This document shows, one piece after another, positions 1 through 64,000 of a DNA stretch of 64,000 nt (its first letter is position 1; every line of letters begins with the position of its first letter). A model generated the notes under the pieces. The model saw only the letters and a program-made list of their open reading frames with translations. It ran no database searches and was not told the origin of the DNA. Origin of the DNA: a virus; the IMG/VR virus record IMGVR_UViG_3300050501_000057; one strand, 5' to 3'. The position numbers were made by a program, and so were the translations under genes.

Positions 1-705
1 CGCTTCATCGCCATACGCGGGAGCGGATTTGCTAAGCTGCGACATATCTCCCGACTTGTCGCAACTCGGACACCACCAATAATCTTCGTGTGTCTTGTCG
101 TTGAATTTCTCGACCTGTGGAACGTTCGCGTAATCACCTTTACCCTTCTTGTTGTAATAGGTGTAGCGAAGATAGTTCCCTGCGAGGAATGCCGATTTAC
201 CTTCAGTCTGTCTGAAGGATTCTGGCATAAGCTTATCCTGCTTGCGGGAGAGAATAGCAGTCGCGTACCTTGCTGCGCCTTTCTTCTCAACCGTATCGTC
301 TCGCGGCGCGACCTTGAGGCGCGACCGCGAGCGACCCCATTCCTTAGCAAGAGACTTGACCATCGGTCGAATCTGATTGTTGATGAGCAACATCGCCGCG
401 TCTCGCGGTTCAAATGCGTCCGGGTCCATTGGTACCCAATCGCCGGTATGCGCAGACCAGAAACCACGCTGATTACCTCTGTAGTACATCATCAACTTGG
501 TTATCTTGCGGACTCGGCGCATTTCTTCTTCCTGATTCTCGCCGTCAATAACTTTGAGCATCAGTCTCGCCCACTCTGTAAAATCTACCTCGATAGTGTC
601 TTTGTCACTTCTCGCCCGGTCGTCCGCAGATTTCTTCAAGTCTTCCGCAGGGATGTTATCCACGTTAGGTTGATCATTCAGCGATGTGATCGCATTGTCA
701 ATCAT
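1..705 (-). CDS. Portal protein, P22-like (N-terminal part; runs off window start)
   Basis: Not in the ORF track. ATG at 705 opens a frame (MIDNAITSLND...YYRGNQ...LLINNQIRPMVKSLAKEW...) that stays open to position 1. The Y-x-G-x-Q and N-x-I-R-P-x-V pattern and the position after the terminase fit a podoviral portal. Confidence 0.75.
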   Translation of the reverse strand, partial: MIDNAITSLNDQPNVDNIPAEDLKKSADDRARSDKDTIEVDFTEWARLMLKVIDGENQEEEMRRVRKITKLMMYYRGNQRGFWSAHTGDWVPMDPDAFEPRDAAMLLINNQIRPMVKSLAKEWGRSRSRLKVAPRDDTVEKKGAARYATAILSRKQDKLMPESFRQTEGKSAFLAGNYLRYTYYNKKGKGDYANVPQVEKFNDKTHEDYWWCPSCDKSGDMSQLSKSAPAYGDEA

Positions 706-708
706 AGA

Positions 709-1209
709 TTACTCCGGTTTTTGCATTATGGACTTACCCATCTCGATCAAGAGTCTTTGCTTGGACTCACTGATCTTTACTTCTGTTGGTATGTCCGATG
801 TTTCAGATTCCGCTACCATCTCTTCTACAATTCGCTCTTGCTCTAAAGCTTGCTGAAGTTGTCGTTCTGCGAATTGATTCTCGTGTCTTTGCTTCGCTTC
901 TTTGTATAGATCATCAACCGTGCGGCGTATATTCTTCGGTCGAACTGTTTTTCCAAACACCTCATCATTGGCAACGACCTTCTTGCTACCGTCGCTTTCA
1001 AGCTCTCTTACGCCGTCGAACCAACCATCTTCCAAGTTACTCTCGCTATCAAGGTCTTCATAACCACTTGGTGTATATCGTGGTTGATCTAACTTGTTCT
1101 CTAACTGCCATACACGAAGGCGAAGTCTTTCGTTTTCGTCGTGTAGGAATCTTGTTACTCCGAAGAGTGACGCGATACCATATTTTACAAACAATTCTAC
1201 TATTTTCAT
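709..1209 (-). CDS. Hypothetical protein between terminase and portal
   Basis: 166-aa ORF tightly packed between terL and portal on the same strand. Confidence 0.7.
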   Translation of the reverse strand: MKIVELFVKYGIASLFGVTRFLHDENERLRLRVWQLENKLDQPRYTPSGYEDLDSESNLEDGWFDGVRELESDGSKKVVANDEVFGKTVRPKNIRRTVDDLYKEAKQRHENQFAERQLQQALEQERIVEEMVAESETSDIPTEVKISESKQRLLIEMGKSIMQKPE

Positions 1210-1215
1210 ACCTAC

Positions 1216-3414
1216 CTACCTTCTGTTAGCGCGTTCTCTCGCCAGTTTAAATACTCTGTCTCGCCTGCCGAGTCCTTGATTCTCCGAAGCAAGACGCTCT
1301 TTCAATCTATTTTCGTTGATATACATATTACGTGCGAACCAAAGTCTAGCACGTTCCTCCATATCGTGTTCCTTCAGAGCTTCCTCGGTGCGGTACTCTT
1401 TGGGTAACATCGCTTCCATTCGTTCTTGTGGTGATAACTGAGCTATCGGGGGAAATGTTATCGCCATACACCGTAAACAGTCCATAGCGTCATCGAACAT
1501 CTTCTCCGGTCTTTGTCGGCGTACTGGTTTACCCGCCTCACTCTTCGGATAGTGGTACACACCGAACTCTGCTCGCAGGCGCGCAAGACCGTGATCGTCA
1601 CTACCCGGTCGAACCTGCCATTTATTCGTGTACCTATCGAAGTAGCATTCACCCTGATTGTCGTCAACGACGATATAAATATTCGGACGACCTTTGATGA
1701 ACGGCGCACCCGTGGTTCTGTTTATTCTGAATGGATGTGGTTGATGAACATACTGAACCTCAAGATAATCGCGTACCTGTGCAATACCGCCGTTATAGTC
1801 GGTATCCCACGCTTTGTAGTACAAGTTATGCTCCTGCTCATAGGTGTCGCGCTCCGACAAAGCTTCGTGAGACATCAACTCATCTATCATTCTCGCTTGT
1901 TCGTTTTCGGGGAACTGTAATTTGTGTACTTCCTTAGCGACCGCCCGCACCGTGGAGTGCGGCGGCGCGGTGTACATCCGATACACAAATACACTACCGC
2001 TGATGTCTATTCCGTGTGTCCTAGTCGTCGTACCTTTCTTGGCAGTAGCGAACCACATTGTTATGTTAGCGTGCTCTCCCCCGCTATCGCTGCTCCCCCA
2101 ATCGTGCGCTCTACCAAGATTCCAATCGGTCGGTATTCTGAAATGACGTTCTCCGTCGTCGTCTATGCGAATAGCTCCCGCGATCTCCCGCATAAAATCG
2201 CTCTTGGTGATTACGTGATAAACCTCGTTGTAATGCGGGTAGACCTTCCCTGGTTGCGAAGCGTCGTAGTCAATATCCAACTCCTGAGCGACCATCTCAG
2301 GCGACATACGAAGCTTCTGACCGGCATACCATCGAGCATCTTTGAACGGGTGTTTAGTCCAATGGAACGACCGAACAGGTATATCTCCCGCGAATCGAAG
2401 CTGCGCAAAATGATTCAGCTTACCTTTCGGCGTACTGATAAACAATCTGCTATTCGCCGACTGCGTTGACGCCGTGTAAGAGCTAACGTCCTGCTCGATT
2501 GAAGCGTATTCGTCAAAGAATATGACGGTGAACCGTCCAGACCTTCCAGTCTCGGCGTTGGCAGTTGTCCCGGTTATTGTGGATTTATTCTCCGGGTTTA
2601 TCACCGTCATATAGGTCATATGCTTCTTCGAGTCGAACTCTGCCGGGAGCATCCACGAAGGAAGCAAACGAATTTGACTTCTGATCTTCTCGAAGATCGT
2701 ACTAGCGACGTTCGCCTTGTCTACTTCATCGGCGCGATAGCTAGTAATCAACGCCTCGAACTTTGTACCCTCACGAGGGAATAACCAGTAGTAGACGAAC
2801 ATACAGACTATCAACCAAGTAACGCCCATATCGCGCGACTTATCTATCAGTCCGTCAGACCGCATCGTAAATATCAGTTCGTCTATCCATTGAACCGACT
2901 CTTTTTGAAACTCGAACAACTCGAAAGGGAAGGTGTACAAGAGAGAGTTACGAGGATCTACGATCCACGCGTAATTCTCGAACCAGTACATAATGTCATC
3001 CGCACATTTCTTCATCTCTTCTTTTTGCTTCGCGGGAGATTTGAGCAATTTGAAGAGACGTTCCTTGCGGCGAAAAGCTTCTTTAGACGAACGCCGGATA
3101 AGTTGTTCGAGTGACCACTTGCTGAATTCCAGGTAATCAACTCTTACGCCGGTTTTGAAATCTTCGGGAGCGTCCTTCTTCAGCTTATCTATCGCCTTGT
3201 TTACCTTCTCGAACTCTCCCGGAATCTTCGCGGGAGCATCTAAACACAGGTCCAATGACGCGAACAGCGCCGCGTCATTGGACGACATAGAAGCATAGGT
3301 CTTCGCGCGAGTCTTCAACTCCCGCAACTTGAGCTTCAACCGGAGAAGGTCAATATCCTCTTTCGTCGGAGACGAGTTTGTTATTTGCTTTATTGAAAGC
3401 TCTTCGTATTTCAT
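1216..3414 (-). CDS. terL: Terminase large subunit
   Basis: Walker A-like DKSRDMGVTW, GRSGR, Walker B IFFDEYA, coupling motif FISTPKG, C-terminal nuclease motif DDAMDCLR. Confidence 0.93.
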   Translation of the reverse strand: MKYEELSIKQITNSSPTKEDIDLLRLKLKLRELKTRAKTYASMSSNDAALFASLDLCLDAPAKIPGEFEKVNKAIDKLKKDAPEDFKTGVRVDYLEFSKWSLEQLIRRSSKEAFRRKERLFKLLKSPAKQKEEMKKCADDIMYWFENYAWIVDPRNSLLYTFPFELFEFQKESVQWIDELIFTMRSDGLIDKSRDMGVTWLIVCMFVYYWLFPREGTKFEALITSYRADEVDKANVASTIFEKIRSQIRLLPSWMLPAEFDSKKHMTYMTVINPENKSTITGTTANAETGRSGRFTVIFFDEYASIEQDVSSYTASTQSANSRLFISTPKGKLNHFAQLRFAGDIPVRSFHWTKHPFKDARWYAGQKLRMSPEMVAQELDIDYDASQPGKVYPHYNEVYHVITKSDFMREIAGAIRIDDDGERHFRIPTDWNLGRAHDWGSSDSGGEHANITMWFATAKKGTTTRTHGIDISGSVFVYRMYTAPPHSTVRAVAKEVHKLQFPENEQARMIDELMSHEALSERDTYEQEHNLYYKAWDTDYNGGIAQVRDYLEVQYVHQPHPFRINRTTGAPFIKGRPNIYIVVDDNQGECYFDRYTNKWQVRPGSDDHGLARLRAEFGVYHYPKSEAGKPVRRQRPEKMFDDAMDCLRCMAITFPPIAQLSPQERMEAMLPKEYRTEEALKEHDMEERARLWFARNMYINENRLKERLASENQGLGRRDRVFKLARERANRR

Positions 3415-4130
3415 TACATTTCGTACTCGGTTTTAAGTTGAGTGAACGCTTCGAGAGTGTTCTCATCCGGCGTCTTACCCTTCGCTATGTCGGTCGAAAG
3501 TCTGCGAATGATCTCCAACTCACTCTCGCCGGTCGCAGTCTTGATCTCGGCGACGTGCTCCCGAATGACTTCTTTGAGTTCTTCGATTTCACGCTGAGCT
3601 TTGATCTCGTGCTCCTGGACAGTCTTTTGGGAGTCGAGGTCTTTCATCATTGCGTTAAGTTCCTTGACCGCTTGAATGACAGCGTTGTGATCCTTGCGCA
3701 TCACAACTTCGCCTTCTTTATCCACTCCGACCGGCGTACCTTCTGTAGCGTCATATATGACTTGCTGCAACACCCTGATACGAACTGAAGGGAGCATCAT
3801 ATGAAGCTCGGAACGAAGTTCCTTCTCCCGCTGAGCTATCTCGGCGAGATACCGTTTTTTGTAGCTCATTATCGAGCTTATGCTGATGACCCGTTCATCT
3901 GTCGCTCCATAGCGTTCTTTCAACAGATTAACTATGTGAGTCGGAGAGTATCCCAACGCCGCACAGTCAATAATGAATTTGATATGGTCTGGTCGCTCGT
4001 CGTAGGTTTTCGCCGGTCTTCCCGGTCTACGCTTGCCCTCTTCACCTTTGGTCAATAGCTTCTCGACGCGTTTCTCTACTGTCTTCTTCTTCGGTTTTCT
4101 TCCACGAGGTTTTACTACATTATTGCGCAT
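3414..4130 (-). CDS. Putative terminase small subunit (HTH-like, coiled coil)
   Basis: Immediately upstream of terL with 1-nt overlap; basic N-terminus with PGRP motif and an HTH-like segment. Confidence 0.6.
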   Translation of the reverse strand: MRNNVVKPRGRKPKKKTVEKRVEKLLTKGEEGKRRPGRPAKTYDERPDHIKFIIDCAALGYSPTHIVNLLKERYGATDERVISISSIMSYKKRYLAEIAQREKELRSELHMMLPSVRIRVLQQVIYDATEGTPVGVDKEGEVVMRKDHNAVIQAVKELNAMMKDLDSQKTVQEHEIKAQREIEELKEVIREHVAEIKTATGESELEIIRRLSTDIAKGKTPDENTLEAFTQLKTEYEM

Positions 4131-4152
4131 AACTTCTCTCCTAGTTCGCTCG

Positions 4153-7100
4153 CTATTCGTCTGATAATCCCGCCTTGATGATCTGCGAGTACTTGCTTGA
4201 TATCCTATTTTTGTATTGCTTCTTCTGTTGCGGCGTTAGTGTCTTGTCCTTCTCCACGTCTGCTCTCTGTTTCCATTTGTCTAGCGTCAGGTTGACGATT
4301 TCTTGTAACTCGGCGTCACTCACCTTCTCTCCCGTTTTAATCGCTCTCCGAGCGAGCGCCGCCGAGTCATCAAGAATCTCTTTACGTTCTTCCACCGGAG
4401 CAGTGGAAGGGTACTTGGTATCGTTGACGAGTTCTGTAAACACTCTGTCAATCAATACCTGAGTTTGTTTCTTACGCGCTTGGAAGTCCGCGACAGATTC
4501 ACCCTTCTTCGTATCGCGCTTCGGCGGAGTCATTGACCATCCAGTCTTCGCCGCTTCCTGCGTTACCGCGTTAGTCGTGTCCTGCTTTGTATTGAACGGG
4601 TCGAATCCGAGAGGTTGCTGAAGCTCCCGACCGAACACGTCAGTCTTAGCGGGTAGCGTCTGTCTATTGAAGTTCGGATTCAGCGGCGTCTTAGGTAAAC
4701 GCGCTTGCACTTCCTTCTTGATTGACTCTTTCAGACCTTCGCCCTTCTGCTCACGCTGTACTTTGTCTTGTACCGCCGCAGCTTCGCTCACAATCGCCGG
4801 TACTAAACTACCCGCGCCTATGAGTCTCTTCGCGTAGCTCTGCGCCTGCTTCGGATTCAAGAACTCGTCTGCGGTACGCGCCATCGGTAGACCGTCAGTA
4901 ACGAGCGTGCTAAAGAGTCTCAGATAAGCATCCACCCTAGTATTTTCGCCGGATAGTTCCTTATTTTGCGCACGGAACGCTGATGCTCCCGCGAGCATCA
5001 TCGTTCCGATTGGGGAGATAGCGCGAATATCAATCCAATGATTGCCGAGCTTCATATGTCCCGGTCCTGCGCCTTGAGCTATCCTGCGCTGTCTTTCCTT
5101 CTCGTCTTCGTCGCCGAATCCGTACATCAATCCAGCGGCGGCGAGCTTGTATCCGATGATAGAAAGAGTCAGACCGACCAGACCTCTACCGGCAGCTTCT
5201 ACTATTGCGGCGCGTGTGTCCGGGTCGTCAATCGCTTTCCAAGCTTTCTGCTTCAGCTTCTTGAAGTCCGCCTTGCTTATATCACGAAGCGTTTCTTTAC
5301 TGAGCGCGGTTGTAGCTTTAACAGCACTACCAATGAGAAGGTAATCCATTGTTTGAAGAAATATGTTGCTACCCGTTTTGATAAACGGGAGTTCGTAGTC
5401 GAGAACATATTTGATAACCTCCGACCGATTACCTTTCCATCGCTGGTATCCGGTATTGATGAAGTTGTCGTTCTGGAACACGGCGAACTCCGCAGCGCGC
5501 CACGCCATATCACTTTGAGCGACTGTTGGATTAGCTAGAACGTCGGCGATCTTTCGTCCGCCGTTCTTGTTCTCCAACCACGCGACCTCATACATAGCGC
5601 GGTTGTACGCATAAGTTCTGAACACCGCGTCCTGCGCCGCCTGGAAGCGAAACACGTACTTTGCGAAGTTCCCGACCGTAGCGTTGAGGACTCTCGCTCC
5701 CGCCTTACCTCCGGTCATCCACGACGGCGTAACGTGTGGATCGTATCCGAGATTGAATGTCTCATACGTCGCTCCGGTGTTACCCTTTACTATCGTATCC
5801 TTGAACGCCTTGAATCCTTCGGGAAGACTCTTTATTCCGTTCCATATTCCTCGCGCTGATATACCTTGTACGGTTCTATCCTTATCGGTAGACATCAGCG
5901 ATAACGCCATATCAAGCGGCGTAGCTCCGCGTTTCAATTCTTCTGCGATCAGATGCGCCAAGTTTGATATGCTGTTACGACCAGCGGTCTTGATACCCGA
6001 AAGCATTCCCGCTCTACGAGCGTTGAGTAAGAACTCGAAGATGTTCATCGAGCTTACGTTGTCAACGAAGTTTTGCAGATCATCAATAGCTTTATCGTGC
6101 TCAGTCTTATTGGTCGCTCTAAAACCTTGTTGCAGCAAATTGTAGAGGTCGCTCTTCTCGTTCTGATCAAGAGGTTCCCCCTTCGCCCATTCCGCGTGTC
6201 TCTCCCATTCCTTCGCGTCGTAAGTCAGAAGCTTGCGGTTGATGATCTGTTTGCGCGAGGTCGCCGAAAGACCGATGCGCGCAGGTAGCGCCATTTGTCT
6301 TACGAAGAAGTTTTCGTTTTCGTGTTTCGCCTGCTCACCACCCGCTATTCTGATTCGATCACCCATAGGCGACGACGCTTGAAAGTCGTTGATAACCTTA
6401 TCGCGGACTTGTGCGGCGCCGCTGATGTCCGCGACCATCTCTTTACTTACTTGCTTCTCCGCCGCTTGAGCGAAATCAATCGTACCGCTGTCTTCCGCTC
6501 CCGCGAGTTTCCAAATGTCTTTCTCGGAATACCAGAGAATAGCTTGCACATCTGCGGGAGTAATTTTGTTCTCGTGTCGTTTGTTATACTCGTTCGCTAT
6601 TCCCTGCATTGCGCCGCGAATGATGTCTCCATCCGTTCCGTTTACCGGCGTGTCCTGTGTTCCCTTCGGTGTAGTCGGATTGAGTAGACCGCCGTTGAGA
6701 CGATAGAACCAGCGGGACGCCCACATATCAACCGTAACAAGCTGAGAGAATCCTGCTATGTTGAGGAAGAATGCTCCGATCTTCGGACCTAAGACTTCTG
6801 TCGCTTTGTACGGATCATTCTCCGTGCTACCAGGAGATAACAGATATTCAAACACCCCGCCTATGTGACCGTACTTCTCAATCGCTTTCTCAAGCTCAGG
6901 ATCTTTCTTGTACCATTGCTGCGCTCCGTTGATCTTCTCGAACTCGTCAGTCTTCTTCAGTTCAACACCCTGCTTCTTCAGTTGCTTCTGTTCGTAGCTC
7001 CCGACCGGGACATACCCTTGCGTCAGAAAGTTGAACTTCTCAAGCTGTGGACCGAAGCGACCGTAGTTACTGCGCTCGACTATTTCACCCTTTTCTTTGT

Positions 7101-10100
7101 AAATAGTCGGAGTCTTCAGTTTAGTCGGGTACACTCTGTCGGTACCGTCTCTTCCAAGCTCGAACTCTTCAATCATTCGACGCCAGATATCCACCGCATA
7201 TTTATAGTTTTCCCTGACCTTGTTACCCTGTGAACTCATCGCAAGCGTAAGGTCGAACAATGCTCTCAACTGCGGGTGGTTCATCACCTCCGGGAAAGCT
7301 TGACCGGTAATCTCGTGCATCTTCTTGATTGACGCCGCGTACCAGGAAAGACCTGTATCCTGCTCTCCTTGTCGCTGACCCTGACCGCTCAAAGCTCTAC
7401 GCACTACCGCCAATCCGTCGCGCACAGCACGGCGCGCACGGATGGCGTTAGCGTCTTCGTCGGACAGTTTCTTGGTAGAAAAATCACCATATATTTCTGC
7501 CGTAGTTCCTTGTAAGAAATGCGCGACAACTATGTTTTGATTCTGTCCGATCTTGTCTTGATTGTTCATCAACCAATCGTGGAGATCGTTAGTCGTCGCC
7601 TTCGCTCGCTGCGTGAAGCTCTTCTTATACAGGTCGGTCAATTCCTGAATCTGTCTCTTCTCCGCCGCATCCTGCTTACGCTTCGATTGATAGACATCTC
7701 CGACGTTAAAAGTTACAACACCATTCGGAAGCTTTACTCTCACGCCGTCAGTTACGTCGAACTCGACTTTATTTTCTCGACTATAGTTCTCGCTACCGAT
7801 GCGACCGAGAGTAGTATTGCGAGTGAAAGGCGCTCTATAACTTCCCGAATCACCGATAAGAACACGACCAGTCTTATACCTTGCTCCCAATCTGATAGCG
7901 TTAGCGATGTCGAATTGAGAGTTGAGAACAATAAACACGCCGTCGTTAGCATCATAGGTTTTGTACCCCATCGAATTAAGCTCACGCTTCAACGCCTGAG
8001 TACGTCTCTTACTTCCTCCCGTCATTACGGCGAAGCGACCATCAGTAATGACCTTCTTCGCGTCACCGACCGTAACCGCGTCTCTGTCCTTGCGGTTGAT
8101 CTCGATCAACTTGCTTTCGACCTTATCATCTGCGGTGACAGCTTTCGGTATCTCTCCCTCGAATCCGTTGTCTATCGGTTGCGTGCGAAGGTCGCGGAAG
8201 TTGGATGAAGTAGTAGATAGAACCAGCGAATTAGGGTCTTTCTCAAATTTCTTCGATTTCTCTTCATTGCGTTTATCCACCTTTCTCAAAAAGCTTCGTT
8301 CTTCTGGATTGAAATCTCCGTTATTAAATGGCGACTTCACTTGTTCTGGTTTCCACACGATGTAATGTTCAGTGAGCATACCCCGGTCGTCGTACTTCAC
8401 ATCTTGCATAAAGCGCATATCGCCGAAGTATTCGTCAGCTATCATCTTCACGCCGTCGAATCCTGACGCTTCTATAGCTCTGCGAAGTATCTCCCCATTC
8501 GGAGAGGTTCCAGGTTCGATAACGTCGAAATCGAGGTATTCTTCCATATAACTCTCGATCATCGCGTCTTTCGCTGCATCGAAAGCTTGTCTATGGGTAA
8601 CGCTCCCGCCTTCGTACCAAAGCTCATCAGGTAAATTCTCTATGAACTTCGCCTTGACCTTCTCCGCCATAGCAACGTCTGTGAAATCGTTTACTGCTTC
8701 ATAGAAGTTATCTATAAAGTCAATGAGTGTACCTGTAGGTTCTCCCGTTTCTAGTTCATCAGCACCTTCTTCGGAAATTACTTCAACATCAGCGTGTAGG
8801 CGCTTCTCTCGCGGAACATTCTTACTGATGTCGAATAAATTCTTTGCGCTGATATACGCGGGGATTACGACTACTTCAGCTTTACCCGTCATCTCGCGCT
8901 TGATCTTATCTCTAAACAAGTCGTCGTCTTTGAGTTCTTGTATCTGTCCTTCCAGGTCTTCGCGCTCTTCATCACTCTCGGCGTCTTCCAACTGCGAGCG
9001 CAGTTCATCGAGTTGATACTCTCGCTCGCTCTCCGAATTCTCTATTCTGGACGAGATTCTATTAGTCAAATCCGCGCCGTCGTGACCATAGTTACCTGCG
9101 GCGTCACGCGCGTTTGTGCTGAAGTAGAACGCCTGACCTACGAAGTTCTCTATGCTGGCGTTCTTCTTATTGAATATCTCAAAGTCGTGAGTAGTTCCGT
9201 GATACGTGATCAGCGGAGAACCATCTTCGTCAACGACCTCACTATCTCCGAACCACTTCTTGAAATTCGCTTCACGGGTGTTTACTTCTTCACGATCACC
9301 TCGCGCTACCGCTCGCAGAATATCAGACACAGGATTCGTGCGAACCGTCACCGAGTTGAAGTAGTCCTTACCGATCTTGAGCAACTTCTCCCGCGCTTTG
9401 TCGTTTAATTGGTTCGCATTATCAATTCGATGCGGAAACACTCTTCCCGTATCCACGAGTTCTTTTAGAACGTCGTGAAACTTTTCGAGTCGTAGTTCGA
9501 GAAACTTATCCCTAAGCTCTTCGATAGATACTGGACCTTCGCCCTTCGTTAGCTCTCTAACGCCGGTGAAGAGTCGGTCTGCTCTTGTTTCTTCGGCGTG
9601 GAGGATGTCTCGCTGTCCTTGAGGTACTGCTTTGCTTGGTCCTTTTTCCCCGACCTGACTAGCGCCAGCACCTTTGCCAACCGCTTTTGCGCGAACTGCT
9701 TGTTTCGGTTCTTCATTTATATCTCTCCGTGACGCCTCTTTCATTATGGCGTCGAAATTGATCAACGCGTTTTCCGCGATGGTCTGTATGTCTTCGTTAG
9801 GGAATGCGTTGTTTAGCTCACTAGCTACTTCTACCAACGCGTCGTAGAGCAAATCGGGAGAAACGCCGAGGGAATCGTGATCACCCGTAGCTCCGTATGC
9901 GAGCACTTCTTGTAAGAAGTCGCGGGGATTTATATCCGTGAACTCTTCCCGAATAGTTTTGTCTTTTGAGGTCTGTAAATCGTTTAGTAGATTTCTAGTC
10001 GCGGTTCCGTCGCGGTAAAGGCGACGGATCGCGTCATCAGATACTTGTTTATCGAGAGCGACCGTGTGTATAGCTTCGTGCGCTCCTGCTACTGCGGCGT

Positions 10101-13100
10101 CATCATTCCTCACAGGGACTATCGCCGCTCCCGCGCGACCTTCAGCGGCGTTTTCCAACTGCTTCGCCACTCGTTTTAAACCCGCTTCGCGGAGTTCTTT
10201 TGCGATCTGAGGTACTTTGTCGCCTTTTACGGTGAGTCCTCTGTCTACTGACACCTCTAAAGCGTCCTCAATGGCGCTTCTAGCGTTGTCATTGACGTAA
10301 ATTACACCGTCCGCCCTATGAGACGCCTGCTTAGTCTCGGAAAAGTCGCCTAAACCGAGTTTTATGCGAATTCCGGTAGGTAATTTGACCTTCCCGGAGG
10401 GCGTTAAACGGCGTTCTTTGACTGTTTCGACCTGACTACGATCAACTTCACGCGGAGCATTCTCTCCCGCGACCTGGACAGTCAATCTGTCGCCATTTTC
10501 TTCGAGAATAGCGACCGGTTGCTGACTATTCCGCATATACCCGCGCTGAACCTGTTCTGCTTCGCGTCTACGGTACTCGTCAATAAGGAAATTACGCGCC
10601 TTCTTGCGCTCTTCAACGGCGTTGCGGAGTTGTTTCTTCTTCTCGTCAACAGACAGCTTGCTATTTTGCACTCTTGCCGTCGTAGTTTCGTAATTAAGGT
10701 CTGCTTGGTCCCACTTCGCAGCGATATCCTTCGGAAGAGTAATCCCCACTCGACCTACTTTGACCTTCTTCTCACCCTCTTTGATACTCTTCTGTTCCTT
10801 CTGGTACTGCTCTGAGGTCGTCTCAGCTTCCGCCGCTTCTTCCGCAGTCTGCGCAGTAGCTACTTTTCCTTCTTTCGCTTCTTCGAGAAACTTTCCGACC
10901 TCCCGCTCGTTCGCTACAAGCTGCGGATTCGCCTCAAATTCCTTGTTGGTCATACTCTGAATGGATGCCGAGTAGTCGCCTGTCTCTCCGGGAACAGTCG
11001 GGGTCTTCGATGGAGCGGCGAAGTTCTCGCCGATCACCTTCGCCAACGCCTGTTGTTCCTCAGTCGTGAGCTTCGATACTCTCTCGAACGCCGCCTGAGC
11101 GAATTCACCCTCTGTAGTTCCCTGAATCTTCTTCACGAAGCGCCGGTCAGCTTGTCTGAACAAGCTTCGGATCTCTTTCTCGTCGGTCGTAGCAAGCTTG
11201 TCATACGCCGACTCAAGATGACGCGACTCAGTGTCGGTCAACGAAGCTTCACGCTCAGCTTGCTTCTGTTCTCCCGCGCTTAGTACGACCCCGGATTTGG
11301 TATTGCTGGATTTTTCCCCGGTTTGTACTTTCGCTGCTTCTTCGCCGGTTTTGCTTCCTGCTTCTTGGGAGACGCTTTCCGCTTCGCTGCTCCCTCCTTC
11401 ACTTCCGCGTGGTGTTTGAAGTACTCCACTTGCTGAAGTCGGTTCACCGCTTCTTCCTTCGACAGATTCGGTTTCGATAGGTTCTTCCCCGACTCGCTCG
11501 TCACCTTGTACCCCGCTGACGTTTTCTTGATCATTGGTCTTTTCTCCCGCCGTGACTAGCTTACCCTTCTCCATACGAACGGTTTGCTCGCCACGTAAAT
11601 ACGCCGCTGTCTGCTCCGCAGTCATCTTAGGAAGAGCTACCTTCCCGACGCCTTTGAAGTCATTCAACGCCGAATCAAAGTCTTCGCTGGTCATAGATAC
11701 GAAAGGTATTCCACCTTTTTGCGCTTGCAATGCGTACTTCAGAACCAACGGGTGTTGTGGATCAATCTCCACAAGACTAACGTTCTCTCCCTGCTTAATA
11801 ACTCCCTGGAAGCGTATTTGTCCGTCTTCTCCCTGCGTCACGCCGAGAAAAGAACGTAATTCAGTAGGAACCGAACCACCTTCACCAACACCCTTCATCT
11901 GGTACCCTCCTTCGTGAGTACCCTTATGCGATCCTTCTCCCAACTCGAACGCCGCTCCGATAATCAAATTACTGAGCGCGTTCTCCCATTGAGGTACCTG
12001 ACCTTTAGCAATCTCTACGAAAGCATCTCCCGCGACTTCACCGATTCCGCCGCTCGCCATAGCTCCGCCTTTCGCGGCGAGTAACCCTACATCCTTCCCC
12101 GCGATCAGTCCTTTAAACGCCGTACCGAATGGAAGCTCTACGATTGATGACGCCACGGATTCAAGGAATTGATCCATAGGTTTGTCGGCGTCGCGTATTG
12201 CAGTGCTGTATATCAATCCTGCCGGTCCCATAACCGCGCCGCCCATCATATACACGGGAGAATAGACCACTTCCTTCATTGCTGCTTCCGCCATACGAGC
12301 GACGAAGCGACGACCCGAAGGAGTCTTCGCTTCGAGCGCGCCTTTTAACAAGCGAGCTTGCATCGCCTCCCGCGCTTTCTGACCTACGTACTCTCTTTTA
12401 CCCTTCTCGTCGGTGATAGCGTCAACGAGCGGAGCTTCTACGATCTGCTCGATGTTCATACCAGTACGCAACAGTTCGTTGATACCTCTCGCGGTACCTC
12501 TCTTGATCGCGTCTGTTAAGTCTTCGGTCAGCGTCTTCGGATACCTGGCGTCGAGTTCCGCTTGTAGCTCCGCCGCTCTTACGTCGTCTTTCGCCGCTTT
12601 CGCTTCTGATATCGCTTTCGAGTACTCTTCTTCAGCTACTCCCCGCTCGCTGTCTGCCATCTCCTGACGCATTCTTGCCGTTTCTCTCGCGTATTCACTA
12701 ACACCACCTTTAGCGAGAGCATTTATCCTATTCACTACCCAATTCTGAACCGGAACGTTACCTTCCGCGATAAACTTGTCTCCGACCTGACTGATGCGCA
12801 TAGCTCCCGACTCTATTTGACGCTTCAACCACTTCTCTCCCTCGTCAGGATCTAGGAATTCTCCCGGATTTTCCCCGGTCGCTTGTCTGAACGCCGCTGG
12901 AAGAGACGTATCTCCCGTGAGAGCGATAGTAACTGCGTCTCGTACCTCATCAGCGGTCAAATGCGGATTACCTTGCGCGTCTTTCTTTATCTCGAATGTC
13001 ACTGGAACGCTTCTATTGATCTTGTGCGGATGACTCGCGGGAGTAACTACGCCCATCTTTCCGCGTATCTCTTCATCGAGAGCTACCATAGCAGGGTCTA

Positions 13101-13989
13101 CACCCAACTTGTCTATGATAGCTAATCCCCGCTGCGCTGGATTCATCTCCATCAGCTTCTTCATCTCAGGATCATCGAGCGTACCCTTACCAATCGGGGA
13201 GCTTTCTTTCCCTTCCACGCCGGTTTTGGACTCCTGCGATGGAGGAACTATCAACCCCTCGTTAGCAGTATCGTACTTCTTAGCAAGCTCTTCTTCTGTT
13301 AATAGCGCAGGGAGATCGCTCCCCGAAGAGCGATCTCCTGCGCTCAGGTATTGTTTCAGATAATCAAGACGTTCTTTTGTATACTCCCTGGTATTGACCT
13401 TACCGTCTGATACATCAGGTACACCGTCTTCTCCCTTATCAAGCGATTTGATGACGTTCCCTCTTCCCGCGTGGTATGCAGCGAGAGCAAGAGCTATCCT
13501 GTGATCCTGACTTTGTACTCTCTTGTCCTTACCAAGTTCGTCATAGTCAGTACGGAGGTTCTTTACTCCCGCCATAAACTTGTAATAGGGATTCTGAAAC
13601 TCTTCGTCAGTGAATCCGAGTCCTTTTGCAGTCTTCGGGAGTACTTGCATTCCCCCGCTCGCTCGCTGACCTTTGGGAAGCTTACCGTATGTACTCTCTC
13701 CCTCTTCCAAGTTTCCGCTCGACTCCCCGCGAAATACGCTCTTCCATATCCCGCGCCACGTATTGTCATCGAGGTCGGAAGGTTTGTAGTGCGCAGCGAT
13801 ATTGTCGAGGTCAGTATCCTCGTCTCCGGTGAGCGTATATCCGTTTGCTGTACTGGTAGTGTCACCTCCCGATGGTCCGGTACCTTTTTTGGTACCCCCT
13901 CCCGCGTTGCTGTCTACTAGCAACTCGTCGGTGGTCGTGGGTGCGTCTGATGGAACGGAGAGTGCTCTTTTTTTAGGGTCGGTTGCCAT
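4153..13989 (-). CDS. Giant polyvalent internal virion/ejection protein: lytic transglycosylase, HExxH, ART-like, glycosylase-like and C-terminal helical domains
   Basis: 3278 aa. SLT motifs GESSG / ASGGMQVLPKTA / ALAAYHAG; GAHEAIH; NFKKWFGDS..PLITYHGT..FYFS; GPKIGAFFLNI..VTVDMW..VQAILW. Confidence 0.85.
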   Translation of the reverse strand: MATDPKKRALSVPSDAPTTTDELLVDSNAGGGTKKGTGPSGGDTTSTANGYTLTGDEDTDLDNIAAHYKPSDLDDNTWRGIWKSVFRGESSGNLEEGESTYGKLPKGQRASGGMQVLPKTAKGLGFTDEEFQNPYYKFMAGVKNLRTDYDELGKDKRVQSQDHRIALALAAYHAGRGNVIKSLDKGEDGVPDVSDGKVNTREYTKERLDYLKQYLSAGDRSSGSDLPALLTEEELAKKYDTANEGLIVPPSQESKTGVEGKESSPIGKGTLDDPEMKKLMEMNPAQRGLAIIDKLGVDPAMVALDEEIRGKMGVVTPASHPHKINRSVPVTFEIKKDAQGNPHLTADEVRDAVTIALTGDTSLPAAFRQATGENPGEFLDPDEGEKWLKRQIESGAMRISQVGDKFIAEGNVPVQNWVVNRINALAKGGVSEYARETARMRQEMADSERGVAEEEYSKAISEAKAAKDDVRAAELQAELDARYPKTLTEDLTDAIKRGTARGINELLRTGMNIEQIVEAPLVDAITDEKGKREYVGQKAREAMQARLLKGALEAKTPSGRRFVARMAEAAMKEVVYSPVYMMGGAVMGPAGLIYSTAIRDADKPMDQFLESVASSIVELPFGTAFKGLIAGKDVGLLAAKGGAMASGGIGEVAGDAFVEIAKGQVPQWENALSNLIIGAAFELGEGSHKGTHEGGYQMKGVGEGGSVPTELRSFLGVTQGEDGQIRFQGVIKQGENVSLVEIDPQHPLVLKYALQAQKGGIPFVSMTSEDFDSALNDFKGVGKVALPKMTAEQTAAYLRGEQTVRMEKGKLVTAGEKTNDQENVSGVQGDERVGEEPIETESVEGRSGEPTSASGVLQTPRGSEGGSSEAESVSQEAGSKTGEEAAKVQTGEKSSNTKSGVVLSAGEQKQAEREASLTDTESRHLESAYDKLATTDEKEIRSLFRQADRRFVKKIQGTTEGEFAQAAFERVSKLTTEEQQALAKVIGENFAAPSKTPTVPGETGDYSASIQSMTNKEFEANPQLVANEREVGKFLEEAKEGKVATAQTAEEAAEAETTSEQYQKEQKSIKEGEKKVKVGRVGITLPKDIAAKWDQADLNYETTTARVQNSKLSVDEKKKQLRNAVEERKKARNFLIDEYRRREAEQVQRGYMRNSQQPVAILEENGDRLTVQVAGENAPREVDRSQVETVKERRLTPSGKVKLPTGIRIKLGLGDFSETKQASHRADGVIYVNDNARSAIEDALEVSVDRGLTVKGDKVPQIAKELREAGLKRVAKQLENAAEGRAGAAIVPVRNDDAAVAGAHEAIHTVALDKQVSDDAIRRLYRDGTATRNLLNDLQTSKDKTIREEFTDINPRDFLQEVLAYGATGDHDSLGVSPDLLYDALVEVASELNNAFPNEDIQTIAENALINFDAIMKEASRRDINEEPKQAVRAKAVGKGAGASQVGEKGPSKAVPQGQRDILHAEETRADRLFTGVRELTKGEGPVSIEELRDKFLELRLEKFHDVLKELVDTGRVFPHRIDNANQLNDKAREKLLKIGKDYFNSVTVRTNPVSDILRAVARGDREEVNTREANFKKWFGDSEVVDEDGSPLITYHGTTHDFEIFNKKNASIENFVGQAFYFSTNARDAAGNYGHDGADLTNRISSRIENSESEREYQLDELRSQLEDAESDEEREDLEGQIQELKDDDLFRDKIKREMTGKAEVVVIPAYISAKNLFDISKNVPREKRLHADVEVISEEGADELETGEPTGTLIDFIDNFYEAVNDFTDVAMAEKVKAKFIENLPDELWYEGGSVTHRQAFDAAKDAMIESYMEEYLDFDVIEPGTSPNGEILRRAIEASGFDGVKMIADEYFGDMRFMQDVKYDDRGMLTEHYIVWKPEQVKSPFNNGDFNPEERSFLRKVDKRNEEKSKKFEKDPNSLVLSTTSSNFRDLRTQPIDNGFEGEIPKAVTADDKVESKLIEINRKDRDAVTVGDAKKVITDGRFAVMTGGSKRRTQALKRELNSMGYKTYDANDGVFIVLNSQFDIANAIRLGARYKTGRVLIGDSGSYRAPFTRNTTLGRIGSENYSRENKVEFDVTDGVRVKLPNGVVTFNVGDVYQSKRKQDAAEKRQIQELTDLYKKSFTQRAKATTNDLHDWLMNNQDKIGQNQNIVVAHFLQGTTAEIYGDFSTKKLSDEDANAIRARRAVRDGLAVVRRALSGQGQRQGEQDTGLSWYAASIKKMHEITGQAFPEVMNHPQLRALFDLTLAMSSQGNKVRENYKYAVDIWRRMIEEFELGRDGTDRVYPTKLKTPTIYKEKGEIVERSNYGRFGPQLEKFNFLTQGYVPVGSYEQKQLKKQGVELKKTDEFEKINGAQQWYKKDPELEKAIEKYGHIGGVFEYLLSPGSTENDPYKATEVLGPKIGAFFLNIAGFSQLVTVDMWASRWFYRLNGGLLNPTTPKGTQDTPVNGTDGDIIRGAMQGIANEYNKRHENKITPADVQAILWYSEKDIWKLAGAEDSGTIDFAQAAEKQVSKEMVADISGAAQVRDKVINDFQASSPMGDRIRIAGGEQAKHENENFFVRQMALPARIGLSATSRKQIINRKLLTYDAKEWERHAEWAKGEPLDQNEKSDLYNLLQQGFRATNKTEHDKAIDDLQNFVDNVSSMNIFEFLLNARRAGMLSGIKTAGRNSISNLAHLIAEELKRGATPLDMALSLMSTDKDRTVQGISARGIWNGIKSLPEGFKAFKDTIVKGNTGATYETFNLGYDPHVTPSWMTGGKAGARVLNATVGNFAKYVFRFQAAQDAVFRTYAYNRAMYEVAWLENKNGGRKIADVLANPTVAQSDMAWRAAEFAVFQNDNFINTGYQRWKGNRSEVIKYVLDYELPFIKTGSNIFLQTMDYLLIGSAVKATTALSKETLRDISKADFKKLKQKAWKAIDDPDTRAAIVEAAGRGLVGLTLSIIGYKLAAAGLMYGFGDEDEKERQRRIAQGAGPGHMKLGNHWIDIRAISPIGTMMLAGASAFRAQNKELSGENTRVDAYLRLFSTLVTDGLPMARTADEFLNPKQAQSYAKRLIGAGSLVPAIVSEAAAVQDKVQREQKGEGLKESIKKEVQARLPKTPLNPNFNRQTLPAKTDVFGRELQQPLGFDPFNTKQDTTNAVTQEAAKTGWSMTPPKRDTKKGESVADFQARKKQTQVLIDRVFTELVNDTKYPSTAPVEERKEILDDSAALARRAIKTGEKVSDAELQEIVNLTLDKWKQRADVEKDKTLTPQQKKQYKNRISSKYSQIIKAGLSDE

Positions 13990-13990
13990 A

Positions 13991-14038
13991 TCCTATGATC
14001 CTCTTATGATCTTATGATCTTATGATCTTATGATCTTA
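13991..14038. repeat. Intergenic tandem octamer repeat (TCTTATGA)x4 plus partial and degenerate copies
   Basis: Exact copies at 14002, 14010, 14018 and 14026, partial at 14034, variant TCCTATGA at 13991. Confidence 0.95.
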
Positions 14039-15568
14039 CTATCTGAACTTGAGGAAGTATCCCGGCGCAGGTTTGCTACTCTCTCCTGTCGTTTGTCGAG
14101 TGGGAGCTTGCTTACTTCCTGTCGTTGTTCGAGAGGTGCGCATAATCTCGTCAGCTTCTCGCTCGTATAGAGCTTCTGTAAAAGCTTCGCTCTGCTTCAA
14201 TGCGTTGTTGAACGCGCTATCATATGCTTTCTTTGCGTCATCATACGTCATTGAGTTAGTACTCGACGGATTACGCAATGCGTCTTGATACTGTTTAGGT
14301 AACGAGTTGATGATCTCGTCCTTGCGGTTCTCAATTGATAACCTAGCTACGCTCTTCGCATCTCCCCCGTGTTTAGCTATTACATCCTGTAACGCTTTAT
14401 CCTTCGTTTGTTTCAAGCTCTCTTGCTTACCGGGACGCACGACGATGTTATTACCTTGCTGATCAGTAATAGGCGTCCCGTCTTTCTGCGCTCGTATGTA
14501 GTTACCGCTCTGCTCGTCATAGATAGTTATCTGATCGCCGCTCTTTTCATTGAGTCCATATTGCGGACTAACGCGGAGTTGATACAAGGTAGCTAAGTCT
14601 CTGCTCAACTCGTTACGCTGTGGATCGTTCGCAGGTAGCTTCTCAAGGATCTTCAATCGCTGATCAGCTTCCGCTCGCTTATCATCACGCAAGCGCGCCG
14701 CGTCTAACAGCGCGTCGCGTTGCGTCTGTTGCTGTCGCTGTTGTTGTGAAAGCTTCAATCGCTCGTTAGTCTCTCGTATGTCTGCTTCTGTCTTCTCGCG
14801 GGAGAGCTTACCCTGCTCCGCCATCTTCTCAAGCTTGTACTTCTCAATCGCGTGAGCTTTGTTCTGCTCGTACTGTGTAGTTGAATTGACACCGGGGATT
14901 GCGCCGAGGACAACGTTACTCGCTATCTTTCCGAACGCTCCACCATAATTACCTTCCGCAATATCTCCCGCGCTCTCTCGTAATCCTCTCCCCAATCCTG
15001 TTAGTACTCTCTTCCAAGCTGATTGCGGGGAGGGGTTAGTATTCATAATAGCTTCCATTACTCTATCCTCCGGCGTCCCTCCCTTGATAGTATTCCCCGG
15101 CGTCATCGGTTGCATAGAGTTTATATCAGGAGTAGCACCTCCCGCGTTTGGGAATAATTCGCTAGTAATATTTCGTATATTCGCGTTACCGAATAACAAA
15201 GGATTGACGCGGGAGCTAGTAGCAGTCGCGGGAACTCTGAGGTTCGGAGTAACTAAGTTGCTGTTAGGATCAGTTAGTAGCTCTTTGCTAGTACCTCGGC
15301 GAGCGGAGAGAGTAACGTCTTTTGAGTCCTCGAAAGGGGAGACATTCTGTCCTCGCGCCAAATCAACATCAGGCGATCTATTTATACCCTCCCGCACTCT
15401 GCTATTCACTCCCTCTCCGCCACTATTACCAAGCTGCGACAGTTCATTGTTTGTATACTGTCTACCGTCGCTCGTCATAGCGTCATCGTCTGAATAGTCA
15501 ATATTATCAGGGTTTAAAATGCTCAGGAACCTTTGAGTACGCTGCGATTTTCTCTTGTCTTTCGCCAT
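14039..15568 (-). CDS. Putative internal virion (ejection) protein
   Basis: 509 aa, low complexity and coiled coil with a Gly-rich amphipathic segment (LTGLGRGL..GGAFG); directly upstream of the giant SLT protein. Confidence 0.55.
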   Translation of the reverse strand: MAKDKRKSQRTQRFLSILNPDNIDYSDDDAMTSDGRQYTNNELSQLGNSGGEGVNSRVREGINRSPDVDLARGQNVSPFEDSKDVTLSARRGTSKELLTDPNSNLVTPNLRVPATATSSRVNPLLFGNANIRNITSELFPNAGGATPDINSMQPMTPGNTIKGGTPEDRVMEAIMNTNPSPQSAWKRVLTGLGRGLRESAGDIAEGNYGGAFGKIASNVVLGAIPGVNSTTQYEQNKAHAIEKYKLEKMAEQGKLSREKTEADIRETNERLKLSQQQRQQQTQRDALLDAARLRDDKRAEADQRLKILEKLPANDPQRNELSRDLATLYQLRVSPQYGLNEKSGDQITIYDEQSGNYIRAQKDGTPITDQQGNNIVVRPGKQESLKQTKDKALQDVIAKHGGDAKSVARLSIENRKDEIINSLPKQYQDALRNPSSTNSMTYDDAKKAYDSAFNNALKQSEAFTEALYEREADEIMRTSRTTTGSKQAPTRQTTGESSKPAPGYFLKFR

Positions 15569-15630
15569 AGCTACTTACCTCGAAACAATTAAGCTCTGCG
15601 CTTTGTTATTGAAATGTGATCACGCGCAAA

Positions 15631-15660
15631 AGCTTAGTTGTATTTAGTAGTTATTGTCAA
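15631..15660 (-). promoter_or_regulatory. Putative sigma70 promoter for the virion/packaging operon
   Basis: Minus strand TTGACA-N18-TAAGCT, about 60 nt upstream of the ATG at 15568. Confidence 0.5.
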
Positions 15661-15703
15661 GCTGTCTGAAAATATCAACATTGACATACGGCAGTATTGA
15701 GAC

Positions 15704-15752
15704 AAAAAAAAAGGGAGAGAGCTTGCGCGCACGAAGCGCAAGCTCTCTCCCT
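15704..15752 (-). terminator. Intrinsic terminator ending the early operon
   Basis: Minus strand GGGAGAGAGCTTGCGC-loop-GCGCAAGCTCTCTCCC followed by a T9 tract. Confidence 0.9.
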
Positions 15753-15757
15753 CGTTA

Positions 15758-15895
15758 TCAACCAAATAACTTTTTGAGGAAGGTGATTATCCCCTCCCAT
15801 ATCTCGCCAGCGTCTAGGATCTCGAACAAGAGCGCCAGCATAACCATACAGAAGAGCGCAGCTATGATGCTTCTGCGCCACTGACCTTTGTCCAT
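15758..15895 (-). CDS. Small membrane protein (45 aa)
   Basis: MDKGQWRRSIIAALFCMVMLALLFEILDAGEIWEGIITFLKKLFG with strong RBS AAGGAGGT; below the ORF-track size cutoff. Confidence 0.7.
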   Translation of the reverse strand: MDKGQWRRSIIAALFCMVMLALLFEILDAGEIWEGIITFLKKLFG

Positions 15896-16003
15896 AGTTG
15901 AACCTCCTTGATAGTTGATAGTAGTTCCCGCTACTGTTTACTTCTGATCACTCGCGGGACGCTCGTCCCGCGCGCTTGCGCTTGCGCTACTCGCGGGAGG
16001 CGT

Positions 16004-16741
16004 TTAGCGCGCAGTGCTATGATACAACTCTAAAAGCTTGTAAGCTTGGTCGGTAGACAAGTCTTTAAAGGCGAGGTCTACGTGTTCGGCATAATAGCTC
16101 ACCTTACCCTCGATCTTCGTATTGTAGTTGATAAGATACTTCAACTCTGCGCCGGTGTTTTTATCTTTGAGCTTGTCGGGGTCTAGCTGAACGGTGAGCA
16201 CTCCCTCAGTCGCACATACCAAATCATCGCAAACCATAACAATACCTGCGCGCCTGTGTATATCCTTCACGCGCCGAGCGTCTAGTATCTCGTGCTCAAC
16301 TCTCGCGGGGATTATGACGCGGCGTATGATGTCACCGGCGACGCTCTCAGGCGATCTTGTGATGTCAACACCGACCTTGATATTGTCGTCCTTGTCGGTC
16401 TTATACCGTTCGAGATCACGGTGCGACACATTGAAATATGCTTTGCTGCTCTCTCCCCGCTTGTTCGACATCCACAGTATGATATTGAAACCTTCCGGGG
16501 GATGACCGTCTACTAAGTAATCGTGATCACAAGTGAATGTGCAAGTACCGTAATAACTCTTCAATCCGGCGTTGAACTCGACATCCTCTTGACTCTCCAT
16601 TACGTGTTGAACTTTCCATCCGGTATATCCGAATTTAGTAAGCGCGCTCAATATTCCAGTAATCACAGACTGGAAAAATAGTTGCTTCTCGTTAGCTTCA
16701 ATTCTCCATCTTGGTATTTCGTGACCTGCTTTATTCAACAT
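16004..16741 (-). CDS. Hypothetical early protein (paralog of 16860-17492)
   Basis: RBS AAGGGAG before ATG 16741; shares an I-x-V/L...R-S/T..I/V..D-I/V-x-RR motif with the next gene. Confidence 0.75.
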   Translation of the reverse strand: MLNKAGHEIPRWRIEANEKQLFFQSVITGILSALTKFGYTGWKVQHVMESQEDVEFNAGLKSYYGTCTFTCDHDYLVDGHPPEGFNIILWMSNKRGESSKAYFNVSHRDLERYKTDKDDNIKVGVDITRSPESVAGDIIRRVIIPARVEHEILDARRVKDIHRRAGIVMVCDDLVCATEGVLTVQLDPDKLKDKNTGAELKYLINYNTKIEGKVSYYAEHVDLAFKDLSTDQAYKLLELYHSTAR

Positions 16742-16859
16742 TGTATGCTCCCTTTCTTGTGATCGCTTGCGCTCGTGTCCAATCACGAGCGCAAGCTTAG
16801 TTACTGAATGATTAACTACTCCCCGCGCGTCATAATCATTATGAGCGCGGGGAGACGCG

Positions 16860-17492
16860 CTAGCGTCTCAAGAACACAAACCAATGATTAAACAACTCTC
16901 TGAGCACAAGCTCCGCTTCATCGGCGTCAACCTTGAGTATGATCTCAATCGGCGCGGCGTGCGCTTGAGGATCACTTACCGCCACATTGACAGAACGTCC
17001 GCGCTTGTCTCTATATTCCATTGTCTCATCCGGTCGCTTGTCTCGTATGAGTTGATTGCGAGACGCTGTGATTAAATCCTCTTCAATAGCAAGTATGCGC
17101 AATTTGCGCTCAGACGCCTTTCTATACGCTTCCTCCGCCTTGCGCATAGTCTCATATAGGGTCGGCAGTAAACGGCGCTCCACGTCCCGTTTAATCGCGT
17201 CTGCGGTACGCTGTGGTGAGAGGTAGATAGTCGCTTTAGTCTCTCCACTTGGGAAGATGTCATTATAAACAGGATTGTAACTTTCCAGCACACCACACAA
17301 TCTCCCCATAACCTTCAATTGTCCCTCGTGCGCTCCGCTCATCACATAACGAAATCTGATTTGCACTTTGTAAGTGTAGTGTTGAATTGTGAAGACCTCG
17401 CGTATTTCGCTCTTTATGATCTCCCATTCGTTGTTGAACGCGGCGCATATATTCTTCACTAACTGCTCGAAATCAAAATTAAGGTCGGTCAT
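16860..17492 (-). CDS. Hypothetical early protein (paralog of 16004-16741)
   Basis: 210-aa ORF containing TIYLSPQRTADAIKRDVERRLLP. Confidence 0.75.
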   Translation of the reverse strand: MTDLNFDFEQLVKNICAAFNNEWEIIKSEIREVFTIQHYTYKVQIRFRYVMSGAHEGQLKVMGRLCGVLESYNPVYNDIFPSGETKATIYLSPQRTADAIKRDVERRLLPTLYETMRKAEEAYRKASERKLRILAIEEDLITASRNQLIRDKRPDETMEYRDKRGRSVNVAVSDPQAHAAPIEIILKVDADEAELVLRELFNHWFVFLRR

Positions 17493-17609
17493 ATGTACTC
17501 TCTTTCTTATTGAATGTTGTTAGTTGCTCCCGCGCTAGTGTTCTGGACTTAGCGCGGGGAGCTTATGTTGTGGGGTTGTTACTGTCTGTTGTGAACCTCG
17601 ACAGTAAAA

Positions 17610-19736
17610 CTAAAAAGCAACTTCCGTTGCGAGGTCGCCGTCATTGAGCGTATCTATACGCTCGATCTTCGCGCGCACATTCGCGCATACTGTCTCTTCA
17701 ACAGTATCCGCCGCAAAGAATATACGTTGTATACTCTTCGCGCCGTTAGCACGCCATACGCGACCGAGAGCTTGCTTCAAGTCCTGACCGCTGTCAGTCG
17801 GACAAATGATTGCAAGTCTCATCCGACTTTCCGGCGTACCGTGTAACGAAACACCAACACCTCCCGCGCGAATGTTCGCAATGATTACTTGCTCGCGGTC
17901 GCTTTGGAAGTCTTGTATGTTACGCTCGCGCTCGTCTGCGCTTTGATCTCCACGTATAACGCAATCGGTACCAAGCTTCTTTATCAGAGCGTCCATTGTC
18001 TCGTTGAAGTTTACGAACACAGCGACGCTCATACCTTCCTCGATTGCATCTTCTACCATTGAAGCGAGAGCGGGAACCTTCAACAACTCGACTTGTTGTC
18101 TAGCTCTCAATCTCACAGTGAGAGGAAGAGTCGGCGATTTATCTGTCTTCGATTTTTTCGCTAGCTGTCTAAGCTCGCGGTCCATCTCTTCGTATATCGC
18201 GTTGATCTTCCCCGCTGCGCCGTTCATATCGTACAACTCGGCGCATATTTGAGACTCTGGAAATGCGTCGCCGAGGTCTGCAATGCGGAGTCTATTACCG
18301 CGCTCCGGGAAGATCCGCTTGTGAATACGCGCAAGACCAACTTTACCTCCCGTGTATTCGTGACCATAGCGAGCTTTCACAACGCCGTTGTCTTTCGCCC
18401 AATTCCAGAAACTATGCGGTCCATCGAATAAACCGGTCAACAATCCGCTGAACTTCATTTGCAAAGGATTGTCCGCCGCAGTAGCAGACAAACCAAGCAC
18501 AGTGTAACCGTCAACCAACGCCGCTATACCAAGCTTGTTATTGAGCGTTGTCGCATCTTTCAATCTATGACATTCATCAAAGATAATTGCGACATCAGCG
18601 GGAAGAGTCCACTTGAAAAATTCCTCTTGCTCTCCCTTGTAATTCTTGCGCGTGAGTCTCTGCGCTTCGTGATTACCTCGCGTAATCAACTCATAATTGA
18701 TTATCCCGTGAATTGTAACGCCGAGGTATTTCGCCGCTCTCTTCCACGAAGGGATGACAGCTTTCGGACATACGACGTACACCGGGCGATTGAGCACAAA
18801 GAACACGGCGAGCGTCACGTATGTTTTACCAGTACCGGTGTCGCTGGCGTCTAACGCTGAACCTTTGAGCACTGCTAGCGTCTGCGCGCGTACCGCGTCC
18901 ACTTGATACGGTAAGAGCTTCTTAGTGATCTTTTTCAATCTCTTCTCGTACTCTTCAGTGAACCGCGCCGCTTCGCGCTCTTGCTTCGCTATCAATGACG
19001 CGGGGATTTGTACAAGCTCACGACCTTTGATGTCGTGCGCTTCGAGTAGTTCGAGAAATTCTTTCGTAACTGTGCAAACCCAACCGCTACTCTCAGGGCG
19101 AAAGTAACGCGTATGCTTCGGGAGAGCTTGAAGGTCGCCGAGCAGTTTATTATCTCTGTCGCTCCACTTGACCAAATATCTGTCATCTCCGAAACCTTCA
19201 ACCGTGCGTATTACCTCGATCTCGATAGCTTCGGCAGCAAGTAGCTCAACAGCTTTCGGCGACATCTCAAACTCGAACGCCTGAGCGAGAGCAACCAACG
19301 CGGTCTTACCCTCTTCAGTATTGGGAACTTTCCATCTGAACTCAGGATCTTTTGCGCCTCTCGCGTGCGGGAGAGCTTTAACAGCGTTTAGGATGTCATA
19401 AAAGTTTTTCTTGCTCTGAAACTTTACGCTAAACACGTCTTCGCCGTCCCTAACATAAATCAACTTTTGAGCAGTGACTTTGTAGTCAGGAACCTCGAAC
19501 GAATCATAATCAAAACCAAATCCGGCAAGCTGACCTTTGTACTTGCGAAGCAATTTGTAAGCGCTCGCCGCTTTCATATCGCTCCACTCACCGGTGAGCA
19601 GAGCGCGAGCGATAGGATTATCGAAGCGATTAAATCCCGCTCGATCCTTTGTCTTTGCGCCGTCGCATACGCTGAACAGCGCCATCATTGAGTCATAAAT
19701 CCGATTGTCCATTATTTTAGTCTCCTGATATGTCAT
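17610..19736 (-). CDS. SF2 (SNF2-like) helicase with N-terminal HARP-like repeats
   Basis: LLPYQ, SDTGTGKT, VVCPKAV, IFDECH, LSAT, AGGVGVSL and QALGRVWR motifs; two N-terminal aromatic..K/QALP..W repeats. Confidence 0.9.
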   Translation of the reverse strand: MTYQETKIMDNRIYDSMMALFSVCDGAKTKDRAGFNRFDNPIARALLTGEWSDMKAASAYKLLRKYKGQLAGFGFDYDSFEVPDYKVTAQKLIYVRDGEDVFSVKFQSKKNFYDILNAVKALPHARGAKDPEFRWKVPNTEEGKTALVALAQAFEFEMSPKAVELLAAEAIEIEVIRTVEGFGDDRYLVKWSDRDNKLLGDLQALPKHTRYFRPESSGWVCTVTKEFLELLEAHDIKGRELVQIPASLIAKQEREAARFTEEYEKRLKKITKKLLPYQVDAVRAQTLAVLKGSALDASDTGTGKTYVTLAVFFVLNRPVYVVCPKAVIPSWKRAAKYLGVTIHGIINYELITRGNHEAQRLTRKNYKGEQEEFFKWTLPADVAIIFDECHRLKDATTLNNKLGIAALVDGYTVLGLSATAADNPLQMKFSGLLTGLFDGPHSFWNWAKDNGVVKARYGHEYTGGKVGLARIHKRIFPERGNRLRIADLGDAFPESQICAELYDMNGAAGKINAIYEEMDRELRQLAKKSKTDKSPTLPLTVRLRARQQVELLKVPALASMVEDAIEEGMSVAVFVNFNETMDALIKKLGTDCVIRGDQSADERERNIQDFQSDREQVIIANIRAGGVGVSLHGTPESRMRLAIICPTDSGQDLKQALGRVWRANGAKSIQRIFFAADTVEETVCANVRAKIERIDTLNDGDLATEVAF

Positions 19737-19836
19737 AGAGCGTTGTTTTTTCGCGTCTGCTTGACCGTAGGCGCGTGAGAAGTTGGCGGCGCTCCCCTTC
19801 CTATGGGGAGCGCCATAAAAATTGAATGGTGAGCTT

Positions 19837-20289
19837 CTAAAGTAAAATCGCCTCTATCTCTTGGGGAGTCCTAGCAAGATCCGGCGTCTTGCAGATCGTA
19901 CCGTACCAGCATTGAGCGCCGCAAAGATGCGTGTGTCTGTCTAGCGGCGTATCTCTATCATTGTACGCCCGACAAAAGCGGAAGCTTTGAAACTTCTCAA
20001 GTGGTATGTGGACAACGGCGTCATTGCGTTTAAATGTGACGCTGGCGATTTCCCACTCTATGAAATCAGCGGCGAATTCAAACTCCCCGACCTCGCCTAT
20101 AGTTTCATTCGCCGCGCTGTGTTCTTTCATTCGCATTTGAATGAACACAGTCACGAGAAACTTATCACCGGGGTCGAAAATCTGATCCCTCAAGATTGAA
20201 TTGTCTCTCAGATACGGTATAACCGTACGCGTCTTGCATTCTACCGCCATAGTAAAAAGCGTTGTGATCGTTGCGCCTTCAATCCTCAT
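19837..20289 (-). CDS. Hypothetical early protein
   Basis: 150-aa ORF coupled to the upstream gene. Confidence 0.65.
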   Translation of the reverse strand: MRIEGATITTLFTMAVECKTRTVIPYLRDNSILRDQIFDPGDKFLVTVFIQMRMKEHSAANETIGEVGEFEFAADFIEWEIASVTFKRNDAVVHIPLEKFQSFRFCRAYNDRDTPLDRHTHLCGAQCWYGTICKTPDLARTPQEIEAILL

Positions 20290-20798
20290 TACTCCCCCTT
20301 GTTATCCGTTACTGCGCCGAGTGAATTGTTAAGAAAATCGCAAAGCGTTTGAGCTTCGCCCTGAGTCATATTTCCCGCGATTGTCACAACCTGACCTTGC
20401 GACTCGTGATAGAACCGAAAGGATACGCGCCACTCTTCCCAAGTCGCATTGACTTTGGAATATGCAAAGCAACCGAACGCCTTTGGCGGTACGCCTTGCA
20501 AACTCGGCGGGCGTTCCGCCTTCATCTCGCTTTGCTTGGGGTTGCTCTCTTCTGTCGAATGACGATAGGGTATGTTGCGCACCTTCAAGAATTCCTCAAG
20601 TTGATTCTGTTGACGTACAGTAGTGACGCTAGGAACTCCACCCTTGCGCAATACAACCTCACCCCTGATCCATTGAGCGATTACAAACCAACCGTAAGAG
20701 AAAAGTTTTTCCCCGTTGGTTTCAATACTGTTTGCTTTCATCGCGCCGTGATTAACGAACGCATCAAACGCCCGACCAAGTAATGTAAGTTTCGCCAT
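20289..20798 (-). CDS. Hypothetical early protein
   Basis: 169-aa ORF, RBS GAGGAGG. Confidence 0.75.
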   Translation of the reverse strand: MAKLTLLGRAFDAFVNHGAMKANSIETNGEKLFSYGWFVIAQWIRGEVVLRKGGVPSVTTVRQQNQLEEFLKVRNIPYRHSTEESNPKQSEMKAERPPSLQGVPPKAFGCFAYSKVNATWEEWRVSFRFYHESQGQVVTIAGNMTQGEAQTLCDFLNNSLGAVTDNKGE

Positions 20799-20807
20799 AT
20801 TTCCTCC

Positions 20808-21431
20808 TCAAATTATGCGCTGCCGCTTCAATCGGCGGCAGCGCGTAAGCTGCGAATTGTGACCGTAGTTAACGCCCCACCATAGGGCGCCGTCATCATC
20901 ACGAAACCAAACATCATAACGTACGCCCGCGATGTTATGCTTGCTGCGGGAGTATCTAACAACTTTGTAGTTCAAAGTCCCCGCCCAATTGCCAACACGC
21001 GCGGAACTCATCGCGCCATCGTCTGAAAGATACAAGGCAATCTCGCCTTTTTCTTTCATATGCTTCTTATCGCGCTCGGCGCAGCACGCATAACAAACGC
21101 GCTCGCGGGACTCGTAAAGAGTGGCGTACCCTGTACCGCCATTCTGTTGAAACTCGACACGGCAGAGAGCGCCGAACTTCGGCGAGCAGTCTATGCAATA
21201 GAACTGTACGTAGGTAAAATTCGTGAGCGATTCATCAGCTTCACGAATTTCGTACTCTCCACGCTTGATTGACTCAGGGTATAACCAATACAGCATACCC
21301 TCTTCGTCTTTGTAGTCGAGTACGTAAGGGATGTAAGTTTTCCATCCCATTCTACCCTCCCGCTCTTTGTAAGCTATCAAGTTGAATTTACCGACCGGCG
21401 CCGCTACTTCCCAATCATCTTTCTTCTTCAT
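20808..21431 (-). CDS. Hypothetical early protein, Cys-rich
   Basis: 207 aa, CIDC and CYACC; ATGA overlap with the upstream gene. Confidence 0.75.
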   Translation of the reverse strand: MKKKDDWEVAAPVGKFNLIAYKEREGRMGWKTYIPYVLDYKDEEGMLYWLYPESIKRGEYEIREADESLTNFTYVQFYCIDCSPKFGALCRVEFQQNGGTGYATLYESRERVCYACCAERDKKHMKEKGEIALYLSDDGAMSSARVGNWAGTLNYKVVRYSRSKHNIAGVRYDVWFRDDDGALWWGVNYGHNSQLTRCRRLKRQRII

Positions 21432-21802
21432 ATTCCACCTCCGTATATGTCCTCACGACCTGTTACTATGATGCGAGCGAGTTGTTTAAACTCGTGATCG
21501 CTCGCGGGAGTCCAATCTATCGGAATGAATTCACCGGTGCGCCCCGTAGTCTTACACCGCTTACAATCTTTGTAGTTAAAGGGGCGTTTACCTGCGATGC
21601 GCCCGCACCCCTTACAATCGTCGCACACTACCCAAAGGCGCGAATGTATACGCGCCTCCGTGTATCCGACGTGAAGATAATACGCTTCGTTGCGCCTACA
21701 CGCCGCGTAAGCTTTCGCAAGCGTCTCTTCGTTACCGCCGACAACACACCGGATTTTTCCGGTGTCGTCTTTGATTGTAATATCGAAGCTATAGAGACTC
21801 AT
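21428..21802 (-). CDS. Zinc-finger protein (CxxCxGxG repeats)
   Basis: CDDCKGCG...CKRCKTTG, a DnaJ-type zinc ribbon pattern. Confidence 0.75.
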   Translation of the reverse strand: MSLYSFDITIKDDTGKIRCVVGGNEETLAKAYAACRRNEAYYLHVGYTEARIHSRLWVVCDDCKGCGRIAGKRPFNYKDCKRCKTTGRTGEFIPIDWTPASDHEFKQLARIIVTGREDIYGGGI

Positions 21803-22197
21803 TTAACACCTCCCGTTTCGGAATCAATCGCCGAGTACTCTTTCCACGTACCATCTTCGTATACGTGAATCACTGCAAACTCATTCTTGCCGAAGTGAAC
21901 GCGTACGACATACACGCTCTCGAATTGTGATTGATAATCGCCAATGACTTTACGCCGCGCCATCAATCCTTCCATCAGCACGCCCGTTAGTCTCTCGGTC
22001 TTGAACCGGGAGGATTGCCAAAACTTCTCAACTGCATTCATCAGTTGTTTCTGTTCGAGCAATTCAAACGGGAGTAGCGCCGCGAGCTTATGAAGCTCGA
22101 ACTTGCGCGCGTAGTGACCGGGTACGTTGTCGTTATTATAACTCCGGTCAAAAGTGAAATTGAGAAGTCCGTTAAGCAGAATGGCGATGAGTTGCAT
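21799..22197 (-). CDS. Hypothetical early protein
   Basis: RBS GGAGG before ATG 22197. Confidence 0.7.
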   Translation of the reverse strand: MQLIAILLNGLLNFTFDRSYNNDNVPGHYARKFELHKLAALLPFELLEQKQLMNAVEKFWQSSRFKTERLTGVLMEGLMARRKVIGDYQSQFESVYVVRVHFGKNEFAVIHVYEDGTWKEYSAIDSETGGVK

Positions 22198-22261
22198 TGT
22201 GGTTTCCTCCGTGTGATTGGTTAGTAGTGAAGAGAAAGGGAGAGTAAATACTCTCCCTTGT

Positions 22262-23008
22262 TTATCCCGCATACACCGCGCCGTTGATAAGCTGTATACG
22301 TAGCTCTTGCTCGCGTATGCGCGCGTTACTTATCAGCGCCTCTTGTTTGATGATCTCGCGGCGCAAGCGCGCGTTATCCTCTTTCAATTTGCAGATCGTA
22401 CCGAACATTGCGCCTGTCTTACCTTTGAGCGAGTTCTTTGAAGGTTGCGGTACTGAATACGCCGCGCTTGCGGGCGCGCCGCTCACGCGCGCCTCAAGCG
22501 CGCTAACACCTCGCTCAATCTCTGCGATCTCCGCATCGAATTCGGCGTAAACGCCTGACGCCTGTTCAAACCTAAGCATAGACTCGGCGGGGACAGATAC
22601 GCCGATACCCTGCGCGTTAGCGAGCTTACACAGCATTTCATAGTCAAGCTTGTTCAAGAAAGCGGGAACACCTAACGCCTTGATGATCTCATCATCGGCG
22701 ATTGTATCGCCTGTCAGATGCGAGTCATCATTGACAGACAACCGCAGATTGATCTCTGCGTTGTTTGCAAGATTGTGCTCGACTACTTGTTGCTCTCTCG
22801 CTTGTTGAAGACTGACGGGAACGTATAAAACGCTCCCGCCGTCCTCGGAATGATACCAACGATTGCGCTGCGCCTTTTCGCCTTTGGCAAGCACAACACC
22901 CTCCGCCTTCAACACGTCAGCGGCGGTATGCTTGATAACGTGTTTAACTTCGTTCGCCGCACCTTTGAACATCTGCCGAGTAACTTTGAAACCTCTTTGC
23001 TGCGCCAT
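22262..23008 (-). CDS. Hypothetical early protein with C-terminal coiled coil
   Basis: 248 aa, RBS GGAGGT. Confidence 0.75.
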   Translation of the reverse strand: MAQQRGFKVTRQMFKGAANEVKHVIKHTAADVLKAEGVVLAKGEKAQRNRWYHSEDGGSVLYVPVSLQQAREQQVVEHNLANNAEINLRLSVNDDSHLTGDTIADDEIIKALGVPAFLNKLDYEMLCKLANAQGIGVSVPAESMLRFEQASGVYAEFDAEIAEIERGVSALEARVSGAPASAAYSVPQPSKNSLKGKTGAMFGTICKLKEDNARLRREIIKQEALISNARIREQELRIQLINGAVYAG

Positions 23009-23053
23009 AACTAAACCTCCGTGAATTGAATGATTGAAAAGGAAAGCGGGAGC

Positions 23054-23305
23054 TTACTTGCTCCCGCGCTTGCGTTGAATAGTGCGCCAAGCATCATAGC
23101 TTGCGCGTTTCCAGAATATGCGCGCACGCTCCATTGAGCTTGTACCTGCGCATTTCCACAAATCAAGACCGCCACATTCGACAAGTTGCTCTTGAAAGAA
23201 AAACGAGCGAACCTGACGAAACTCGCGGTCATCCTTCGCGCTGACCGGGGGAGTGTCGCCCCCGGTCCACGCGGTACGCTCATCCGGTACCTGCTTACTC
23301 TTCAT
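23054..23305 (-). CDS. Hypothetical early protein
   Basis: RBS GGAGGG before ATG 23305; overlaps the stop of the upstream gene. Confidence 0.6.
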   Translation of the reverse strand: MKSKQVPDERTAWTGGDTPPVSAKDDREFRQVRSFFFQEQLVECGGLDLWKCAGTSSMERARIFWKRASYDAWRTIQRKRGSK

Positions 23306-23588
23306 TCTCTCCCTCCGTAATGTGGGGTTCGTTACGCGAGTCCTCCGCATATGCGGAGGGTATACGCTCCGAACACTGTTGACAATAGCAGTCCGCATCT
23401 TCGTAATTGATGCCGACGAACGCGGGACGAAATCCCTCTAGCTCGTCCGCGTCCTCGTCCGACTTACGAGCACAAGCGGGACACAACACGCTGTGTTGTT
23501 TGTCGTAGTAGTAGAGCGGATAACCACCGGGGAAAGCATATTGCGAAAGTCTTCCGTCGTCATCGCGTGGAAGTCCGGGAAGTGACAT
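23295..23588 (-). CDS. Small zinc-binding phage protein; first gene of the early operon
   Basis: YAFPGGYPLYY..CPAC..NYED..CQQC..IPSAY; RBS AAAGGAG. Confidence 0.8.
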   Translation of the reverse strand: MSLPGLPRDDDGRLSQYAFPGGYPLYYYDKQHSVLCPACARKSDEDADELEGFRPAFVGINYEDADCYCQQCSERIPSAYAEDSRNEPHITEGENEE

Positions 23589-23616
23589 AACAAAATCTCC
23601 TTTCAAACTGCGTTTT

Positions 23617-23671
23617 GTGTTTCGGCGATCAATTACGCCTTCATCAGTAGCAAGACATACTTGCTAGACAC
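23617..23671 (-). ncRNA. Type III hammerhead ribozyme
   Basis: Minus strand GUGUC/UAGCAAG-UAUGU-CUUGCUA-CUGAUGA-A-GGCG-UAAUUGAU-CGCC-GAA-ACAC. All three stems and the core are present; predicted cleavage after GUC, between 23667 and 23666. Confidence 0.88.
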
Positions 23672-24085
23672 GCGCGGCATTTAAACGGTATCGCTTCGCT
23701 ACTGCAACGCCAGTGCGCTTGTGAGGCGCTTTACCCTGTGCGTTGTATACGCTCATTCCTCCGATGATACTTCTGTGGACTACTCAACATCATCTCCCCG
23801 TACTTTATTCGGTCGCTGGCGCTCGCCGCGCTCTGTGGACGACGTTTTGATGACGCTTTCGCCGTATCATTCCGCGTTTCGGTCAGTACTTCACAGCGCC
23901 GCTCTATCCTTCTGAGCTTAGCGCGGCGTCCCTTTACTAAGCGATGTCTTTACGCTTTCGCTACTACCGCGCGCTCTGCTTTCCCCGACCTACAAGTTGT
24001 CAATGCGCTTTCGCGCCGTTGCTGGACTCGAAACATCAACCTAACCGGTCCTAAGTCCCTACTACCAACAACCTCAATCAACCTT
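23672..24085 (-). ncRNA. Large structured leader RNA, copy A
   Basis: ORF-poor ~410 nt between promoter and hammerhead; sequence blocks and stems homologous to 27336-27960. Confidence 0.7.
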
Positions 24086-24093
24086 GAAAGCGG

Positions 24094-24122
24094 AGTGTAC
24101 AACAAGAAAATTCAACCGTCAA
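24094..24122 (-). promoter_or_regulatory. Strong sigma70 promoter, leftward
   Basis: Minus strand TTGACG-N17-TACACT with an A-tract UP-like element upstream. Confidence 0.85.
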
Positions 24123-24336
24123 TACTTTTTTTCGATTTTCTTTGTCTCAACGCATTTTTTTTCGATCTCCCTTGTATCTTCTATATGCGCCAGTTTCCGC
24201 CCGTATAGCAACTTCCGTGCCATACGCCGGGGAGTCGAATTTTGAAATTGAAAACGGATTTCAAGGACCAAAGCGGTCCCTCTAGGATGTCTAGGGGAAC
24301 CGCCGTGTACAGATAGGCAACCGGGAAGGAGTTTAG

Positions 24337-25164
24337 CTAATTGAACAATCCAACCTTCTCTAAAATCGAAAGCGTGTTTTCTACCGCCTCTTCCTCGATC
24401 CTCAAAAGTTTTGCATCGTCTTTGGTCTTTAAACCACTCAAGGCGAGCTTCACCTTATCGAATATGTGATATCGAAAGTCTATGTGTAGAAATTCGTGGG
24501 CGATTGTCGCTTTAGCTTCGTATGACTCGAACATAGGGGAAGGAAAGAAAAGATGCGCGGTCAAGTAAGTCGGATCAATAACAGCGGCGGCGAGGTCTGT
24601 TTTCAATATTGGCGCATAACCGATCTCCCGCAAACGTCGGTTGATTGCACGGTGTGAAGCATAGTTGATCTGAACTGAGAAAACTTGAAGGTCAAGGAAG
24701 CTGTACATACGCTTGCAATAGGTCTTCAACCATTCGGGAGTCCCTTTATCCACAAACACAACATCCCTATGCTCTATCTTGTTCGCATCTCGAAGATAGT
24801 TGATGACCGAGTGTGCATTGTCTGTACTGTCCATCAGATTACCGAGCGCACGATTACAGCTATTACAAAGAAGACCTCTCACCTTCCCGGTTTTATGATC
24901 GTGATCAATAGCAAGATCAAACAAAGTTCCGCTCGGATGTCTCTTCGTCTCTCGCTTATGACAGACAGCGCACTTATTTTTTTGCGCCTTCATCATTTCA
25001 TCGAACTGCTCAACGGTCAGTCCATACTTTTTGACCTTATCCATTTTCCGTTGAAGTTTTACATCTCTTCGTGTCTTAGACCTGGGGATGGAGATTCCCA
25101 ACCTCTTACGTTCTAGGTATCGCTTCTTTTTTTCTAGCTGAGTTAGGGGACTTTTCTTTTCCAT
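24337..25164 (-). CDS. Endonuclease VII-type HNH domain fused to an HExxH domain
   Basis: KYGLT..CAVC..LAIDHDHKTGKVRGLLCNSCNRALG; C-terminal TIAHEFLH...EEE. Confidence 0.85.
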   Translation of the reverse strand: MEKKSPLTQLEKKKRYLERKRLGISIPRSKTRRDVKLQRKMDKVKKYGLTVEQFDEMMKAQKNKCAVCHKRETKRHPSGTLFDLAIDHDHKTGKVRGLLCNSCNRALGNLMDSTDNAHSVINYLRDANKIEHRDVVFVDKGTPEWLKTYCKRMYSFLDLQVFSVQINYASHRAINRRLREIGYAPILKTDLAAAVIDPTYLTAHLFFPSPMFESYEAKATIAHEFLHIDFRYHIFDKVKLALSGLKTKDDAKLLRIEEEAVENTLSILEKVGLFN

Positions 25165-25469
25165 AGGTGAACCTCATTTTGTCTAGTCTATTTGAAAAAA
25201 TCTGTCAAGTCTTATGTCGGTCGTCTATACGAACAACTTCTTCAAAACAGATTTTTCGATCAATGTTGATAAGGGTTCTAGCGGTCGTCTCCACAAATGG
25301 CGTAGAAAAATATTTTTCAAGCACCTTTGACTCATATCATTCATACCGGAGAACCCCCTCTTAAAACGCTTCTAAACGCGAAATCGGACTATGTAGCGTT
25401 CTACAATGATGCTTGCTGAACCATATAGTTAAGTGACTATCTAATATGGTTCTATCAACATCATTTATA

Positions 25470-25874
25470 TTATTTATCGTAGACCGCTCTCAATTGTTCA
25501 ATCGTTGCTCCGTGCTGAAGCAGGAACTTGAATATTTCCTCCCGCATTTCAAGTTGTTGGCACCTCTTCAACAGGTCGGCGTAGTCTTGCGTCCTCTTCA
25601 AGATGTGCGCTTCTGCGATTTGCAGAGCGTTTACTTGCTGCTCTTTGATGAACTGCGCAGGTTTCCACGGAAGTTGAATACACCGGCAGTTGATACGAGG
25701 CGAGCACCCGCAAGACTTCGGAGCGTTTATGTCGTGGCGTCGCGGTACTGGTTGAAGCACCTCATCGAAAACTGTTTTCCTTTGGTCTGACAGTTCAGAC
25801 ATAGCACGTTCTTTCTCTTCTCCTAACGTCTGTTGTACTTCATTGATTACGTCTAGCAATTCATAAGTTGGCAT
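25470..25874 (-). CDS. Hypothetical protein
   Basis: 134-aa ORF coupled to the upstream gene. Confidence 0.65.
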   Translation of the reverse strand: MPTYELLDVINEVQQTLGEEKERAMSELSDQRKTVFDEVLQPVPRRHDINAPKSCGCSPRINCRCIQLPWKPAQFIKEQQVNALQIAEAHILKRTQDYADLLKRCQQLEMREEIFKFLLQHGATIEQLRAVYDK

Positions 25875-26193
25875 TGTTTTTTCTCCTATAGTAGTTGTCT
25901 AACGCTGTTTGCGACCGGCAGTCCCTACAGTCATTCGACAGACTGTCTTTACCTTCACCGATCACGTAAAAGTTCTCGCTATCTGCGGGTAATTCCTCCC
26001 CGCACTGCTTACAAGTCTTCAGACCTGTTTCCGCCTGACGCTTATAAGCTTCCTGGCGCTCTACAGTCTTCGAGCTTAGGACTCGATTTCTGTAATACCA
26101 CTTGAGAGCAGACTGTCTATGTCGCTGCGCTCTCGTCTTTTCATCCAGCTTTTTCATCCGACTCTCCTGCATACGTATCATATTTATGCTCAA
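25861..26193 (-). CDS. Basic zinc-finger protein
   Basis: KTCKQCG..F..DCRDC; start uncertain. Confidence 0.7.
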   Translation of the reverse strand: MSINMIRMQESRMKKLDEKTRAQRHRQSALKWYYRNRVLSSKTVERQEAYKRQAETGLKTCKQCGEELPADSENFYVIGEGKDSLSNDCRDCRSQTALDNYYRRKNNANL

Positions 26194-26317
26194 ATTTTTT
26201 CGATCTACCTGTACATTTTGACCTCAAAACGAGATCGAGTGCAACCTCAACAGAATTAAACTTTTCACTTCTACAAAGTACTTTACGACACAAAGTGAGG
26301 GTCTTTTTTCCCTTCAG

Positions 26318-26330
26318 AATCAACAAGTTG
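26318..26330 (+). promoter_or_regulatory. IHF-like consensus site
   Basis: AATCAA-CAAG-TTG matches WATCAANNNNTTR in the AT-rich divergent region. Confidence 0.35.
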
Positions 26331-26422
26331 TCAAATTGCTCTTGACAAGTTCAATGCTGCGCCAGTTATTATTAGCTCGTTCTTCATACTTACTTCCTAA
26401 ACATTCCTACAAAGCTTCATAT

Positions 26423-26462
26423 GCAAATTGATTGCTCTCTCCAAAGAGAGCAATCAATTTGC
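26423..26462. repeat. Perfect 18-bp inverted repeat
   Basis: GCAAATTGATTGCTCTCT-CCAA-AGAGAGCAATCAATTTGC. Confidence 0.95.
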
Positions 26463-26529
26463 TTCTCTTCTTAAACACTCTGAAGAAATAAAAAAAAAAA
26501 GGGTATAACCTCTTCTTTATAAACTCTGT

Positions 26530-26572
26530 GCTGAATTGCTCTCCGGTCTATAGAACCGGAGAGCAATTCAGC
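26530..26572. repeat. Perfect 18-bp inverted repeat
   Basis: GCTGAATTGCTCTCCGGT-CTATAGA-ACCGGAGAGCAATTCAGC. Confidence 0.95.
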
Positions 26573-26750
26573 TAGCTGTATACAAGTGTCAGTCGGGAGG
26601 TTCAATCACTCATTCCCCGGCGTAATTTGGTAAACCCTCCCGGAACCTTGCATATAAGAATTTTTCGGAGTAGTTTTATACTGGTCGCGGACAAAGAAAG
26701 AAAAGGTTCCGCGCAAAAGAAAGAAAACGAAAAACAAAAGAGGTTCACCA

Positions 26751-27302
26751 ATGAAAAAGAAAGATACGAAGAAGACAGAGAAACCGAAGAAGTCAGAAGG
26801 TCCAAACAGGAAGAAGACACCCGCGAAGAAGCGCATACCTTCCAAAGTCATCAAAAGTACAAAGCAGAGAACAGAGACGAGGCGGCGGGCGGTCGAACGC
26901 GCCGCCGCTCAATTACGCCGGTTCGCTATTCCTTTTGAACTCGGCGACTCCATCATCATTGCTACGCGACACAAGGTTATGATCGCCTTCGATCACCCGG
27001 AAGATTCTATACCCGGACTGAGGGCGCACGCGGAAGCGACAGGTACGAGGTTCGTTCATATTGACGCCGACTACTTCTCACTCCCTACCTTGTTTGATGC
27101 AATGGTCGTGGACGCTATCAATGCCAAACCGATCTACGCCGGGTCGAAGAAGGGAATCGTTCCCCCGGTCAAAATTCCTGACATCATAAAGCAGGGTGGT
27201 CCAAAACCTCATTTGTCCGTAACTAAGGACAAATCGGGTAAATCCTCCCGCGCAAAGAAAGTCGAAAAAATTTCTACAAGACGCTTGACACCTTCCAGGT
27301 AG
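26751..27302 (+). CDS. Basic hypothetical protein
   Basis: 183 aa, Lys-rich ends; GAGGTTCAC upstream of the ATG. Confidence 0.75.
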   Translation: MKKKDTKKTEKPKKSEGPNRKKTPAKKRIPSKVIKSTKQRTETRRRAVERAAAQLRRFAIPFELGDSIIIATRHKVMIAFDHPEDSIPGLRAHAEATGTRFVHIDADYFSLPTLFDAMVVDAINAKPIYAGSKKGIVPPVKIPDIIKQGGPKPHLSVTKDKSGKSSRAKKVEKISTRRLTPSR

Positions 27303-27313
27303 AAGCGTATCGT
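27285..27313 (+). promoter_or_regulatory. Strong sigma70 promoter, rightward
   Basis: TTGACA-N17-TATCGT with an A-tract upstream. Confidence 0.85.
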
Positions 27314-27319
27314 TCGGTT

Positions 27320-27966
27320 CGTCGGTGATGGTTATTTGATAAATCGTAGGTCGAGAAAGTCGTGGCGACGGTCTTAGTCAGAAATGGTCAACGCCGTCAG
27401 TAAGCGCCGGAAAGGATGGACGCCAACGACGAAGGGTAGACCGAAGCGGTGACTCGCATACGCTAGCGCGAGAGAAGCAACAGGTACGCTAGCAGGTGCG
27501 AGGGCGCGCGGAAAACATAACGGGTTATCTTCACACTGAAGAGTTATCAAGAGAGGTTCACACCGTTGAGGCGAGGGAGCGCAAAGCTCCCCGTACAACA
27601 ACGTCGCTCCAATCCGTAACGCAGAAGACGCCAACCAACCATCGCAAATTCCCTCAAAAGGAAATCCATAGTTGAGCGCGTAAGTAAACGTTGAGCGCGT
27701 AATTGCTGTGCGGTTGTTGAGAATCCTCCGCTTAATAAGGCATCGAAGGAACACGCGTTGAACTTGCGATTTCACTCACCGAATTTTTAGGGGAGGATAC
27801 GCAGTCAACGAGCGGTGCGCTAATTAAGTCGCAAACACCCGAACAAAGTATCGTGCGTATCAACAGAAGGACTCTGCATATAGCGGACAATCCGAAGTAG
27901 TTGGTAGCTGCGCCCTCCACGTTCAATCTACCGCGAGCAAGACATTTCTTGCGCTGACCTTTCAGG
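27320..27966 (+). ncRNA. Large structured leader RNA, copy B
   Basis: About 640 nt with no credible plus-strand ORF; many stems; blocks homologous to copy A. Confidence 0.7.
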
Positions 27967-28024
27967 TCCAACTCATAACCAAACGCTTTTATGACCTGGA
28001 TAGTTACCGCAAGAGTCTTGAGCG

Positions 28025-28138
28025 GTTCAAGGATTGAATAGAAGGTACCGACCTGACCAGACAGCGGACTCGAAGCGACATATACTAAGCTTCCTCTCCG
28101 TAGGACTCCACACGGTACCTTCTGTTGAATCCTTGAAC
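28025..28138 (+). ncRNA. Structured RNA cassette 1 (26-bp closing helix)
   Basis: GTTCAAGGATTGAATAGAAGGTACCG pairs with CGGTACCTTCTGTTGAATCCTTGAAC (one G-G, one G-U). Confidence 0.6.
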
Positions 28139-28146
28139 GTTCGTAG

Positions 28147-28287
28147 AGGATTGAATAAAGGCGCTCTATTGACCTTCCATTTAATGCGGGTTCGAGTCCC
28201 GCCATTCTGATAGTAGCTAACGCGAGATCGGGATGTGGCGCCGAATGGTAAGGCGGATGGAAGGATCGAGCGTCTTTATTCAATCCT
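28147..28287 (+). ncRNA. Circularly permuted tRNA mimic (YrlA/Y-RNA-like topology)
   Basis: Order is long helix, T-arm (GCGGG-TTCGAGT-CCCGC), closed acceptor stem (CATTCTG/CGGGATG), D-arm (CGCC-GAATGGTAA-GGCG), long helix. Confidence 0.8.
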
Positions 28288-28302
28288 TTTACCAGCGCGG
28301 AA

Positions 28303-28383
28303 GGGGATTGTGTGTGTGTGTAGTTGCGAAGGGATGCGCAACGCCGGGATGTTTGCTCCTTTCTACCCGGTCACACAATCCCC
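28303..28383 (+). ncRNA. Structured RNA cassette 3 (12-bp closing helix, two internal hairpins)
   Basis: GGGGATTGTGTG/CACACAATCCCC encloses the GTTGCG/CGCAAC and CCGGG/CCCGG hairpins. Confidence 0.55.
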
Positions 28384-28416
28384 CGTAGGGTTCACAATAT
28401 CAACGGGAGGTAAACA

Positions 28417-28620
28417 ATGTTTGAGAAAAGAAAAATAAAAAGACTAGAAGCGGATCTTGCTCGCTTCAATAGAGAGCTATTGAAGTTATGCAATGAGTAC
28501 AACGAGATCGAGGAAGGAAGCGGTCTTTTTAAATCGCTAAAACTTAAAATGAAACGCGCAGAAATAAGAGCGAAACAGCAAGAGGTTGTAAACACGAGAG
28601 CAAAGCTTGGTATGGATTGA
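28417..28620 (+). CDS. Small coiled-coil protein
   Basis: 67 aa, RBS GGGAGGT. Confidence 0.7.
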   Translation: MFEKRKIKRLEADLARFNRELLKLCNEYNEIEEGSGLFKSLKLKMKRAEIRAKQQEVVNTRAKLGMD

Positions 28621-28698
28621 TCAGGTTTCCTTGTCGTCGGAAAAGTACAAAGAAGACGACATCTGATTAAGTGGTCATCTTGGTACCTACATACCACT

Positions 28699-28843
28699 CC
28701 CGCATTGAATACTTCGGGAGTATTCACGTCCGTTGGAGGTTCGAGTCCTCCCGCCTGCGCAGCGCGCGGACGTAGCTCAATGGTAGAGCGCCGGGATTGA
28801 AACCGGAGGGTGACGAAGTTGGTTCAACTCCTAACTATGCGGG
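28699..28843 (+). ncRNA. Second permuted tRNA mimic, opened in the variable region
   Basis: CCCGCAT/ATGCGGG closes a T-arm (GGAGG-TTCGAGT-CCTCC), hairpin acceptor, D-arm (GCTC-AATGGTA-GAGC), anticodon-like arm and a second T-loop hairpin. Confidence 0.7.
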
Positions 28844-29129
28844 TTCAGAATCTTGCGGAGATTATGCGGCGAATAGCGCCGCTAATCTCCGCGTCAAGTT
28901 ATGGGAGTGTTGGTCTGGCGGGTACCGGAGCGAAGTATTTTAGAACCTACTTCGCTTGGTCGCAAAACTCGTGTCATCACTCCCGCCGAATGTAGCGTCA
29001 ACTTTAAAACGAAAGAGAGACGGGTATTAAGCACACTCGTTATGAATCACCGCAAGGCGTGTATCTCTCCGTACACAAGTATTGTGTAAAGCTGTTCGCC
29101 TTGATTGTTGGCGCTACTTGATATTGGTC

Positions 29130-29215
29130 GCCGGTGTTTCCGAGAGTGGCAATCGGAGGCGGTCTGTAAAACCGTCGCGCTTCGGCGCATCAAGGTTCAA
29201 GTCCTTGCACCGGCA
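29130..29215 (+). tRNA. tRNA-Tyr(GTA), long variable arm, no encoded CCA
   Basis: GCCGGTG/CACCGGC acceptor, GCGGT-CTGTAAA-ACCGT anticodon arm, CAAGG-TTCAAGT-CCTTG T-arm. Confidence 0.9.
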
Positions 29216-29480
29216 TTTATGATATTGGGTAAGGGGATTTGTTACGCCGCCTTGTGTTCAAATAACAAAGGTCGCAACTTTGGCGCAAGGGTCGGGGAGT
29301 TCATAGCGTATACGGACTCCCATTGTATAGGTAACTTTCCCCGGCGTGTACGTGGAGAGGATAGCGAAAACGTAGGGGTTGATCACTCTTACTAATTGCG
29401 CGTCGAATGGTCCGAGTGATTTCGACTTAATTTTAGAAGCGTACACGCCTCGCCCACCTTACAACAGAGAGGAAACACCT

Positions 29481-29768
29481 ATGTCTTATGCTGATCATCC
29501 CAAAGATTGTGATTGCGTGAAGTGTGTGGTGGTAGAAACAATTTACAATGAAGTAACTTCAAGGTATGGTCGTAGTTCTGATGGATATAGACAATACGCC
29601 GAGCACCTTATAAGCAGAGTGACCATTGACGATCTCGCCGATATTTACATAATGCGGGAGAACAGAAAACGCGGGAGTACGGATGTTATAGATCGTATGT
29701 CTGCGGCGTGGCGGTCGCTACCAGAAAACGAGAAGATCAAAATACCGGGGTCGTCCCGAAGTCGGTAA
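29481..29768 (+). CDS. Hypothetical protein (HxxxCxCxxC N-terminus)
   Basis: RBS GAGGA before ATG 29481. Confidence 0.7.
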   Translation: MSYADHPKDCDCVKCVVVETIYNEVTSRYGRSSDGYRQYAEHLISRVTIDDLADIYIMRENRKRGSTDVIDRMSAAWRSLPENEKIKIPGSSRSR

Positions 29769-29858
29769 GCGCCGAGAGTAGGGAGCGCGGTTCGCTCAAA
29801 GCTGCGTGATATCAACGACCCCGACCACACAAATAGACAACTAGGAAGGACACCCGAT

Positions 29859-30347
29859 ATGCCAGAACAGATTCCCGCTAGAGGGGCGTATGAAGATTTT
29901 CAAAAAACGGAGGACTACGCTAGAGCTTCTGAGTTTGGTCCAGAAGGTTTCAAGCATATGATGTTCGCCGCAGGTTGGAACGCCGCTCTTCATTGGGTAC
30001 CGATGGAAATCGGTAAAATACGAGAACTTTGTGGATTACCAGGAGGTAGAAGTATGAGTGGTTTTGTAGCAGCGTCGGAATTACTACCGACAGAAAAACA
30101 GATTCTTGAAGACGAAGAGCGGGTCAACTCTTGGGTTGAATCTCTCAACGCCGACACACTTTATGAGGCGTTAGTCGAAAGACTTGCTGAGCGCGTTAAT
30201 ATGGAAGAGTCCGAAATCAAGGCGCTACTTTTGGAGATACACGCCAGGATGAAGACGCTCGAAGAAGTAGGCGTAGAGCTTGAAGACATCGCAAATCAAG
30301 ATTCAGGGGTCGCGGAGAGGATAACACCGGTTGAAACACCCGCGTAG
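29859..30347 (+). CDS. Hypothetical acidic protein
   Basis: 162 aa with RBS AAGGA. Confidence 0.7.
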   Translation: MPEQIPARGAYEDFQKTEDYARASEFGPEGFKHMMFAAGWNAALHWVPMEIGKIRELCGLPGGRSMSGFVAASELLPTEKQILEDEERVNSWVESLNADTLYEALVERLAERVNMEESEIKALLLEIHARMKTLEEVGVELEDIANQDSGVAERITPVETPA

Positions 30348-30407
30348 AGGTCCAACCTTCAGAGTAGCTAGACTATAATGAATTACTAGCATTCCTGACC
30401 CTGATAC

Positions 30408-30452
30408 AAAAGCGCCGCATCAGTCGTTGAGACGTTGCGGCGCTTTTGTTTT
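30408..30452 (+). terminator. Intrinsic terminator-like hairpin
   Basis: AAAAGCGCCGCA...TGCGGCGCTTTTGTTTT. Confidence 0.65.
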
Positions 30453-30479
30453 ACCCGTACACCCCAAGAGGTTCACCCT

Positions 30480-30725
30480 ATGAAGATCGAACTCACCCTC
30501 GATGAAGTCGAAGATATACAAAAGCGACTTATCAAGTTCATCAACAAGGTAGAGAGCAGAAAGGCGAGAAGCGTTGAGACATATAGCGACGCTAAACATA
30601 TCGTCGCCTTACTCGACGCCAAGAAAAACAAATTCATCTCCGGGAGGTTCACCAAATGCCAAGATATGAAGTTGTCTCCGGGGAAATTGACGGAACAAAC
30701 GGAAACACCCCGAAGAAGAAAATAG
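30480..30725 (+). CDS. Hypothetical protein
   Basis: GAGGTTCAC RBS before ATG 30480. Confidence 0.65.
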   Translation: MKIELTLDEVEDIQKRLIKFINKVESRKARSVETYSDAKHIVALLDAKKNKFISGRFTKCQDMKLSPGKLTEQTETPRRRK

Positions 30726-30928
30726 TATGGACGCGGACGCCGTTGAAGGCGGCGTGGCGCGCCCATATAATAGGCGGCGGTAAGAAGATCACCAAAATCT
30801 CTGCGGTAGGTTACGATGACGAAGCTAGGTATTACATATTCCAAGCTGTCACCGACAGGTATGTATCCTTCGCTATTCACGTACAAGAGATTTGGTGGTA
30901 TGACCGCTGGAAGAAGCTATTCACTTAA
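30656..30928 (+). CDS. Hypothetical protein
   Basis: GGAGGTTCAC RBS before the ATG. Confidence 0.65.
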   Translation: MPRYEVVSGEIDGTNGNTPKKKIVWTRTPLKAAWRAHIIGGGKKITKISAVGYDDEARYYIFQAVTDRYVSFAIHVQEIWWYDRWKKLFT

Positions 30929-30935
30929 AGTTTGT

Positions 30936-31012
30936 TGCGGGTGGGAGGCATAGAGTTCTTCTGACGCTCATAACGTCAGCTAAGGTGGGGGCGGTACCCA
31001 CACCCGCAACCA
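30936..31012 (+). tRNA. Atypical tRNA with CAT anticodon (Met/fMet/Ile2), encoded CCA
   Basis: TGCGGGT/ACCCGCA-A-CCA; CTGACG-CTCATAA-CGTCAG; T-stem GTGGG/CCCAC with non-canonical loop GGCGGTA. Confidence 0.75.
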
Positions 31013-31051
31013 ATTTCCAATCACAACACCCACGGAAAGAGGTTTACCCAT

Positions 31052-31960
31052 ATGGCAGAGAAAAGATACAAATCATTCGTTGTTATCGGAGACGATGACG
31101 CAAAGACTACTCGTGAGTTCTTCTACATCGGTTCAGGCGAAAATCGTAGCGCGGAAGCTATGAGACAAGATGCGCTGGACTATTACGAAGAGAATTTCCA
31201 GAATACTTGGTTCCCTGAAATCTCCAATCAGCGGAACTACAACACGAATCCCCAGGAGTTCACCGACAAGGTTGTTGAGCTTCAGCGCACCGGACAGGTC
31301 GAGTACACAAAGATTCCGAAGCTCGGCGAGCGTTGGATCTTCACTCCCGCGACGGAAGAGACGCCGACGAATGACGAGCAGGAGACGGCGACTATCGTAC
31401 CTCCCGCGAGCGTTCAGAATAACGAGTGGTACACTCCCTCGCAAAACGCCGAATTGACGGGTCAAACACTCGGCGCGGAAACCGAAGATGACCGCGTTGG
31501 ACTTCCCGAAGACGAGGATGATTACGAAGATGAAGCGAGAATATTCAGTCCTTCGTTGATGGATATTACGCAATTCAGCGGTACGCCGGGAGACGAGTAC
31601 ATCAGCGGCGACGACCCCGGCGACGAGAACGACGTGCGAGACACTGATGAGTTACCGGTGACTCACCCCGCAGTTGATCACCCCGCTGACCAGGACACTC
31701 CCGATCTCGTACAGCTTATCGGTGGTTTTCACATTGATAACGAGAATAAGGACGCCGATAAGAAGCAGCAAGATCGTCCTGCGGAGACGACGAAGAAGGA
31801 TAGCGGTCAGCTTCCCACTCCTGAAGAGATGGACGCAGAGCTTAGACGCCTGCGGGAGAATCCAAGAACCGACAAGCACACTAACGATGAATTGAAGGCG
31901 ATTCCTGTCGGTACTCCGACAGAGGCGCGCGACTTTCATCATTCCTGTCCGCTTGTCTAG
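31052..31960 (+). CDS. Acidic, largely disordered hypothetical protein
   Basis: 302 aa, D/E/P/T-rich. Confidence 0.75.
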   Translation: MAEKRYKSFVVIGDDDAKTTREFFYIGSGENRSAEAMRQDALDYYEENFQNTWFPEISNQRNYNTNPQEFTDKVVELQRTGQVEYTKIPKLGERWIFTPATEETPTNDEQETATIVPPASVQNNEWYTPSQNAELTGQTLGAETEDDRVGLPEDEDDYEDEARIFSPSLMDITQFSGTPGDEYISGDDPGDENDVRDTDELPVTHPAVDHPADQDTPDLVQLIGGFHIDNENKDADKKQQDRPAETTKKDSGQLPTPEEMDAELRRLRENPRTDKHTNDELKAIPVGTPTEARDFHHSCPLV

Positions 31961-32013
31961 CTTACTCTTTATCGAAGAGTAACAACCAATCAACCTTTTA
32001 CCAAGAGGAATAT

Positions 32014-32655
32014 ATGGGCGACAAAATCTTTCAAAGCTCACAAGGTAAAGACATCAAGGTTCCACGCGTTCAAGAGATCAACAACTCTAACTTCGACGCG
32101 AACATACTCGCTTTGGTTGCTGAAGCTGCGGTAGAGAAAATCATCTCCGCCAACGGCGGGAGCGAAGCGAACCTTATGCCGACCGGTCGCAAACTGATTG
32201 ACAGTATCTATCGCGGATTGGTCAATATCCGTGACGGCGTTCCATTCAGCGCATACGCCAACTACAACGGCGAATTGCAAACGTTGGTTGTGAAGTCGAG
32301 CGGTCGCTCGCGCTTCTACAGCGTCACCGCTGACGGTTGCCAGTGCGAGAGTCAGTCGTACAACGGGTATTGCGTTCACCGCACGACCTTCGGTCTGTTC
32401 AGCGATTACTTCAAGGCGGTTCGCGCCGATGAGGATAGGGCGCGCAAGTACGCTGAACTCGGTATCGAGATTATCGAGGTCACGCGAACTGAATTCCCGA
32501 ACGAAGCTCGGCAGAGTGATCGCTTCACCGATCTTCCCCCGGAGTTGCAAGACCTTTTCGGTTCATTGGTTCCTCCGGGATTCGAGATCGAAGACATTCG
32601 CATTCTACCGGTCGGTCCATCAGGATACGGCGGGACGATGAAGTATCGGGGTTAG
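32014..32655 (+). CDS. SWIM-type zinc-finger protein
   Basis: YSVT..CQC....NGYCVH fits the CxC-xn-CxH pattern. Confidence 0.7.
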   Translation: MGDKIFQSSQGKDIKVPRVQEINNSNFDANILALVAEAAVEKIISANGGSEANLMPTGRKLIDSIYRGLVNIRDGVPFSAYANYNGELQTLVVKSSGRSRFYSVTADGCQCESQSYNGYCVHRTTFGLFSDYFKAVRADEDRARKYAELGIEIIEVTRTEFPNEARQSDRFTDLPPELQDLFGSLVPPGFEIEDIRILPVGPSGYGGTMKYRG

Positions 32656-32669
32656 CTGTTTCTCCCCTT

Positions 32670-32710
32670 GCGGCGCGGTCGGGTAGGTAATTTGACCGCG
32701 CCGCCTTTTT
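32670..32710 (+). terminator. Intrinsic terminator
   Basis: GCGGCGCGGTC..GACCGCGCCGC followed by CTTTTT. Confidence 0.8.
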
Positions 32711-32929
32711 AAGTTCTGGACGCCGTGTAACTACTAACGGTAAGACGTGTTCTCGTTGGTCTTTGTTATCAAAGAAAAGTCAGAGTGCGATGATTTGCTG
32801 TCCTCTTAGCTTTGATTATCTTTGCGGCGTCCGCCAAGTTGACCACCCCTAAACAAAGTAATACGATAGAGAGTAACTAAACCTCTTTCGTATACCGGAT
32901 GTTGTCCTCCTGCATCCGGTCCTTCAGTC

Positions 32930-32967
32930 GGACGGCGCTTCTCAAAGAGCGCCGTCCTTATTTTTTT
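32930..32967 (+). terminator. Intrinsic terminator
   Basis: GGACGGCGCT..AGCGCCGTCC-TTATTTTTTT. Confidence 0.8.
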
Positions 32968-32988
32968 CAGAAAGTGAGGTACACCCGT

Positions 32989-33552
32989 ATGAAACTATCC
33001 TTCAAGCTGATAACTGCGGCGATAATGACCGCAATCCTCATCAAAATTCTTTATGGACAACAACCGGAAGTGTTACAAAATAAGATCACCGGCGAATGGA
33101 AAGAGTTGTCTACCGTTATCATACAAGAGCATCTAGCGAAACATCCTAACTGCGAGTATCAAGGCGCTGTCGAAGTACTCGACAAGCTAAAGGTGTACTT
33201 CTACAAGCGTGGAGATATTTCTCCGCATTTTCGCGCGGTAGCTTTTCCCGCCAAAGACACTGATACACAAATGATCGTGGTCAACATATGGTGCAATTCA
33301 AAGTGGTCTGAATACGACGCTGTACTTATGTACTTGCACGAAGTTCTACACCTGATTTTCAGAAATGGTAATTGGGTGTGTGGACCGGATGGACCTTTGA
33401 ATACCAGACTTGCGCTGGCAAGCGGTAGAGCGCTGTGTCGTTTATTCGGTGAAAGTCAGTATGCTTCATTTCAAGTAACCGAAAGTATAGAAAAACACCT
33501 TAGCGCAGAGCTAAGCACTTTGAATAAGAGGCGCGCTTATGACTCCCGTTGA
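32989..33552 (+). CDS. Putative exported or anchored HExxH metallopeptidase-like protein
   Basis: Hydrophobic N-terminus; YLHEVLHL. Confidence 0.6.
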   Translation: MKLSFKLITAAIMTAILIKILYGQQPEVLQNKITGEWKELSTVIIQEHLAKHPNCEYQGAVEVLDKLKVYFYKRGDISPHFRAVAFPAKDTDTQMIVVNIWCNSKWSEYDAVLMYLHEVLHLIFRNGNWVCGPDGPLNTRLALASGRALCRLFGESQYASFQVTESIEKHLSAELSTLNKRRAYDSR

Positions 33553-34015
33553 TCGTGCGTTCGCTATCGAACACAACAAGAAACAACTCAAGCTCGACAA
33601 GCTACGAGAGCAAGCTCGGCGAGAACTCCCGACGCTTGAGGTAGAAATAAAAGAAATTCGAGAACAGGCGGCGCAGCTTTGGTGGGAAATATGCGAAGCT
33701 GAAGGTTTAACGCCTGAGCAAATACAACGCGGAGAGCGATTGTTTACCAGCGATGAAAACTATGCGCTCGCCGAGAAGTGCGACATCGTAACCAAGCTAT
33801 TCACCGCAAAGCTGAAGAGGTACAAAGTATACTGCGACCTACTCGGCATCAAACCAAATCTCAAAGAAAGAGGTTCACAAAGCAATGAGCGAAATAACAG
33901 CAACGTTGGAGAGGGCGACAAAGGTTCAACCGGTACCCGACTCCGACAACCTAGACCTAATCAACGTCGGCGGGTTCCCGGTCGTGGTGCGGCGCCACAG
34001 CATAGGAGAAAATGA
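33539..34015 (+). CDS. Hypothetical coiled-coil protein
   Basis: 158 aa; C-terminal tail overlaps the ligase gene. Confidence 0.65.
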   Translation: MTPVDRAFAIEHNKKQLKLDKLREQARRELPTLEVEIKEIREQAAQLWWEICEAEGLTPEQIQRGERLFTSDENYALAEKCDIVTKLFTAKLKRYKVYCDLLGIKPNLKERGSQSNERNNSNVGEGDKGSTGTRLRQPRPNQRRRVPGRGAAPQHRRK

Positions 34016-34979
34016 TTTCGTGATCTACTTCCCTCCCGATCTTGAGCTACCGCCGTTCGTCAGTCACTCGCTCGGAGTCATCGAGTACTTGAAGAAATTC
34101 AAGTATGTCAAAGCGGTCAGACTTCGAGGTCAAGTGAGTATGGGTATTGCGCTCCCGCTCAATACTCCCGGATTTGAGAAGCTGATCAGCTACTTTGAAC
34201 AAGAGTACTGGTCTGCGGATCAGCACGGCGAAGGTACTGATGTTGATTGGTACTTCGGTACCAAGCGGTTCGTACCAGTGCTCAATGAGAGCATCAAGAG
34301 ATCAATGGGTCGGGAGATCCAATCTCACCCGCTGTTGTTCAAATATACCGACATCGAGCGATTGGAGAAGCATCGGTATTCTTTCAACGCCGATGAAGAG
34401 GTCGTCATTACCGAGAAGATTCACGGTACTAACGTCCGCATCGCTTGTATTGCGGGTCAAGTGATGGTCGGGAGTCACAACACACAACGCGAGCTACCTG
34501 GAACACCCGACGAAGCGATGAAGAACTTCTATTGGTTCCCGATCTCAATCCCCGGCGTCGAAAGACTGATCAAGGAACTTGGGAAGGATCATCAACAGGT
34601 TATTCTGTTCGGTGAAACCTACGGTAAGGGAGTTCAAGGTGGATTCTCTTACGGGAAAGAAGGACTCGCATTCGCGGCGTTCGATCTGATGCTTGACGGG
34701 AACTACGTTGACTATCCGCGCTTCATTTCGCTGATGACGGATTACGACGTACCTAGCGTTCCCATTGATTACACCGGACCTTACACGGAAGATGTAGTTG
34801 AGCTATTCCGTGACGCTCCATCCTGGTTCACCCGTGATCAAATCAGAGAAGGCGTGGTTATCAAACCGCGCTTCGAGCGCACGCAAGGACGTTTGGGACG
34901 CCTGATACTGAAGGCGATTAACCCGGAGTACTCGGTTCGTAAATCCGCTGGAAAAGTGGAAGATAATCCGATAGTATAG
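33885..34979 (+). CDS. ATP-dependent RNA ligase, DRB0094/Rnl5-like
   Basis: N-terminal OB-like module (DSDNLD..VIYFPPD..VKAVRLRGQVSMG); motif I TEKIHGTN, FGETYG, FDL, REGVVIK, ILKAINPEY. Confidence 0.9.
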   Translation: MSEITATLERATKVQPVPDSDNLDLINVGGFPVVVRRHSIGENDFVIYFPPDLELPPFVSHSLGVIEYLKKFKYVKAVRLRGQVSMGIALPLNTPGFEKLISYFEQEYWSADQHGEGTDVDWYFGTKRFVPVLNESIKRSMGREIQSHPLLFKYTDIERLEKHRYSFNADEEVVITEKIHGTNVRIACIAGQVMVGSHNTQRELPGTPDEAMKNFYWFPISIPGVERLIKELGKDHQQVILFGETYGKGVQGGFSYGKEGLAFAAFDLMLDGNYVDYPRFISLMTDYDVPSVPIDYTGPYTEDVVELFRDAPSWFTRDQIREGVVIKPRFERTQGRLGRLILKAINPEYSVRKSAGKVEDNPIV

Positions 34980-34991
34980 GAGTTGAACATT

Positions 34992-35228
34992 ATGCCGGAC
35001 AGAGCAAGACGAAGAATACGGAAACACTATAGGCGGCGCTCCTGGTCGCCGTATGCGCTGTCCGGCAGACTCCTACAAGACACCAAAGCTCACGACTCCG
35101 CCGACGCTCTCTTACAAGATTACATCGAGGCGACGGCGGTACCTAATAACAACCGTCCACACCGCGCAAACAAGGAAGAAAAACAACACAGACGCTTCCG
35201 CGATTGGTGGTCGTGGGCGTGTGAATAA
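34992..35228 (+). CDS. Small basic protein
   Basis: ATG 34992 after AGGAG; Arg-rich. Confidence 0.45.
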   Translation: MPDRARRRIRKHYRRRSWSPYALSGRLLQDTKAHDSADALLQDYIEATAVPNNNRPHRANKEEKQHRRFRDWWSWACE

Positions 35229-35243
35229 CGAAACGAGGTTTAT

Positions 35244-35543
35244 ATGGCAAAAAAGAAAACTGGAAGTTCGCCGACAGCGGAAGAAAATCGGCGCACAGCG
35301 CGAAAGACGCAGATTCCGGGAGGTAAACCGGGAGAGCGTTTCACAGGTACCAAACAAGCGCGACAGGGAGGTATGTACCTTCCGACCGCTGAACAGAAGG
35401 CGGTGAATAAACGCCAGCAAGAGAAAGTTGATTTGAAGTCAACACGTCCGCAGGTTCCGATACAGAAGCGCGCTAACGAAGCTATCGAGCGAGAAAAGCG
35501 TGGCGACAAAGGCGGTAGCGGTCGCGGCGGACGCCGTAGCTAG
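35244..35543 (+). CDS. Small basic disordered protein
   Basis: 99 aa, K/R/G-rich, RBS GAGGT. Confidence 0.65.
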   Translation: MAKKKTGSSPTAEENRRTARKTQIPGGKPGERFTGTKQARQGGMYLPTAEQKAVNKRQQEKVDLKSTRPQVPIQKRANEAIEREKRGDKGGSGRGGRRS

Positions 35544-35617
35544 AATTATCGCGCAGCGCGCCCCTCACCGGGCGCGCAAGCGCGTCTTTTACCCCTCAAC
35601 ACAACACCTCAATTAGT

Positions 35618-35650
35618 TAGGGCGGAGCAATAGCTCCGCCCTATATTTTT
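35618..35650 (+). terminator. Intrinsic terminator
   Basis: TAGGGCGGAGC-AATA-GCTCCGCCCTA-TATTTT. Confidence 0.7.
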
Positions 35651-35676
35651 ACCCGCGCAAAATGGAGGATCACACA

Positions 35677-37377
35677 ATGTCTGTACTTACTACAGCAACC
35701 AATAAACACACCTCTCTCAAACCTAACATTGTCACTCCCAAAGGATACGAAAGCATCATCACTGTTTATATCGGACAACTCGACAAGTGGATCGAGACTC
35801 ACAAAGAGAAATTGAACACGCCGCACGCGCGTCTTACGCATCTCGGCGTCGTTGATGTGTACCTGAAGAACGAGAAAGGAAAACTCGAACTAGACTTCGC
35901 TCGGACGATGCTCTACTTCGGGAGGTGGGAAAATGCGACGCTGTTCAAAGGTATAGCTATCGCTGGTATCGAAATTGGTATGCTTTGGGTCGTGGATACT
36001 CTTCTCGACCTTTGGCATAAATACGTCAACAACAAAGACGGTAAGCTCGATGCGGTAATTGAAGAGTTATTCGATTTTCGGCGTGACCTCGTTACGCTGA
36101 TGGAGAGATACACGCTCATCAGTCTTGACAAGCGACAGGCGTATCAACTCCCCGCAAAGGACAGAAGGAAACCTTCGAGTCTCTATAACATCGAGGTTCA
36201 CGACGCGCACGGCGAATACGGTGGAGTCATCTTCGACCGCGACAAACAGACTTACGATATGTGGACGGACTCCGATAAGAGCAAGCTTGCTGAAGAGCTA
36301 GCAATCGGCGTAGGCGTGGAATGGATGGGCGCGTCTATCCCTTATTACAATTCCGAAGCGCATATGAAGCAGCGCATCGAAGAGATTCAATCGTCGCGCC
36401 GGATACTCAATGACCCTGCGGTCAAAGCGGCGTTGAAGCAATTGAATGATGACTTCACTAAGCGGTTGAACGATCTTGCTTTCAATAATCCGCCTGCGGC
36501 GAAGAAGCTTGCTGATGAAGCAGTCCAACAGGAAGTGATGTACACCGAGATGAAGCGACGTGTGAAAACGTTGGAGAACGAACGTCGGGAGGTTTTGAAG
36601 AGCGAAGGGTGTAGTAACTCGGAAGACTATATGAATCGCTTGAAAGCTTCTCTCAAGAAGCAAGTAGAAGAAGCGATGCTTACTCCCCCGCTCGGAAGTG
36701 ATCTCAAAGTCACTCAGCACGACTCGTTAATCGAAGAACTCAAAGGTTTCTCGGAGCAAGACCTCGATAATCTTGCGGCGCTAGCGAAGAAAGAAAGAGA
36801 TTACTGGTACGAGAAACATCTTACATACGGTTGGAAGTTACAAGCTCTCGAAAGAGAAGCAAAGATAAAGTTACTCAAAAACAAGTGCGATGGTACTGTC
36901 GTCTATACGGGAGATGAAGGAAAGACGCAATACACGGTGACGCCGCTAGCGAAGACAGAGGAAGCGGCGATCAAGAAGCTGAATGACGGCGGACCTCCTA
37001 AACGTGATCTTGTTCTCGATTCGCCGCACGAGTTGATTACGATGAATATTTACCAGGAGTACGCGCTCCTGACCGCTAACCAAGATATGTCCAAGAGCTT
37101 GCAACTAGTCAATGCGATACTTGGACTCGAAGGCGAAGCGGGAGAAGTTTCCGACCTGTTGAAGAAGCGTTGGTTTCATCCGTGGTCGAACGTTCATCAC
37201 ACGAAGATGAGCGGCGATCAGTTTAAAGCGATGCTGCTTGACGAGATCGGAGATGTTCAATGGTATCTGGCGTGGATAGCTAAGCTATGCGACGCCACTC
37301 TCGGACAAGTAGCTAAGAACAATCGCCGTAAACTGGTTGACCGACACGGCAAAGGTTCACTCAATGCGAACAAGTAG
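35677..37377 (+). CDS. Large protein with C-terminal MazG-like NTP pyrophosphohydrolase domain
   Basis: C-terminal YQEYALLTA..LGLEGEAGEVSDLLKK..DEIGDVQWYLA..NRRKLVDR; N-terminal ~450 aa unrecognised. Confidence 0.85.
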   Translation: MSVLTTATNKHTSLKPNIVTPKGYESIITVYIGQLDKWIETHKEKLNTPHARLTHLGVVDVYLKNEKGKLELDFARTMLYFGRWENATLFKGIAIAGIEIGMLWVVDTLLDLWHKYVNNKDGKLDAVIEELFDFRRDLVTLMERYTLISLDKRQAYQLPAKDRRKPSSLYNIEVHDAHGEYGGVIFDRDKQTYDMWTDSDKSKLAEELAIGVGVEWMGASIPYYNSEAHMKQRIEEIQSSRRILNDPAVKAALKQLNDDFTKRLNDLAFNNPPAAKKLADEAVQQEVMYTEMKRRVKTLENERREVLKSEGCSNSEDYMNRLKASLKKQVEEAMLTPPLGSDLKVTQHDSLIEELKGFSEQDLDNLAALAKKERDYWYEKHLTYGWKLQALEREAKIKLLKNKCDGTVVYTGDEGKTQYTVTPLAKTEEAAIKKLNDGGPPKRDLVLDSPHELITMNIYQEYALLTANQDMSKSLQLVNAILGLEGEAGEVSDLLKKRWFHPWSNVHHTKMSGDQFKAMLLDEIGDVQWYLAWIAKLCDATLGQVAKNNRRKLVDRHGKGSLNANK

Positions 37378-37876
37378 AAAGTACAGGATCTCCCCCGCGC
37401 TCATATCCGACTTATGCGCCGCCGTCATAGCGAACGGCGGCGCTAGTCGGGGAGCGGTGATTCATACCGTGAATCCGAATCATTACGGCGACTACCTTGT
37501 CGAAGTAATAGGACTCGCGGACAACACCTTTTTTGACGACGTGTGCAAGCTGGCGTATACCGCCGAGCAGGGTAAAGCAGTACTACTCCCCGCCCTAAAC
37601 AGACGAAGCGTACACGTAGGCGACAAGGGAGAGCAGTACACGTTCGACGGCGATCTTTACCACATAGGCGCGTGGACGAATCCTTCATACGGCGTCCAAT
37701 ACATTCACCGATTTCAAACCCTCGACGGTGAAAAGAACGAACTGTCCTGGACGACCGGGAGGTATCAAGCTCTCGGTCATTACACAGTCAGTTGCAAAAT
37801 CAAAGACCACACCAACTACGGCGGCGTTTATCAAACCGCTATTACCTACTGCAAATTTGAACTATTGGAGGAATAA
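37364..37876 (+). CDS. Hypothetical protein
   Basis: AGGTTCAC before ATG 37364. Confidence 0.7.
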   Translation: MRTSRKYRISPALISDLCAAVIANGGASRGAVIHTVNPNHYGDYLVEVIGLADNTFFDDVCKLAYTAEQGKAVLLPALNRRSVHVGDKGEQYTFDGDLYHIGAWTNPSYGVQYIHRFQTLDGEKNELSWTTGRYQALGHYTVSCKIKDHTNYGGVYQTAITYCKFELLEE

Positions 37877-37879
37877 CCT

Positions 37880-38092
37880 ATGACTAACAGACAGTCATTC
37901 GGATTGCTCGTTTTGATACTGTTTGTCTTCGTTCTGTTGTTGATAGGGTTTACGGACCTCTTCACACTACCGACAAAGCATCAACAACCGACTCCGACGC
38001 CGGTCGTCTCACCAACAGTATCGCCGACTCTTTTACCTCGCCGTACCGGGACGCCGGTTGAGTTACATCCTAGAAAGAAAGGAAGTGAATAA
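37880..38092 (+). CDS. Small membrane protein with Pro/Thr-rich tail
   Basis: One TM helix followed by PTPTP. Confidence 0.7.
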   Translation: MTNRQSFGLLVLILFVFVLLLIGFTDLFTLPTKHQQPTPTPVVSPTVSPTLLPRRTGTPVELHPRKKGSE

Positions 38093-38691
38093 TGGGTCAA
38101 AGCGTATTAACTGACGAACAACAATATGAGATGAATTACGGTGTAGCTCCCGACAGACAAGAAGACGCCGCAAAGAAGCTCAGAAAGATGGGCGTTAAAG
38201 TCAGAAAGATGGAAATATCTATCTGGTTAGTGGAAGGTAAGTACATCTCTCCCGCGACTATGATTAAACGCCTGGAAGAAGGGTTCTATGCCAGTAAGGA
38301 AAAAGAAACCGACACCAAACGAGATGCAGAAGTGGAAGTACCGGCACGTAAAGGGCGATCTACTCGACCTGTGGGAAGCGGGGTGGACAGTGGCGATACC
38401 AACAAACGGGTCGGTAAACTCAAAGGGAGTCGCCGTAATGGGTCGCGGACTAGCAAAGCTGTTCGCAGATCACATAGCGAAGTTGTTGAACAAGAGTCTC
38501 CGCGCGAAACTCGGAAAAAGACTTCGACTCTACGGAAACGTAGTTCAGGTGTTTCCCGAACTCGGCGTGATAACAATACCCGTGAAACACGAGTGGAACG
38601 AGGACGCGAGTCTCGATCTGATAAGCAGGAGTCTCGCGGAGCTAAACGGAATACTCGACCACGACAAAAAACATCGAGGCGACGGTATTAA
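38092..38691 (+). CDS. Hypothetical protein (long tail overlapping the macrodomain gene)
   Basis: Coupled start; first ~70 aa look globular, the rest is R/S-rich overlap. Confidence 0.55.
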   Translation: MGQSVLTDEQQYEMNYGVAPDRQEDAAKKLRKMGVKVRKMEISIWLVEGKYISPATMIKRLEEGFYASKEKETDTKRDAEVEVPARKGRSTRPVGSGVDSGDTNKRVGKLKGSRRNGSRTSKAVRRSHSEVVEQESPRETRKKTSTLRKRSSGVSRTRRDNNTRETRVERGRESRSDKQESRGAKRNTRPRQKTSRRRY

Positions 38692-38971
38692 GCACGTCTT
38701 TGTACCGCGCCTCGGTTGCGGGTATGGCGGTCGCACCTGGAAAGAAGTAGAACCTATCATTGCTTTATGGTTGCGTAATGACTCCCGCTTTACTGTGGTG
38801 TCGTTACCTGACGATTGGGAGAAAGATTATGGAGAGCATCGAACATCTGCGCGAAGTGGCGGAAAGGAACGGAGGGGGTCGAGTGACGCCTTTTGTAAAT
38901 TTGTCCCGCCTAGCGACGATAGAGAGGAACGCGCAAGCGTTCGACCACGCCGAGATACTAGGCGCAGGTAA
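38288..38971 (+). CDS. Macrodomain protein (DarG/TARG1-like ADP-ribose hydrolase)
   Basis: GDLL..IPTNG..VMGRGLAK..IPVKHEW..PRLGCGYGGRTWKEV. Confidence 0.85.
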   Translation: MPVRKKKPTPNEMQKWKYRHVKGDLLDLWEAGWTVAIPTNGSVNSKGVAVMGRGLAKLFADHIAKLLNKSLRAKLGKRLRLYGNVVQVFPELGVITIPVKHEWNEDASLDLISRSLAELNGILDHDKKHRGDGIKHVFVPRLGCGYGGRTWKEVEPIIALWLRNDSRFTVVSLPDDWEKDYGEHRTSARSGGKERRGSSDAFCKFVPPSDDREERASVRPRRDTRRR

Positions 38972-39620
38972 GGTGTGCGGTGAGAGCATTATGTACGGGT
39001 ACTCGAAGGTTCTCGATTACGCGATGATACTTGACACGACGCTTGCCGCCCACGCTAGAGTGGGCGGCAAGGCGCTCGTAGAGAAGTCAGTAGTAGCAGG
39101 TACCGCCGACATTCGTGGAGAAAAAGCTAGCGTCTATAGATGTCAGATAACCGACAATGTTATAATTGCGGGTGATTGTCGCGTAGAGGAAAGTACTTTG
39201 GGAGCTAATACCAGAGTGCTCGATCAAGCTAAGCTGTACAACGTAATAACAGGACACGGCGACACCGGAGAGACATATGTAATATGTGGTGACGCCGAAT
39301 TGGTATTTCCGTCTCCTGCGGAACTATACCCCGGTACGCGTGTCCACGAAGGTTACTGGACTCGACCGCCTTATGTGATAGCTACGCCGCACTTCTACAC
39401 GGTAGAGGGTGTAGGAGACAGAGTTCAGATAGGGTGTATGAATCGTTATCTGAATTTTTGGTTTAAGCACGGTAAGCAGGTCTTGATCGAGTATGGACTT
39501 CCCGAAGAGTTGTATCCTCAATTCTACGACGCGATGGTCGAAATGCGACGGTTCAAAAAAGAAATGAAATCCCCTAACTACCCGAACAGGAGAAAACCGG
39601 ATGATAGCAACATCATTTAA
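38829..39620 (+). CDS. Left-handed beta-helix (hexapeptide repeat) protein
   Basis: Six-residue repeats AEILGA/GKVCGE/SKVLDY/ARVGGK; VQIGC motif. Confidence 0.75.
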   Translation: MESIEHLREVAERNGGGRVTPFVNLSRLATIERNAQAFDHAEILGAGKVCGESIMYGYSKVLDYAMILDTTLAAHARVGGKALVEKSVVAGTADIRGEKASVYRCQITDNVIIAGDCRVEESTLGANTRVLDQAKLYNVITGHGDTGETYVICGDAELVFPSPAELYPGTRVHEGYWTRPPYVIATPHFYTVEGVGDRVQIGCMNRYLNFWFKHGKQVLIEYGLPEELYPQFYDAMVEMRRFKKEMKSPNYPNRRKPDDSNII

Positions 39621-41565
39621 GGATGTTGGCATAGAGGTTCCCCGGCGATCAGGTAAGAATGATACCGTGAAAACGCTATGTCCAAAGTGCTCTCACCTAC
39701 GGGTGAAATCCGACGAACCGTGTCTTAACATCTCGTTCGATAAGGCGGATGAAAAGACCGGGAAAAAGGTTCATCTGTTTAACTGTCACCATTGCAAATT
39801 CAGAGGCGCGGTCTTCCCGGACGGCGCTCCAAACGGCGGCGATGACTTGATAGAATTTCAACGAACTCCCCGCACATACAAGAAACCAACCCTCAACCTC
39901 GAAGACTACGAACTCACCGATGAAGTAATAGACTGGTTCGCAAAACGCGGAATATCCGAGCAAACACTGATCAACTGCGGAATAGTCGCAGGCGAAACAA
40001 AATTCGGGAGGGACGCCGACTTCGAGGACGCAATCATCTTTCCGTTTTTCAAAGACGGAGAACTCGTCAACGTACAGTACCGAAGCTTGAGCGGTAAAAA
40101 GTTCAAGTCTATCAAAGACTGTCAACTCATCTACTACGGGTTCGATGACGTAGTGATGAATAACTATGTTGCGACCGACACGCTTATAGTTGTAGAAGGT
40201 CCGCTAGACAAAGTTAGTCTCCGCGAGTGCGGATACCCTTTCGTCTGGTCAGTACCTAACGGTTCGCCGTTTGAACCTGAAGGTGAACCTCCGGTCAAAC
40301 ATCCAGACCTAAACTTCCACAACGACGCAGACGCGCAGTTTGTTTTCTCGCGCTTGAAGAAGATAGTTTATTTCGGGGATAACGATCATCAAGGTAGGCG
40401 TCTAGTACAAGAGCTAGCTACCCGCAGCGGTATAGAGAAATGTTATCGCGTCGCGCATCCGCCAGAATGCAAAGACGCTAACGACGTGTTGAGGAAGTAT
40501 GGAAAGGAAAAGGTAATCGAGTGCATCGAGAATGCTCAGCGATTCCCGATTGACGGCGTAGTAACGATTGATCAAATCATTCCTGAGTTGATCACGCTCT
40601 ACGAGCACGGACAAGACACGGGACTCTCAACAGGATTCCCGAACCTCGATGAAATATTCCGCATAGGTCAAGGACGCCTGATAGTAGTTACAGGTGTTCC
40701 CGAATCTGGTAAGTCGAGATTCCTCGCAAACATCATTGACAAGATAGCAACGCTTCACGGCGTCAAGATTTCAATGTTTACTCCCGAAAGTAGACCGTTC
40801 GTAAACTACTTGTCGAAGATGATTCAAATTCACACCGGCGTACCTTTCGGCAAACCCGGTGACAAAGACCGGTTGTCAATGAAAGAGATTTTAGAGGCGG
40901 CGCAGTGGATACGTGATTACGTTACGTTCAACTCACCTCCCGAACGAACTCTCGAAGCATTGACGACTATATGGAAGCAACAAATGATGGCGGACGGTAC
41001 GCGTTACGGCGTGCTCGACCCGTTCAACTATATCATTCGTCCGCAGAATACGGACGAGGGTTCATTCGTTCTAAGCTCTTTGACGTTCCTCGCCGATTGG
41101 TGCGTCAAGAACGGGTATACAATTTTCGTGGTGGTTCACCCGACGAAGATTCACCCGACAGTCAAGTCAAGAGTCAAAAACTCCGAGAAGAAAGAATATC
41201 CGGTTGTCACGCCGTACAACATTTACGGTTCGTCTCACTGGTTTAACTGCGCTGATTTTATCTTGAGTATTTGGAGGTCAATTAACTATCACCTCCCGGT
41301 ACAATTGCACGTACTCAAAGCTAAGCAAGAAGAATTGGGTACCAGTAACAAGATGGCGATGTTCGACTACGATCCTTCTACGGGAATTTATATACCGTGG
41401 GACGGCGACGACGTGAACGAATTGATTTCCGGGGAACTTGAACGCGGAGATGATGACGAAGACACGCCTTTCAATAAAGAGGCGTCAATAAGCAAACCTC
41501 GCAGGGGTCGCGCATACGAAGGGGATGACGACTCCAAACCTAAAACAAGACGCCGCTCAAGGTAG
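39601..41565 (+). CDS. Primase-helicase (T7 gp4/Twinkle-like)
   Basis: Zn ribbon CPKC..CHHC, TOPRIM VEGPLD..DND..KDAND, Walker A TGVPESGKS, LDPFN, VVHPTK. Confidence 0.93.
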   Translation: MIATSFKDVGIEVPRRSGKNDTVKTLCPKCSHLRVKSDEPCLNISFDKADEKTGKKVHLFNCHHCKFRGAVFPDGAPNGGDDLIEFQRTPRTYKKPTLNLEDYELTDEVIDWFAKRGISEQTLINCGIVAGETKFGRDADFEDAIIFPFFKDGELVNVQYRSLSGKKFKSIKDCQLIYYGFDDVVMNNYVATDTLIVVEGPLDKVSLRECGYPFVWSVPNGSPFEPEGEPPVKHPDLNFHNDADAQFVFSRLKKIVYFGDNDHQGRRLVQELATRSGIEKCYRVAHPPECKDANDVLRKYGKEKVIECIENAQRFPIDGVVTIDQIIPELITLYEHGQDTGLSTGFPNLDEIFRIGQGRLIVVTGVPESGKSRFLANIIDKIATLHGVKISMFTPESRPFVNYLSKMIQIHTGVPFGKPGDKDRLSMKEILEAAQWIRDYVTFNSPPERTLEALTTIWKQQMMADGTRYGVLDPFNYIIRPQNTDEGSFVLSSLTFLADWCVKNGYTIFVVVHPTKIHPTVKSRVKNSEKKEYPVVTPYNIYGSSHWFNCADFILSIWRSINYHLPVQLHVLKAKQEELGTSNKMAMFDYDPSTGIYIPWDGDDVNELISGELERGDDDEDTPFNKEASISKPRRGRAYEGDDDSKPKTRRRSR

Positions 41566-41593
41566 GCGTTCTTAACCAGGAGTTCACACTCAT

Positions 41594-42193
41594 ATGGCAT
41601 TCAGAAACAACCGTGGTGGTAATAACTTTCGTGGCGGTCGCAGTAATGGCGGTCGTAAAGATTTCAATAACAGCGGTATCGTGTTCTCAAACACTTTCCG
41701 CAAACAGGATAACGAACCGATCATCAGCGGTTATGCGACCGTTGACAATCAAAAGTACAAGGTCGGTATCTGGTTGAACGTCGGCGGAGATTTCCGGCGT
41801 GACGATGACGCGCTCGATGCTCAGGCGTCGCTCGCCGACAAGATCGTCAAGCTTCTCAAGGAAGCGAAAGAAGACTTCGGGATGACTCTCGGAATGAAGT
41901 TCACCGAAGACGACGGTTCGCGTGGTGGTAACGGTGGTGGTCGTCGCGGTGGTTCGAGTCGCCGCAGGCGCGATGATGACGAGGAAGAGGAAGAGCGACC
42001 GCGCAAGCGTCGCGCTCGTGACGAGGAAGAGGAAGAGGAAGACAACGACTTCAACCGCGACGAGGAAGAGGAAGAAGAGGAAGAGGAAGAGGAAGAGACT
42101 TCCCGACCGGCGCGCCGAGCTTCCAAGAAAGCTGCGCCAGCAAAGCGTGCTCCTGCTAAAAAGGCGGCAGCGAAGAAGACTAGATCAAAGTAA
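41594..42193 (+). CDS. Putative ssDNA-binding protein with RGG, poly-Glu and AKK tracts
   Basis: NSGIVFSN..PIISGY..KYKVGIW OB-like core; located directly after the primase-helicase. Confidence 0.6.
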   Translation: MAFRNNRGGNNFRGGRSNGGRKDFNNSGIVFSNTFRKQDNEPIISGYATVDNQKYKVGIWLNVGGDFRRDDDALDAQASLADKIVKLLKEAKEDFGMTLGMKFTEDDGSRGGNGGGRRGGSSRRRRDDDEEEEERPRKRRARDEEEEEEDNDFNRDEEEEEEEEEEEETSRPARRASKKAAPAKRAPAKKAAAKKTRSK

Positions 42194-42229
42194 CAAGTTC
42201 ACTAACTGGTTCACCCGTTGGTCTAGTAT

Positions 42230-42267
42230 AATTTCAGGGCGCGCTGTTAAAGCGCGCCCTGAAATTT
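42230..42267. terminator. Hairpin or terminator
   Basis: AATTTCAGGGCGCGCT..AGCGCGCCCTGAAATT. Confidence 0.55.
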
Positions 42268-42282
42268 CAAATGAGGTAATTT

Positions 42283-42627
42283 ATGGCGAAAGAAAAAACG
42301 TATCTCGCAAAACGAGAGTTCGTAAACAAAGGCGACAAGAACGACAAGACAGTTGCTACCGCGACCGTTCGACGCTTTGATTGGGGAGGGTATAGCGCGG
42401 ATTTGGAGATCACTTCCCCTCAATCATTCGGTAGCAGCGGCGGTATTTATATCTCCTGCTCACCCGACAATGCGGAGAGCGTTGAAGCAGCGATGACAAA
42501 GATTGATTCCTTCATCGCCTGTATGACTCAATACAAAGAAGCGGTTCAGCAAGCGGCGAAAGACGCGGCGAAGGACGCTAAGGACGCAGCTAAAAAAGCG
42601 TCAGGTAATTCGCCGGTCAAGTACTAA
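42283..42627 (+). CDS. Hypothetical protein
   Basis: 114 aa, RBS GAGGT. Confidence 0.75.
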   Translation: MAKEKTYLAKREFVNKGDKNDKTVATATVRRFDWGGYSADLEITSPQSFGSSGGIYISCSPDNAESVEAAMTKIDSFIACMTQYKEAVQQAAKDAAKDAKDAAKKASGNSPVKY

Positions 42628-42698
42628 GATCGGGAACAATAATTCAACTAACTGTGGCGGGCGGTAATGCGTCCGCTTTTTCTTTGGAGGAACGCTCG

Positions 42699-42911
42699 AT
42701 GAAGTCAGCTAAGAATCAAATGCTTGAGAACATCAGAAGGATTTACCTGAAGATGAAAGAGGGTTTGTCCCTTGATGAAGCGACAAAGGAAGCGGAAGAG
42801 ACGTTACCCCTACCTCCGGGATTCCCTCACAAGCTTCGGGAGAGACGCCGCGTCAGGAACTACCGATCTCGCGCGAGTCGCCGTATCAATCGGTTGAGGG
42901 CGAAGCTATGA
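42699..42911 (+). CDS. Small basic protein
   Basis: GGAGG RBS before ATG 42699. Confidence 0.6.
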   Translation: MKSAKNQMLENIRRIYLKMKEGLSLDEATKEAEETLPLPPGFPHKLRERRRVRNYRSRASRRINRLRAKL

Positions 42912-43309
42912 CTTGGTTCATATCGAAAAACAAAACCTCTTCTTTCAACATCCTCCCGAAGTTTCAGAAAGGTTCCGATTACATTACCGTATGGTGGGGT
43001 CGTCGGGAGCTTGTAATCTACACCGGTAATAAATTGGTGGAAGAGACGACGGATAAGGACATAAACTTTCTACCTCTACCTTTAGATCCTAACGATTGGG
43101 TATTGATGAGCTTGAGAGAGTTCGTTGAATGCGGAAGCAGCGGATTGATAGCAGCGTCCGATGGAGTTGGTTATTACGCCGATGTACGGTTTATGAGTGA
43201 TGTTGCTGTTGACTTCGATAACCTTAAATCTCAGGCGTCGGATTTTGTCCGGCGTAAACAAGAAGGTAAATGGTACCCGACGCACGTTGTTTGGTACGAG
43301 AGATACTAG
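42908..43309 (+). CDS. Hypothetical protein (paralog of the next gene)
   Basis: GLI..DGVGYYA...THVVWY. Confidence 0.75.
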   Translation: MTWFISKNKTSSFNILPKFQKGSDYITVWWGRRELVIYTGNKLVEETTDKDINFLPLPLDPNDWVLMSLREFVECGSSGLIAASDGVGYYADVRFMSDVAVDFDNLKSQASDFVRRKQEGKWYPTHVVWYERY

Positions 43310-43319
43310 GAGATTCACA

Positions 43320-43598
43320 ATGATTACACCCAATGAAAACTATTCCGGGATGCAAGGTACTCCCGAATTTTCGACAATCGAGGACTTCAGACAATCCGTC
43401 GTAGAAGGACTCATCACCGACGACGACGGCGTAGGGTATTACGCCAACGCAGAGAAGATAAGCAGCGTTAAGGTTGTTCTGTCGGACGCTTTTGAACCGG
43501 AAGAACCGCCGAAAGACGAGCACGGAAATTATTTACCGCCGACCAGGGTGCGCAACCGTATGGCGGGTGGTACTCACGTCGCTTGGTATCCTAAATAG
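43320..43598 (+). CDS. Hypothetical protein (paralog of the previous gene)
   Basis: GLI..DGVGYYA...THVAWY. Confidence 0.75.
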   Translation: MITPNENYSGMQGTPEFSTIEDFRQSVVEGLITDDDGVGYYANAEKISSVKVVLSDAFEPEEPPKDEHGNYLPPTRVRNRMAGGTHVAWYPK

Positions 43599-43606
43599 GA
43601 GGTCTT

Positions 43607-43882
43607 ATGGCGGAACTGATAATCACCCTCATAAACTATGCTAGCGTGGTTTTTCTAGTAGCGGTCGTTGTCTTTCTGGCGATGAATCACTACATCAACG
43701 TTTACAGAAGTGAAGAGTTACCCGCCAACAAATTCATTCCGTACCTGATCTGCGAGTTTTACATAGGGACTCACTTTTGTTCTTACGATGAAGGTACTGA
43801 AGAAATGTACCTGATCTGCGATAGGTGCGAGAAGGTTTGGAGGACATCCGATGAGGAAAAGACCAATAGAGAAAGCGATTGA
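43607..43882 (+). CDS. Small membrane protein with Cys/His motif
   Basis: N-terminal TM; C..H..CDRC. Confidence 0.65.
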   Translation: MAELIITLINYASVVFLVAVVVFLAMNHYINVYRSEELPANKFIPYLICEFYIGTHFCSYDEGTEEMYLICDRCEKVWRTSDEEKTNRESD

Positions 43883-44411
43883 CGCGCTATTAGATGCGGA
43901 GAAAGACCTCTGTAAACATATCGCCAACACTCCCCGCCTGCTCAACGCAGTTCTTAGCGAGGTCCGCTCTCAAGGTAGAGCGGACCATCGCTTCGACGTA
44001 AACCTTGCTGAAGGTAAGGTCAGTGAAGAACTGGTCAAAGAACTTCTGAACGGGAATAAAAAAGTAGAGGTGAAGAGACAATACAGAGTCGGTGAAACGA
44101 AGCACGTACTCATTGAGTACGCGCACAACGGAGGAACAAAGAAAACCGGTATCAGTACAACAGAAAGTGACTGGTACGCCCTTGTCCTGGACGGCGAAGC
44201 TTACGAAGGCGAGGTAATAATCTTCATCACCACTGAAAGACTCAAACGAGTTATGCGAGCTTTTGGGAAGTCTAACAAGTTTAGTGGTAGGAAAGGTTAC
44301 TCCAACTTCAAGTTGATTCCCTTGCAAGAATTGATAACAACAGATTCGGAGATTCGCCAATGTTCCCCAAAAAGAAGAGCACCCGTAAAAGAGAGACGGT
44401 CAACCGTTTGA
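43851..44411 (+). CDS. Putative PD-(D/E)xK nuclease-like protein
   Basis: FD.NL..G..SE..KVEVKR..IEY..TGISTTESDWY. Confidence 0.6.
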   Translation: MRKRPIEKAIDALLDAEKDLCKHIANTPRLLNAVLSEVRSQGRADHRFDVNLAEGKVSEELVKELLNGNKKVEVKRQYRVGETKHVLIEYAHNGGTKKTGISTTESDWYALVLDGEAYEGEVIIFITTERLKRVMRAFGKSNKFSGRKGYSNFKLIPLQELITTDSEIRQCSPKRRAPVKERRSTV

Positions 44412-44851
44412 ACCGATCTTATGGAGATAGAAACAGGAAATGGATAAAAGAAAATTTTTTAAACAAAAACTGTTTTTACTGCAAAGGTCATTATCCAGTT
44501 GAAGCGATGCAAATAGAGCATAAAAATTCTGTGGGTAGCACTACTAGAATCTCCAAAAACGGACATCGTTATCGCCAACCATCTTTAGGAGGTAGCGTAT
44601 CTACGATGTCCTTGTCTACATTGAAGCTTATGCTAAGCAACAAAAATTTAGTACCTAGTTGCTGTAATTGCAATTTTGCTAAAATGAGAACTTTGGATAA
44701 AGGGACACCTGAAGGTAAAAAACAATGGAGGAAATACCTAAATGAAATCAGGAAGATTGTTCGCAGACACCCGCGCAAAAATCAAGCAAGCAGTAAAAGA
44801 GCTTCGCAACGAACCAATAATCGGATCAGATACCGAAACAAGTTCACTTGA
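44360..44851 (+). CDS. HNH endonuclease
   Basis: CFYC..QIEH..NLVPSCCNCN; AT-rich relative to flanks. Confidence 0.8.
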   Translation: MFPKKKSTRKRETVNRLNRSYGDRNRKWIKENFLNKNCFYCKGHYPVEAMQIEHKNSVGSTTRISKNGHRYRQPSLGGSVSTMSLSTLKLMLSNKNLVPSCCNCNFAKMRTLDKGTPEGKKQWRKYLNEIRKIVRRHPRKNQASSKRASQRTNNRIRYRNKFT

Positions 44852-47027
44852 TCCACACACCCTCAAGCTTTGGTCAATACAATTCGGTACTCCTGACTTT
44901 CAGTGTCTCATACCGATCAACAATAAGAGCTTCTATATCGGGGAGTTTGAAGACATTCTCGCCGACGAAGAGATCGAAATCATAATGCACAGAGCTACTT
45001 TTGATCTCAAAGTAATGTGGGCGAATGGATGGCGCACTATTCGGAACATCCATTGCACGCGTACCGCTGAGCAGTTAATCACTGCCGGTACCTTCGCCAA
45101 CACGTCTCTCGCCGGTACCCTCAAGAGATACTTCGGTATTGATATGTCTAAAGACGAGCGAGGGGATTTCTACAAGGCGGAAGACGGTAAGGAAGCTGAC
45201 GAGCGGGGAATGATTACTATGTTCGAGGCGTCGGGGTGCAAGTGGACGCCGGAGCTTCAGAACTACGCGCTGTCAGATGTTGAACACCTTGTCCCTCTGC
45301 GCGAGGCGCAGATGAAGCGCCTCGCCGCAGAGGGTATGGAACGCTTGTGGGAGAAGATAGAAAAACCTCTTGTCGAAACGACCGCTCTTCTCGAATTTCG
45401 AGGGGTGAGAATGGACGAGAAGGAATGCAAGGACTTCCAAGCGCGTATGAAGAAGCGTGCTGATGAAGCAGAGGTAGAGCTTGTCAAAGTTCTGGACGTG
45501 AAATGGAAAGCTTATGCGCTCCCGCTCTTCGAGAAGAATTTTGCGACTTATCAGAAGTGGTCAACGAAGCATCAGAAGATCGTCAAAGAGACTAACGGAG
45601 ATCGTGACCCGCTGAACAAGAAGAAGATCAGTCAGGAAGCTATGCAGAAGCGCAAGATCCACGAAGAAGTAAAACCCTTCCGCACAGTTCCGAAACCTCC
45701 GAAAGACATCAACCTAAACTCCGTTCCGCAGATGCGCCACGCCTTAGAGCAGATGGACATCTACCTTCCCAATATGCAAAAGATGACTCTCGAAGACGCG
45801 GCGGGAGAGCATCCAATCTTGACCGACCTCGCCGAGTATAAGAAGTATGAAAAGCTCGGTCAGATGTCGGAGATTTGGGAGAAGATCAACAGAGCGACCG
45901 GTAGGATACATCAAGAACTCAATCAGAACGTAGACACCGGGAGGTTCAGTTCAAAGAATCCGAACCTTACCAACATCCCCGCTCGCGCGGACGAAGGTAA
46001 GATGTTCCGCGCTCTGTTCACAGCTTCTCTCGGCAGCTTACTCGGTGTCGCAGACTACGCCGCGATTGAGCTAATCATCATCGGTATCAAGTCAGGAGAC
46101 AAGAAACTTCTTCACGCCTTGAACAACAATCTTGATATGCACTGTTGGACGATGAGTCATTTTCTTAATTGCGACTATGAGTCTTTAGTTAGACTCAAGG
46201 ACAATAAAGAGAAAATGGAAGCTCGCGGGAGCGATTACAAAATCGTCGCCGATGCTCGTAAAAAATTCGAGAAAGCGTTCAGTCTTCCCGATCTGAAGAA
46301 ACTCAAAGGTGAGTACGCCGACCTCGAAAAGTGGGTCAAAACTTTTCGAGATTATTGCAAGACACTGACCTACGGTATCGCATATGGTCTGTCTTCGTTT
46401 GGACTCTCACGCAAGTTCCATTGTGAACCTGACGACGCGCAAAGGTTCATTGACGTATTCTTCTCGATTTATCCGTCAATCAAGCGGTGGTTGGATTCTC
46501 AATCCGACTTCGCCGAGCGCACCGGTTACTCTAAGACCGGAAGCGGACGGCGCCGGTACTACATACGACCTCGTAAACCGGGAAACGCCGACGTACAAAC
46601 GGAAATGACTCGGATACTAAAGCAACAAGACCGCGACCCGGAGTCATTGTCTGATCAAGAATGGAATGAGATTTGGGAAGACATAGAGAAGAAACTCTAT
46701 CGCCAGTACAGGCAGACACTCGGTCGTATCCGGCGTCAAGCTGCGAACCAACCAATTCAAGGTCTAAGCGCGGACATCACAAAACGCGCGATGGTCTTGT
46801 TTGAGGATTGGTGGAAAGTGTATTGCGAAGAGCACGCTATAGACCGATTCAAGTTCGGTATTGTTCTGACAGTTCACGACGAACTTGTTATTGACGTTCC
46901 GAAGAAGCACATCAAAACAGCGATCACGCAGCTTAAATGGGCGATGGAATATTCCGCTAAATCTCTCCTGGGAGATAACGCCAACATCGTTGTCTCTCCC
47001 ATCATTACACCCTTCTGGAAGAAATGA
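44742..47027 (+). CDS. polA: DNA polymerase family A with 3'-5' exonuclease
   Basis: Exo DTET, HRATFDL, YALSD; TGRFSS..PNL.NIP; motif A ADYAAIEL; motif B RDYCKTLTYGIAYG; NQPIQG; motif C TVHDEL. Confidence 0.96.
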   Translation: MKSGRLFADTRAKIKQAVKELRNEPIIGSDTETSSLDPHTLKLWSIQFGTPDFQCLIPINNKSFYIGEFEDILADEEIEIIMHRATFDLKVMWANGWRTIRNIHCTRTAEQLITAGTFANTSLAGTLKRYFGIDMSKDERGDFYKAEDGKEADERGMITMFEASGCKWTPELQNYALSDVEHLVPLREAQMKRLAAEGMERLWEKIEKPLVETTALLEFRGVRMDEKECKDFQARMKKRADEAEVELVKVLDVKWKAYALPLFEKNFATYQKWSTKHQKIVKETNGDRDPLNKKKISQEAMQKRKIHEEVKPFRTVPKPPKDINLNSVPQMRHALEQMDIYLPNMQKMTLEDAAGEHPILTDLAEYKKYEKLGQMSEIWEKINRATGRIHQELNQNVDTGRFSSKNPNLTNIPARADEGKMFRALFTASLGSLLGVADYAAIELIIIGIKSGDKKLLHALNNNLDMHCWTMSHFLNCDYESLVRLKDNKEKMEARGSDYKIVADARKKFEKAFSLPDLKKLKGEYADLEKWVKTFRDYCKTLTYGIAYGLSSFGLSRKFHCEPDDAQRFIDVFFSIYPSIKRWLDSQSDFAERTGYSKTGSGRRRYYIRPRKPGNADVQTEMTRILKQQDRDPESLSDQEWNEIWEDIEKKLYRQYRQTLGRIRRQAANQPIQGLSADITKRAMVLFEDWWKVYCEEHAIDRFKFGIVLTVHDELVIDVPKKHIKTAITQLKWAMEYSAKSLLGDNANIVVSPIITPFWKK

Positions 47028-47033
47028 GGTTCT

Positions 47034-47225
47034 ATGTTGCAGAAGTATACGTGTCGTGTTCACGACGAGATTGATACAACGTATCAAATCACGCTTCGTA
47101 ATGCTAAAGGCGAGCTAGTATTCACTCACCCATATTGTCTTCAGTGTTACGATAACTTCCTTCAACAACACCTCGACATTCTAAAACCCGTCAAAGACGA
47201 CGAAGAAGAGGATTCACCATTATGA
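47034..47225 (+). CDS. Small zinc-binding protein
   Basis: CRVH...CLQC, RBS GAGGT. Confidence 0.6.
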   Translation: MLQKYTCRVHDEIDTTYQITLRNAKGELVFTHPYCLQCYDNFLQQHLDILKPVKDDEEEDSPL

Positions 47226-47896
47226 ATTACACCATCGAAAAACCTTTAGAGTTTATAGCGGAGCGAGATTGGAATCCCGAACTTGTCGCCGCTTCAACAT
47301 CGAAGTTATGCAGGTTCACCGGACGCTGTAAATACTTCTACTCAGTCGCTCAACATATGCAACTTGCGGCGCACATCGCCGGTCGTTTGATGCACCGGAA
47401 ATTCGCCAAACAAAAACAAGTCGAAGAAGAATCTTCCTGGTACGCGGGAGGAAATAAACGCGCTGTACAGTTCTTCCGCGTAATGTTGATGGCGCATCTC
47501 CACGACTCCATTGAGCATTTGACGGGAGATATTATTACACCGGTGAAGCGTACCTTGATGTTTAATCCCGACACCAACAAGACACCGTACAAAGACTTGT
47601 TTCAATGGGAGAATGCGAAACTACAAGACATCTACAAATACCACGGTATTGACCCGACGCTTCTGGAACTGGAAGCAGTTACTTTAGCTGATAGGTTCGC
47701 GCTCTCTTTTGAGGTAAAAGAGTTGATGGATTGGGAGCATCCGTGCTGGCAATCGCACTTGGAGACATTTCCGGTCAGCACGTTTCCAAACATCTCAATC
47801 GAATTTATGTCTTCTAGTCTCGCGGAACAAGCTTGGTTGGAAGACTATTACGACCTGTGTAATAAACTCACAAGCAGGGAGGCGCTACTCGTATGA
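47222..47896 (+). CDS. HD-domain phosphohydrolase (YfbR-like deoxynucleotidase)
   Basis: CRFTG..YSVAQH..HLHDSIE..GDIITPVK..AD..AL..E. Confidence 0.85.
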   Translation: MNYTIEKPLEFIAERDWNPELVAASTSKLCRFTGRCKYFYSVAQHMQLAAHIAGRLMHRKFAKQKQVEEESSWYAGGNKRAVQFFRVMLMAHLHDSIEHLTGDIITPVKRTLMFNPDTNKTPYKDLFQWENAKLQDIYKYHGIDPTLLELEAVTLADRFALSFEVKELMDWEHPCWQSHLETFPVSTFPNISIEFMSSSLAEQAWLEDYYDLCNKLTSREALLV

Positions 47897-49224
47897 TTGA
47901 AATTCGCGGACTACAGCAAGGCGGTAAAGATTGGTTACGCTGGCGTGACGGCGGAATAGGCGGGAGCGAAGCGTCTGTCATATACAGAGGCGATCTCTTC
48001 GGCAAGACGCCGTATGGACTCTGGATGAAGAAACTCGGTTTGGTAGAGTCAGTCAGCTTTACACAAGTTCAACAAGCTCACCTCGACCGTGGACACGCTC
48101 TTGAACCGGAAGCTAGGAAACAATTCATCGAGCGTACAGGTATTACGGTCGAACCTCTTTGCGTACAGAGCAGCGAGCATCACTTTATGTATGCGTCTCT
48201 CGACGGCATCAACGCCGCGAGAGACGTAATCGTAGAGATCAAAGCTCCCGCAGAAGGGATGTTCATAAAGACGCTCGAATCGGGGATACCTGATTATTAC
48301 TACGATCAGGTACAGCATCAAATCAAAGTTGTGAACGCGCGGGAAGCTTATTACTTCGCGTTCAATCCTGAGATCAAACCTTACATCTACATCGAGCGGA
48401 TTCTCCCCGACCCTGCGCACATTCAAGAGTTGATCAGAAAGGAAGAAATCTTCTGGCGTCACGTCGAAGCGGAAGTTCCTCCCTGGTACGATCTTGGACT
48501 CGACAAAGCGCAGGTCGGAGTTATGGGATTGACTCTTCTCGGAGGTCACGCGCGGGTAGGTAAAGATACTATCGGCGAGCTTCACCGGCATATGTTCAAG
48601 AGCACTCGCTATGCTTTCGCCGACGCTCTTAAACAGGCGTACTGTAATCTGAAGGGTTATGGACTCGATTACCTGGAAAAGAACAAAGAGAAGCATCGTA
48701 CCGACTTGATAGCTCTCGGTCACGGTATGCGACAAGTTCACGGTGACATATGGGTCGAAGGCGTCTTCAATCCTTCGAGCAACATCTTTGACTCGATGCA
48801 AAAAGCGGGAGCGGTGATTACCGATTGCCGCTACGTGAACGAAGCAAGCGCAGGTAGACGAGTAGCGGCGAAGCTCGGTGTACCCTGTCGCGTGGTTTGG
48901 GTGGAGCGACCGGGAGTAGGACCGGCGCACGAGACGGAGCGAGACGCCGGTGGTTTGCTGCGCTCCGTGTCTGACATCATTCTTGTCAACGACCTGGATG
49001 CTACCGACCCGGAAGATTACATTTCGATGGAGAAGGCGCTTCTACACGCTATGACGTTCGTCCCGAACGGTAAACAAATAACCATCGTCGCCTCTTCGTT
49101 CTCTGACATTGCGAAGAAGGTTACGCTACGAAGGAAACCCAAAACCAATGACACCAAACCAAAGAAAGCTAGTCGAAAGACTCGCGTTCCTGCTCGCAGA
49201 CAACGAAACCGTAAGGTGTCCTAG
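47893..49224 (+). CDS. YqaJ/lambda-exonuclease fused to a dNMP-kinase-like P-loop domain
   Basis: WL.WR..GIGGSE..RGH.LEP..ASLDG..EIK..YY.QVQHQ; then GGHARVGKDT..AFADALK..ITDCRYVNE. Confidence 0.88.
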   Translation: MIEIRGLQQGGKDWLRWRDGGIGGSEASVIYRGDLFGKTPYGLWMKKLGLVESVSFTQVQQAHLDRGHALEPEARKQFIERTGITVEPLCVQSSEHHFMYASLDGINAARDVIVEIKAPAEGMFIKTLESGIPDYYYDQVQHQIKVVNAREAYYFAFNPEIKPYIYIERILPDPAHIQELIRKEEIFWRHVEAEVPPWYDLGLDKAQVGVMGLTLLGGHARVGKDTIGELHRHMFKSTRYAFADALKQAYCNLKGYGLDYLEKNKEKHRTDLIALGHGMRQVHGDIWVEGVFNPSSNIFDSMQKAGAVITDCRYVNEASAGRRVAAKLGVPCRVVWVERPGVGPAHETERDAGGLLRSVSDIILVNDLDATDPEDYISMEKALLHAMTFVPNGKQITIVASSFSDIAKKVTLRRKPKTNDTKPKKASRKTRVPARRQRNRKVS

Positions 49225-49552
49225 TTGCGAGTCAACTCTTAATCGCGCGAGCAACGCACATCAATTGCGTTGCTCGTGCGGTTTACTCCTAACGCTCTAT
49301 GTCACAACAAACGAAAAAAGAATCATCGAAAAGCAGCGGGAGCAAATTGGAGGACGACCTGTTATGGTTGCTGATGACGAACGGGTTTCCACTCCCCAAA
49401 CCGCAACAAAGTCTCTCCCCGGACATAACGCCGAAAAGAAAGTGGGCGGTAGACTTCGTGTACTATCTCCCGACCGGAGAACTACACATCGAGGTACAAG
49501 GCGGAACGTGGATAAGGGGGAGACATTCAACGGGAAAAGGCGCAAGAAGTGA
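49148..49552 (+). CDS. Zinc-ribbon protein
   Basis: CPSC..CSCG; tail overlaps the next gene. Confidence 0.55.
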   Translation: MTPNQRKLVERLAFLLADNETVRCPSCESTLNRASNAHQLRCSCGLLLTLYVTTNEKRIIEKQREQIGGRPVMVADDERVSTPQTATKSLPGHNAEKKVGGRLRVLSPDRRTTHRGTRRNVDKGETFNGKRRKK

Positions 49553-50021
49553 TTCGCAGAAGCTAAACTATTCTGCGTGTCTTGGACACCGCACCTTGTA
49601 CGTCACAAGCGATATGATCCGGGACAGAACGGCGCTAGACTGGATCTACCTTGCGCTTTTTCATTCAAAGACCGGGTACGGCGCAGACGACCCATACCGA
49701 CTTCCCGGAGATCATCACAGAACGCCGCTTAAACACTTTGTTGAAGAAAGAGGTAAACATTATGGCGAACCGCTTAGTCTTGAAGCTGTATGTCGCATCC
49801 GTCGTAAGAGGCGAAAGAACCGCGTCAAACGCTCTGCTAGTCGCAAGTCTACCGGTCAAAAAGTTTCTAAGGGAGTACGCGCCAAGACTCCTGGAAAACC
49901 TGATCGAAAACTCAGATCGAGATTACGGAACAAAGACACCGGGAAAACAAAAGCTTCTCGCAAGTCTCAAGGTAACAAACGAAAGACTACTGCGGGAGGT
50001 AATACCAATCGTCGCGTGTAA
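49299..50021 (+). CDS. PD-(D/E)xK endonuclease, possible Holliday-junction resolvase
   Basis: RKWAVDF..IEVQGGTW..GRH..D..KLN..LG. Confidence 0.75.
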   Translation: MSQQTKKESSKSSGSKLEDDLLWLLMTNGFPLPKPQQSLSPDITPKRKWAVDFVYYLPTGELHIEVQGGTWIRGRHSTGKGARSDSQKLNYSACLGHRTLYVTSDMIRDRTALDWIYLALFHSKTGYGADDPYRLPGDHHRTPLKHFVEERGKHYGEPLSLEAVCRIRRKRRKNRVKRSASRKSTGQKVSKGVRAKTPGKPDRKLRSRLRNKDTGKTKASRKSQGNKRKTTAGGNTNRRV

Positions 50022-50268
50022 TCCGTGGATTGACGTTGAGCTTTATTTCTCCGACTCAGTAATCACGAATGCTTTCAAGAGTAAGAGGATTGAAGTTTGG
50101 GCGGCGTCAAACTTTTGTCGGCGGTCGGGCGGAGCGGTGTTAGAACATAGTGAGCAATGGTCAAGGTTATACTGGTTAATTGGTGAACTTGGCGCAGAGG
50201 TTTGTTATAATCCATTGGCAGACGAAACGATGATCCAATTGCTGTCGGACACTCGGCAGCTAGTCTAA
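49762..50268 (+). CDS. Degenerate RNase HI-like protein
   Basis: LKLYVAS..VELYFSDSVIT..W....F....G..LEHSEQWSRL follows the RNase HI layout but lacks the N-terminal catalytic Asp. Confidence 0.45.
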   Translation: MANRLVLKLYVASVVRGERTASNALLVASLPVKKFLREYAPRLLENLIENSDRDYGTKTPGKQKLLASLKVTNERLLREVIPIVACNPWIDVELYFSDSVITNAFKSKRIEVWAASNFCRRSGGAVLEHSEQWSRLYWLIGELGAEVCYNPLADETMIQLLSDTRQLV

Positions 50269-50284
50269 CAATGGAGAAACAACT

Positions 50285-50599
50285 ATGCTTCAAGACACCT
50301 TGACTCAAATCGGCGTAGCTACCGCTCTCGCGGGATTGCTGTCGCCGTTCCTCACTCACGTAACTAAGACTGTCTTCGGCGTTGACAGTCTGCGAGCTTA
50401 CGCGATTCATATCGCGTCGAGCGCGCTAACTTCACTTGCGGCGTTCGCCATCACGGGAGGTCTTACGCCCTCGACCTTCCTCAGTAAGTTTCCGCAAGTC
50501 GCTGTCCTGTCTTCAACTGCTTTCGCTATTTACAAAGCTGCGAGCGGATTGAAGATTTCCCCGACTCCCCCACCGACCGATACACCCCCGGTCGAGTAG
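50285..50599 (+). CDS. Membrane protein, holin-like
   Basis: 104 aa with about three hydrophobic segments. Confidence 0.55.
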   Translation: MLQDTLTQIGVATALAGLLSPFLTHVTKTVFGVDSLRAYAIHIASSALTSLAAFAITGGLTPSTFLSKFPQVAVLSSTAFAIYKAASGLKISPTPPPTDTPPVE

Positions 50600-50602
50600 C
50601 GA

Positions 50603-50642
50603 GAAAGGACCGGCGCACCGAAGCGCCGGTCCTTTCGTTTTG
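50603..50642 (+). terminator. Intrinsic terminator
   Basis: GAAAGGACCGGCGC-ACCGAA-GCGCCGGTCCTTTC-GTTTT. Confidence 0.8.
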
Positions 50643-50652
50643 AGGTAGCTAA

Positions 50653-50931
50653 ATGCTAAGAGACGAACTTAACACTCCCGCAAAACGCACCAAGTTTATG
50701 CGTACTTGGATGGAATCAACAGGACCAGATAGCTTCGCCTATTTTATGAACTCACGAGATTTGGGGTATAACGACAGACAACATTGCGAAGAAGAATTGT
50801 TCAAATACGATAAAGAGGTTTGCTTTTATTTCTTCCCGCATCTGAAAGGACTAGAAGAAGATGATTTTCTACAAACGGGGATTTCTACAGACTATAACGT
50901 CACTGTTAGCGGCGGCGGTTACGCTGGTTAA
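50653..50931 (+). CDS. Hypothetical protein
   Basis: 92 aa, RBS GAGGT. Confidence 0.65.
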   Translation: MLRDELNTPAKRTKFMRTWMESTGPDSFAYFMNSRDLGYNDRQHCEEELFKYDKEVCFYFFPHLKGLEEDDFLQTGISTDYNVTVSGGGYAG

Positions 50932-51071
50932 AAAGGCGCTACGCCGGAAACCTGTCCGGCGTATACGCGGCGTGACTTTAGATGAACTACTCCCGGCGTT
51001 CGATGAAATGAAGAAAACACTCAAAGAGACACTTGAGTCGAAGACGCTTTGGAGTAGTCTTGCTGCGGGAA

Positions 51072-51533
51072 CTAGAGTGCCAGTTGACTCAATTCTCCCG
51101 CACGCTGACGTATCAAGGTCGCGTCTGACTTCATTACGTCGAGTTGTTTTTTCGCGTGAACTAAATTCAAATCCTGACCGAGATGCTGTTCAACTTCTGC
51201 TATCCGGTCGAGTGACCTCAAAGCGAGTGTCAGTAATCCGCCGAGTTCCTTCAGTCGCTCTTGTGTGTGACTGAGTTCGTCTACAACGCTCTCGTGCTTA
51301 GTCAAGAGGGAGAGATATTTCGCCTGCCAGTCTATTACGCTGGTCGTAGCTTCTCGCAAGAGACTACGAAGAGTGTTTATCTCTCCCCATAGTTCCTTCC
51401 TGATAGTCTCTTCTATATCGCTCTTCGTTCTCGCTTGTTTCCGAGTACGCCATAACGAGCGAGCGATGATCGCCAACCACGTCACCGCGCTACTTCCTGT
51501 CCCAATCAGTATTCTTTCCAGTTCGTTGTTCAT
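51072..51533 (-). CDS. Membrane-anchored coiled-coil protein in the lysis region
   Basis: N-terminal hydrophobic helix plus coiled coil, downstream of the endolysin. Confidence 0.65.
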   Translation of the reverse strand: MNNELERILIGTGSSAVTWLAIIARSLWRTRKQARTKSDIEETIRKELWGEINTLRSLLREATTSVIDWQAKYLSLLTKHESVVDELSHTQERLKELGGLLTLALRSLDRIAEVEQHLGQDLNLVHAKKQLDVMKSDATLIRQRAGELSQLAL

Positions 51534-51645
51534 TTATACACCCCGTTTTTCTTTACCAGATGACCGTACAGAAGAGATTTTGACCTGGGGTATACCTTAC
51601 CCTACCCCCGTTTTTTGACCCCTCTTCCTGGTCAATTCTGAGCGA

Positions 51646-52095
51646 TTATTTGATCTTGAAATACACCTTTTTCTTCTTAGCTAGACGCGCCGCTAGAACT
51701 TCCTGTCTCAATGGTTTGTTCCTGGTATAGCTGACGTGAGTCCATTCTCCGAATTCGTCAATAAGTTGATCGAACGGGAGCTTCAATGTTCTGATCTTCG
51801 CTACAACGTCAGCGACCGGAATACCCGGAACAAGAATGTCCGCAGCTTCGCCGAGAACGTGTTGACTGCTCGCCACTCCGCCGACAAGCTTGTTGACCTT
51901 CGGCGATCTGTAACCGGAGCTAATCACTAGCGGTTTCCCGAAGTGCTCTCGCAGAGGATCGAGGATTTGTGTACACAGAGCTTCGATAGCTTCTATGACT
52001 TCCTTCGTCGGCGTGTTGTCTATACCGTTCCGCGCCGCTTCTTGACTCACCGTGAATTCGTCTAAACTAAAATGTTTACCTACCTGCATATCCAT
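51646..52095 (-). CDS. Endolysin, peptidase M15 family
   Basis: HFSLDEF..LDPLR..ISSGYRS..N..VGG..SQH..GEAAD..WTHVS. Confidence 0.9.
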   Translation of the reverse strand: MDMQVGKHFSLDEFTVSQEAARNGIDNTPTKEVIEAIEALCTQILDPLREHFGKPLVISSGYRSPKVNKLVGGVASSQHVLGEAADILVPGIPVADVVAKIRTLKLPFDQLIDEFGEWTHVSYTRNKPLRQEVLAARLAKKKKVYFKIK

Positions 52096-52105
52096 AATGC
52101 ACCTC

Positions 52106-52441
52106 TTAAAAGAATTCAGTTATCAACAAAAAGTTACAAACTCCCGTGGTTTGCACTAAGAAGAAATCCAAACCTTCCGACGCCGGAATATCTATCTTTG
52201 GGATATTGAACTTCTTGTCTTGTCCAGGAAGAATACCCCACTGAAAACCTTCCGGTTGAAAACCTTCCACTCGCGGGAAGATCAGAGCATCGTTAAAAGG
52301 ATCAACTAGGAAGTGAAAGCTTTTAATAGGTTGCTCTGGAATTTCTTCCCCGTTCTGCTCAGCAATAACTTGCTTGATGCTTTTAGCTCCGTCCTCCGCA
52401 GTCAGATGAATTGCGGAAGTCATAGCTGTTTTCTTTTTCAT
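52106..52441 (-). CDS. Hypothetical protein
   Basis: 111 aa, RBS AGGAG. Confidence 0.7.
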   Translation of the reverse strand: MKKKTAMTSAIHLTAEDGAKSIKQVIAEQNGEEIPEQPIKSFHFLVDPFNDALIFPRVEGFQPEGFQWGILPGQDKKFNIPKIDIPASEGLDFFLVQTTGVCNFLLITEFF

Positions 52442-52453
52442 ATAACTCCTAAA

Positions 52454-52487
52454 GAAAAGGCGGGCGCTCTGAACCGCCCGCCTTTTC
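52454..52487. terminator. Bidirectional intrinsic terminator
   Basis: GAAAAGGCGGGCG..CGCCCGCCTTTTC. Confidence 0.8.
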
Positions 52488-52517
52488 GTCTTCGTGTGTT
52501 GACGTATTGTTTACTTG

Positions 52518-52766
52518 TTAGACCGGAAGAGGGTCGGTCGGAGTCGAGTACTTTTCGATCTCCGCGTCAATGAACGCGATCTCGTCAGCGGTAAGCTGTT
52601 TCCGATATTCGTTCCACTGTTCCCCGGTCCATCCACGAGCGAGCAGAAGATCGCGCGCGAGCGCGGTAGCGATATTCAAAAACGCCTGGATCTGTTCCGC
52701 CGTCGAAGCAGCGGTCAAAGCTTTAGCGGCGTTCTGAACCGTGGCGATTTTAAGAGTCTCTGACAT
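52518..52766 (-). CDS. Hypothetical helical protein
   Basis: ATG 52766 after GGAG. Confidence 0.65.
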   Translation of the reverse strand: MSETLKIATVQNAAKALTAASTAEQIQAFLNIATALARDLLLARGWTGEQWNEYRKQLTADEIAFIDAEIEKYSTPTDPLPV

Positions 52767-52923
52767 ATTTCTTTCTCCGTTATGAATGTTAGTTGCCGGT
52801 CGTTCGTCTATCAGCTTCACTACGCTTTCGCGTTTCGGGTCTTTCGGGGATACTGGTTTACGAACGTTACTATTATCCCTTATTCAACTACCGGCAATGT
52901 TGTTTCCATTGCGCGTCTTCGCG

Positions 52924-53427
52924 CTACTCGACCGGCGCCTTGATGACCAGTTCTTTAGTCGGAACTGGTTGTTTAGCGGCGGCAACGATGAGTTCAATAG
53001 ACGAGAGCGTTGCAGACGCAACGAGCAGCGCATTACTGAACTTCGCTTTCGTCGCCTCGTCCTTGATTCCAAGATCACCGCTCGCCAACAACCTTAACAG
53101 ACCAGCGTTCACGTTCTGCAAATAGATCAGGACTTCAGCTTTGTTCGTACTATTGATCTCGCCGAACTCGACAATCTTATCGCCGAGAGTATCAATCGAA
53201 ACATACAGCGACTTGAACAACTTCAGACGAGAAACGTATTCCTCATCGCTCAGATGTCCGAACGTATGCTGAACGGTCGTGATCTCTCGCGCCGACTTGA
53301 CCGACCGGGTAAACTGACCGATCTTCTTCTGAATATTCTCAGGACCGCACGCCGACTGACCAATGACGCCAGCGAGAAGAGCGAAGACCAAAGCAGCGAT
53401 TTTGATATGCTTAGCGATGTTGCGCAT
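52924..53427 (-). CDS. Lipoprotein
   Basis: Signal peptide ending in the lipobox-like QSAC-G. Confidence 0.75.
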   Translation of the reverse strand: MRNIAKHIKIAALVFALLAGVIGQSACGPENIQKKIGQFTRSVKSAREITTVQHTFGHLSDEEYVSRLKLFKSLYVSIDTLGDKIVEFGEINSTNKAEVLIYLQNVNAGLLRLLASGDLGIKDEATKAKFSNALLVASATLSSIELIVAAAKQPVPTKELVIKAPVE

Positions 53428-54104
53428 TATTTCCCTCGTTTGAAAGTCAACTCCACACTCCCCTGAGCGGTGAAGTCGTGTTCGTAGTACGGGTCAATGT
53501 AACCTTCCCTGTTACGCTCCTTGAACGTCAGGTAGTTACCTCTGACCCCGAATCGTAGACCGAAGCTCCCCTTAATCGGAACGTCGAAGAAGTAGCTCGC
53601 TCGATACCCATACAGATCGGTACCTTTGTCTCTGAACAAATAGGTGAAAGAAGCTTCGTGATTCTTCGCAAAATCCACGCCGACCGTAGCGGTAGGGTTG
53701 ATGCCGAATGAACGTGTGTACTCTTCACCCGGTTCTTTATCGAAGCTGTGATAGAACAAATCAACACCCGCTCCCGCAAAGAACTTACCAAAGTTGACCG
53801 TAGCTTCTGGATTCACTCGCGCTTCGTAATTCGGAGCGTGCTCACCCTCGTCGGTCGTAAACAGTTTCGGAAGCTGCGGAGTCTTGCTCAGATCACCGCG
53901 AACTTTGAACGCGACATTCTTCGGGAGGTCGAATCGAACCGAAGCTGTAGCTCCCGGATGAAACTCTCCGCCGTCACGCCTCAGAAGCTCCGACTTGTCG
54001 GGATTCGTAGTGAATCCAGCAAAAGCTCCCGCGCTGAATGTCTGTGCGCTAGCGCAATAAGTAAACGCCAGCAAGAATGTAACCAAATAAAAAAATTTTC
54101 GCAT
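53427..54104 (-). CDS. Outer-membrane beta-barrel protein
   Basis: Sec signal (..ASA-QT), alternating amphipathic beta strands, terminal VELTF strand. Confidence 0.75.
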   Translation of the reverse strand: MRKFFYLVTFLLAFTYCASAQTFSAGAFAGFTTNPDKSELLRRDGGEFHPGATASVRFDLPKNVAFKVRGDLSKTPQLPKLFTTDEGEHAPNYEARVNPEATVNFGKFFAGAGVDLFYHSFDKEPGEEYTRSFGINPTATVGVDFAKNHEASFTYLFRDKGTDLYGYRASYFFDVPIKGSFGLRFGVRGNYLTFKERNREGYIDPYYEHDFTAQGSVELTFKRGK

Positions 54105-54142
54105 TGTGTGTATCTCCGTAATTCGGCGATTTCGCCTACCGA

Positions 54143-54373
54143 TTACTCTTCTTCGAGAGCGATTGATTTATTCGCCCACATAACAGCTTGTTCAACGTCC
54201 GTCAACGCAAGCGACTTCTCCCGTGAATCGGGACAAAGTTGTCCGATCAGATACGAAAGCTCTTTAGCTTTTTCCCTTAGCTTTTGATAGCGTGGAATCT
54301 GCGTATCGTTAGGACTATGATACGTAAACGTTTTGTCGAAACGCTTACTGTCTATGGTGTACGTGTTTGGCAT
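54143..54373 (-). CDS. Acb2/Tad1-hairpin-like small protein (possible signal-nucleotide sponge)
   Basis: FTYHSP..RY..LRE.AK..LI..CPDSREKSLALT..E.AVMWANKSIA. Confidence 0.6.
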   Translation of the reverse strand: MPNTYTIDSKRFDKTFTYHSPNDTQIPRYQKLREKAKELSYLIGQLCPDSREKSLALTDVEQAVMWANKSIALEEE

Positions 54374-54385
54374 ACCTTATTCCTC

Positions 54386-54790
54386 TTACGCGTGTGAGTC
54401 AGTAATCGCCTGAACAATCAGGGAAGCGCCTGTAACGGCAGCTTGAGTGACAACGCGTATAACCGCAGGAATGAACGCGCACTGCGGTCGGGGGAATATG
54501 ATAATTTTGTTTAGGGTTATTTCCGCAAACGCAACTTTGAACGTGAATGTCACGTATCCGCCTGTCGGTGGATTGTCTGTAGTCGTCAACGAAATATCCG
54601 CCCACACTTGGTCCGCCGCTGGACCGTCTAAACTCCCGCTGACTAATGCTTGAAAGCGAAGGTCAGTCCCTCCACCTCCACCCGCAGCTTGTTTAACGAA
54701 CAAACCAACTAGCTTCTCGTGTCCCAATAGGAACGCGTTGCTAGCAGTCTGACCGTTAACTATCGTCAAGTTATCCCTGAATGCTCGCAT
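54386..54790 (-). CDS. Beta-rich putative virion protein
   Basis: 134 aa, resembles the repeated domain of 55567-56490. Confidence 0.6.
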   Translation of the reverse strand: MRAFRDNLTIVNGQTASNAFLLGHEKLVGLFVKQAAGGGGGTDLRFQALVSGSLDGPAADQVWADISLTTTDNPPTGGYVTFTFKVAFAEITLNKIIIFPRPQCAFIPAVIRVVTQAAVTGASLIVQAITDSHA

Positions 54791-54799
54791 AATGATTAC

Positions 54800-55183
54800 C
54801 TACTTTGTAGTTGGCGTTTCAAGTTCAGCGAAGTACTGAGCTTTTTGACGCTCGAATGTTTCTTTGCTGACGCCGAGCTTTTCAAGCTCTTCAACGATCA
54901 GAGCATTACACCCCGCGATTGCGCCGCGTACTTCGTGAACGGCGATGACCGCTTGCTCGCGCTTCTGATTCCAGAATGTGAGTTGCTGGTCTATCTGCTC
55001 TAAACCTTTGCTCGCGGAGACGAGTCGAGTATCCTGGAACTCCAACGCTTTCTGCTCAACGACAATAAGCGCATAAAGCTCGTTCGGACTGAGTGATTTC
55101 TCCACCGCAAAATCATCGCCAGCTTCCCGGCGTAGTTCCTCTATACTCGGTTGACGAGGCGTCATTTGCGTCATTTGATCCAT
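54800..55183 (-). CDS. Coiled-coil hypothetical protein
   Basis: 127 aa, RBS GAGGT. Confidence 0.7.
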   Translation of the reverse strand: MDQMTQMTPRQPSIEELRREAGDDFAVEKSLSPNELYALIVVEQKALEFQDTRLVSASKGLEQIDQQLTFWNQKREQAVIAVHEVRGAIAGCNALIVEELEKLGVSKETFERQKAQYFAELETPTTK

Positions 55184-55208
55184 TGTTTCCTACCTCAAAA
55201 TTGTTATG

Positions 55209-55252
55209 GATAAAAGTCTCGGTACTTGTGAATAAGTACCGAGACTTTTATC
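55209..55252. repeat. 19-bp perfect inverted repeat (terminator or processing stem)
   Basis: GATAAAAGTCTCGGTACTT-GTGAAT-AAGTACCGAGACTTTTATC. Confidence 0.85.
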
Positions 55253-55258
55253 AAGTTG

Positions 55259-55498
55259 TTACTTCTTCACAACGTCGGTGCGCTGATCCATCTCCGTAAC
55301 ATACGAAGCGATATCCACGTCCATCGCAGCGCGCTCGGCGGCGAGGGTCGGGGTCGTACCGGTGTCGAGAACTTCGCCGACTTCCTCTTTGTAGAGGTCG
55401 CCGAGCAACTGACCGATTGACTTCCACTGCGAAACTGGCGAACCGTCACTTAGGTTCATAACCGCAGTACGAAGCTGAGCAAGTCTTTCCATATCCAT
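55259..55498 (-). CDS. Hypothetical protein
   Basis: 79 aa, in operon context. Confidence 0.65.
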   Translation of the reverse strand: MDMERLAQLRTAVMNLSDGSPVSQWKSIGQLLGDLYKEEVGEVLDTGTTPTLAAERAAMDVDIASYVTEMDQRTDVVKK

Positions 55499-55566
55499 AA
55501 TGCTTTTCTCCGTGAGAAGACGGACGCTCCGAAAAGCGTCCGTCTTCGGTTATGAGGTAATCCTCG

Positions 55567-56490
55567 TTACTGAATGAAGACTCTGACGGTACGCTGCGCC
55601 GCTTGGTTAGCAGACCCGTGAAGTCTGATGAATTTGGGAAGCTCAAGGTACTGCGAAAGTTCAGGTACCGCAAGGTACTGAGCTTGCGCCGCGCCTATCC
55701 ATTGCCAAATAGGAGCGCCAGCGGCAGCGGCGCGCATAGCAACCGCGTTGACAATGTTCAACCAGTTGGCGTCAGTATTGATCACAGGATCAAGACCGGG
55801 TTTAACCGTCTGGAAGTTCAAGTCAGCGGTCGTGAACGCCGCAGGGGTAAGAATACCCACAACTCGCTCGCCGGGAGCTAGCTCAAAGAACGTGCTGTCC
55901 GCGTCACCGTTCAGAAAGATAACATCCACGAAGCGCGGATTATCGTTCTTCTTGAACAACGCCGGTTCAGCAAGCGCGATTTGAAACGTGCAAGCGGCGG
56001 TCGTCTGAGAGTTAGTCAGGTTGACCCGGAGAATATTCGGGAGTCGCGGAGTAGGTTGTTTGTTGATCAAGTACGCGAACGCATTACTCAACGCCTGACC
56101 TTCCGCCTCACCCATCGAGGTAGCGGTAACGTCAGTCGCGGCGTAACTCTTGATCGGATTTTGCGGATTCGGGAACAGATAGAAGTTCTGATCCGAACCA
56201 GCAACGTCGAAAATACCCGTGAGGATATTGAACGCCGGTCGAGTGTTTTCCGCCGCCGCCGCGCCCGCCGCATCGGTCGCGCGTGCGCCTACGCTCGGTT
56301 CGAGAACAGGTACCCACGCTGCCGCAGGATTCAGAAAGTCTTGCTGAAAACCGGGAGTCTCAAGAGCAAACTCCGTGGTACCGTCGAAGACCGCGAGTGT
56401 TTTAGTCAGTCCAATAATCGGGAGTCCTTCCGTGTCGAAAAAACCCGACCTTGACGCCGACTGTGCAACTGTAACAGGTTTAAATTTCAT
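55567..56490 (-). CDS. Putative virion protein with two similar beta domains
   Basis: 307 aa; the pattern F....IIGL/VVGI..AxF..F..W..LP..R occurs twice. Confidence 0.65.
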   Translation of the reverse strand: MKFKPVTVAQSASRSGFFDTEGLPIIGLTKTLAVFDGTTEFALETPGFQQDFLNPAAAWVPVLEPSVGARATDAAGAAAAENTRPAFNILTGIFDVAGSDQNFYLFPNPQNPIKSYAATDVTATSMGEAEGQALSNAFAYLINKQPTPRLPNILRVNLTNSQTTAACTFQIALAEPALFKKNDNPRFVDVIFLNGDADSTFFELAPGERVVGILTPAAFTTADLNFQTVKPGLDPVINTDANWLNIVNAVAMRAAAAGAPIWQWIGAAQAQYLAVPELSQYLELPKFIRLHGSANQAAQRTVRVFIQ

Positions 56491-56614
56491 TGGTGGTCCT
56501 TCTCTTTCTCCCTTCCGGGAAGAAGTTACGTGAAAGTTAGTATTACTAACTTCCCTAGTTTCTGGTTAAAGTGACGATGTAATTTTCTGATACCTCAGAT
56601 ACTTAGTCAAGTCA

Positions 56615-57220
56615 CTACATCATAGTTATCAAATGAGGGGTACTGGTCACTACTTCTATAAGTATGTTTGACACAGTTACGGCGGTGCTTGCATTTGCGC
56701 TAGCTCCGCTAAACTCTCCGCCGCCAGCGTCCGTAAATGCACGGTTTTTTTCTCTTAACAATACTTGAGTAAGGTCTTGACTGAGACTGAGAGATATACT
56801 TTCAGAACCACTAGGACCGTCACTGAAAGGACTGTTGATATTGTTACAACCGTTAGTAGTAAGTACAACAGTACTCCAAGCACCGCCGTTATTAACTGAA
56901 TATTCCATCAATAACTCTACGTCTGAATCTGCGCTTCCTCCGTCTCCTGAGTCTGCGCTTGCGCTCCCGCTTCTTGTTGTACTCCAATCGAATTTCAACT
57001 TAACTGATTTTCTAGTACCGCCAGGACCGGTAGGAAAACCTCCCCATCTTCCACTTCGTATTTGACTATCGGCGTCACTACCGAAACCTGAAGAAGCAAA
57101 TGAACTACAACTAGCAGTAGAACTAGAATGTCCAGTGACGCCAATACCACTTATCGCCAGACCCCCATATCCGGGGTCTGGCGATGTCGTAGTTGTAGCT
57201 TGTACGTTTATTGTTCCCAT
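56615..57220 (-). CDS. Ser/Gly-rich tail-associated protein
   Basis: EYSVNNGGAWSTV motif; follows the fibre gene. Confidence 0.6.
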   Translation of the reverse strand: MGTINVQATTTTSPDPGYGGLAISGIGVTGHSSSTASCSSFASSGFGSDADSQIRSGRWGGFPTGPGGTRKSVKLKFDWSTTRSGSASADSGDGGSADSDVELLMEYSVNNGGAWSTVVLTTNGCNNINSPFSDGPSGSESISLSLSQDLTQVLLREKNRAFTDAGGGEFSGASANASTAVTVSNILIEVVTSTPHLITMM

Positions 57221-57223
57221 TGA

Positions 57224-59851
57224 TTACCCCATTTTCTGGAATCCTTCGAGAATGATATTTACGTCTCTTTCAGTAATAGTACCGGTCTTAGTCTTCAGAT
57301 AAACAGATATTGCGCTGCTTTCTGATAAAGAAGAGTCGGAAAAATCATTCGTATAGAAGGTGAAGATGGTGTTGTTCGTGTTATTCAAGTGAATAGACGC
57401 CACATCTCCAAATCCGTTCTGGAACATAAACTCAATGTCGCCGCCACTCGTATGACTTCCGCTCATAAAGATGGCGTGTATCTTTGTCATAAAAGCGCCG
57501 GTAAGATGTGGAACTCTGGTCACTGGCAACACAGCGGAAGTTCCAGTTGCCATCGTGGATGGATCATCCACCTTGTACGTCATAACAAAGTAAGTAACTC
57601 TGTCATCAACATACTGTTTGCGAGCGTACTGGTTAGCGGTCGTACAACTCGACGCAGGACCAACCGGAATCTGACCAAATGTATATACGCCTGACGTATT
57701 CGTCAAAACCAAATCGCTCTGACCGTTACGACCTATGTTGGTAGCGCCGCCATTGAAGTTGATAATGAAATCTGTACCAGAACCGCTGACGGTATCGCTC
57801 AGAACTATGGCGGGAGAATCTTTCGCCATTACGATGTTGGCAAAGACATTGATAGTTCCTAAAGGATCAATGTTCATTCGCTCAACTTCGTTACCGGTCA
57901 TAAACCGGATCTTCCCCTGGTTTCCAGTAGGAGTAGTGATATTACCGGCAACCATCAATATCGTACCTTTCTGGTCAGACGCAAAACCAGAAAAGTTATT
58001 ACCACGCGCAAAGAAGTAAGGACCGTCTGTAGCGGTTGAAGAACCAACGCCGCCAACGAAGAATCCAAATGAGTGATCCACAGCACCCGACGACGTACTC
58101 TTTACGAAGATCACATTATCCAGCGCGTTAGCGCCAACGTTGAACAATATATTCTTTGTAAACTCGTTAATACCCGTACCTTTCGGACTGTATCTCATCG
58201 AGATATTCGCATCATCTCCCGTAGGCGCGACTACAATCGGCGTATTGGTCGCCGAGTTCGAGAAATTGAATTGATTAACCGCTGAAGCTACAGAGGTAAT
58301 TGTGATTACCTCATTACCGTTCGCGTCGTTAAGTGACCAAGTGTTCGGAACGGTAAAAGCTCCCGTCGTGTCCGCGACCACTATCGCCGAATCAGTAATG
58401 AGCTTACCGGTAGTACCGTTAAATCGAGCGAGCTTGTTATCTACGACAGTACCAATGTCGCTACTGACATCACCTCCCGAGCTAGGATTGACCCATTCAA
58501 GAGTCGCTACACCGCCAGAGAAAGTCACAGTTCTTAAAAGCTGACCGTTCGCTGGATCAGTGGCGGGGAGCTTATAAGTTATGTTAGACGCGGGAGTATC
58601 TGCGCCTTCTATTGTTTGAGTATTCGCGTTGTTTAGAACTGCAAACGTCAGTTTACCTTTAACAGTAGACGCAAGACCGAATGTCGCAACGGCGTCGTGA
58701 TTGAAGCTGAACCTCAAAGACGTTCCCTTACTCAAAGTAGCTATCGGTTGAGTCGCGCTAGCTGTGCTCTCCACGACAAGACCGATTCTTCCGTTAGCTC
58801 CCGAAACTATATGTAACTGTCCGCCTATCGAGGCAGATTTATTGATACCCACGCCGGATGTAGTAAAGGTGATCTCTTTAGTAGCAGAACTCGCACCCGC
58901 TCCCGCAGCGTTGATGCCGAGGTGGTAAGCTGAAGACGCTTTGAATAAATAACCGAAATCGGGATTGGTACCGTCAGAAAAACCGACACCACCCGCAGAG
59001 TCGAAGATTGTATTCGACTGCAATACGTTACTGTTATCGTATGCGCTATACTGCAATCCGAGAGCGCCGTCTCTGACAAACTCCACCCATCGTCTTGTCG
59101 CGGCGTCATTGATTATCGCTCGACTCCATATACCCGTTTGATCAGTCAGATGAGTAGATAGCAGCGCGGGAGAACCGCCAACCTTGACGTTGGCGTTCCC
59201 CGCGCCTTCAGCGATACGAAACGCATTGAATGACGTAGGAGTAGGCGGTAATAGATTCAACGCCGCTACAGCATTGTCTACGGTCTGCCAAGTGAAACCG
59301 ACAGCGCCGTCAATAGTAATTGGACCTGACCAAACAGCTATGCGACCCGGTGACTTGTTAGGACCGCCGCTTATAGCTCCGCCGCCGATCAACTCAAGTA
59401 TTTGTTCGGTAGAGAAGGTTGTGCGATCAATCGGTACAGGAGCAGCGGGAAAGTTATAGCGAATGATCTCTTTCCACGGAACCGGATTAAACACATCAAT
59501 GATATGCTTCGGAAGTTGAAAGTTCTGAAGCAGATCAAGAGGTTTGATATCGCTCCCGCTCTTTGTAACAAACTTCGCCGAGTATCTGACGGTACGGTTT
59601 ACAATCGCATCGGTCGTTGAGAATAACCACAACGCCGGGATAGTAATCGTCTTGACTGTCAGACCGTCCACTACCGCAGTTCCGACTGTACAATCAACTT
59701 CACGAAACACCTTCGGCGCTCCGTCAACTTCGACTCCTGAGTCGTCATTATCTCGCGCCAGAAATGAATCATTCGCCGTGACTCGGAATCTTACGTTAGT
59801 CGTCGGACCTTGCCAGTCGTAAATTGTCCAAGCTTGAATTGGTATTCTCAT
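57224..59851 (-). CDS. Tail fibre / receptor-binding protein
   Basis: 875 aa, G/S/T-rich; YKLPATD..GQLLRT..LEWV, DNKLARFNGTTGKLI, ERMNI and ARKQYVD fibre-type motifs. Confidence 0.8.
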   Translation of the reverse strand: MRIPIQAWTIYDWQGPTTNVRFRVTANDSFLARDNDDSGVEVDGAPKVFREVDCTVGTAVVDGLTVKTITIPALWLFSTTDAIVNRTVRYSAKFVTKSGSDIKPLDLLQNFQLPKHIIDVFNPVPWKEIIRYNFPAAPVPIDRTTFSTEQILELIGGGAISGGPNKSPGRIAVWSGPITIDGAVGFTWQTVDNAVAALNLLPPTPTSFNAFRIAEGAGNANVKVGGSPALLSTHLTDQTGIWSRAIINDAATRRWVEFVRDGALGLQYSAYDNSNVLQSNTIFDSAGGVGFSDGTNPDFGYLFKASSAYHLGINAAGAGASSATKEITFTTSGVGINKSASIGGQLHIVSGANGRIGLVVESTASATQPIATLSKGTSLRFSFNHDAVATFGLASTVKGKLTFAVLNNANTQTIEGADTPASNITYKLPATDPANGQLLRTVTFSGGVATLEWVNPSSGGDVSSDIGTVVDNKLARFNGTTGKLITDSAIVVADTTGAFTVPNTWSLNDANGNEVITITSVASAVNQFNFSNSATNTPIVVAPTGDDANISMRYSPKGTGINEFTKNILFNVGANALDNVIFVKSTSSGAVDHSFGFFVGGVGSSTATDGPYFFARGNNFSGFASDQKGTILMVAGNITTPTGNQGKIRFMTGNEVERMNIDPLGTINVFANIVMAKDSPAIVLSDTVSGSGTDFIINFNGGATNIGRNGQSDLVLTNTSGVYTFGQIPVGPASSCTTANQYARKQYVDDRVTYFVMTYKVDDPSTMATGTSAVLPVTRVPHLTGAFMTKIHAIFMSGSHTSGGDIEFMFQNGFGDVASIHLNNTNNTIFTFYTNDFSDSSLSESSAISVYLKTKTGTITERDVNIILEGFQKMG

Positions 59852-59861
59852 CGGTTATTAC

Positions 59862-60524
59862 CTATTTACCCGGTTTACCCAAGTACGAACCTAGCACACT
59901 CGCTCCGCCTGCTACTGCTCCGCCGAGTAATTGCTGACCGAATGTTCTGTGCTGTTTCTCGAATTGGTAACGCTGCCAAGCGGTATTACTGATATCCGCA
60001 TTTTGGTTGACCGCGCTTGACGCTAACCCGGCGTTCTGAAAAAGAAAGTTCACCAAACTTGATCTCGCTCCCAGGTCCATATTTGACACTGCGCCGATTC
60101 TACCTACCGCTTGGTCTTCGGCGTCAGACGCGAGCGCCGACACGCCTGAAGCGGTGTCGCGCGCACGCTCGCTTTTTAGTCGCTGAGAGTTCATAGCTAT
60201 CAGATTTGGATTCGCAACATCTGTCGCTAAAGCAGCGCTACCGGTCGCGGACATCTTGTCCGCCGTTTCATTCGCTCGCGCGTTATTGTTCAAGAAGTTG
60301 CTTATGAGCGGAACGTCTGTGAGTCTTCCCTCCCGCAGAGCAGTGTAATCCTTCCCGCTCTGTGTCAAAACATTCTGAGCTTCGGGAGTTATCTGGATTT
60401 TTTCTTCCGCCTTCTTCGTCGCATCTAGTCGCGCTGATTCCGCCGCAGCTTGCGCTTGTCGCGTTTGCTGCTCTGCCATTTGCGCTCTCTGCTCAGCTTC
60501 TCTCGTCTTCTTTGAATTACTCAT
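59862..60524 (-). CDS. Putative small ejection/pilot protein
   Basis: Ala/Gln-rich helical with a C-terminal GGAVAGGA glycine zipper. Confidence 0.55.
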   Translation of the reverse strand: MSNSKKTREAEQRAQMAEQQTRQAQAAAESARLDATKKAEEKIQITPEAQNVLTQSGKDYTALREGRLTDVPLISNFLNNNARANETADKMSATGSAALATDVANPNLIAMNSQRLKSERARDTASGVSALASDAEDQAVGRIGAVSNMDLGARSSLVNFLFQNAGLASSAVNQNADISNTAWQRYQFEKQHRTFGQQLLGGAVAGGASVLGSYLGKPGK

Positions 60525-60529
60525 CGTTT

Positions 60530-62239
60530 TTACTCCAACAGCGGTTTCAAGTTGTGACTCACAAATCCCGCAGCTACATAAGTGTGAGTACCTTCGAGTG
60601 TAAATGTGATTACCGGTTCGTCCTGCGCTTCTATTACTTCTATCGCTTGTATGTTGTCAAAGCACATTCCGTACTTCTCGTGCATTCCCATTACCTGATC
60701 TCCGACCTTCAGCTTGAACGCCGGTGTACCTTCATCGTCACCTACCTTGCAAATAATTCTATGAGTTGGGGAGCACCAAAGCTCCCGACCGTGCTCTGTG
60801 ATAAGAACTCTCCATTGAGAGGTCGTACCGCGCACTATGTTTGTTACTCTCGACAGATGACCGTTACCATTCAGAATGTAATCGTCTATCTGAATGTCTC
60901 TTGCTTCCTTCCACACCTGATCAGCGATCAGTATCGGTGTGTTAGGTTTCACGCATAGCGGTCTGTCTCCCCCGCCGCGAGGCGGCGGAATATTTCCTCC
61001 GTCTCCATTGTCGCCGCCCGGTGGAGGAACGGGCGGCGGAGCAGTAGCTTGAACTGTCGCATTTGCCGCCAAGTCCTTTGCGGAGTAACAGAACCTACCA
61101 TTAGTGTACCCCAAAGCAACTTTGTCTATCAATAACGCGTCATCGGGAAGTGTTACCGAATTCAGGTTTTCGTCTACCATATCAAATCTCAACCATTGCT
61201 TGTTAGTAGTAGCAGAGTAATTATAGGTAGTCGGTACGAAGATATGAAATATCGCATCCTGATAATTTAGATTACCGTTGACGTACTTACCGAAATTTAC
61301 GAATAAAGCTTGAGCGCGAGGAAGTATATTTGCTCCCGGAGGATTGAATAATACGCCGGTTCTACCTCCCACGTCTTTGAATGAAGTAGCGCCATTAACT
61401 ATATCAGCGATTAACCGCCATTCGTTAAACTCTGTTTCGTGTCGGTAAAGTCTGTACCTCGCTGCTTCTGGAAATGTTTGCCAAGAAATAGTGACGAAAT
61501 TTACGTTGTCTATATTCGTGACGCTGACCTGATTCGTGACTTGAGAAGGCGTGAGTACATCGCTATAGAAAAAGTCCATAGCAGTGTCTACGCGCAGAAT
61601 GTATTTTCTCGTGAATGATCCGGGAGAACCTACAGCGGCGGTGACAGTCAGATCGAAGACAGCGCCTTCTATGATTTTCTGTTGACCTGATGTGTTGTCC
61701 CATATCGCAGCGCGCAGTCTCCAAGCATTCGGTATTGAGATACCGCCAGAACTTTTCTTTACTTGAAAGCGGCAAAACAAACTTGACGCCGGGAAAGCTA
61801 TGTTTTTAGGTAACGGCGCCGCTATTGCTGCTTTGATTGACATTACCAATTCGCCGGTTGTCTTGTTCCAATATGCGTCTCGTGCGGTGTCTGTAGAGAT
61901 GTAATCTGTTCCCGCAGAACCTCCCGTGTATTCTGTGTATTGAGAAGTACTGTCGTTAGCTCTGTTGTACCATCTAGCAACAACTAAATCGTCATTAGCG
62001 AATGCGGTAGCGTCATATTGTTCGGCGTTAAATGTAAAATCTCCATTATCAACATAGTTCACAACCGGGGGAGTGTTTTGAAAAATCTGTTTAGTCAGAT
62101 CGGTGACTTGAGCGTCTAGCTTTTCTTCTAGCGCCTTATTCTTTTCACCTAAAGCGCGTACTTGCTCCCGCAAGGTATCCATATCGCGCATCATTTGTTG
62201 GTTATCTTCTTCTCTTAACACTTTCCACCCTTCGCCCAT
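60530..62239 (-). CDS. Tail-associated protein with C-terminal Hint (intein-like) domain
   Basis: Pro/Gly linker then CVKPNTPI..SPTHRI..LKVGD..THTYVAAGFVSHN; Hint at 60551-60955. Confidence 0.85.
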   Translation of the reverse strand: MGEGWKVLREEDNQQMMRDMDTLREQVRALGEKNKALEEKLDAQVTDLTKQIFQNTPPVVNYVDNGDFTFNAEQYDATAFANDDLVVARWYNRANDSTSQYTEYTGGSAGTDYISTDTARDAYWNKTTGELVMSIKAAIAAPLPKNIAFPASSLFCRFQVKKSSGGISIPNAWRLRAAIWDNTSGQQKIIEGAVFDLTVTAAVGSPGSFTRKYILRVDTAMDFFYSDVLTPSQVTNQVSVTNIDNVNFVTISWQTFPEAARYRLYRHETEFNEWRLIADIVNGATSFKDVGGRTGVLFNPPGANILPRAQALFVNFGKYVNGNLNYQDAIFHIFVPTTYNYSATTNKQWLRFDMVDENLNSVTLPDDALLIDKVALGYTNGRFCYSAKDLAANATVQATAPPPVPPPGGDNGDGGNIPPPRGGGDRPLCVKPNTPILIADQVWKEARDIQIDDYILNGNGHLSRVTNIVRGTTSQWRVLITEHGRELWCSPTHRIICKVGDDEGTPAFKLKVGDQVMGMHEKYGMCFDNIQAIEVIEAQDEPVITFTLEGTHTYVAAGFVSHNLKPLLE

Positions 62240-62442
62240 ATCGGAAGTTTACCGGTGAACTTCAAAAACAATTGATTGATAAGCTCTTTATCCTGGTTGA
62301 AGAAATCCCTCAAGTCGAAAGGATTATGTACAACCGTAGGTTCTCCATTCTCCATTATCAATGACGGTTCACAAGGACAGTTTCTTGTGAAGACGTGTGG
62401 TTTACTATCTTCCAAAGGATAGGTGTGCATATTGTTGTCCAT
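62215..62442 (-). CDS. Small His/Cys-containing protein
   Basis: H.YP.ED..PH...CPCEP..VVHN.FD.R. Confidence 0.65.
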   Translation of the reverse strand: MDNNMHTYPLEDSKPHVFTRNCPCEPSLIMENGEPTVVHNPFDLRDFFNQDKELINQLFLKFTGKLPIWAKGGKC

Positions 62443-62445
62443 ATC

Positions 62446-63999
62446 TCACACTCCAAAGTTAGCTTTAAAACCAGTGGTGAAACCTTCCACCTGAATGAAG
62501 TAAATTTTAGCTCGACTCGAAGTACCCGCCAACTCGGTACTGATTAACTCTCCTTCTCCGTGGTTCAAGTCAACGATATTGCTGATATGATCTCCCGCAG
62601 GACTCGTAGGCGTGAAGTTCTTATCCGGTCCCATCTGCGCCGACAGTTTGTAGTTGCGGAAGAATCGCAACGTATGCGTGGTGGTATTAGTCTTCAAACC
62701 GACGAGTGCTTTAGTCAAAGTCTTCGGGAAAAGGTCTTGACCATAATCTGTGAATGCAAACCTCGCTTTCCAATCGGAGTTAAAAGTTAGATCAACGTTG
62801 CTAGTGTCTCTGTCAAACGTGTACATACCAAATCCGCCGACAGTAGAGCTAACGCTGACTACCGCAGTAGAAACGGCGGGGAACACTGTAATGACATCTC
62901 CGCCGCCGTTGACCGTGAGAATGTATCCTGTGTAAGTACCCGCTCCCGGTCCTGCTCCCGGTATGATTATAGTGTTGTTTACATCAGCTTGAGTGAAATG
63001 ACCGGAACCGCCGAATACCGTTGTTCCAGGCGACGCGGACACGGTTTCACTTCTACTCGATACAAATGTACTGACGTGAATAACACCGCCAAGAGTAAAT
63101 GCGCTTATGATGTCGCCATTCGCCTTACCTATTTGTTCTATCGCCGCAAGGTTCACCGGGGGAGTCCAGTAATCTTGCGCCGGGTAGTACAACAGCATTT
63201 GCGTACCGTGACAGTAAGCGATGTAGCTCTTCGATTCATCGAAGCTCAAAGACACATTCAACGGATTCCAGGTCTTTGTCAGAGCTTCAACTCTATCGCC
63301 GAAGTTTGTGTCTATTACACCATTCCCCAATATGCGAGCGGGTTTCTTCGACTTGGTGAAAAGATAAATATCTTCTCCCGCCTGACACATTCCACGCTGA
63401 CCCGCTGCGCCTACTTGGTTAGCTACAGCGCGCACAGCAATCGGACTTGTAATTATTCCGCTCCATCTCAATTCGTGTACGCTGTTCTCGCACACGACAT
63501 AAAGAAAACCGTCCTGTGGGCGGGAGAGAACGCCCACAGGCGCTTCCGGTAGGTTCTGCCTGAGTTCAGGCGGGTACGCTTCCGGGAAGTTCGGACTGGA
63601 TACCGCAATTCCTAAACCTTCCTCCGTTCCTATCAAGATCATTACGTTACCGAGTCCGGCGATGAAACTAGCAGTAATCGCCGGAGGAAACGCATCAATA
63701 GGCGGAGAAATCGGAATGAGTTCATTGTCGAACCATTCAATATTTATTTGGCGCTCTGCGGTGATAAAAGAATCTATAGACCAGTTATGAGTAGTGTTGG
63801 TCAGTGCGCCGCTGTACGCCGGGGAGAAAGTTACCTTATCTCCATAAGTGACTCCCTTAACAGTAAACAAGTTTGTAGTAACCGAAACAATAGTTGCGGT
63901 ATGAAGTATCACGTTCGACACGTCGCGGAATATCAAACGCTTACCTACTTGTTCAGTACTGAAAAATCCTGTAACAGTTGGATTCAGTCGAAATATATT
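62446..63999 (-). CDS. Tail tubular/nozzle-like protein (5' end outside window)
   Basis: Frame is open to the window end; beta-propeller-like segments typical of podoviral nozzle or stabilisation proteins. Confidence 0.6.
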   Translation of the reverse strand, partial: NIFRLNPTVTGFFSTEQVGKRLIFRDVSNVILHTATIVSVTTNLFTVKGVTYGDKVTFSPAYSGALTNTTHNWSIDSFITAERQINIEWFDNELIPISPPIDAFPPAITASFIAGLGNVMILIGTEEGLGIAVSSPNFPEAYPPELRQNLPEAPVGVLSRPQDGFLYVVCENSVHELRWSGIITSPIAVRAVANQVGAAGQRGMCQAGEDIYLFTKSKKPARILGNGVIDTNFGDRVEALTKTWNPLNVSLSFDESKSYIAYCHGTQMLLYYPAQDYWTPPVNLAAIEQIGKANGDIISAFTLGGVIHVSTFVSSRSETVSASPGTTVFGGSGHFTQADVNNTIIIPGAGPGAGTYTGYILTVNGGGDVITVFPAVSTAVVSVSSTVGGFGMYTFDRDTSNVDLTFNSDWKARFAFTDYGQDLFPKTLTKALVGLKTNTTTHTLRFFRNYKLSAQMGPDKNFTPTSPAGDHISNIVDLNHGEGELISTELAGTSSRAKIYFIQVEGFTTGFKANFGV

Positions 64000-64000
64000 G

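Follow-up and report, generated by a model that had tools for sequence, protein, structure and literature searches.

A duplicated cassette carrying a predicted structured leader RNA in a tailed phage from a rhizosphere metagenome

The locus and its duplicated cassette

The window, by which we mean the whole stretch of 64,000 nucleotides that was analysed, comes from a tailed phage and was assembled from a rhizosphere metagenome, as part of a contig of about 74 kb; all of its sampled words occur in run X1 and 96% of them in run X2. According to domain and family matches, it encodes a large terminase, a helicase, a primase-helicase, a DNA polymerase and an RNA ligase. When compared at the DNA level with 50,697 phage records it yielded zero matches, its proteins have only distant relatives (<37% identity) among phage records, and a search of IMG/VR with three proteins neighbouring the RNAs described below returned zero relatives. 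Elsewhere in the window, a 3278-aa polyvalent virion protein (4153-13989, minus strand) combines an SLT lytic transglycosylase domain with an ART-PolyVal ADP-ribosyltransferase domain, and a 569-aa protein (60530-62239, minus strand) has weak C-terminal matches to Hint/intein domains, below the Pfam cut-offs.

The genes diverge at about 26200-26750. To the left, the order is two small ORFs, the N-terminus of one being HNH-like, a 275-aa Endonuclease VII/HNH ORF, copy A of the RNA and a gene block that extends to the start of the window. To the right, the order is a basic ORF of 183 aa, copy B, a cluster of RNA genes and the replication genes. It had been claimed from the sequence that the leaders head both units, which has to be relaxed for copy B: it is not at the very head, as ORF 26751-27302 lies upstream on the same strand. 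The interval between the two RNAs (24337-27302) is dense in endonuclease-like ORFs, among them a 110-aa ORF with both endonuclease VII and HNH PHROG matches, and the divergent intergenic region holds two perfect 18-bp inverted repeats (26423-26462 and 26530-26572) with a common AATTGCTCTC core, which could be operators or bidirectional terminators. The first gene 3' of copy A (23295-23588, minus strand, ATG at 23588) encodes a small conserved four-cysteine zinc-ribbon-like protein with 84 metagenome homologues, and the RNA is found upstream of it only in the window's own lineage.

Copy B is followed by a 126-nt hairpin, two YrlA-like modules, tRNA-Tyr and tRNA-Met. The hairpin (28020-28145, plus strand) is near-perfect (z -7.4), and its stem has GGATTGAATA in common with the stem of the adjoining Y-like module. 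The two modules, which resemble bacterial Y RNAs (28145-28290 and 28711-28812, plus strand), have a long stem enclosing a tRNA-like T-arm and score 26.4 and 35.8 bits against Rfam, where the gathering score is 69; the first of them folds at -72.3 kcal/mol (z -7.7). The RNA ligase gene (33885-34979) lies downstream of these modules.

Each RNA is preceded by a promoter-like site and, further upstream, by an 18-nt motif.

24174-24157 and 24144-24127, minus strand: upstream motif ahead of copy A, in two tandem copies
24094-24122, minus strand: promoter-like site ahead of copy A (TTGACG, 17 nt, TACACT; 9 of 12 consensus positions)
27253-27270, plus strand: upstream motif ahead of copy B, 18 nt, CAAAGAAAGTCGAAAAAA; 17 of 18 letters agree with 24144-24127
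27285-27313, plus strand: promoter-like site ahead of copy B (TTGACA, 17 nt, TATCGT; 10 of 12 consensus positions)

The motif, CAAAGAAARTCGAAAAAA, stands upstream of both promoter-like sites in the same orientation relative to each RNA, with a 17/18 match. Exact TCGAAAAAA matches number five in the window, and four of these five fall inside the 3.2-kb control region 24127-27270. The distance from the upstream A-tract to the -35 hexamer is 4 nt in A and 14 nt in B, so that the two tracts are one helical turn apart, a spacing which fits the consensus subsites of an UP element. From the presumed start to the RNA there are about 16 nt for B and about 84 nt for A. Both sites had been described as strong sigma70 promoters; the sites are indeed present, as matches to the consensus, and promoter-like sites across the region occur without enrichment (12 found against 8.3 +/- 2.8 expected). 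We infer from their sequence that the two sites may be active promoters. The cassette as a whole, made up of the 18-nt motif, the promoter-like site and the folded leader RNA, has been duplicated and is present in two diverged copies.

Two related RNAs and their fold

The total length of the RNA is about 370 nt for A and about 640 nt for B. All of the shared blocks that the sequence-only reading had quoted are present, in their places, in both copies, and a conserved 5' domain of about 120-135 nt (119-135) can be delimited in each.

24003-23979, minus strand: first shared block of copy A
23884-23878, minus strand: second shared block of copy A
23840-23829, minus strand: third shared block of copy A
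23812-23801, minus strand: fourth shared block of copy A
23779-23770, minus strand: fifth shared block of copy A
23871-24005, minus strand: conserved 5' domain of copy A (30.9 bits with a B-only model)
27336-27359, plus strand: block TTGATAAATCGTAGGTCGAGAAAG of copy B
27439-27445, plus strand: block GACCGAA of copy B
27804-27814, plus strand: block GTCAACGAGCG of copy B
27839-27850, plus strand: block CCGAACAAAGTA of copy B
27860-27869, plus strand: block TCAACAGAAG of copy B
27334-27452, plus strand: conserved 5' domain of copy B, the source stretch of covariance model R1

Several comparisons place the similarity of the 5' domains above chance. The two copies align by blastn over 121 nt at 62.8% identity (E 0.02), and their local alignment score of 26 is reached by none of 668 same-length control segments from the window, the highest of which scores 24. 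Model R1, a covariance model built from the 5' domain of B alone with helices P0, P1 and P2, recovers A over its full length at 30.9 bits (rough E 4.8e-6), and the runner-up in the 128 kb of sequence searched scores 19.0 bits. Because MAFFT misaligned A and B, both as whole molecules and as 5' domains, the A+B alignment was fitted with a single-sequence covariance model. When the earlier claim of two collinear homologous RNAs is set against these controls, the 5' domain stands, whereas the 3' part exceeds chance weakly and in one of four gap settings. A claim of homology over the full length is thus overstated, but paralogy is supported at least for the 5' domain and the 18-nt upstream motif, and we consider it very probable that the RNA is real and that A and B are paralogous.

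The helices of the 5' domain are as follows.

23990-23987/23884-23881, minus strand: helix P0 of copy A
23978-23971/23899-23892, minus strand: helix P1 of copy A
23970-23967/23926-23923, minus strand: helix P2 of copy A
23961-23954, minus strand: GAAA-loop hairpin of copy A
23917-23914/23904-23901, minus strand: helix P3 of copy A
23942-23937/23921-23916, minus strand: possible pseudoknot of copy A
27349-27352/27439-27442, plus strand: helix P0 of copy B
27359-27367/27421-27430, plus strand: helix P1 of copy B
27368-27371/27394-27397, plus strand: helix P2 of copy B

In the proposed fold, P0 is a GGUC/GACC pairing that closes a two-step stem in which P2 comes directly after P1. CUUAGU would lie in the P2 loop, and UAAGC and a hairpin, P3, with AGGAU in its loop would lie between the 3' strands. 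The stems named in the sequence-only reading do pair in both copies. In the A+B alignment, 94% of cells are paired, and 6 of the 17 helix pairs have changed on both sides without losing their pairing, the alignment being biased toward the structure used to fit it. When it is slid by 1-3 columns, 0-2 such pairs are left, and 4 of 500 shuffles do as well.

There is also evidence independent of this alignment: other soil and rhizosphere runs contain contigs of related phages, at a depth of 2-5 and each a single observation. The X5 contig is about 85% identical over 23857-23960, and the X6 contig is not independent of it, since both derive from the same sample. In the X5/X6 contig, the P1 of seven pairs and a G-G mismatch is replaced by eight perfect pairs through changes on both strands, as derived from the listed substitutions and 1-nt indels, which were applied by script, together with a 30-letter loose end that was read by eye. 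P0 becomes GGUU/GACC, which introduces a wobble pair, and the P3 stem is kept with an altered loop. All three versions seen keep AGGAU in the loop of the P3 hairpin, and none of them varies the CTTA and TAAG letters; a CTTAG/CTAAG pseudoknot would be possible in both A and B. The minimum free energy of the whole molecule is ordinary in each case (z +0.37 for A and -1.14 for B). The predicted helices are supported by the compensatory changes, both those between A and B and those in the related metagenome contigs.

Downstream of the 5' domain, the two copies carry the following elements.

23762-23852, minus strand: 3' domain of copy A; helix 23846-23838/23794-23786 around GTCCACAGAGCG, a hairpin and CCGAATAAAGTA, then TCCACAGAAG at 23779-23770
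23648-23666, minus strand: terminal hairpin of copy A, with a stem of 7 bp; the ribosome-binding site and ATG at 23588 follow about 55 nt later
27453-27795, plus strand: B-specific insert of about 340 nt, with many 1-2 nt indels in related contigs
27462-27468/27487-27493, plus strand: hairpin in the B insert
27500-27507/27910-27917, plus strand: predicted long-range helix of copy B
27575-27591, plus strand: GCAAA-loop hairpin in the B insert
27671-27702, plus strand: tandem 13-nt duplication in the B insert
27796-27869, plus strand: 3' domain of copy B; helix 27796-27803/27854-27861 around GTCAACGAGCG, a hairpin and CCGAACAAAGTA, with TCAACAGAAG next
27937-27952, plus strand: terminal hairpin of copy B by predicted fold (GCAAGA-CAUU-UCUUGC), similar to that of A by blastn

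The enclosing helix of the 3' domain has an energy of -12.5 kcal/mol in A and -13.0 kcal/mol in B, values that 97 and 58 of 2000 shuffles, respectively, attain as well, and in the two copies the helix stands in a different register with respect to the conserved blocks. When the copies are aligned collinearly over the span from the enclosing helix through the terminal hairpin, significance is attained in one of four gap settings, where the observed score is reached by 7 of 830 controls and by 9 of 300 shuffles; the other three settings give no significance, and model R2, built from the 3' domain of A, fails to find B at E up to 10. The 12-mer CCGAAYAAAGTA occurs in the window only in A and B, the pattern having been derived from these two sequences. 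The 3' domains of A and B may be homologous, for which these comparisons offer weak support. The equivalence that had been claimed for the last pair of blocks, GGTAAAGCGCCTCAC/GGTAGCTGCGCCCTCCAC, does not hold for the predicted structure: the block folds locally into a hairpin in A, while in B it supplies one of the strands of a long-range helix.

Related contigs also bear on the hairpins outside the 5' domain. In the X4 contig, four of the seven pairs of the A terminal hairpin are changed and all are still paired, three of them via changes on both sides, and in an X5 contig, as read by eye, the B insert hairpin (27462-27468/27487-27493) exchanges two pairs on both sides. Neither terminal hairpin is followed by a U-tract, and no terminator-like site is listed at either. 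Copy A and its leader (23846-24014, minus strand) further contain three GCGAAAGCG hairpins with a GAAA tetraloop and alike 3' flanks; in B, these are without counterpart at the same positions.

The leaders had been called free of ORFs, which is not strictly correct, as mechanical ORFs overlap both copies. We reject a coding role for them: Pfam and PHROG have no match for any of the six, a search of 5.8 billion clusters yielded zero homologues of the 133-aa antisense ORF, and the related contigs carry several 1-2 nt indels within the overlapping ORFs.

Searches for known families and for relatives

The view that the RNAs belong to an unrecognised family was borne out by Rfam 15, in which neither A nor B has a match at the gathering score. 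When each copy alone was compared with Rfam at E up to 10, A gave only an 18.6-bit chance match to snoZ248 and B gave none. The lack of a match excludes ROOL, GOLLD, OLE, HEARO, group I introns, RNase P and the known riboswitches as catalogued, and A and B therefore constitute an uncatalogued structured RNA family. A likeness to RNase P was considered on account of GGAAAG and ACAGAA, which we take to be conserved regions of that RNA; it was rejected, since Rfam is silent and the strand adjacent to GGAAAG pairs locally in P1.

Among the collections searched, homologues of A and B are confined to near relatives in soil and rhizosphere runs. Phage records searched by DNA for RNA homologues gave only chance matches inside coding genes. 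Homologues were not found in IMG/VR by DNA pattern: successive patterns gave 6 chance matches, then 0 and 30, and none of the 30 scores with covariance model R3. At 80 metagenome loci around homologues of the zinc-ribbon protein there was no blastn or motif match, the best R3 score being 15.8 bits (E 0.43), and a search of GTDB genomes by the 3' pattern returned four matches, which is chance level, with no 5' domain nearby.

Two further candidates concern known antitermination systems. The core of boxA in its E. coli form is of the GCUCUUU type. The 5' block had been called boxA-like, yet none of the ten GCTCYTTR matches in the window lies in 23600-24130 or 27280-28000. A boxA 12-mer is known from Aquifex (PMC3177189). 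Upstream of B, the ORF for a basic protein of 183 aa (26751-27302) includes an arginine-rich stretch; it falls into no Pfam or PHROG family and has three homologues, and its structural neighbours are DUF559 endonuclease-like (TM 0.39-0.48, below the tool's bar). In view of these weak DUF559-like neighbours and of only three homologues, we regard it as an unconvincing candidate for an N-like antiterminator.

Possible functions and the nearest known systems

The gene blocks behind the two RNAs had been described as rich in terminators. This holds insofar as terminator-like sites are about 1.6-fold enriched, A's block having 33 (expected 20.0 +/- 5.4) and B's block 35 (expected 21.3 +/- 4.9), but many of these are weak, on the non-transcribed strand or within ORFs. 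Strong co-directional terminator-like hairpins located between genes are found at the following positions.

23067-23046, minus strand: strong terminator-like hairpin
15753-15711, minus strand: strong terminator-like hairpin
32670-32704, plus strand: strong terminator-like hairpin
35618-35643, plus strand: strong terminator-like hairpin
42656-42677, plus strand: strong terminator-like hairpin

No terminator-like site is listed between either RNA and its downstream genes, so that each RNA would be co-transcribed with the genes behind it. Based upon the terminator enrichment, the co-transcription and the promoter-proximal position of the conserved domain, we prefer a role in the control of elongation in cis. 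The copies of the cassette sit ahead of the leftward and the rightward gene blocks, and in such a model the leader RNA would act in cis on the RNA polymerase that transcribes it. The RNA would then stay with the polymerase or recruit a factor, after which the polymerase would read through the terminator hairpins inside both blocks. By analogy, antitermination, whether put-like or nut-like with a partner, is a possible function of the A and B leaders that we put forward tentatively; from position alone, the model is plausible. Its most specific form, in which a two-domain leader loads onto RNA polymerase alone and confers terminator resistance over operons of >20 kb, as a put-type element that is an unrelated and larger RNA, is rather improbable.

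Several observations count against antitermination. Firstly, there is no boxA core and no convincing N-like protein nearby. Secondly, A and B exceed put in length by a factor of 5 to 9, with no detected likeness to it. Thirdly, internal promoters offer phage operons a way around their terminators, and several promoter-like sites do follow the terminator-like sites here. Also to be counted on this side are the ordinary minimum free energies, the weak 3' homology and a body of comparative evidence that consists of two paralogues and low-depth contig fragments. Lastly, B is followed directly by very stable tRNA-like and Y-RNA-like modules and by tRNAs, which a stand-alone RNA would fit equally well.

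According to this last alternative, A and B would be stable non-coding RNAs that act in trans, in the manner of ROOL and GOLLD or as a decoy or sponge for a host factor, and would be processed from the operon transcript, their promoter proximity reflecting only high early expression. Their size (370-640 nt), two-domain build, variable linker and the three GAAA-loop hairpins of A are reminiscent of ornate RNAs, B heads a cluster of non-coding RNAs, and the RNA-only assemblies of ROOL and GOLLD, which occur in phages (PMC12286853), provide a precedent. However, there is no Rfam family match, neither copy ends in a terminator, A is far from any tRNA and the best conservation is found in the promoter-proximal 5' domain, all of which leaves a stand-alone RNA somewhat unlikely.

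Alternatively, A and B could be leaders that work after transcription, with the 5' domain binding a ligand or a protein or shielding the 5' end, thereby influencing the stability, processing or translation of the mRNA. Such a role would suit the 5' domain, which is compact (120-135 nt), has its helices nested and some of its unpaired letters conserved, and may form a pseudoknot. The AGGAU conserved in the P3 loop of three versions would suit it too, and the first gene has its ribosome-binding site and ATG about 55 nt past the end of A. This is nonetheless an unlikely explanation: no known riboswitch or leader family in Rfam matches, the genes that come after B are RNA genes and not coding ones, no alternative pairing that would involve the ribosome-binding site is obvious, and restriction to one phage lineage would be unusual for a metabolite sensor. 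Finally, the similarity of A and B might reside in the DNA, as a duplicated promoter or operator, or be partly due to chance, with the remaining blocks and stems coincidental, and it is true that the 18-nt motif and promoter-like sites are DNA elements that were duplicated too, that the 3' similarity appears in one of four gap settings with R2 missing B and that the minimum-free-energy z-scores are ordinary; such a reading is very unlikely in light of the compensatory changes in P1, the terminal hairpin and the B-insert hairpin of related contigs, the 6 of 17 pairs that differ on both sides between A and B (0-2 in slid controls) and a shared domain that reaches >100 nt downstream of the presumed starts.

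Whichever function applies, the two RNAs add a family of structured RNAs to those catalogued, one that has GNRA hairpins and a core able to form a pseudoknot, and its source is an uncultivated lineage of soil phages. Among known systems, three invite comparison. ROOL and GOLLD are present in phages and assemble into RNA-only complexes (PMC12286853). Like them, A and B are large multi-helix non-coding RNAs borne by a phage, and copy B adjoins tRNA genes. Unlike them, A and B lie directly behind promoter-like sites and head protein-coding operons, copy A is away from tRNAs, and neither copy has a match to these families at E up to 10.

The nut sites of lambda consist of boxA and boxB and operate with the N protein and Nus factors. 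They share with the RNAs described here the provision of promoter-proximal RNA signals in both early operons and the use of GNRA-type loops, of which A has three GCGAAAGC hairpins and B a GCAAA pentaloop hairpin. In contrast to nut, A and B have no boxA core, and their GNRA hairpins are at non-equivalent positions.

To our knowledge, RNA-only control of transcription elongation is understood in detail from one phage system, the put elements of HK022. A put RNA binds the beta-prime zinc-binding domain of RNA polymerase and suppresses termination. In this phage, putL and putR are two sequence-similar RNAs of about 70 nt, each with two stem-loops, that are located downstream of two early promoters and need no protein factors; putL comes right after PL, and putR is at a distance of about 270 nt from the start of PR (PMC9378689). 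The parallels are that both phages place two similar RNA copies behind two promoters, putative ones in the present case, at unequal distances from the start sites, and that the RNAs head long terminator-containing operons with which they are co-transcribed, as the layout suggests here. The differences lie in the RNA itself: A and B have a 5' domain of nested P0, P1 and P2 followed by a second domain, span 370-640 nt versus about 70, and have no detected similarity to put in sequence or fold. HK022 put is thus the closest analogue in layout and not a relative of A and B. If A and B do work like put, then RNAs of this sort would have arisen in phages on more than one occasion and in quite different folds, and a second, larger model would be at hand for how a nascent RNA reprograms the RNA polymerase that makes it.

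Follow-up and report, generated by a model that had tools for sequence, protein, structure and literature searches.

A predicted two-headed tRNA-mimic RNA with a YrlA-like inner body in the non-coding cluster of an uncultured tailed phage

The stretch of DNA analysed here, in the following called the window, comprises 64,000 nucleotides of the IMG/VR virus record IMGVR_UViG_3300050501_000057. It is part of the genome of an uncultured tailed phage and encodes a terminase-like gene, a family A polymerase, a primase-helicase, an RNA ligase and an endonuclease VII. A 61,493-nt contig of run X1 begins 6,260 nt upstream of the window, so that the genome has a size of at least 70 kb with at least 6.3 kb outside the window. 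No close relative of the phage was found in IMG/VR. With the RNA ligase of the window as query no IMG/VR locus was matched, and an alignment of 14 primase-helicase sequences led to six loci with 26-30% identity, none of which contained a match to the covariance model of the RNA described below. Among the best 15 matches listed for each protein, cultured phages reached at most about 29% identity to the polymerase and about 36% to the terminase. On the minus strand a polyvalent protein of 3,278 aa with transglycosylase and ART-PolyVal domains is encoded (4153-13989). The motif GAGGTTCAC occurs nine times in the window, often 5' of an ATG, twice in locus L192 (see below) and ten times in the 850 kb of the other loci, so that its density is about 12-fold higher in the window than in the latter. 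It is located a few bases 5' of ATG at 26741, 30469, 30645 and 33871 on the plus strand and at 25174 on the minus strand, and is perhaps an unusual ribosome-binding site and a hint at the host.

Two ordinary tRNA genes were identified in the window by ARAGORN, and no part of it matched an Rfam family at the gathering cut-offs. The region between approximately 27.3 and 29.4 kb is a non-coding cluster in which long hairpin RNAs and tRNAs follow each other over 2 kb, and it contains the 145-nt element of this study; the RNA ligase gene is located 5 kb from the element. The element region is almost completely present in two rhizosphere metagenome runs, X1 and X2, from which the window may stem; none of the runs listed for it is an RNA run, which speaks neither for nor against expression. 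Further long-stemmed hairpin elements are lined up in the cluster (27947-28014, 28025-28138, 28303-28383, 28857-28890 and approximately 28903-28985). The RNA at 28147-28287 (plus strand), counted as the first permuted mimic in the first-pass annotation, is a plain YrlA-shaped RNA with a 23-bp terminal stem, a T arm, a long closed acceptor and a D arm; it scores 26.4 bits with the Rfam YrlA model, lacks the 5' Ro-binding motif and has an 11-nt stem sequence in common with 28025-28138. In a close strain, represented by one contig of run X3, most of a 67-codon ORF upstream of the element (window 28434-28603) is swapped for 162 unrelated letters while the flanks are retained. This strain covers only 28603-28755, with two changes, both outside the element, which are too few to count.

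The element could be divided into the following features, given together with the corresponding parts of the only full homologue found, locus L192 (2485-2636, minus strand, on a phage-like contig of 3.8 kb), and of a partial copy on a contig of run X2:

28699..28843, plus strand: putative two-headed tRNA-mimic RNA gene, 145 nt (predicted fold; same eight helices in L192)
28699..28705, plus strand: 5' strand of P1, the outer acceptor-like helix (7 of 7 pairs with 28837-43; five to six pairs in L192, one changed on both sides)
28706..28726, plus strand: P2, 8-bp hairpin with the loop TCGGG (8 of 8 pairs; in L192 loop TAGGG and seven of eight pairs changed on both sides)
28727..28730, plus strand: 5' strand (CGTC) of P3, the variable-arm stem linking the heads, paired with GACG at 28812-15 (L192: 4 of 4 pairs in the model alignment, 6 bp by hand)
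28731..28734, plus strand: linker ending in U48, the Levitt partner of A15 (A15:U48 in the window and in L192)
28735..28751, plus strand: T arm of the inner permuted tRNA body (5 of 5 pairs; inside the YrlA match)
28752..28772, plus strand: inner acceptor closed as a hairpin (3' strand 28752-58, loop 28759-65, 5' strand 28766-72)
28773..28790, plus strand: U8-A9, canonical D arm (28775-89) and G26 (identical in L192, though this stretch belonged to the search pattern)
28791..28806, plus strand: anticodon-like arm, a CCGG hairpin of 4 bp with an 8-nt loop and no readable anticodon (ARAGORN after re-permutation)
28807..28815, plus strand: variable-loop linker (28807-11) and 3' strand of P3 (28812-15); the same nine letters stand behind the arm in the loose end of the X2 contig
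28817..28836, plus strand: second T arm, loop 28823-29, with a 1-nt bulge in the stem (predicted fold; a perfect 5-bp T arm in L192)
28837..28843, plus strand: 3' strand of P1, behind which no CCA is encoded (sequence)

All helices, T loops and hairpins named in the first-pass annotation were recovered at their places in the sequence, the pair lists and the fold; the YrlA identity of the inner part and the second, tRNA-like outer head had been missed. In the inner body the signature bases of a tRNA are in place, namely U8, A9, A14, A15 with U48, G18G19, A21, G26 and the TTCGAGT loop. The inner acceptor forms six of seven pairs in the window (with G3-U70 and an A5-C68 mismatch) and all seven in L192; in the window it is extended by two more pairs past position 1, leaving a 3-nt loop. 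Together with the 8-nt anticodon loop and the bulged second T stem, the A-C mismatch is one of three defects of the window copy. The outer head is a four-way junction of P1, the GGG-loop hairpin P2, the joining stem P3 and the second T arm, and in the predicted fold the order of its helices mirrors that of acceptor, D, anticodon and T arms. The GGG loop of P2 is likely a stand-in for a D loop. It is equally readable as a Pro-type anticodon loop, but the stand-in is preferred since L192 and the loose end of X2 would give the anticodon AGG with G38, which is unusual in bacteria. A third T-like arm with an 8-nt loop is possible at 28839-56 and would compete with P1.

At -57.2 kcal/mol (z -2.1), the minimum-energy fold of 28699-28843 corresponds to this layout, and 4 of 200 shuffles reached an energy at least as low. 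Re-permutation in silico, the check proposed in the first-pass annotation, turned the inner body into a tRNA for ARAGORN (score 109.7, anticodon unassigned); the linear, unpermuted sequence gave no tRNA call, and the linear acceptor forms only two of seven pairs, in the window copy and in L192 alike. By itself the closed acceptor is a weak argument, since six of seven cross-acceptor pairs are also reached by 7 of 94 ordinary tandem tRNA pairs. With the core of the window copy fixed, P1 to P3 arose together in 8 of 20,000 shuffles and in 39 of 20,000 random 45-mers of the window; across all control sets the number lay between 8 and 64 of 20,000, and the chance of all three outer helices is 0.04-0.3% per copy, in a test designed post hoc. 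An alternative 8-bp helix (28726-33 with 28766-73), proposed earlier as a switch, is indeed present and energetically favoured in the window copy (duplexes of -12.7 vs -4.7 kcal/mol; pair probability 0.76, whereas P3 and the outer acceptor pairs reach about 0.2), but as a switch it is not conserved, L192 having 5 bp there, mostly G-U. It weakens the model for the window copy, because tertiary contacts must outweigh it. In a context of 900 nt the pair probability falls to 0.03 for P1 and 0.23 for P2, and a rival fold of 28808-97 takes up the 3' strand of P1; since P1 is outcompeted in this energy model, the fold needs an RNA that is excised or that folds during synthesis. On energetic grounds the second T loop could belong to a separate RNA at 28808-97; this was rejected, as in L192 both P1 and the second T arm are retained and a tRNA gene follows immediately. 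The minimum-energy fold of L192 departs from the model (-67.6 vs -66.4).

Locus L192 was obtained with a search pattern of T loop, D arm and second T loop, which yielded 83 metagenome and 18 viral loci, 79 of them distinct. Six of these had no upstream tRNA call and at least six of seven cross-acceptor pairs, and one of the six, L192, has the layout of the window, although acceptor pairing and the three outer helices were absent from the pattern. It comprises the outer helix, the 8-bp hairpin, the variable-arm stem, the T arm, the 7-bp closed acceptor, the D arm, the anticodon arm and the second T arm. A covariance model built from the window alone scored L192 with 70.4 bits and the best of 187 other loci with 45.7. 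In the alignment of window and L192, which consists of two rows fitted to the model, 85 of the 88 cells are paired, and both partners are exchanged in 15 of the 44 pairs; controls with slid partners were paired to 39-56%. A descriptor scan over 1.03 Mb enriched for T and D arms revealed 88 permuted cores, 45 of them with a second T loop and eight rows without a linear acceptor of their own, and among the 88 all three outer helices were found only in the window and L192. The layout shared with compensatory changes supports the earlier claim that the element is a mimic derived from tRNA, opened in its variable arm and equipped with two T loops. Two ordinary adjacent tRNAs in related phages, named at the outset as the observation that would speak for simple decay, were not what the sole full homologue contained.

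The anticodon arm of L192 has 5 bp and a 7-nt loop with CAU. After re-permutation ARAGORN reports a tRNA-Met(CAU) with a score of 122.5, and the anticodon stem carries three G-C pairs, which we take to be the signature of initiator tRNAs. A tRNA-Pro gene starts within about 8 nt behind the element and thereby bounds it, and a polynucleotide-kinase phosphatase domain is encoded approximately 0.7 kb away; within its 3.8 kb the contig shares no proteins with the window. The partial copy is a 238-nt contig of run X2 (one record, depth 3.5), which matches 28733-95 with three changes and five gap positions. Its loose ends of 19 and 30 flanking letters contain a GGG loop before the match and, behind it, a similar hairpin, the same linker and the start of a second T loop, so that the sequence gives partial support to the two-headed layout. 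The anticodon loop differs in all three copies (8 nt in the window, CAU in L192, shorter in the X2 contig), and therefore decoding is not the conserved property. The G3-U70 pair, taken earlier for a determinant of alanyl-tRNA synthetase, is present in the window copy; alanine identity itself is unsupported because L192 carries C3-G70, with G4-U69.

When 15 whole records and 99 loci were searched with a model of both copies, no additional member came up, the best scores being 48.5 and 51.6 bits, respectively; the 1.03-Mb descriptor, and neither covariance model, covered L157-L179 and L305-L308. Family-specific patterns gave no matches in viral, metagenome and genome contigs, and two further patterns gave 24 and 4 loci, all of them tandem tRNAs, plain YrlA-like RNAs or chance matches. 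BLAST matches in the Erythrobacter phages XM05 and vB_EliS-L02 turned out to be ordinary tandem tRNAs, and in plasmids BLAST matched D arms only. We conclude that the two-headed layout is real and probably under selection, the weight of the finding being limited by its two full sequences.

With a relaxed threshold, the best Rfam match of the element is YrlA (RF02553; 28711-812, 35.8 bits, E 3e-5, gathering cut-off 69), and L192 scores 32.9 bits. The cut-off of 69 bits is a weak test, because YrlA-like RNAs beside the TROVE gene of phage CcrColossus also score only 30-42 bits. Judged by its sequence, the inner part, made up of T arm, loop-closed acceptor and D arm, is the YrlA module: the order of T arm, loop-closed acceptor, UA and D arm, the Levitt pair and the near-identical D and T sequences are common to both, and YrlA also occurs in phages. 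YrlA is reported to fold into the L shape of a tRNA (bioRxiv 10.1101/312249; Wang et al.), held by U8, A14, A15:U48, G18G19, A21 and T-loop contacts (bioRxiv 10.1101/312249). YrlA is, however, opened at the anticodon arm and has a long Ro60-binding stem instead, whereas in the element the opening lies in the variable arm, an anticodon-like arm is retained, and a second T arm and an outer helix are added, so that the ends close a four-way junction and no long terminal stem. The 5' motif GNCGAAN0-1G and a Ro60 gene nearly always within 4 kb are described for YrlA (PMC4201824; Chen et al. 2014). Near the 5' end of the element this motif is absent. Its single match, GACGAAG at 28812, was rejected as a Ro-binding site, for it lies on the wrong, 3' side, the motif occurs at chance frequency (138 matches in the window), and none was seen by eye at the equivalent place in L192. 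Neither the 59 proteins nor the 1,137 six-frame segments of the window include a TROVE/Ro60 gene (best E 0.37). As four of five tested YrlA features fail, the element is kept apart from YrlA.

The YrlA module itself is, by sequence, common in phages. A strict T-gap-D pattern matched 28 loci in IMG/VR, 16 of them permuted by eye; TROVE was encoded in eight of the 16 permuted-core viral records (seven above the cut-off), in six of the eight within 3 kb. A looser pattern gave, in a 1/64 sample, 133 distinct matches, of which 19 had a tRNA call on neither side; at least six of seven acceptor pairs were formed in 16 of these, all of which lacked a second T loop. In many phage YrlA-like RNAs the "V arm" resembles a true anticodon arm, with Asn, Lys, Phe, Gly, Pro, Ile and Arg loops by eye (L001, L003-L006, L008, L020, L028, L081, L141, L165 and others), as it does in some rows of the published YrlA alignment (PMC4201824 supplement). 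One of the eleven rows there, from Chondromyces, contains two D arms and two T loops and is by eye a pair of ordinary tRNAs (PMC4201824). Unannotated YrlA-like RNAs were further observed upstream of the TROVE gene of Caulobacter phage CcrColossus (L322; 966-1079, 1468-1577 and approximately 1666-1742).

The conserved surfaces of the RNA are, as far as the aligned copies tell, the T and D elbows. Because neither an identity signal nor an anticodon nor a Ro60 handle is conserved, we favour, at about an even chance, a non-decoding two-headed imitation of tRNA that would bind host proteins recognising tRNA shape. The RNA would be excised from a long non-coding transcript of the cluster, the inner body would form an L shape as YrlA does, and the GGG loop of P2 would dock on the second T loop and create a second elbow. 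Host proteins directed at tRNA, most plausibly defence nucleases that cut tRNA or other readers of the elbow, could then be bound and sequestered by the two elbows, which would spare the real tRNAs during infection. RNA-repair genes near both copies would fit a conflict over tRNA, a weak argument, as such genes are common in phages. The RNA probably originated from two tRNA genes in tandem that exchanged the partners of their acceptor strands, a swap that divergence could fix; duplicated tandem tRNAs with two perfect acceptor pairings (L193, L202, L206, L216) point to this route. More tentatively, and with a clearly smaller probability, the element could be a complete permuted tRNA with a second elbow on its variable arm. 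Opened by RNase P and supplied with CCA, it would become a two-piece tRNA that can be charged, and its second head would capture proteins directed at tRNA or form a bridge between them; these may be defence nucleases, modification enzymes or the ribosome. It would then represent a Ro60-independent, RNA-only device for counter-defence or translation control and a distinct RNA class hidden as a mis-called tRNA.

A related reading, an unlikely one, is that after a cut by RNase P in the acceptor loop and the attachment of CCA the two halves remain paired as a chargeable tRNA-like RNA, which with its huge variable arm would bind a synthetase, EF-Tu or the ribosome. Cutting by RNase P and the attachment of CCA are reported for M. 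smegmatis YrlA with its 7-bp acceptor (PMC4201824), both copies here have a 7-bp acceptor with G1-C72, and the tRNA-Met call for the re-permuted L192 agrees with it; yet the identity signals differ (C3-G70 and CAU in L192 as against G3-U70 in the window), no anticodon can be read in the window copy, a CCA is not encoded, and the two extra pairs carry the window acceptor beyond position 1. On the decay reading, the element would be what is left of two adjacent tRNA genes that degenerated or recombined, its pairings being due to chance, or else a mimic that once worked and now decays. The 3' two-thirds do read as a linear tRNA body (Rfam tRNA 20.3 bits; L192 41.1), the best BLAST match is an ordinary tRNA-Arg/tRNA-Phe pair of the Erythrobacter phage XM05, and the cross-pairing tandem tRNAs and the three defects of the window copy point the same way. 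The same eight helices with compensatory changes in L192 make the decay of two adjacent tRNAs rather improbable, however, as do the poor linear acceptor in both copies, P1 to P3 being intact and covarying, and the low chance frequency of the outer helices.

Two further functions appear improbable. As a Y RNA, the element would tether Ro60 (Rsr), encoded by the host or outside the window, to a nuclease such as PNPase, and a phage Ro60 with Y-like RNAs is described to bind the PNPase of its host (PMC12135203). YrlA as the best Rfam match, TROVE in half of the same-core viral records, the sub-cut-off scores of the RNAs adjacent to TROVE in CcrColossus and the part of the genome outside the window would be in line with a tether, against which stand the lack of TROVE in the 64-kb window, the motif occurring only on the 3' side, the missing long Ro-binding stem and the lack of TROVE in the records with anticodon-joined two-headed RNAs described below. 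As a punctuation or stability element, its heads would direct cuts by RNase P, RNase E or exonucleases that release and protect neighbouring RNAs. This would suit its place within the 2-kb run of hairpins and tRNAs and the position of the L192 copy directly before tRNA-Pro, and protection by a tRNA fold is one of the roles proposed for YrlA (PMC4201824); a single head would suffice, though, the two loci have different neighbours, and signals of their own are present in real tRNA genes.

The factor that binds the conserved D and T stems is an open question in the YrlA papers (PMC4201824; bioRxiv 10.1101/312249), for which a two-headed RNA would be a direct test case. Mimicry of tRNA by phages is documented for YrlA-type RNAs partnered with Ro60; if a two-headed form lacking the Ro60 handle is conserved, the tRNA-shaped module would be shown to be able to work alone. 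If it is a decoy, it would be an RNA-only counter-defence against tRNA-cutting immunity. Since ARAGORN labels L192 2487-2564 (minus strand) as tRNA-Met despite its unpaired linear acceptor, tRNA counts of phages can include such mimics.

Circularly permuted tRNA genes of red algae and archaea have a bulge-helix-bulge junction and a circular intermediate, and their transcripts are circularised and then cut back into working tRNAs. The element resembles these genes (mentioned in PMC10085705) in that the 3' half precedes the 5' half and that the inner body scores as a tRNA when re-permuted, with a complete 7-nt anticodon loop in L192 and not in the window. Unlike in the algal and archaeal genes, the ends lead into a second conserved head, and the Pfam matches of the window include no splicing endonuclease. 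A bulge-helix-bulge motif was not seen by eye at P3, and none of the observations hints at circular intermediates. In two-piece (permuted) tmRNAs, too, the T arm and the 3' acceptor strand precede the 5' acceptor strand. This strand order is the same in the element, and G3-U70 is found in the window copy, though it is not conserved. The two-piece tmRNA (Rfam RF04321) consists of a tRNA-like domain without D stem and a tag frame, whereas the element has a 4-bp D stem, and it was neither called as tmRNA by ARAGORN nor matched by an Rfam tmRNA model at E up to 10.

Among the loci collected, many tRNA genes of phages or metagenomes were noted that are otherwise normal but whose anticodon arm is enlarged or resembles a hairpin and shows no clear anticodon (L180, L184, L191, L212, L220, L235, L249, L273 and others), and Bordetella phage PHB09 (L057, approximately 1502-1575, plus strand) carries an unannotated, ordinary-looking tRNA gene with a CAT anticodon by eye. 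No two-headed phage RNA was found in Rfam or in a targeted literature search of titles and abstract openings, which covered few subscription papers. Two-headed RNAs joined through the anticodon arm were detected at L024 (approximately 2960-3110, match strand) and in the group of L030, L031, L036, L040, L044 and L047 (approximately 2945-3100, match strand), a group whose six loci represent two distinct sequences; additional two-headed forms may be present at L214 and L265. In L024 and the L030 group split anticodon stems join the heads, and the RNAs are located inside large phage tRNA arrays, that of L024 ending in CCA; TROVE was found in none of the five records tested. Like them, the element has two T arms, an inner permuted body with closed acceptor and an outer acceptor-like helix. 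It differs from them in being joined via the variable arm, in keeping one anticodon-like arm and in the 8-bp GGG-loop hairpin that replaces the outer D arm.
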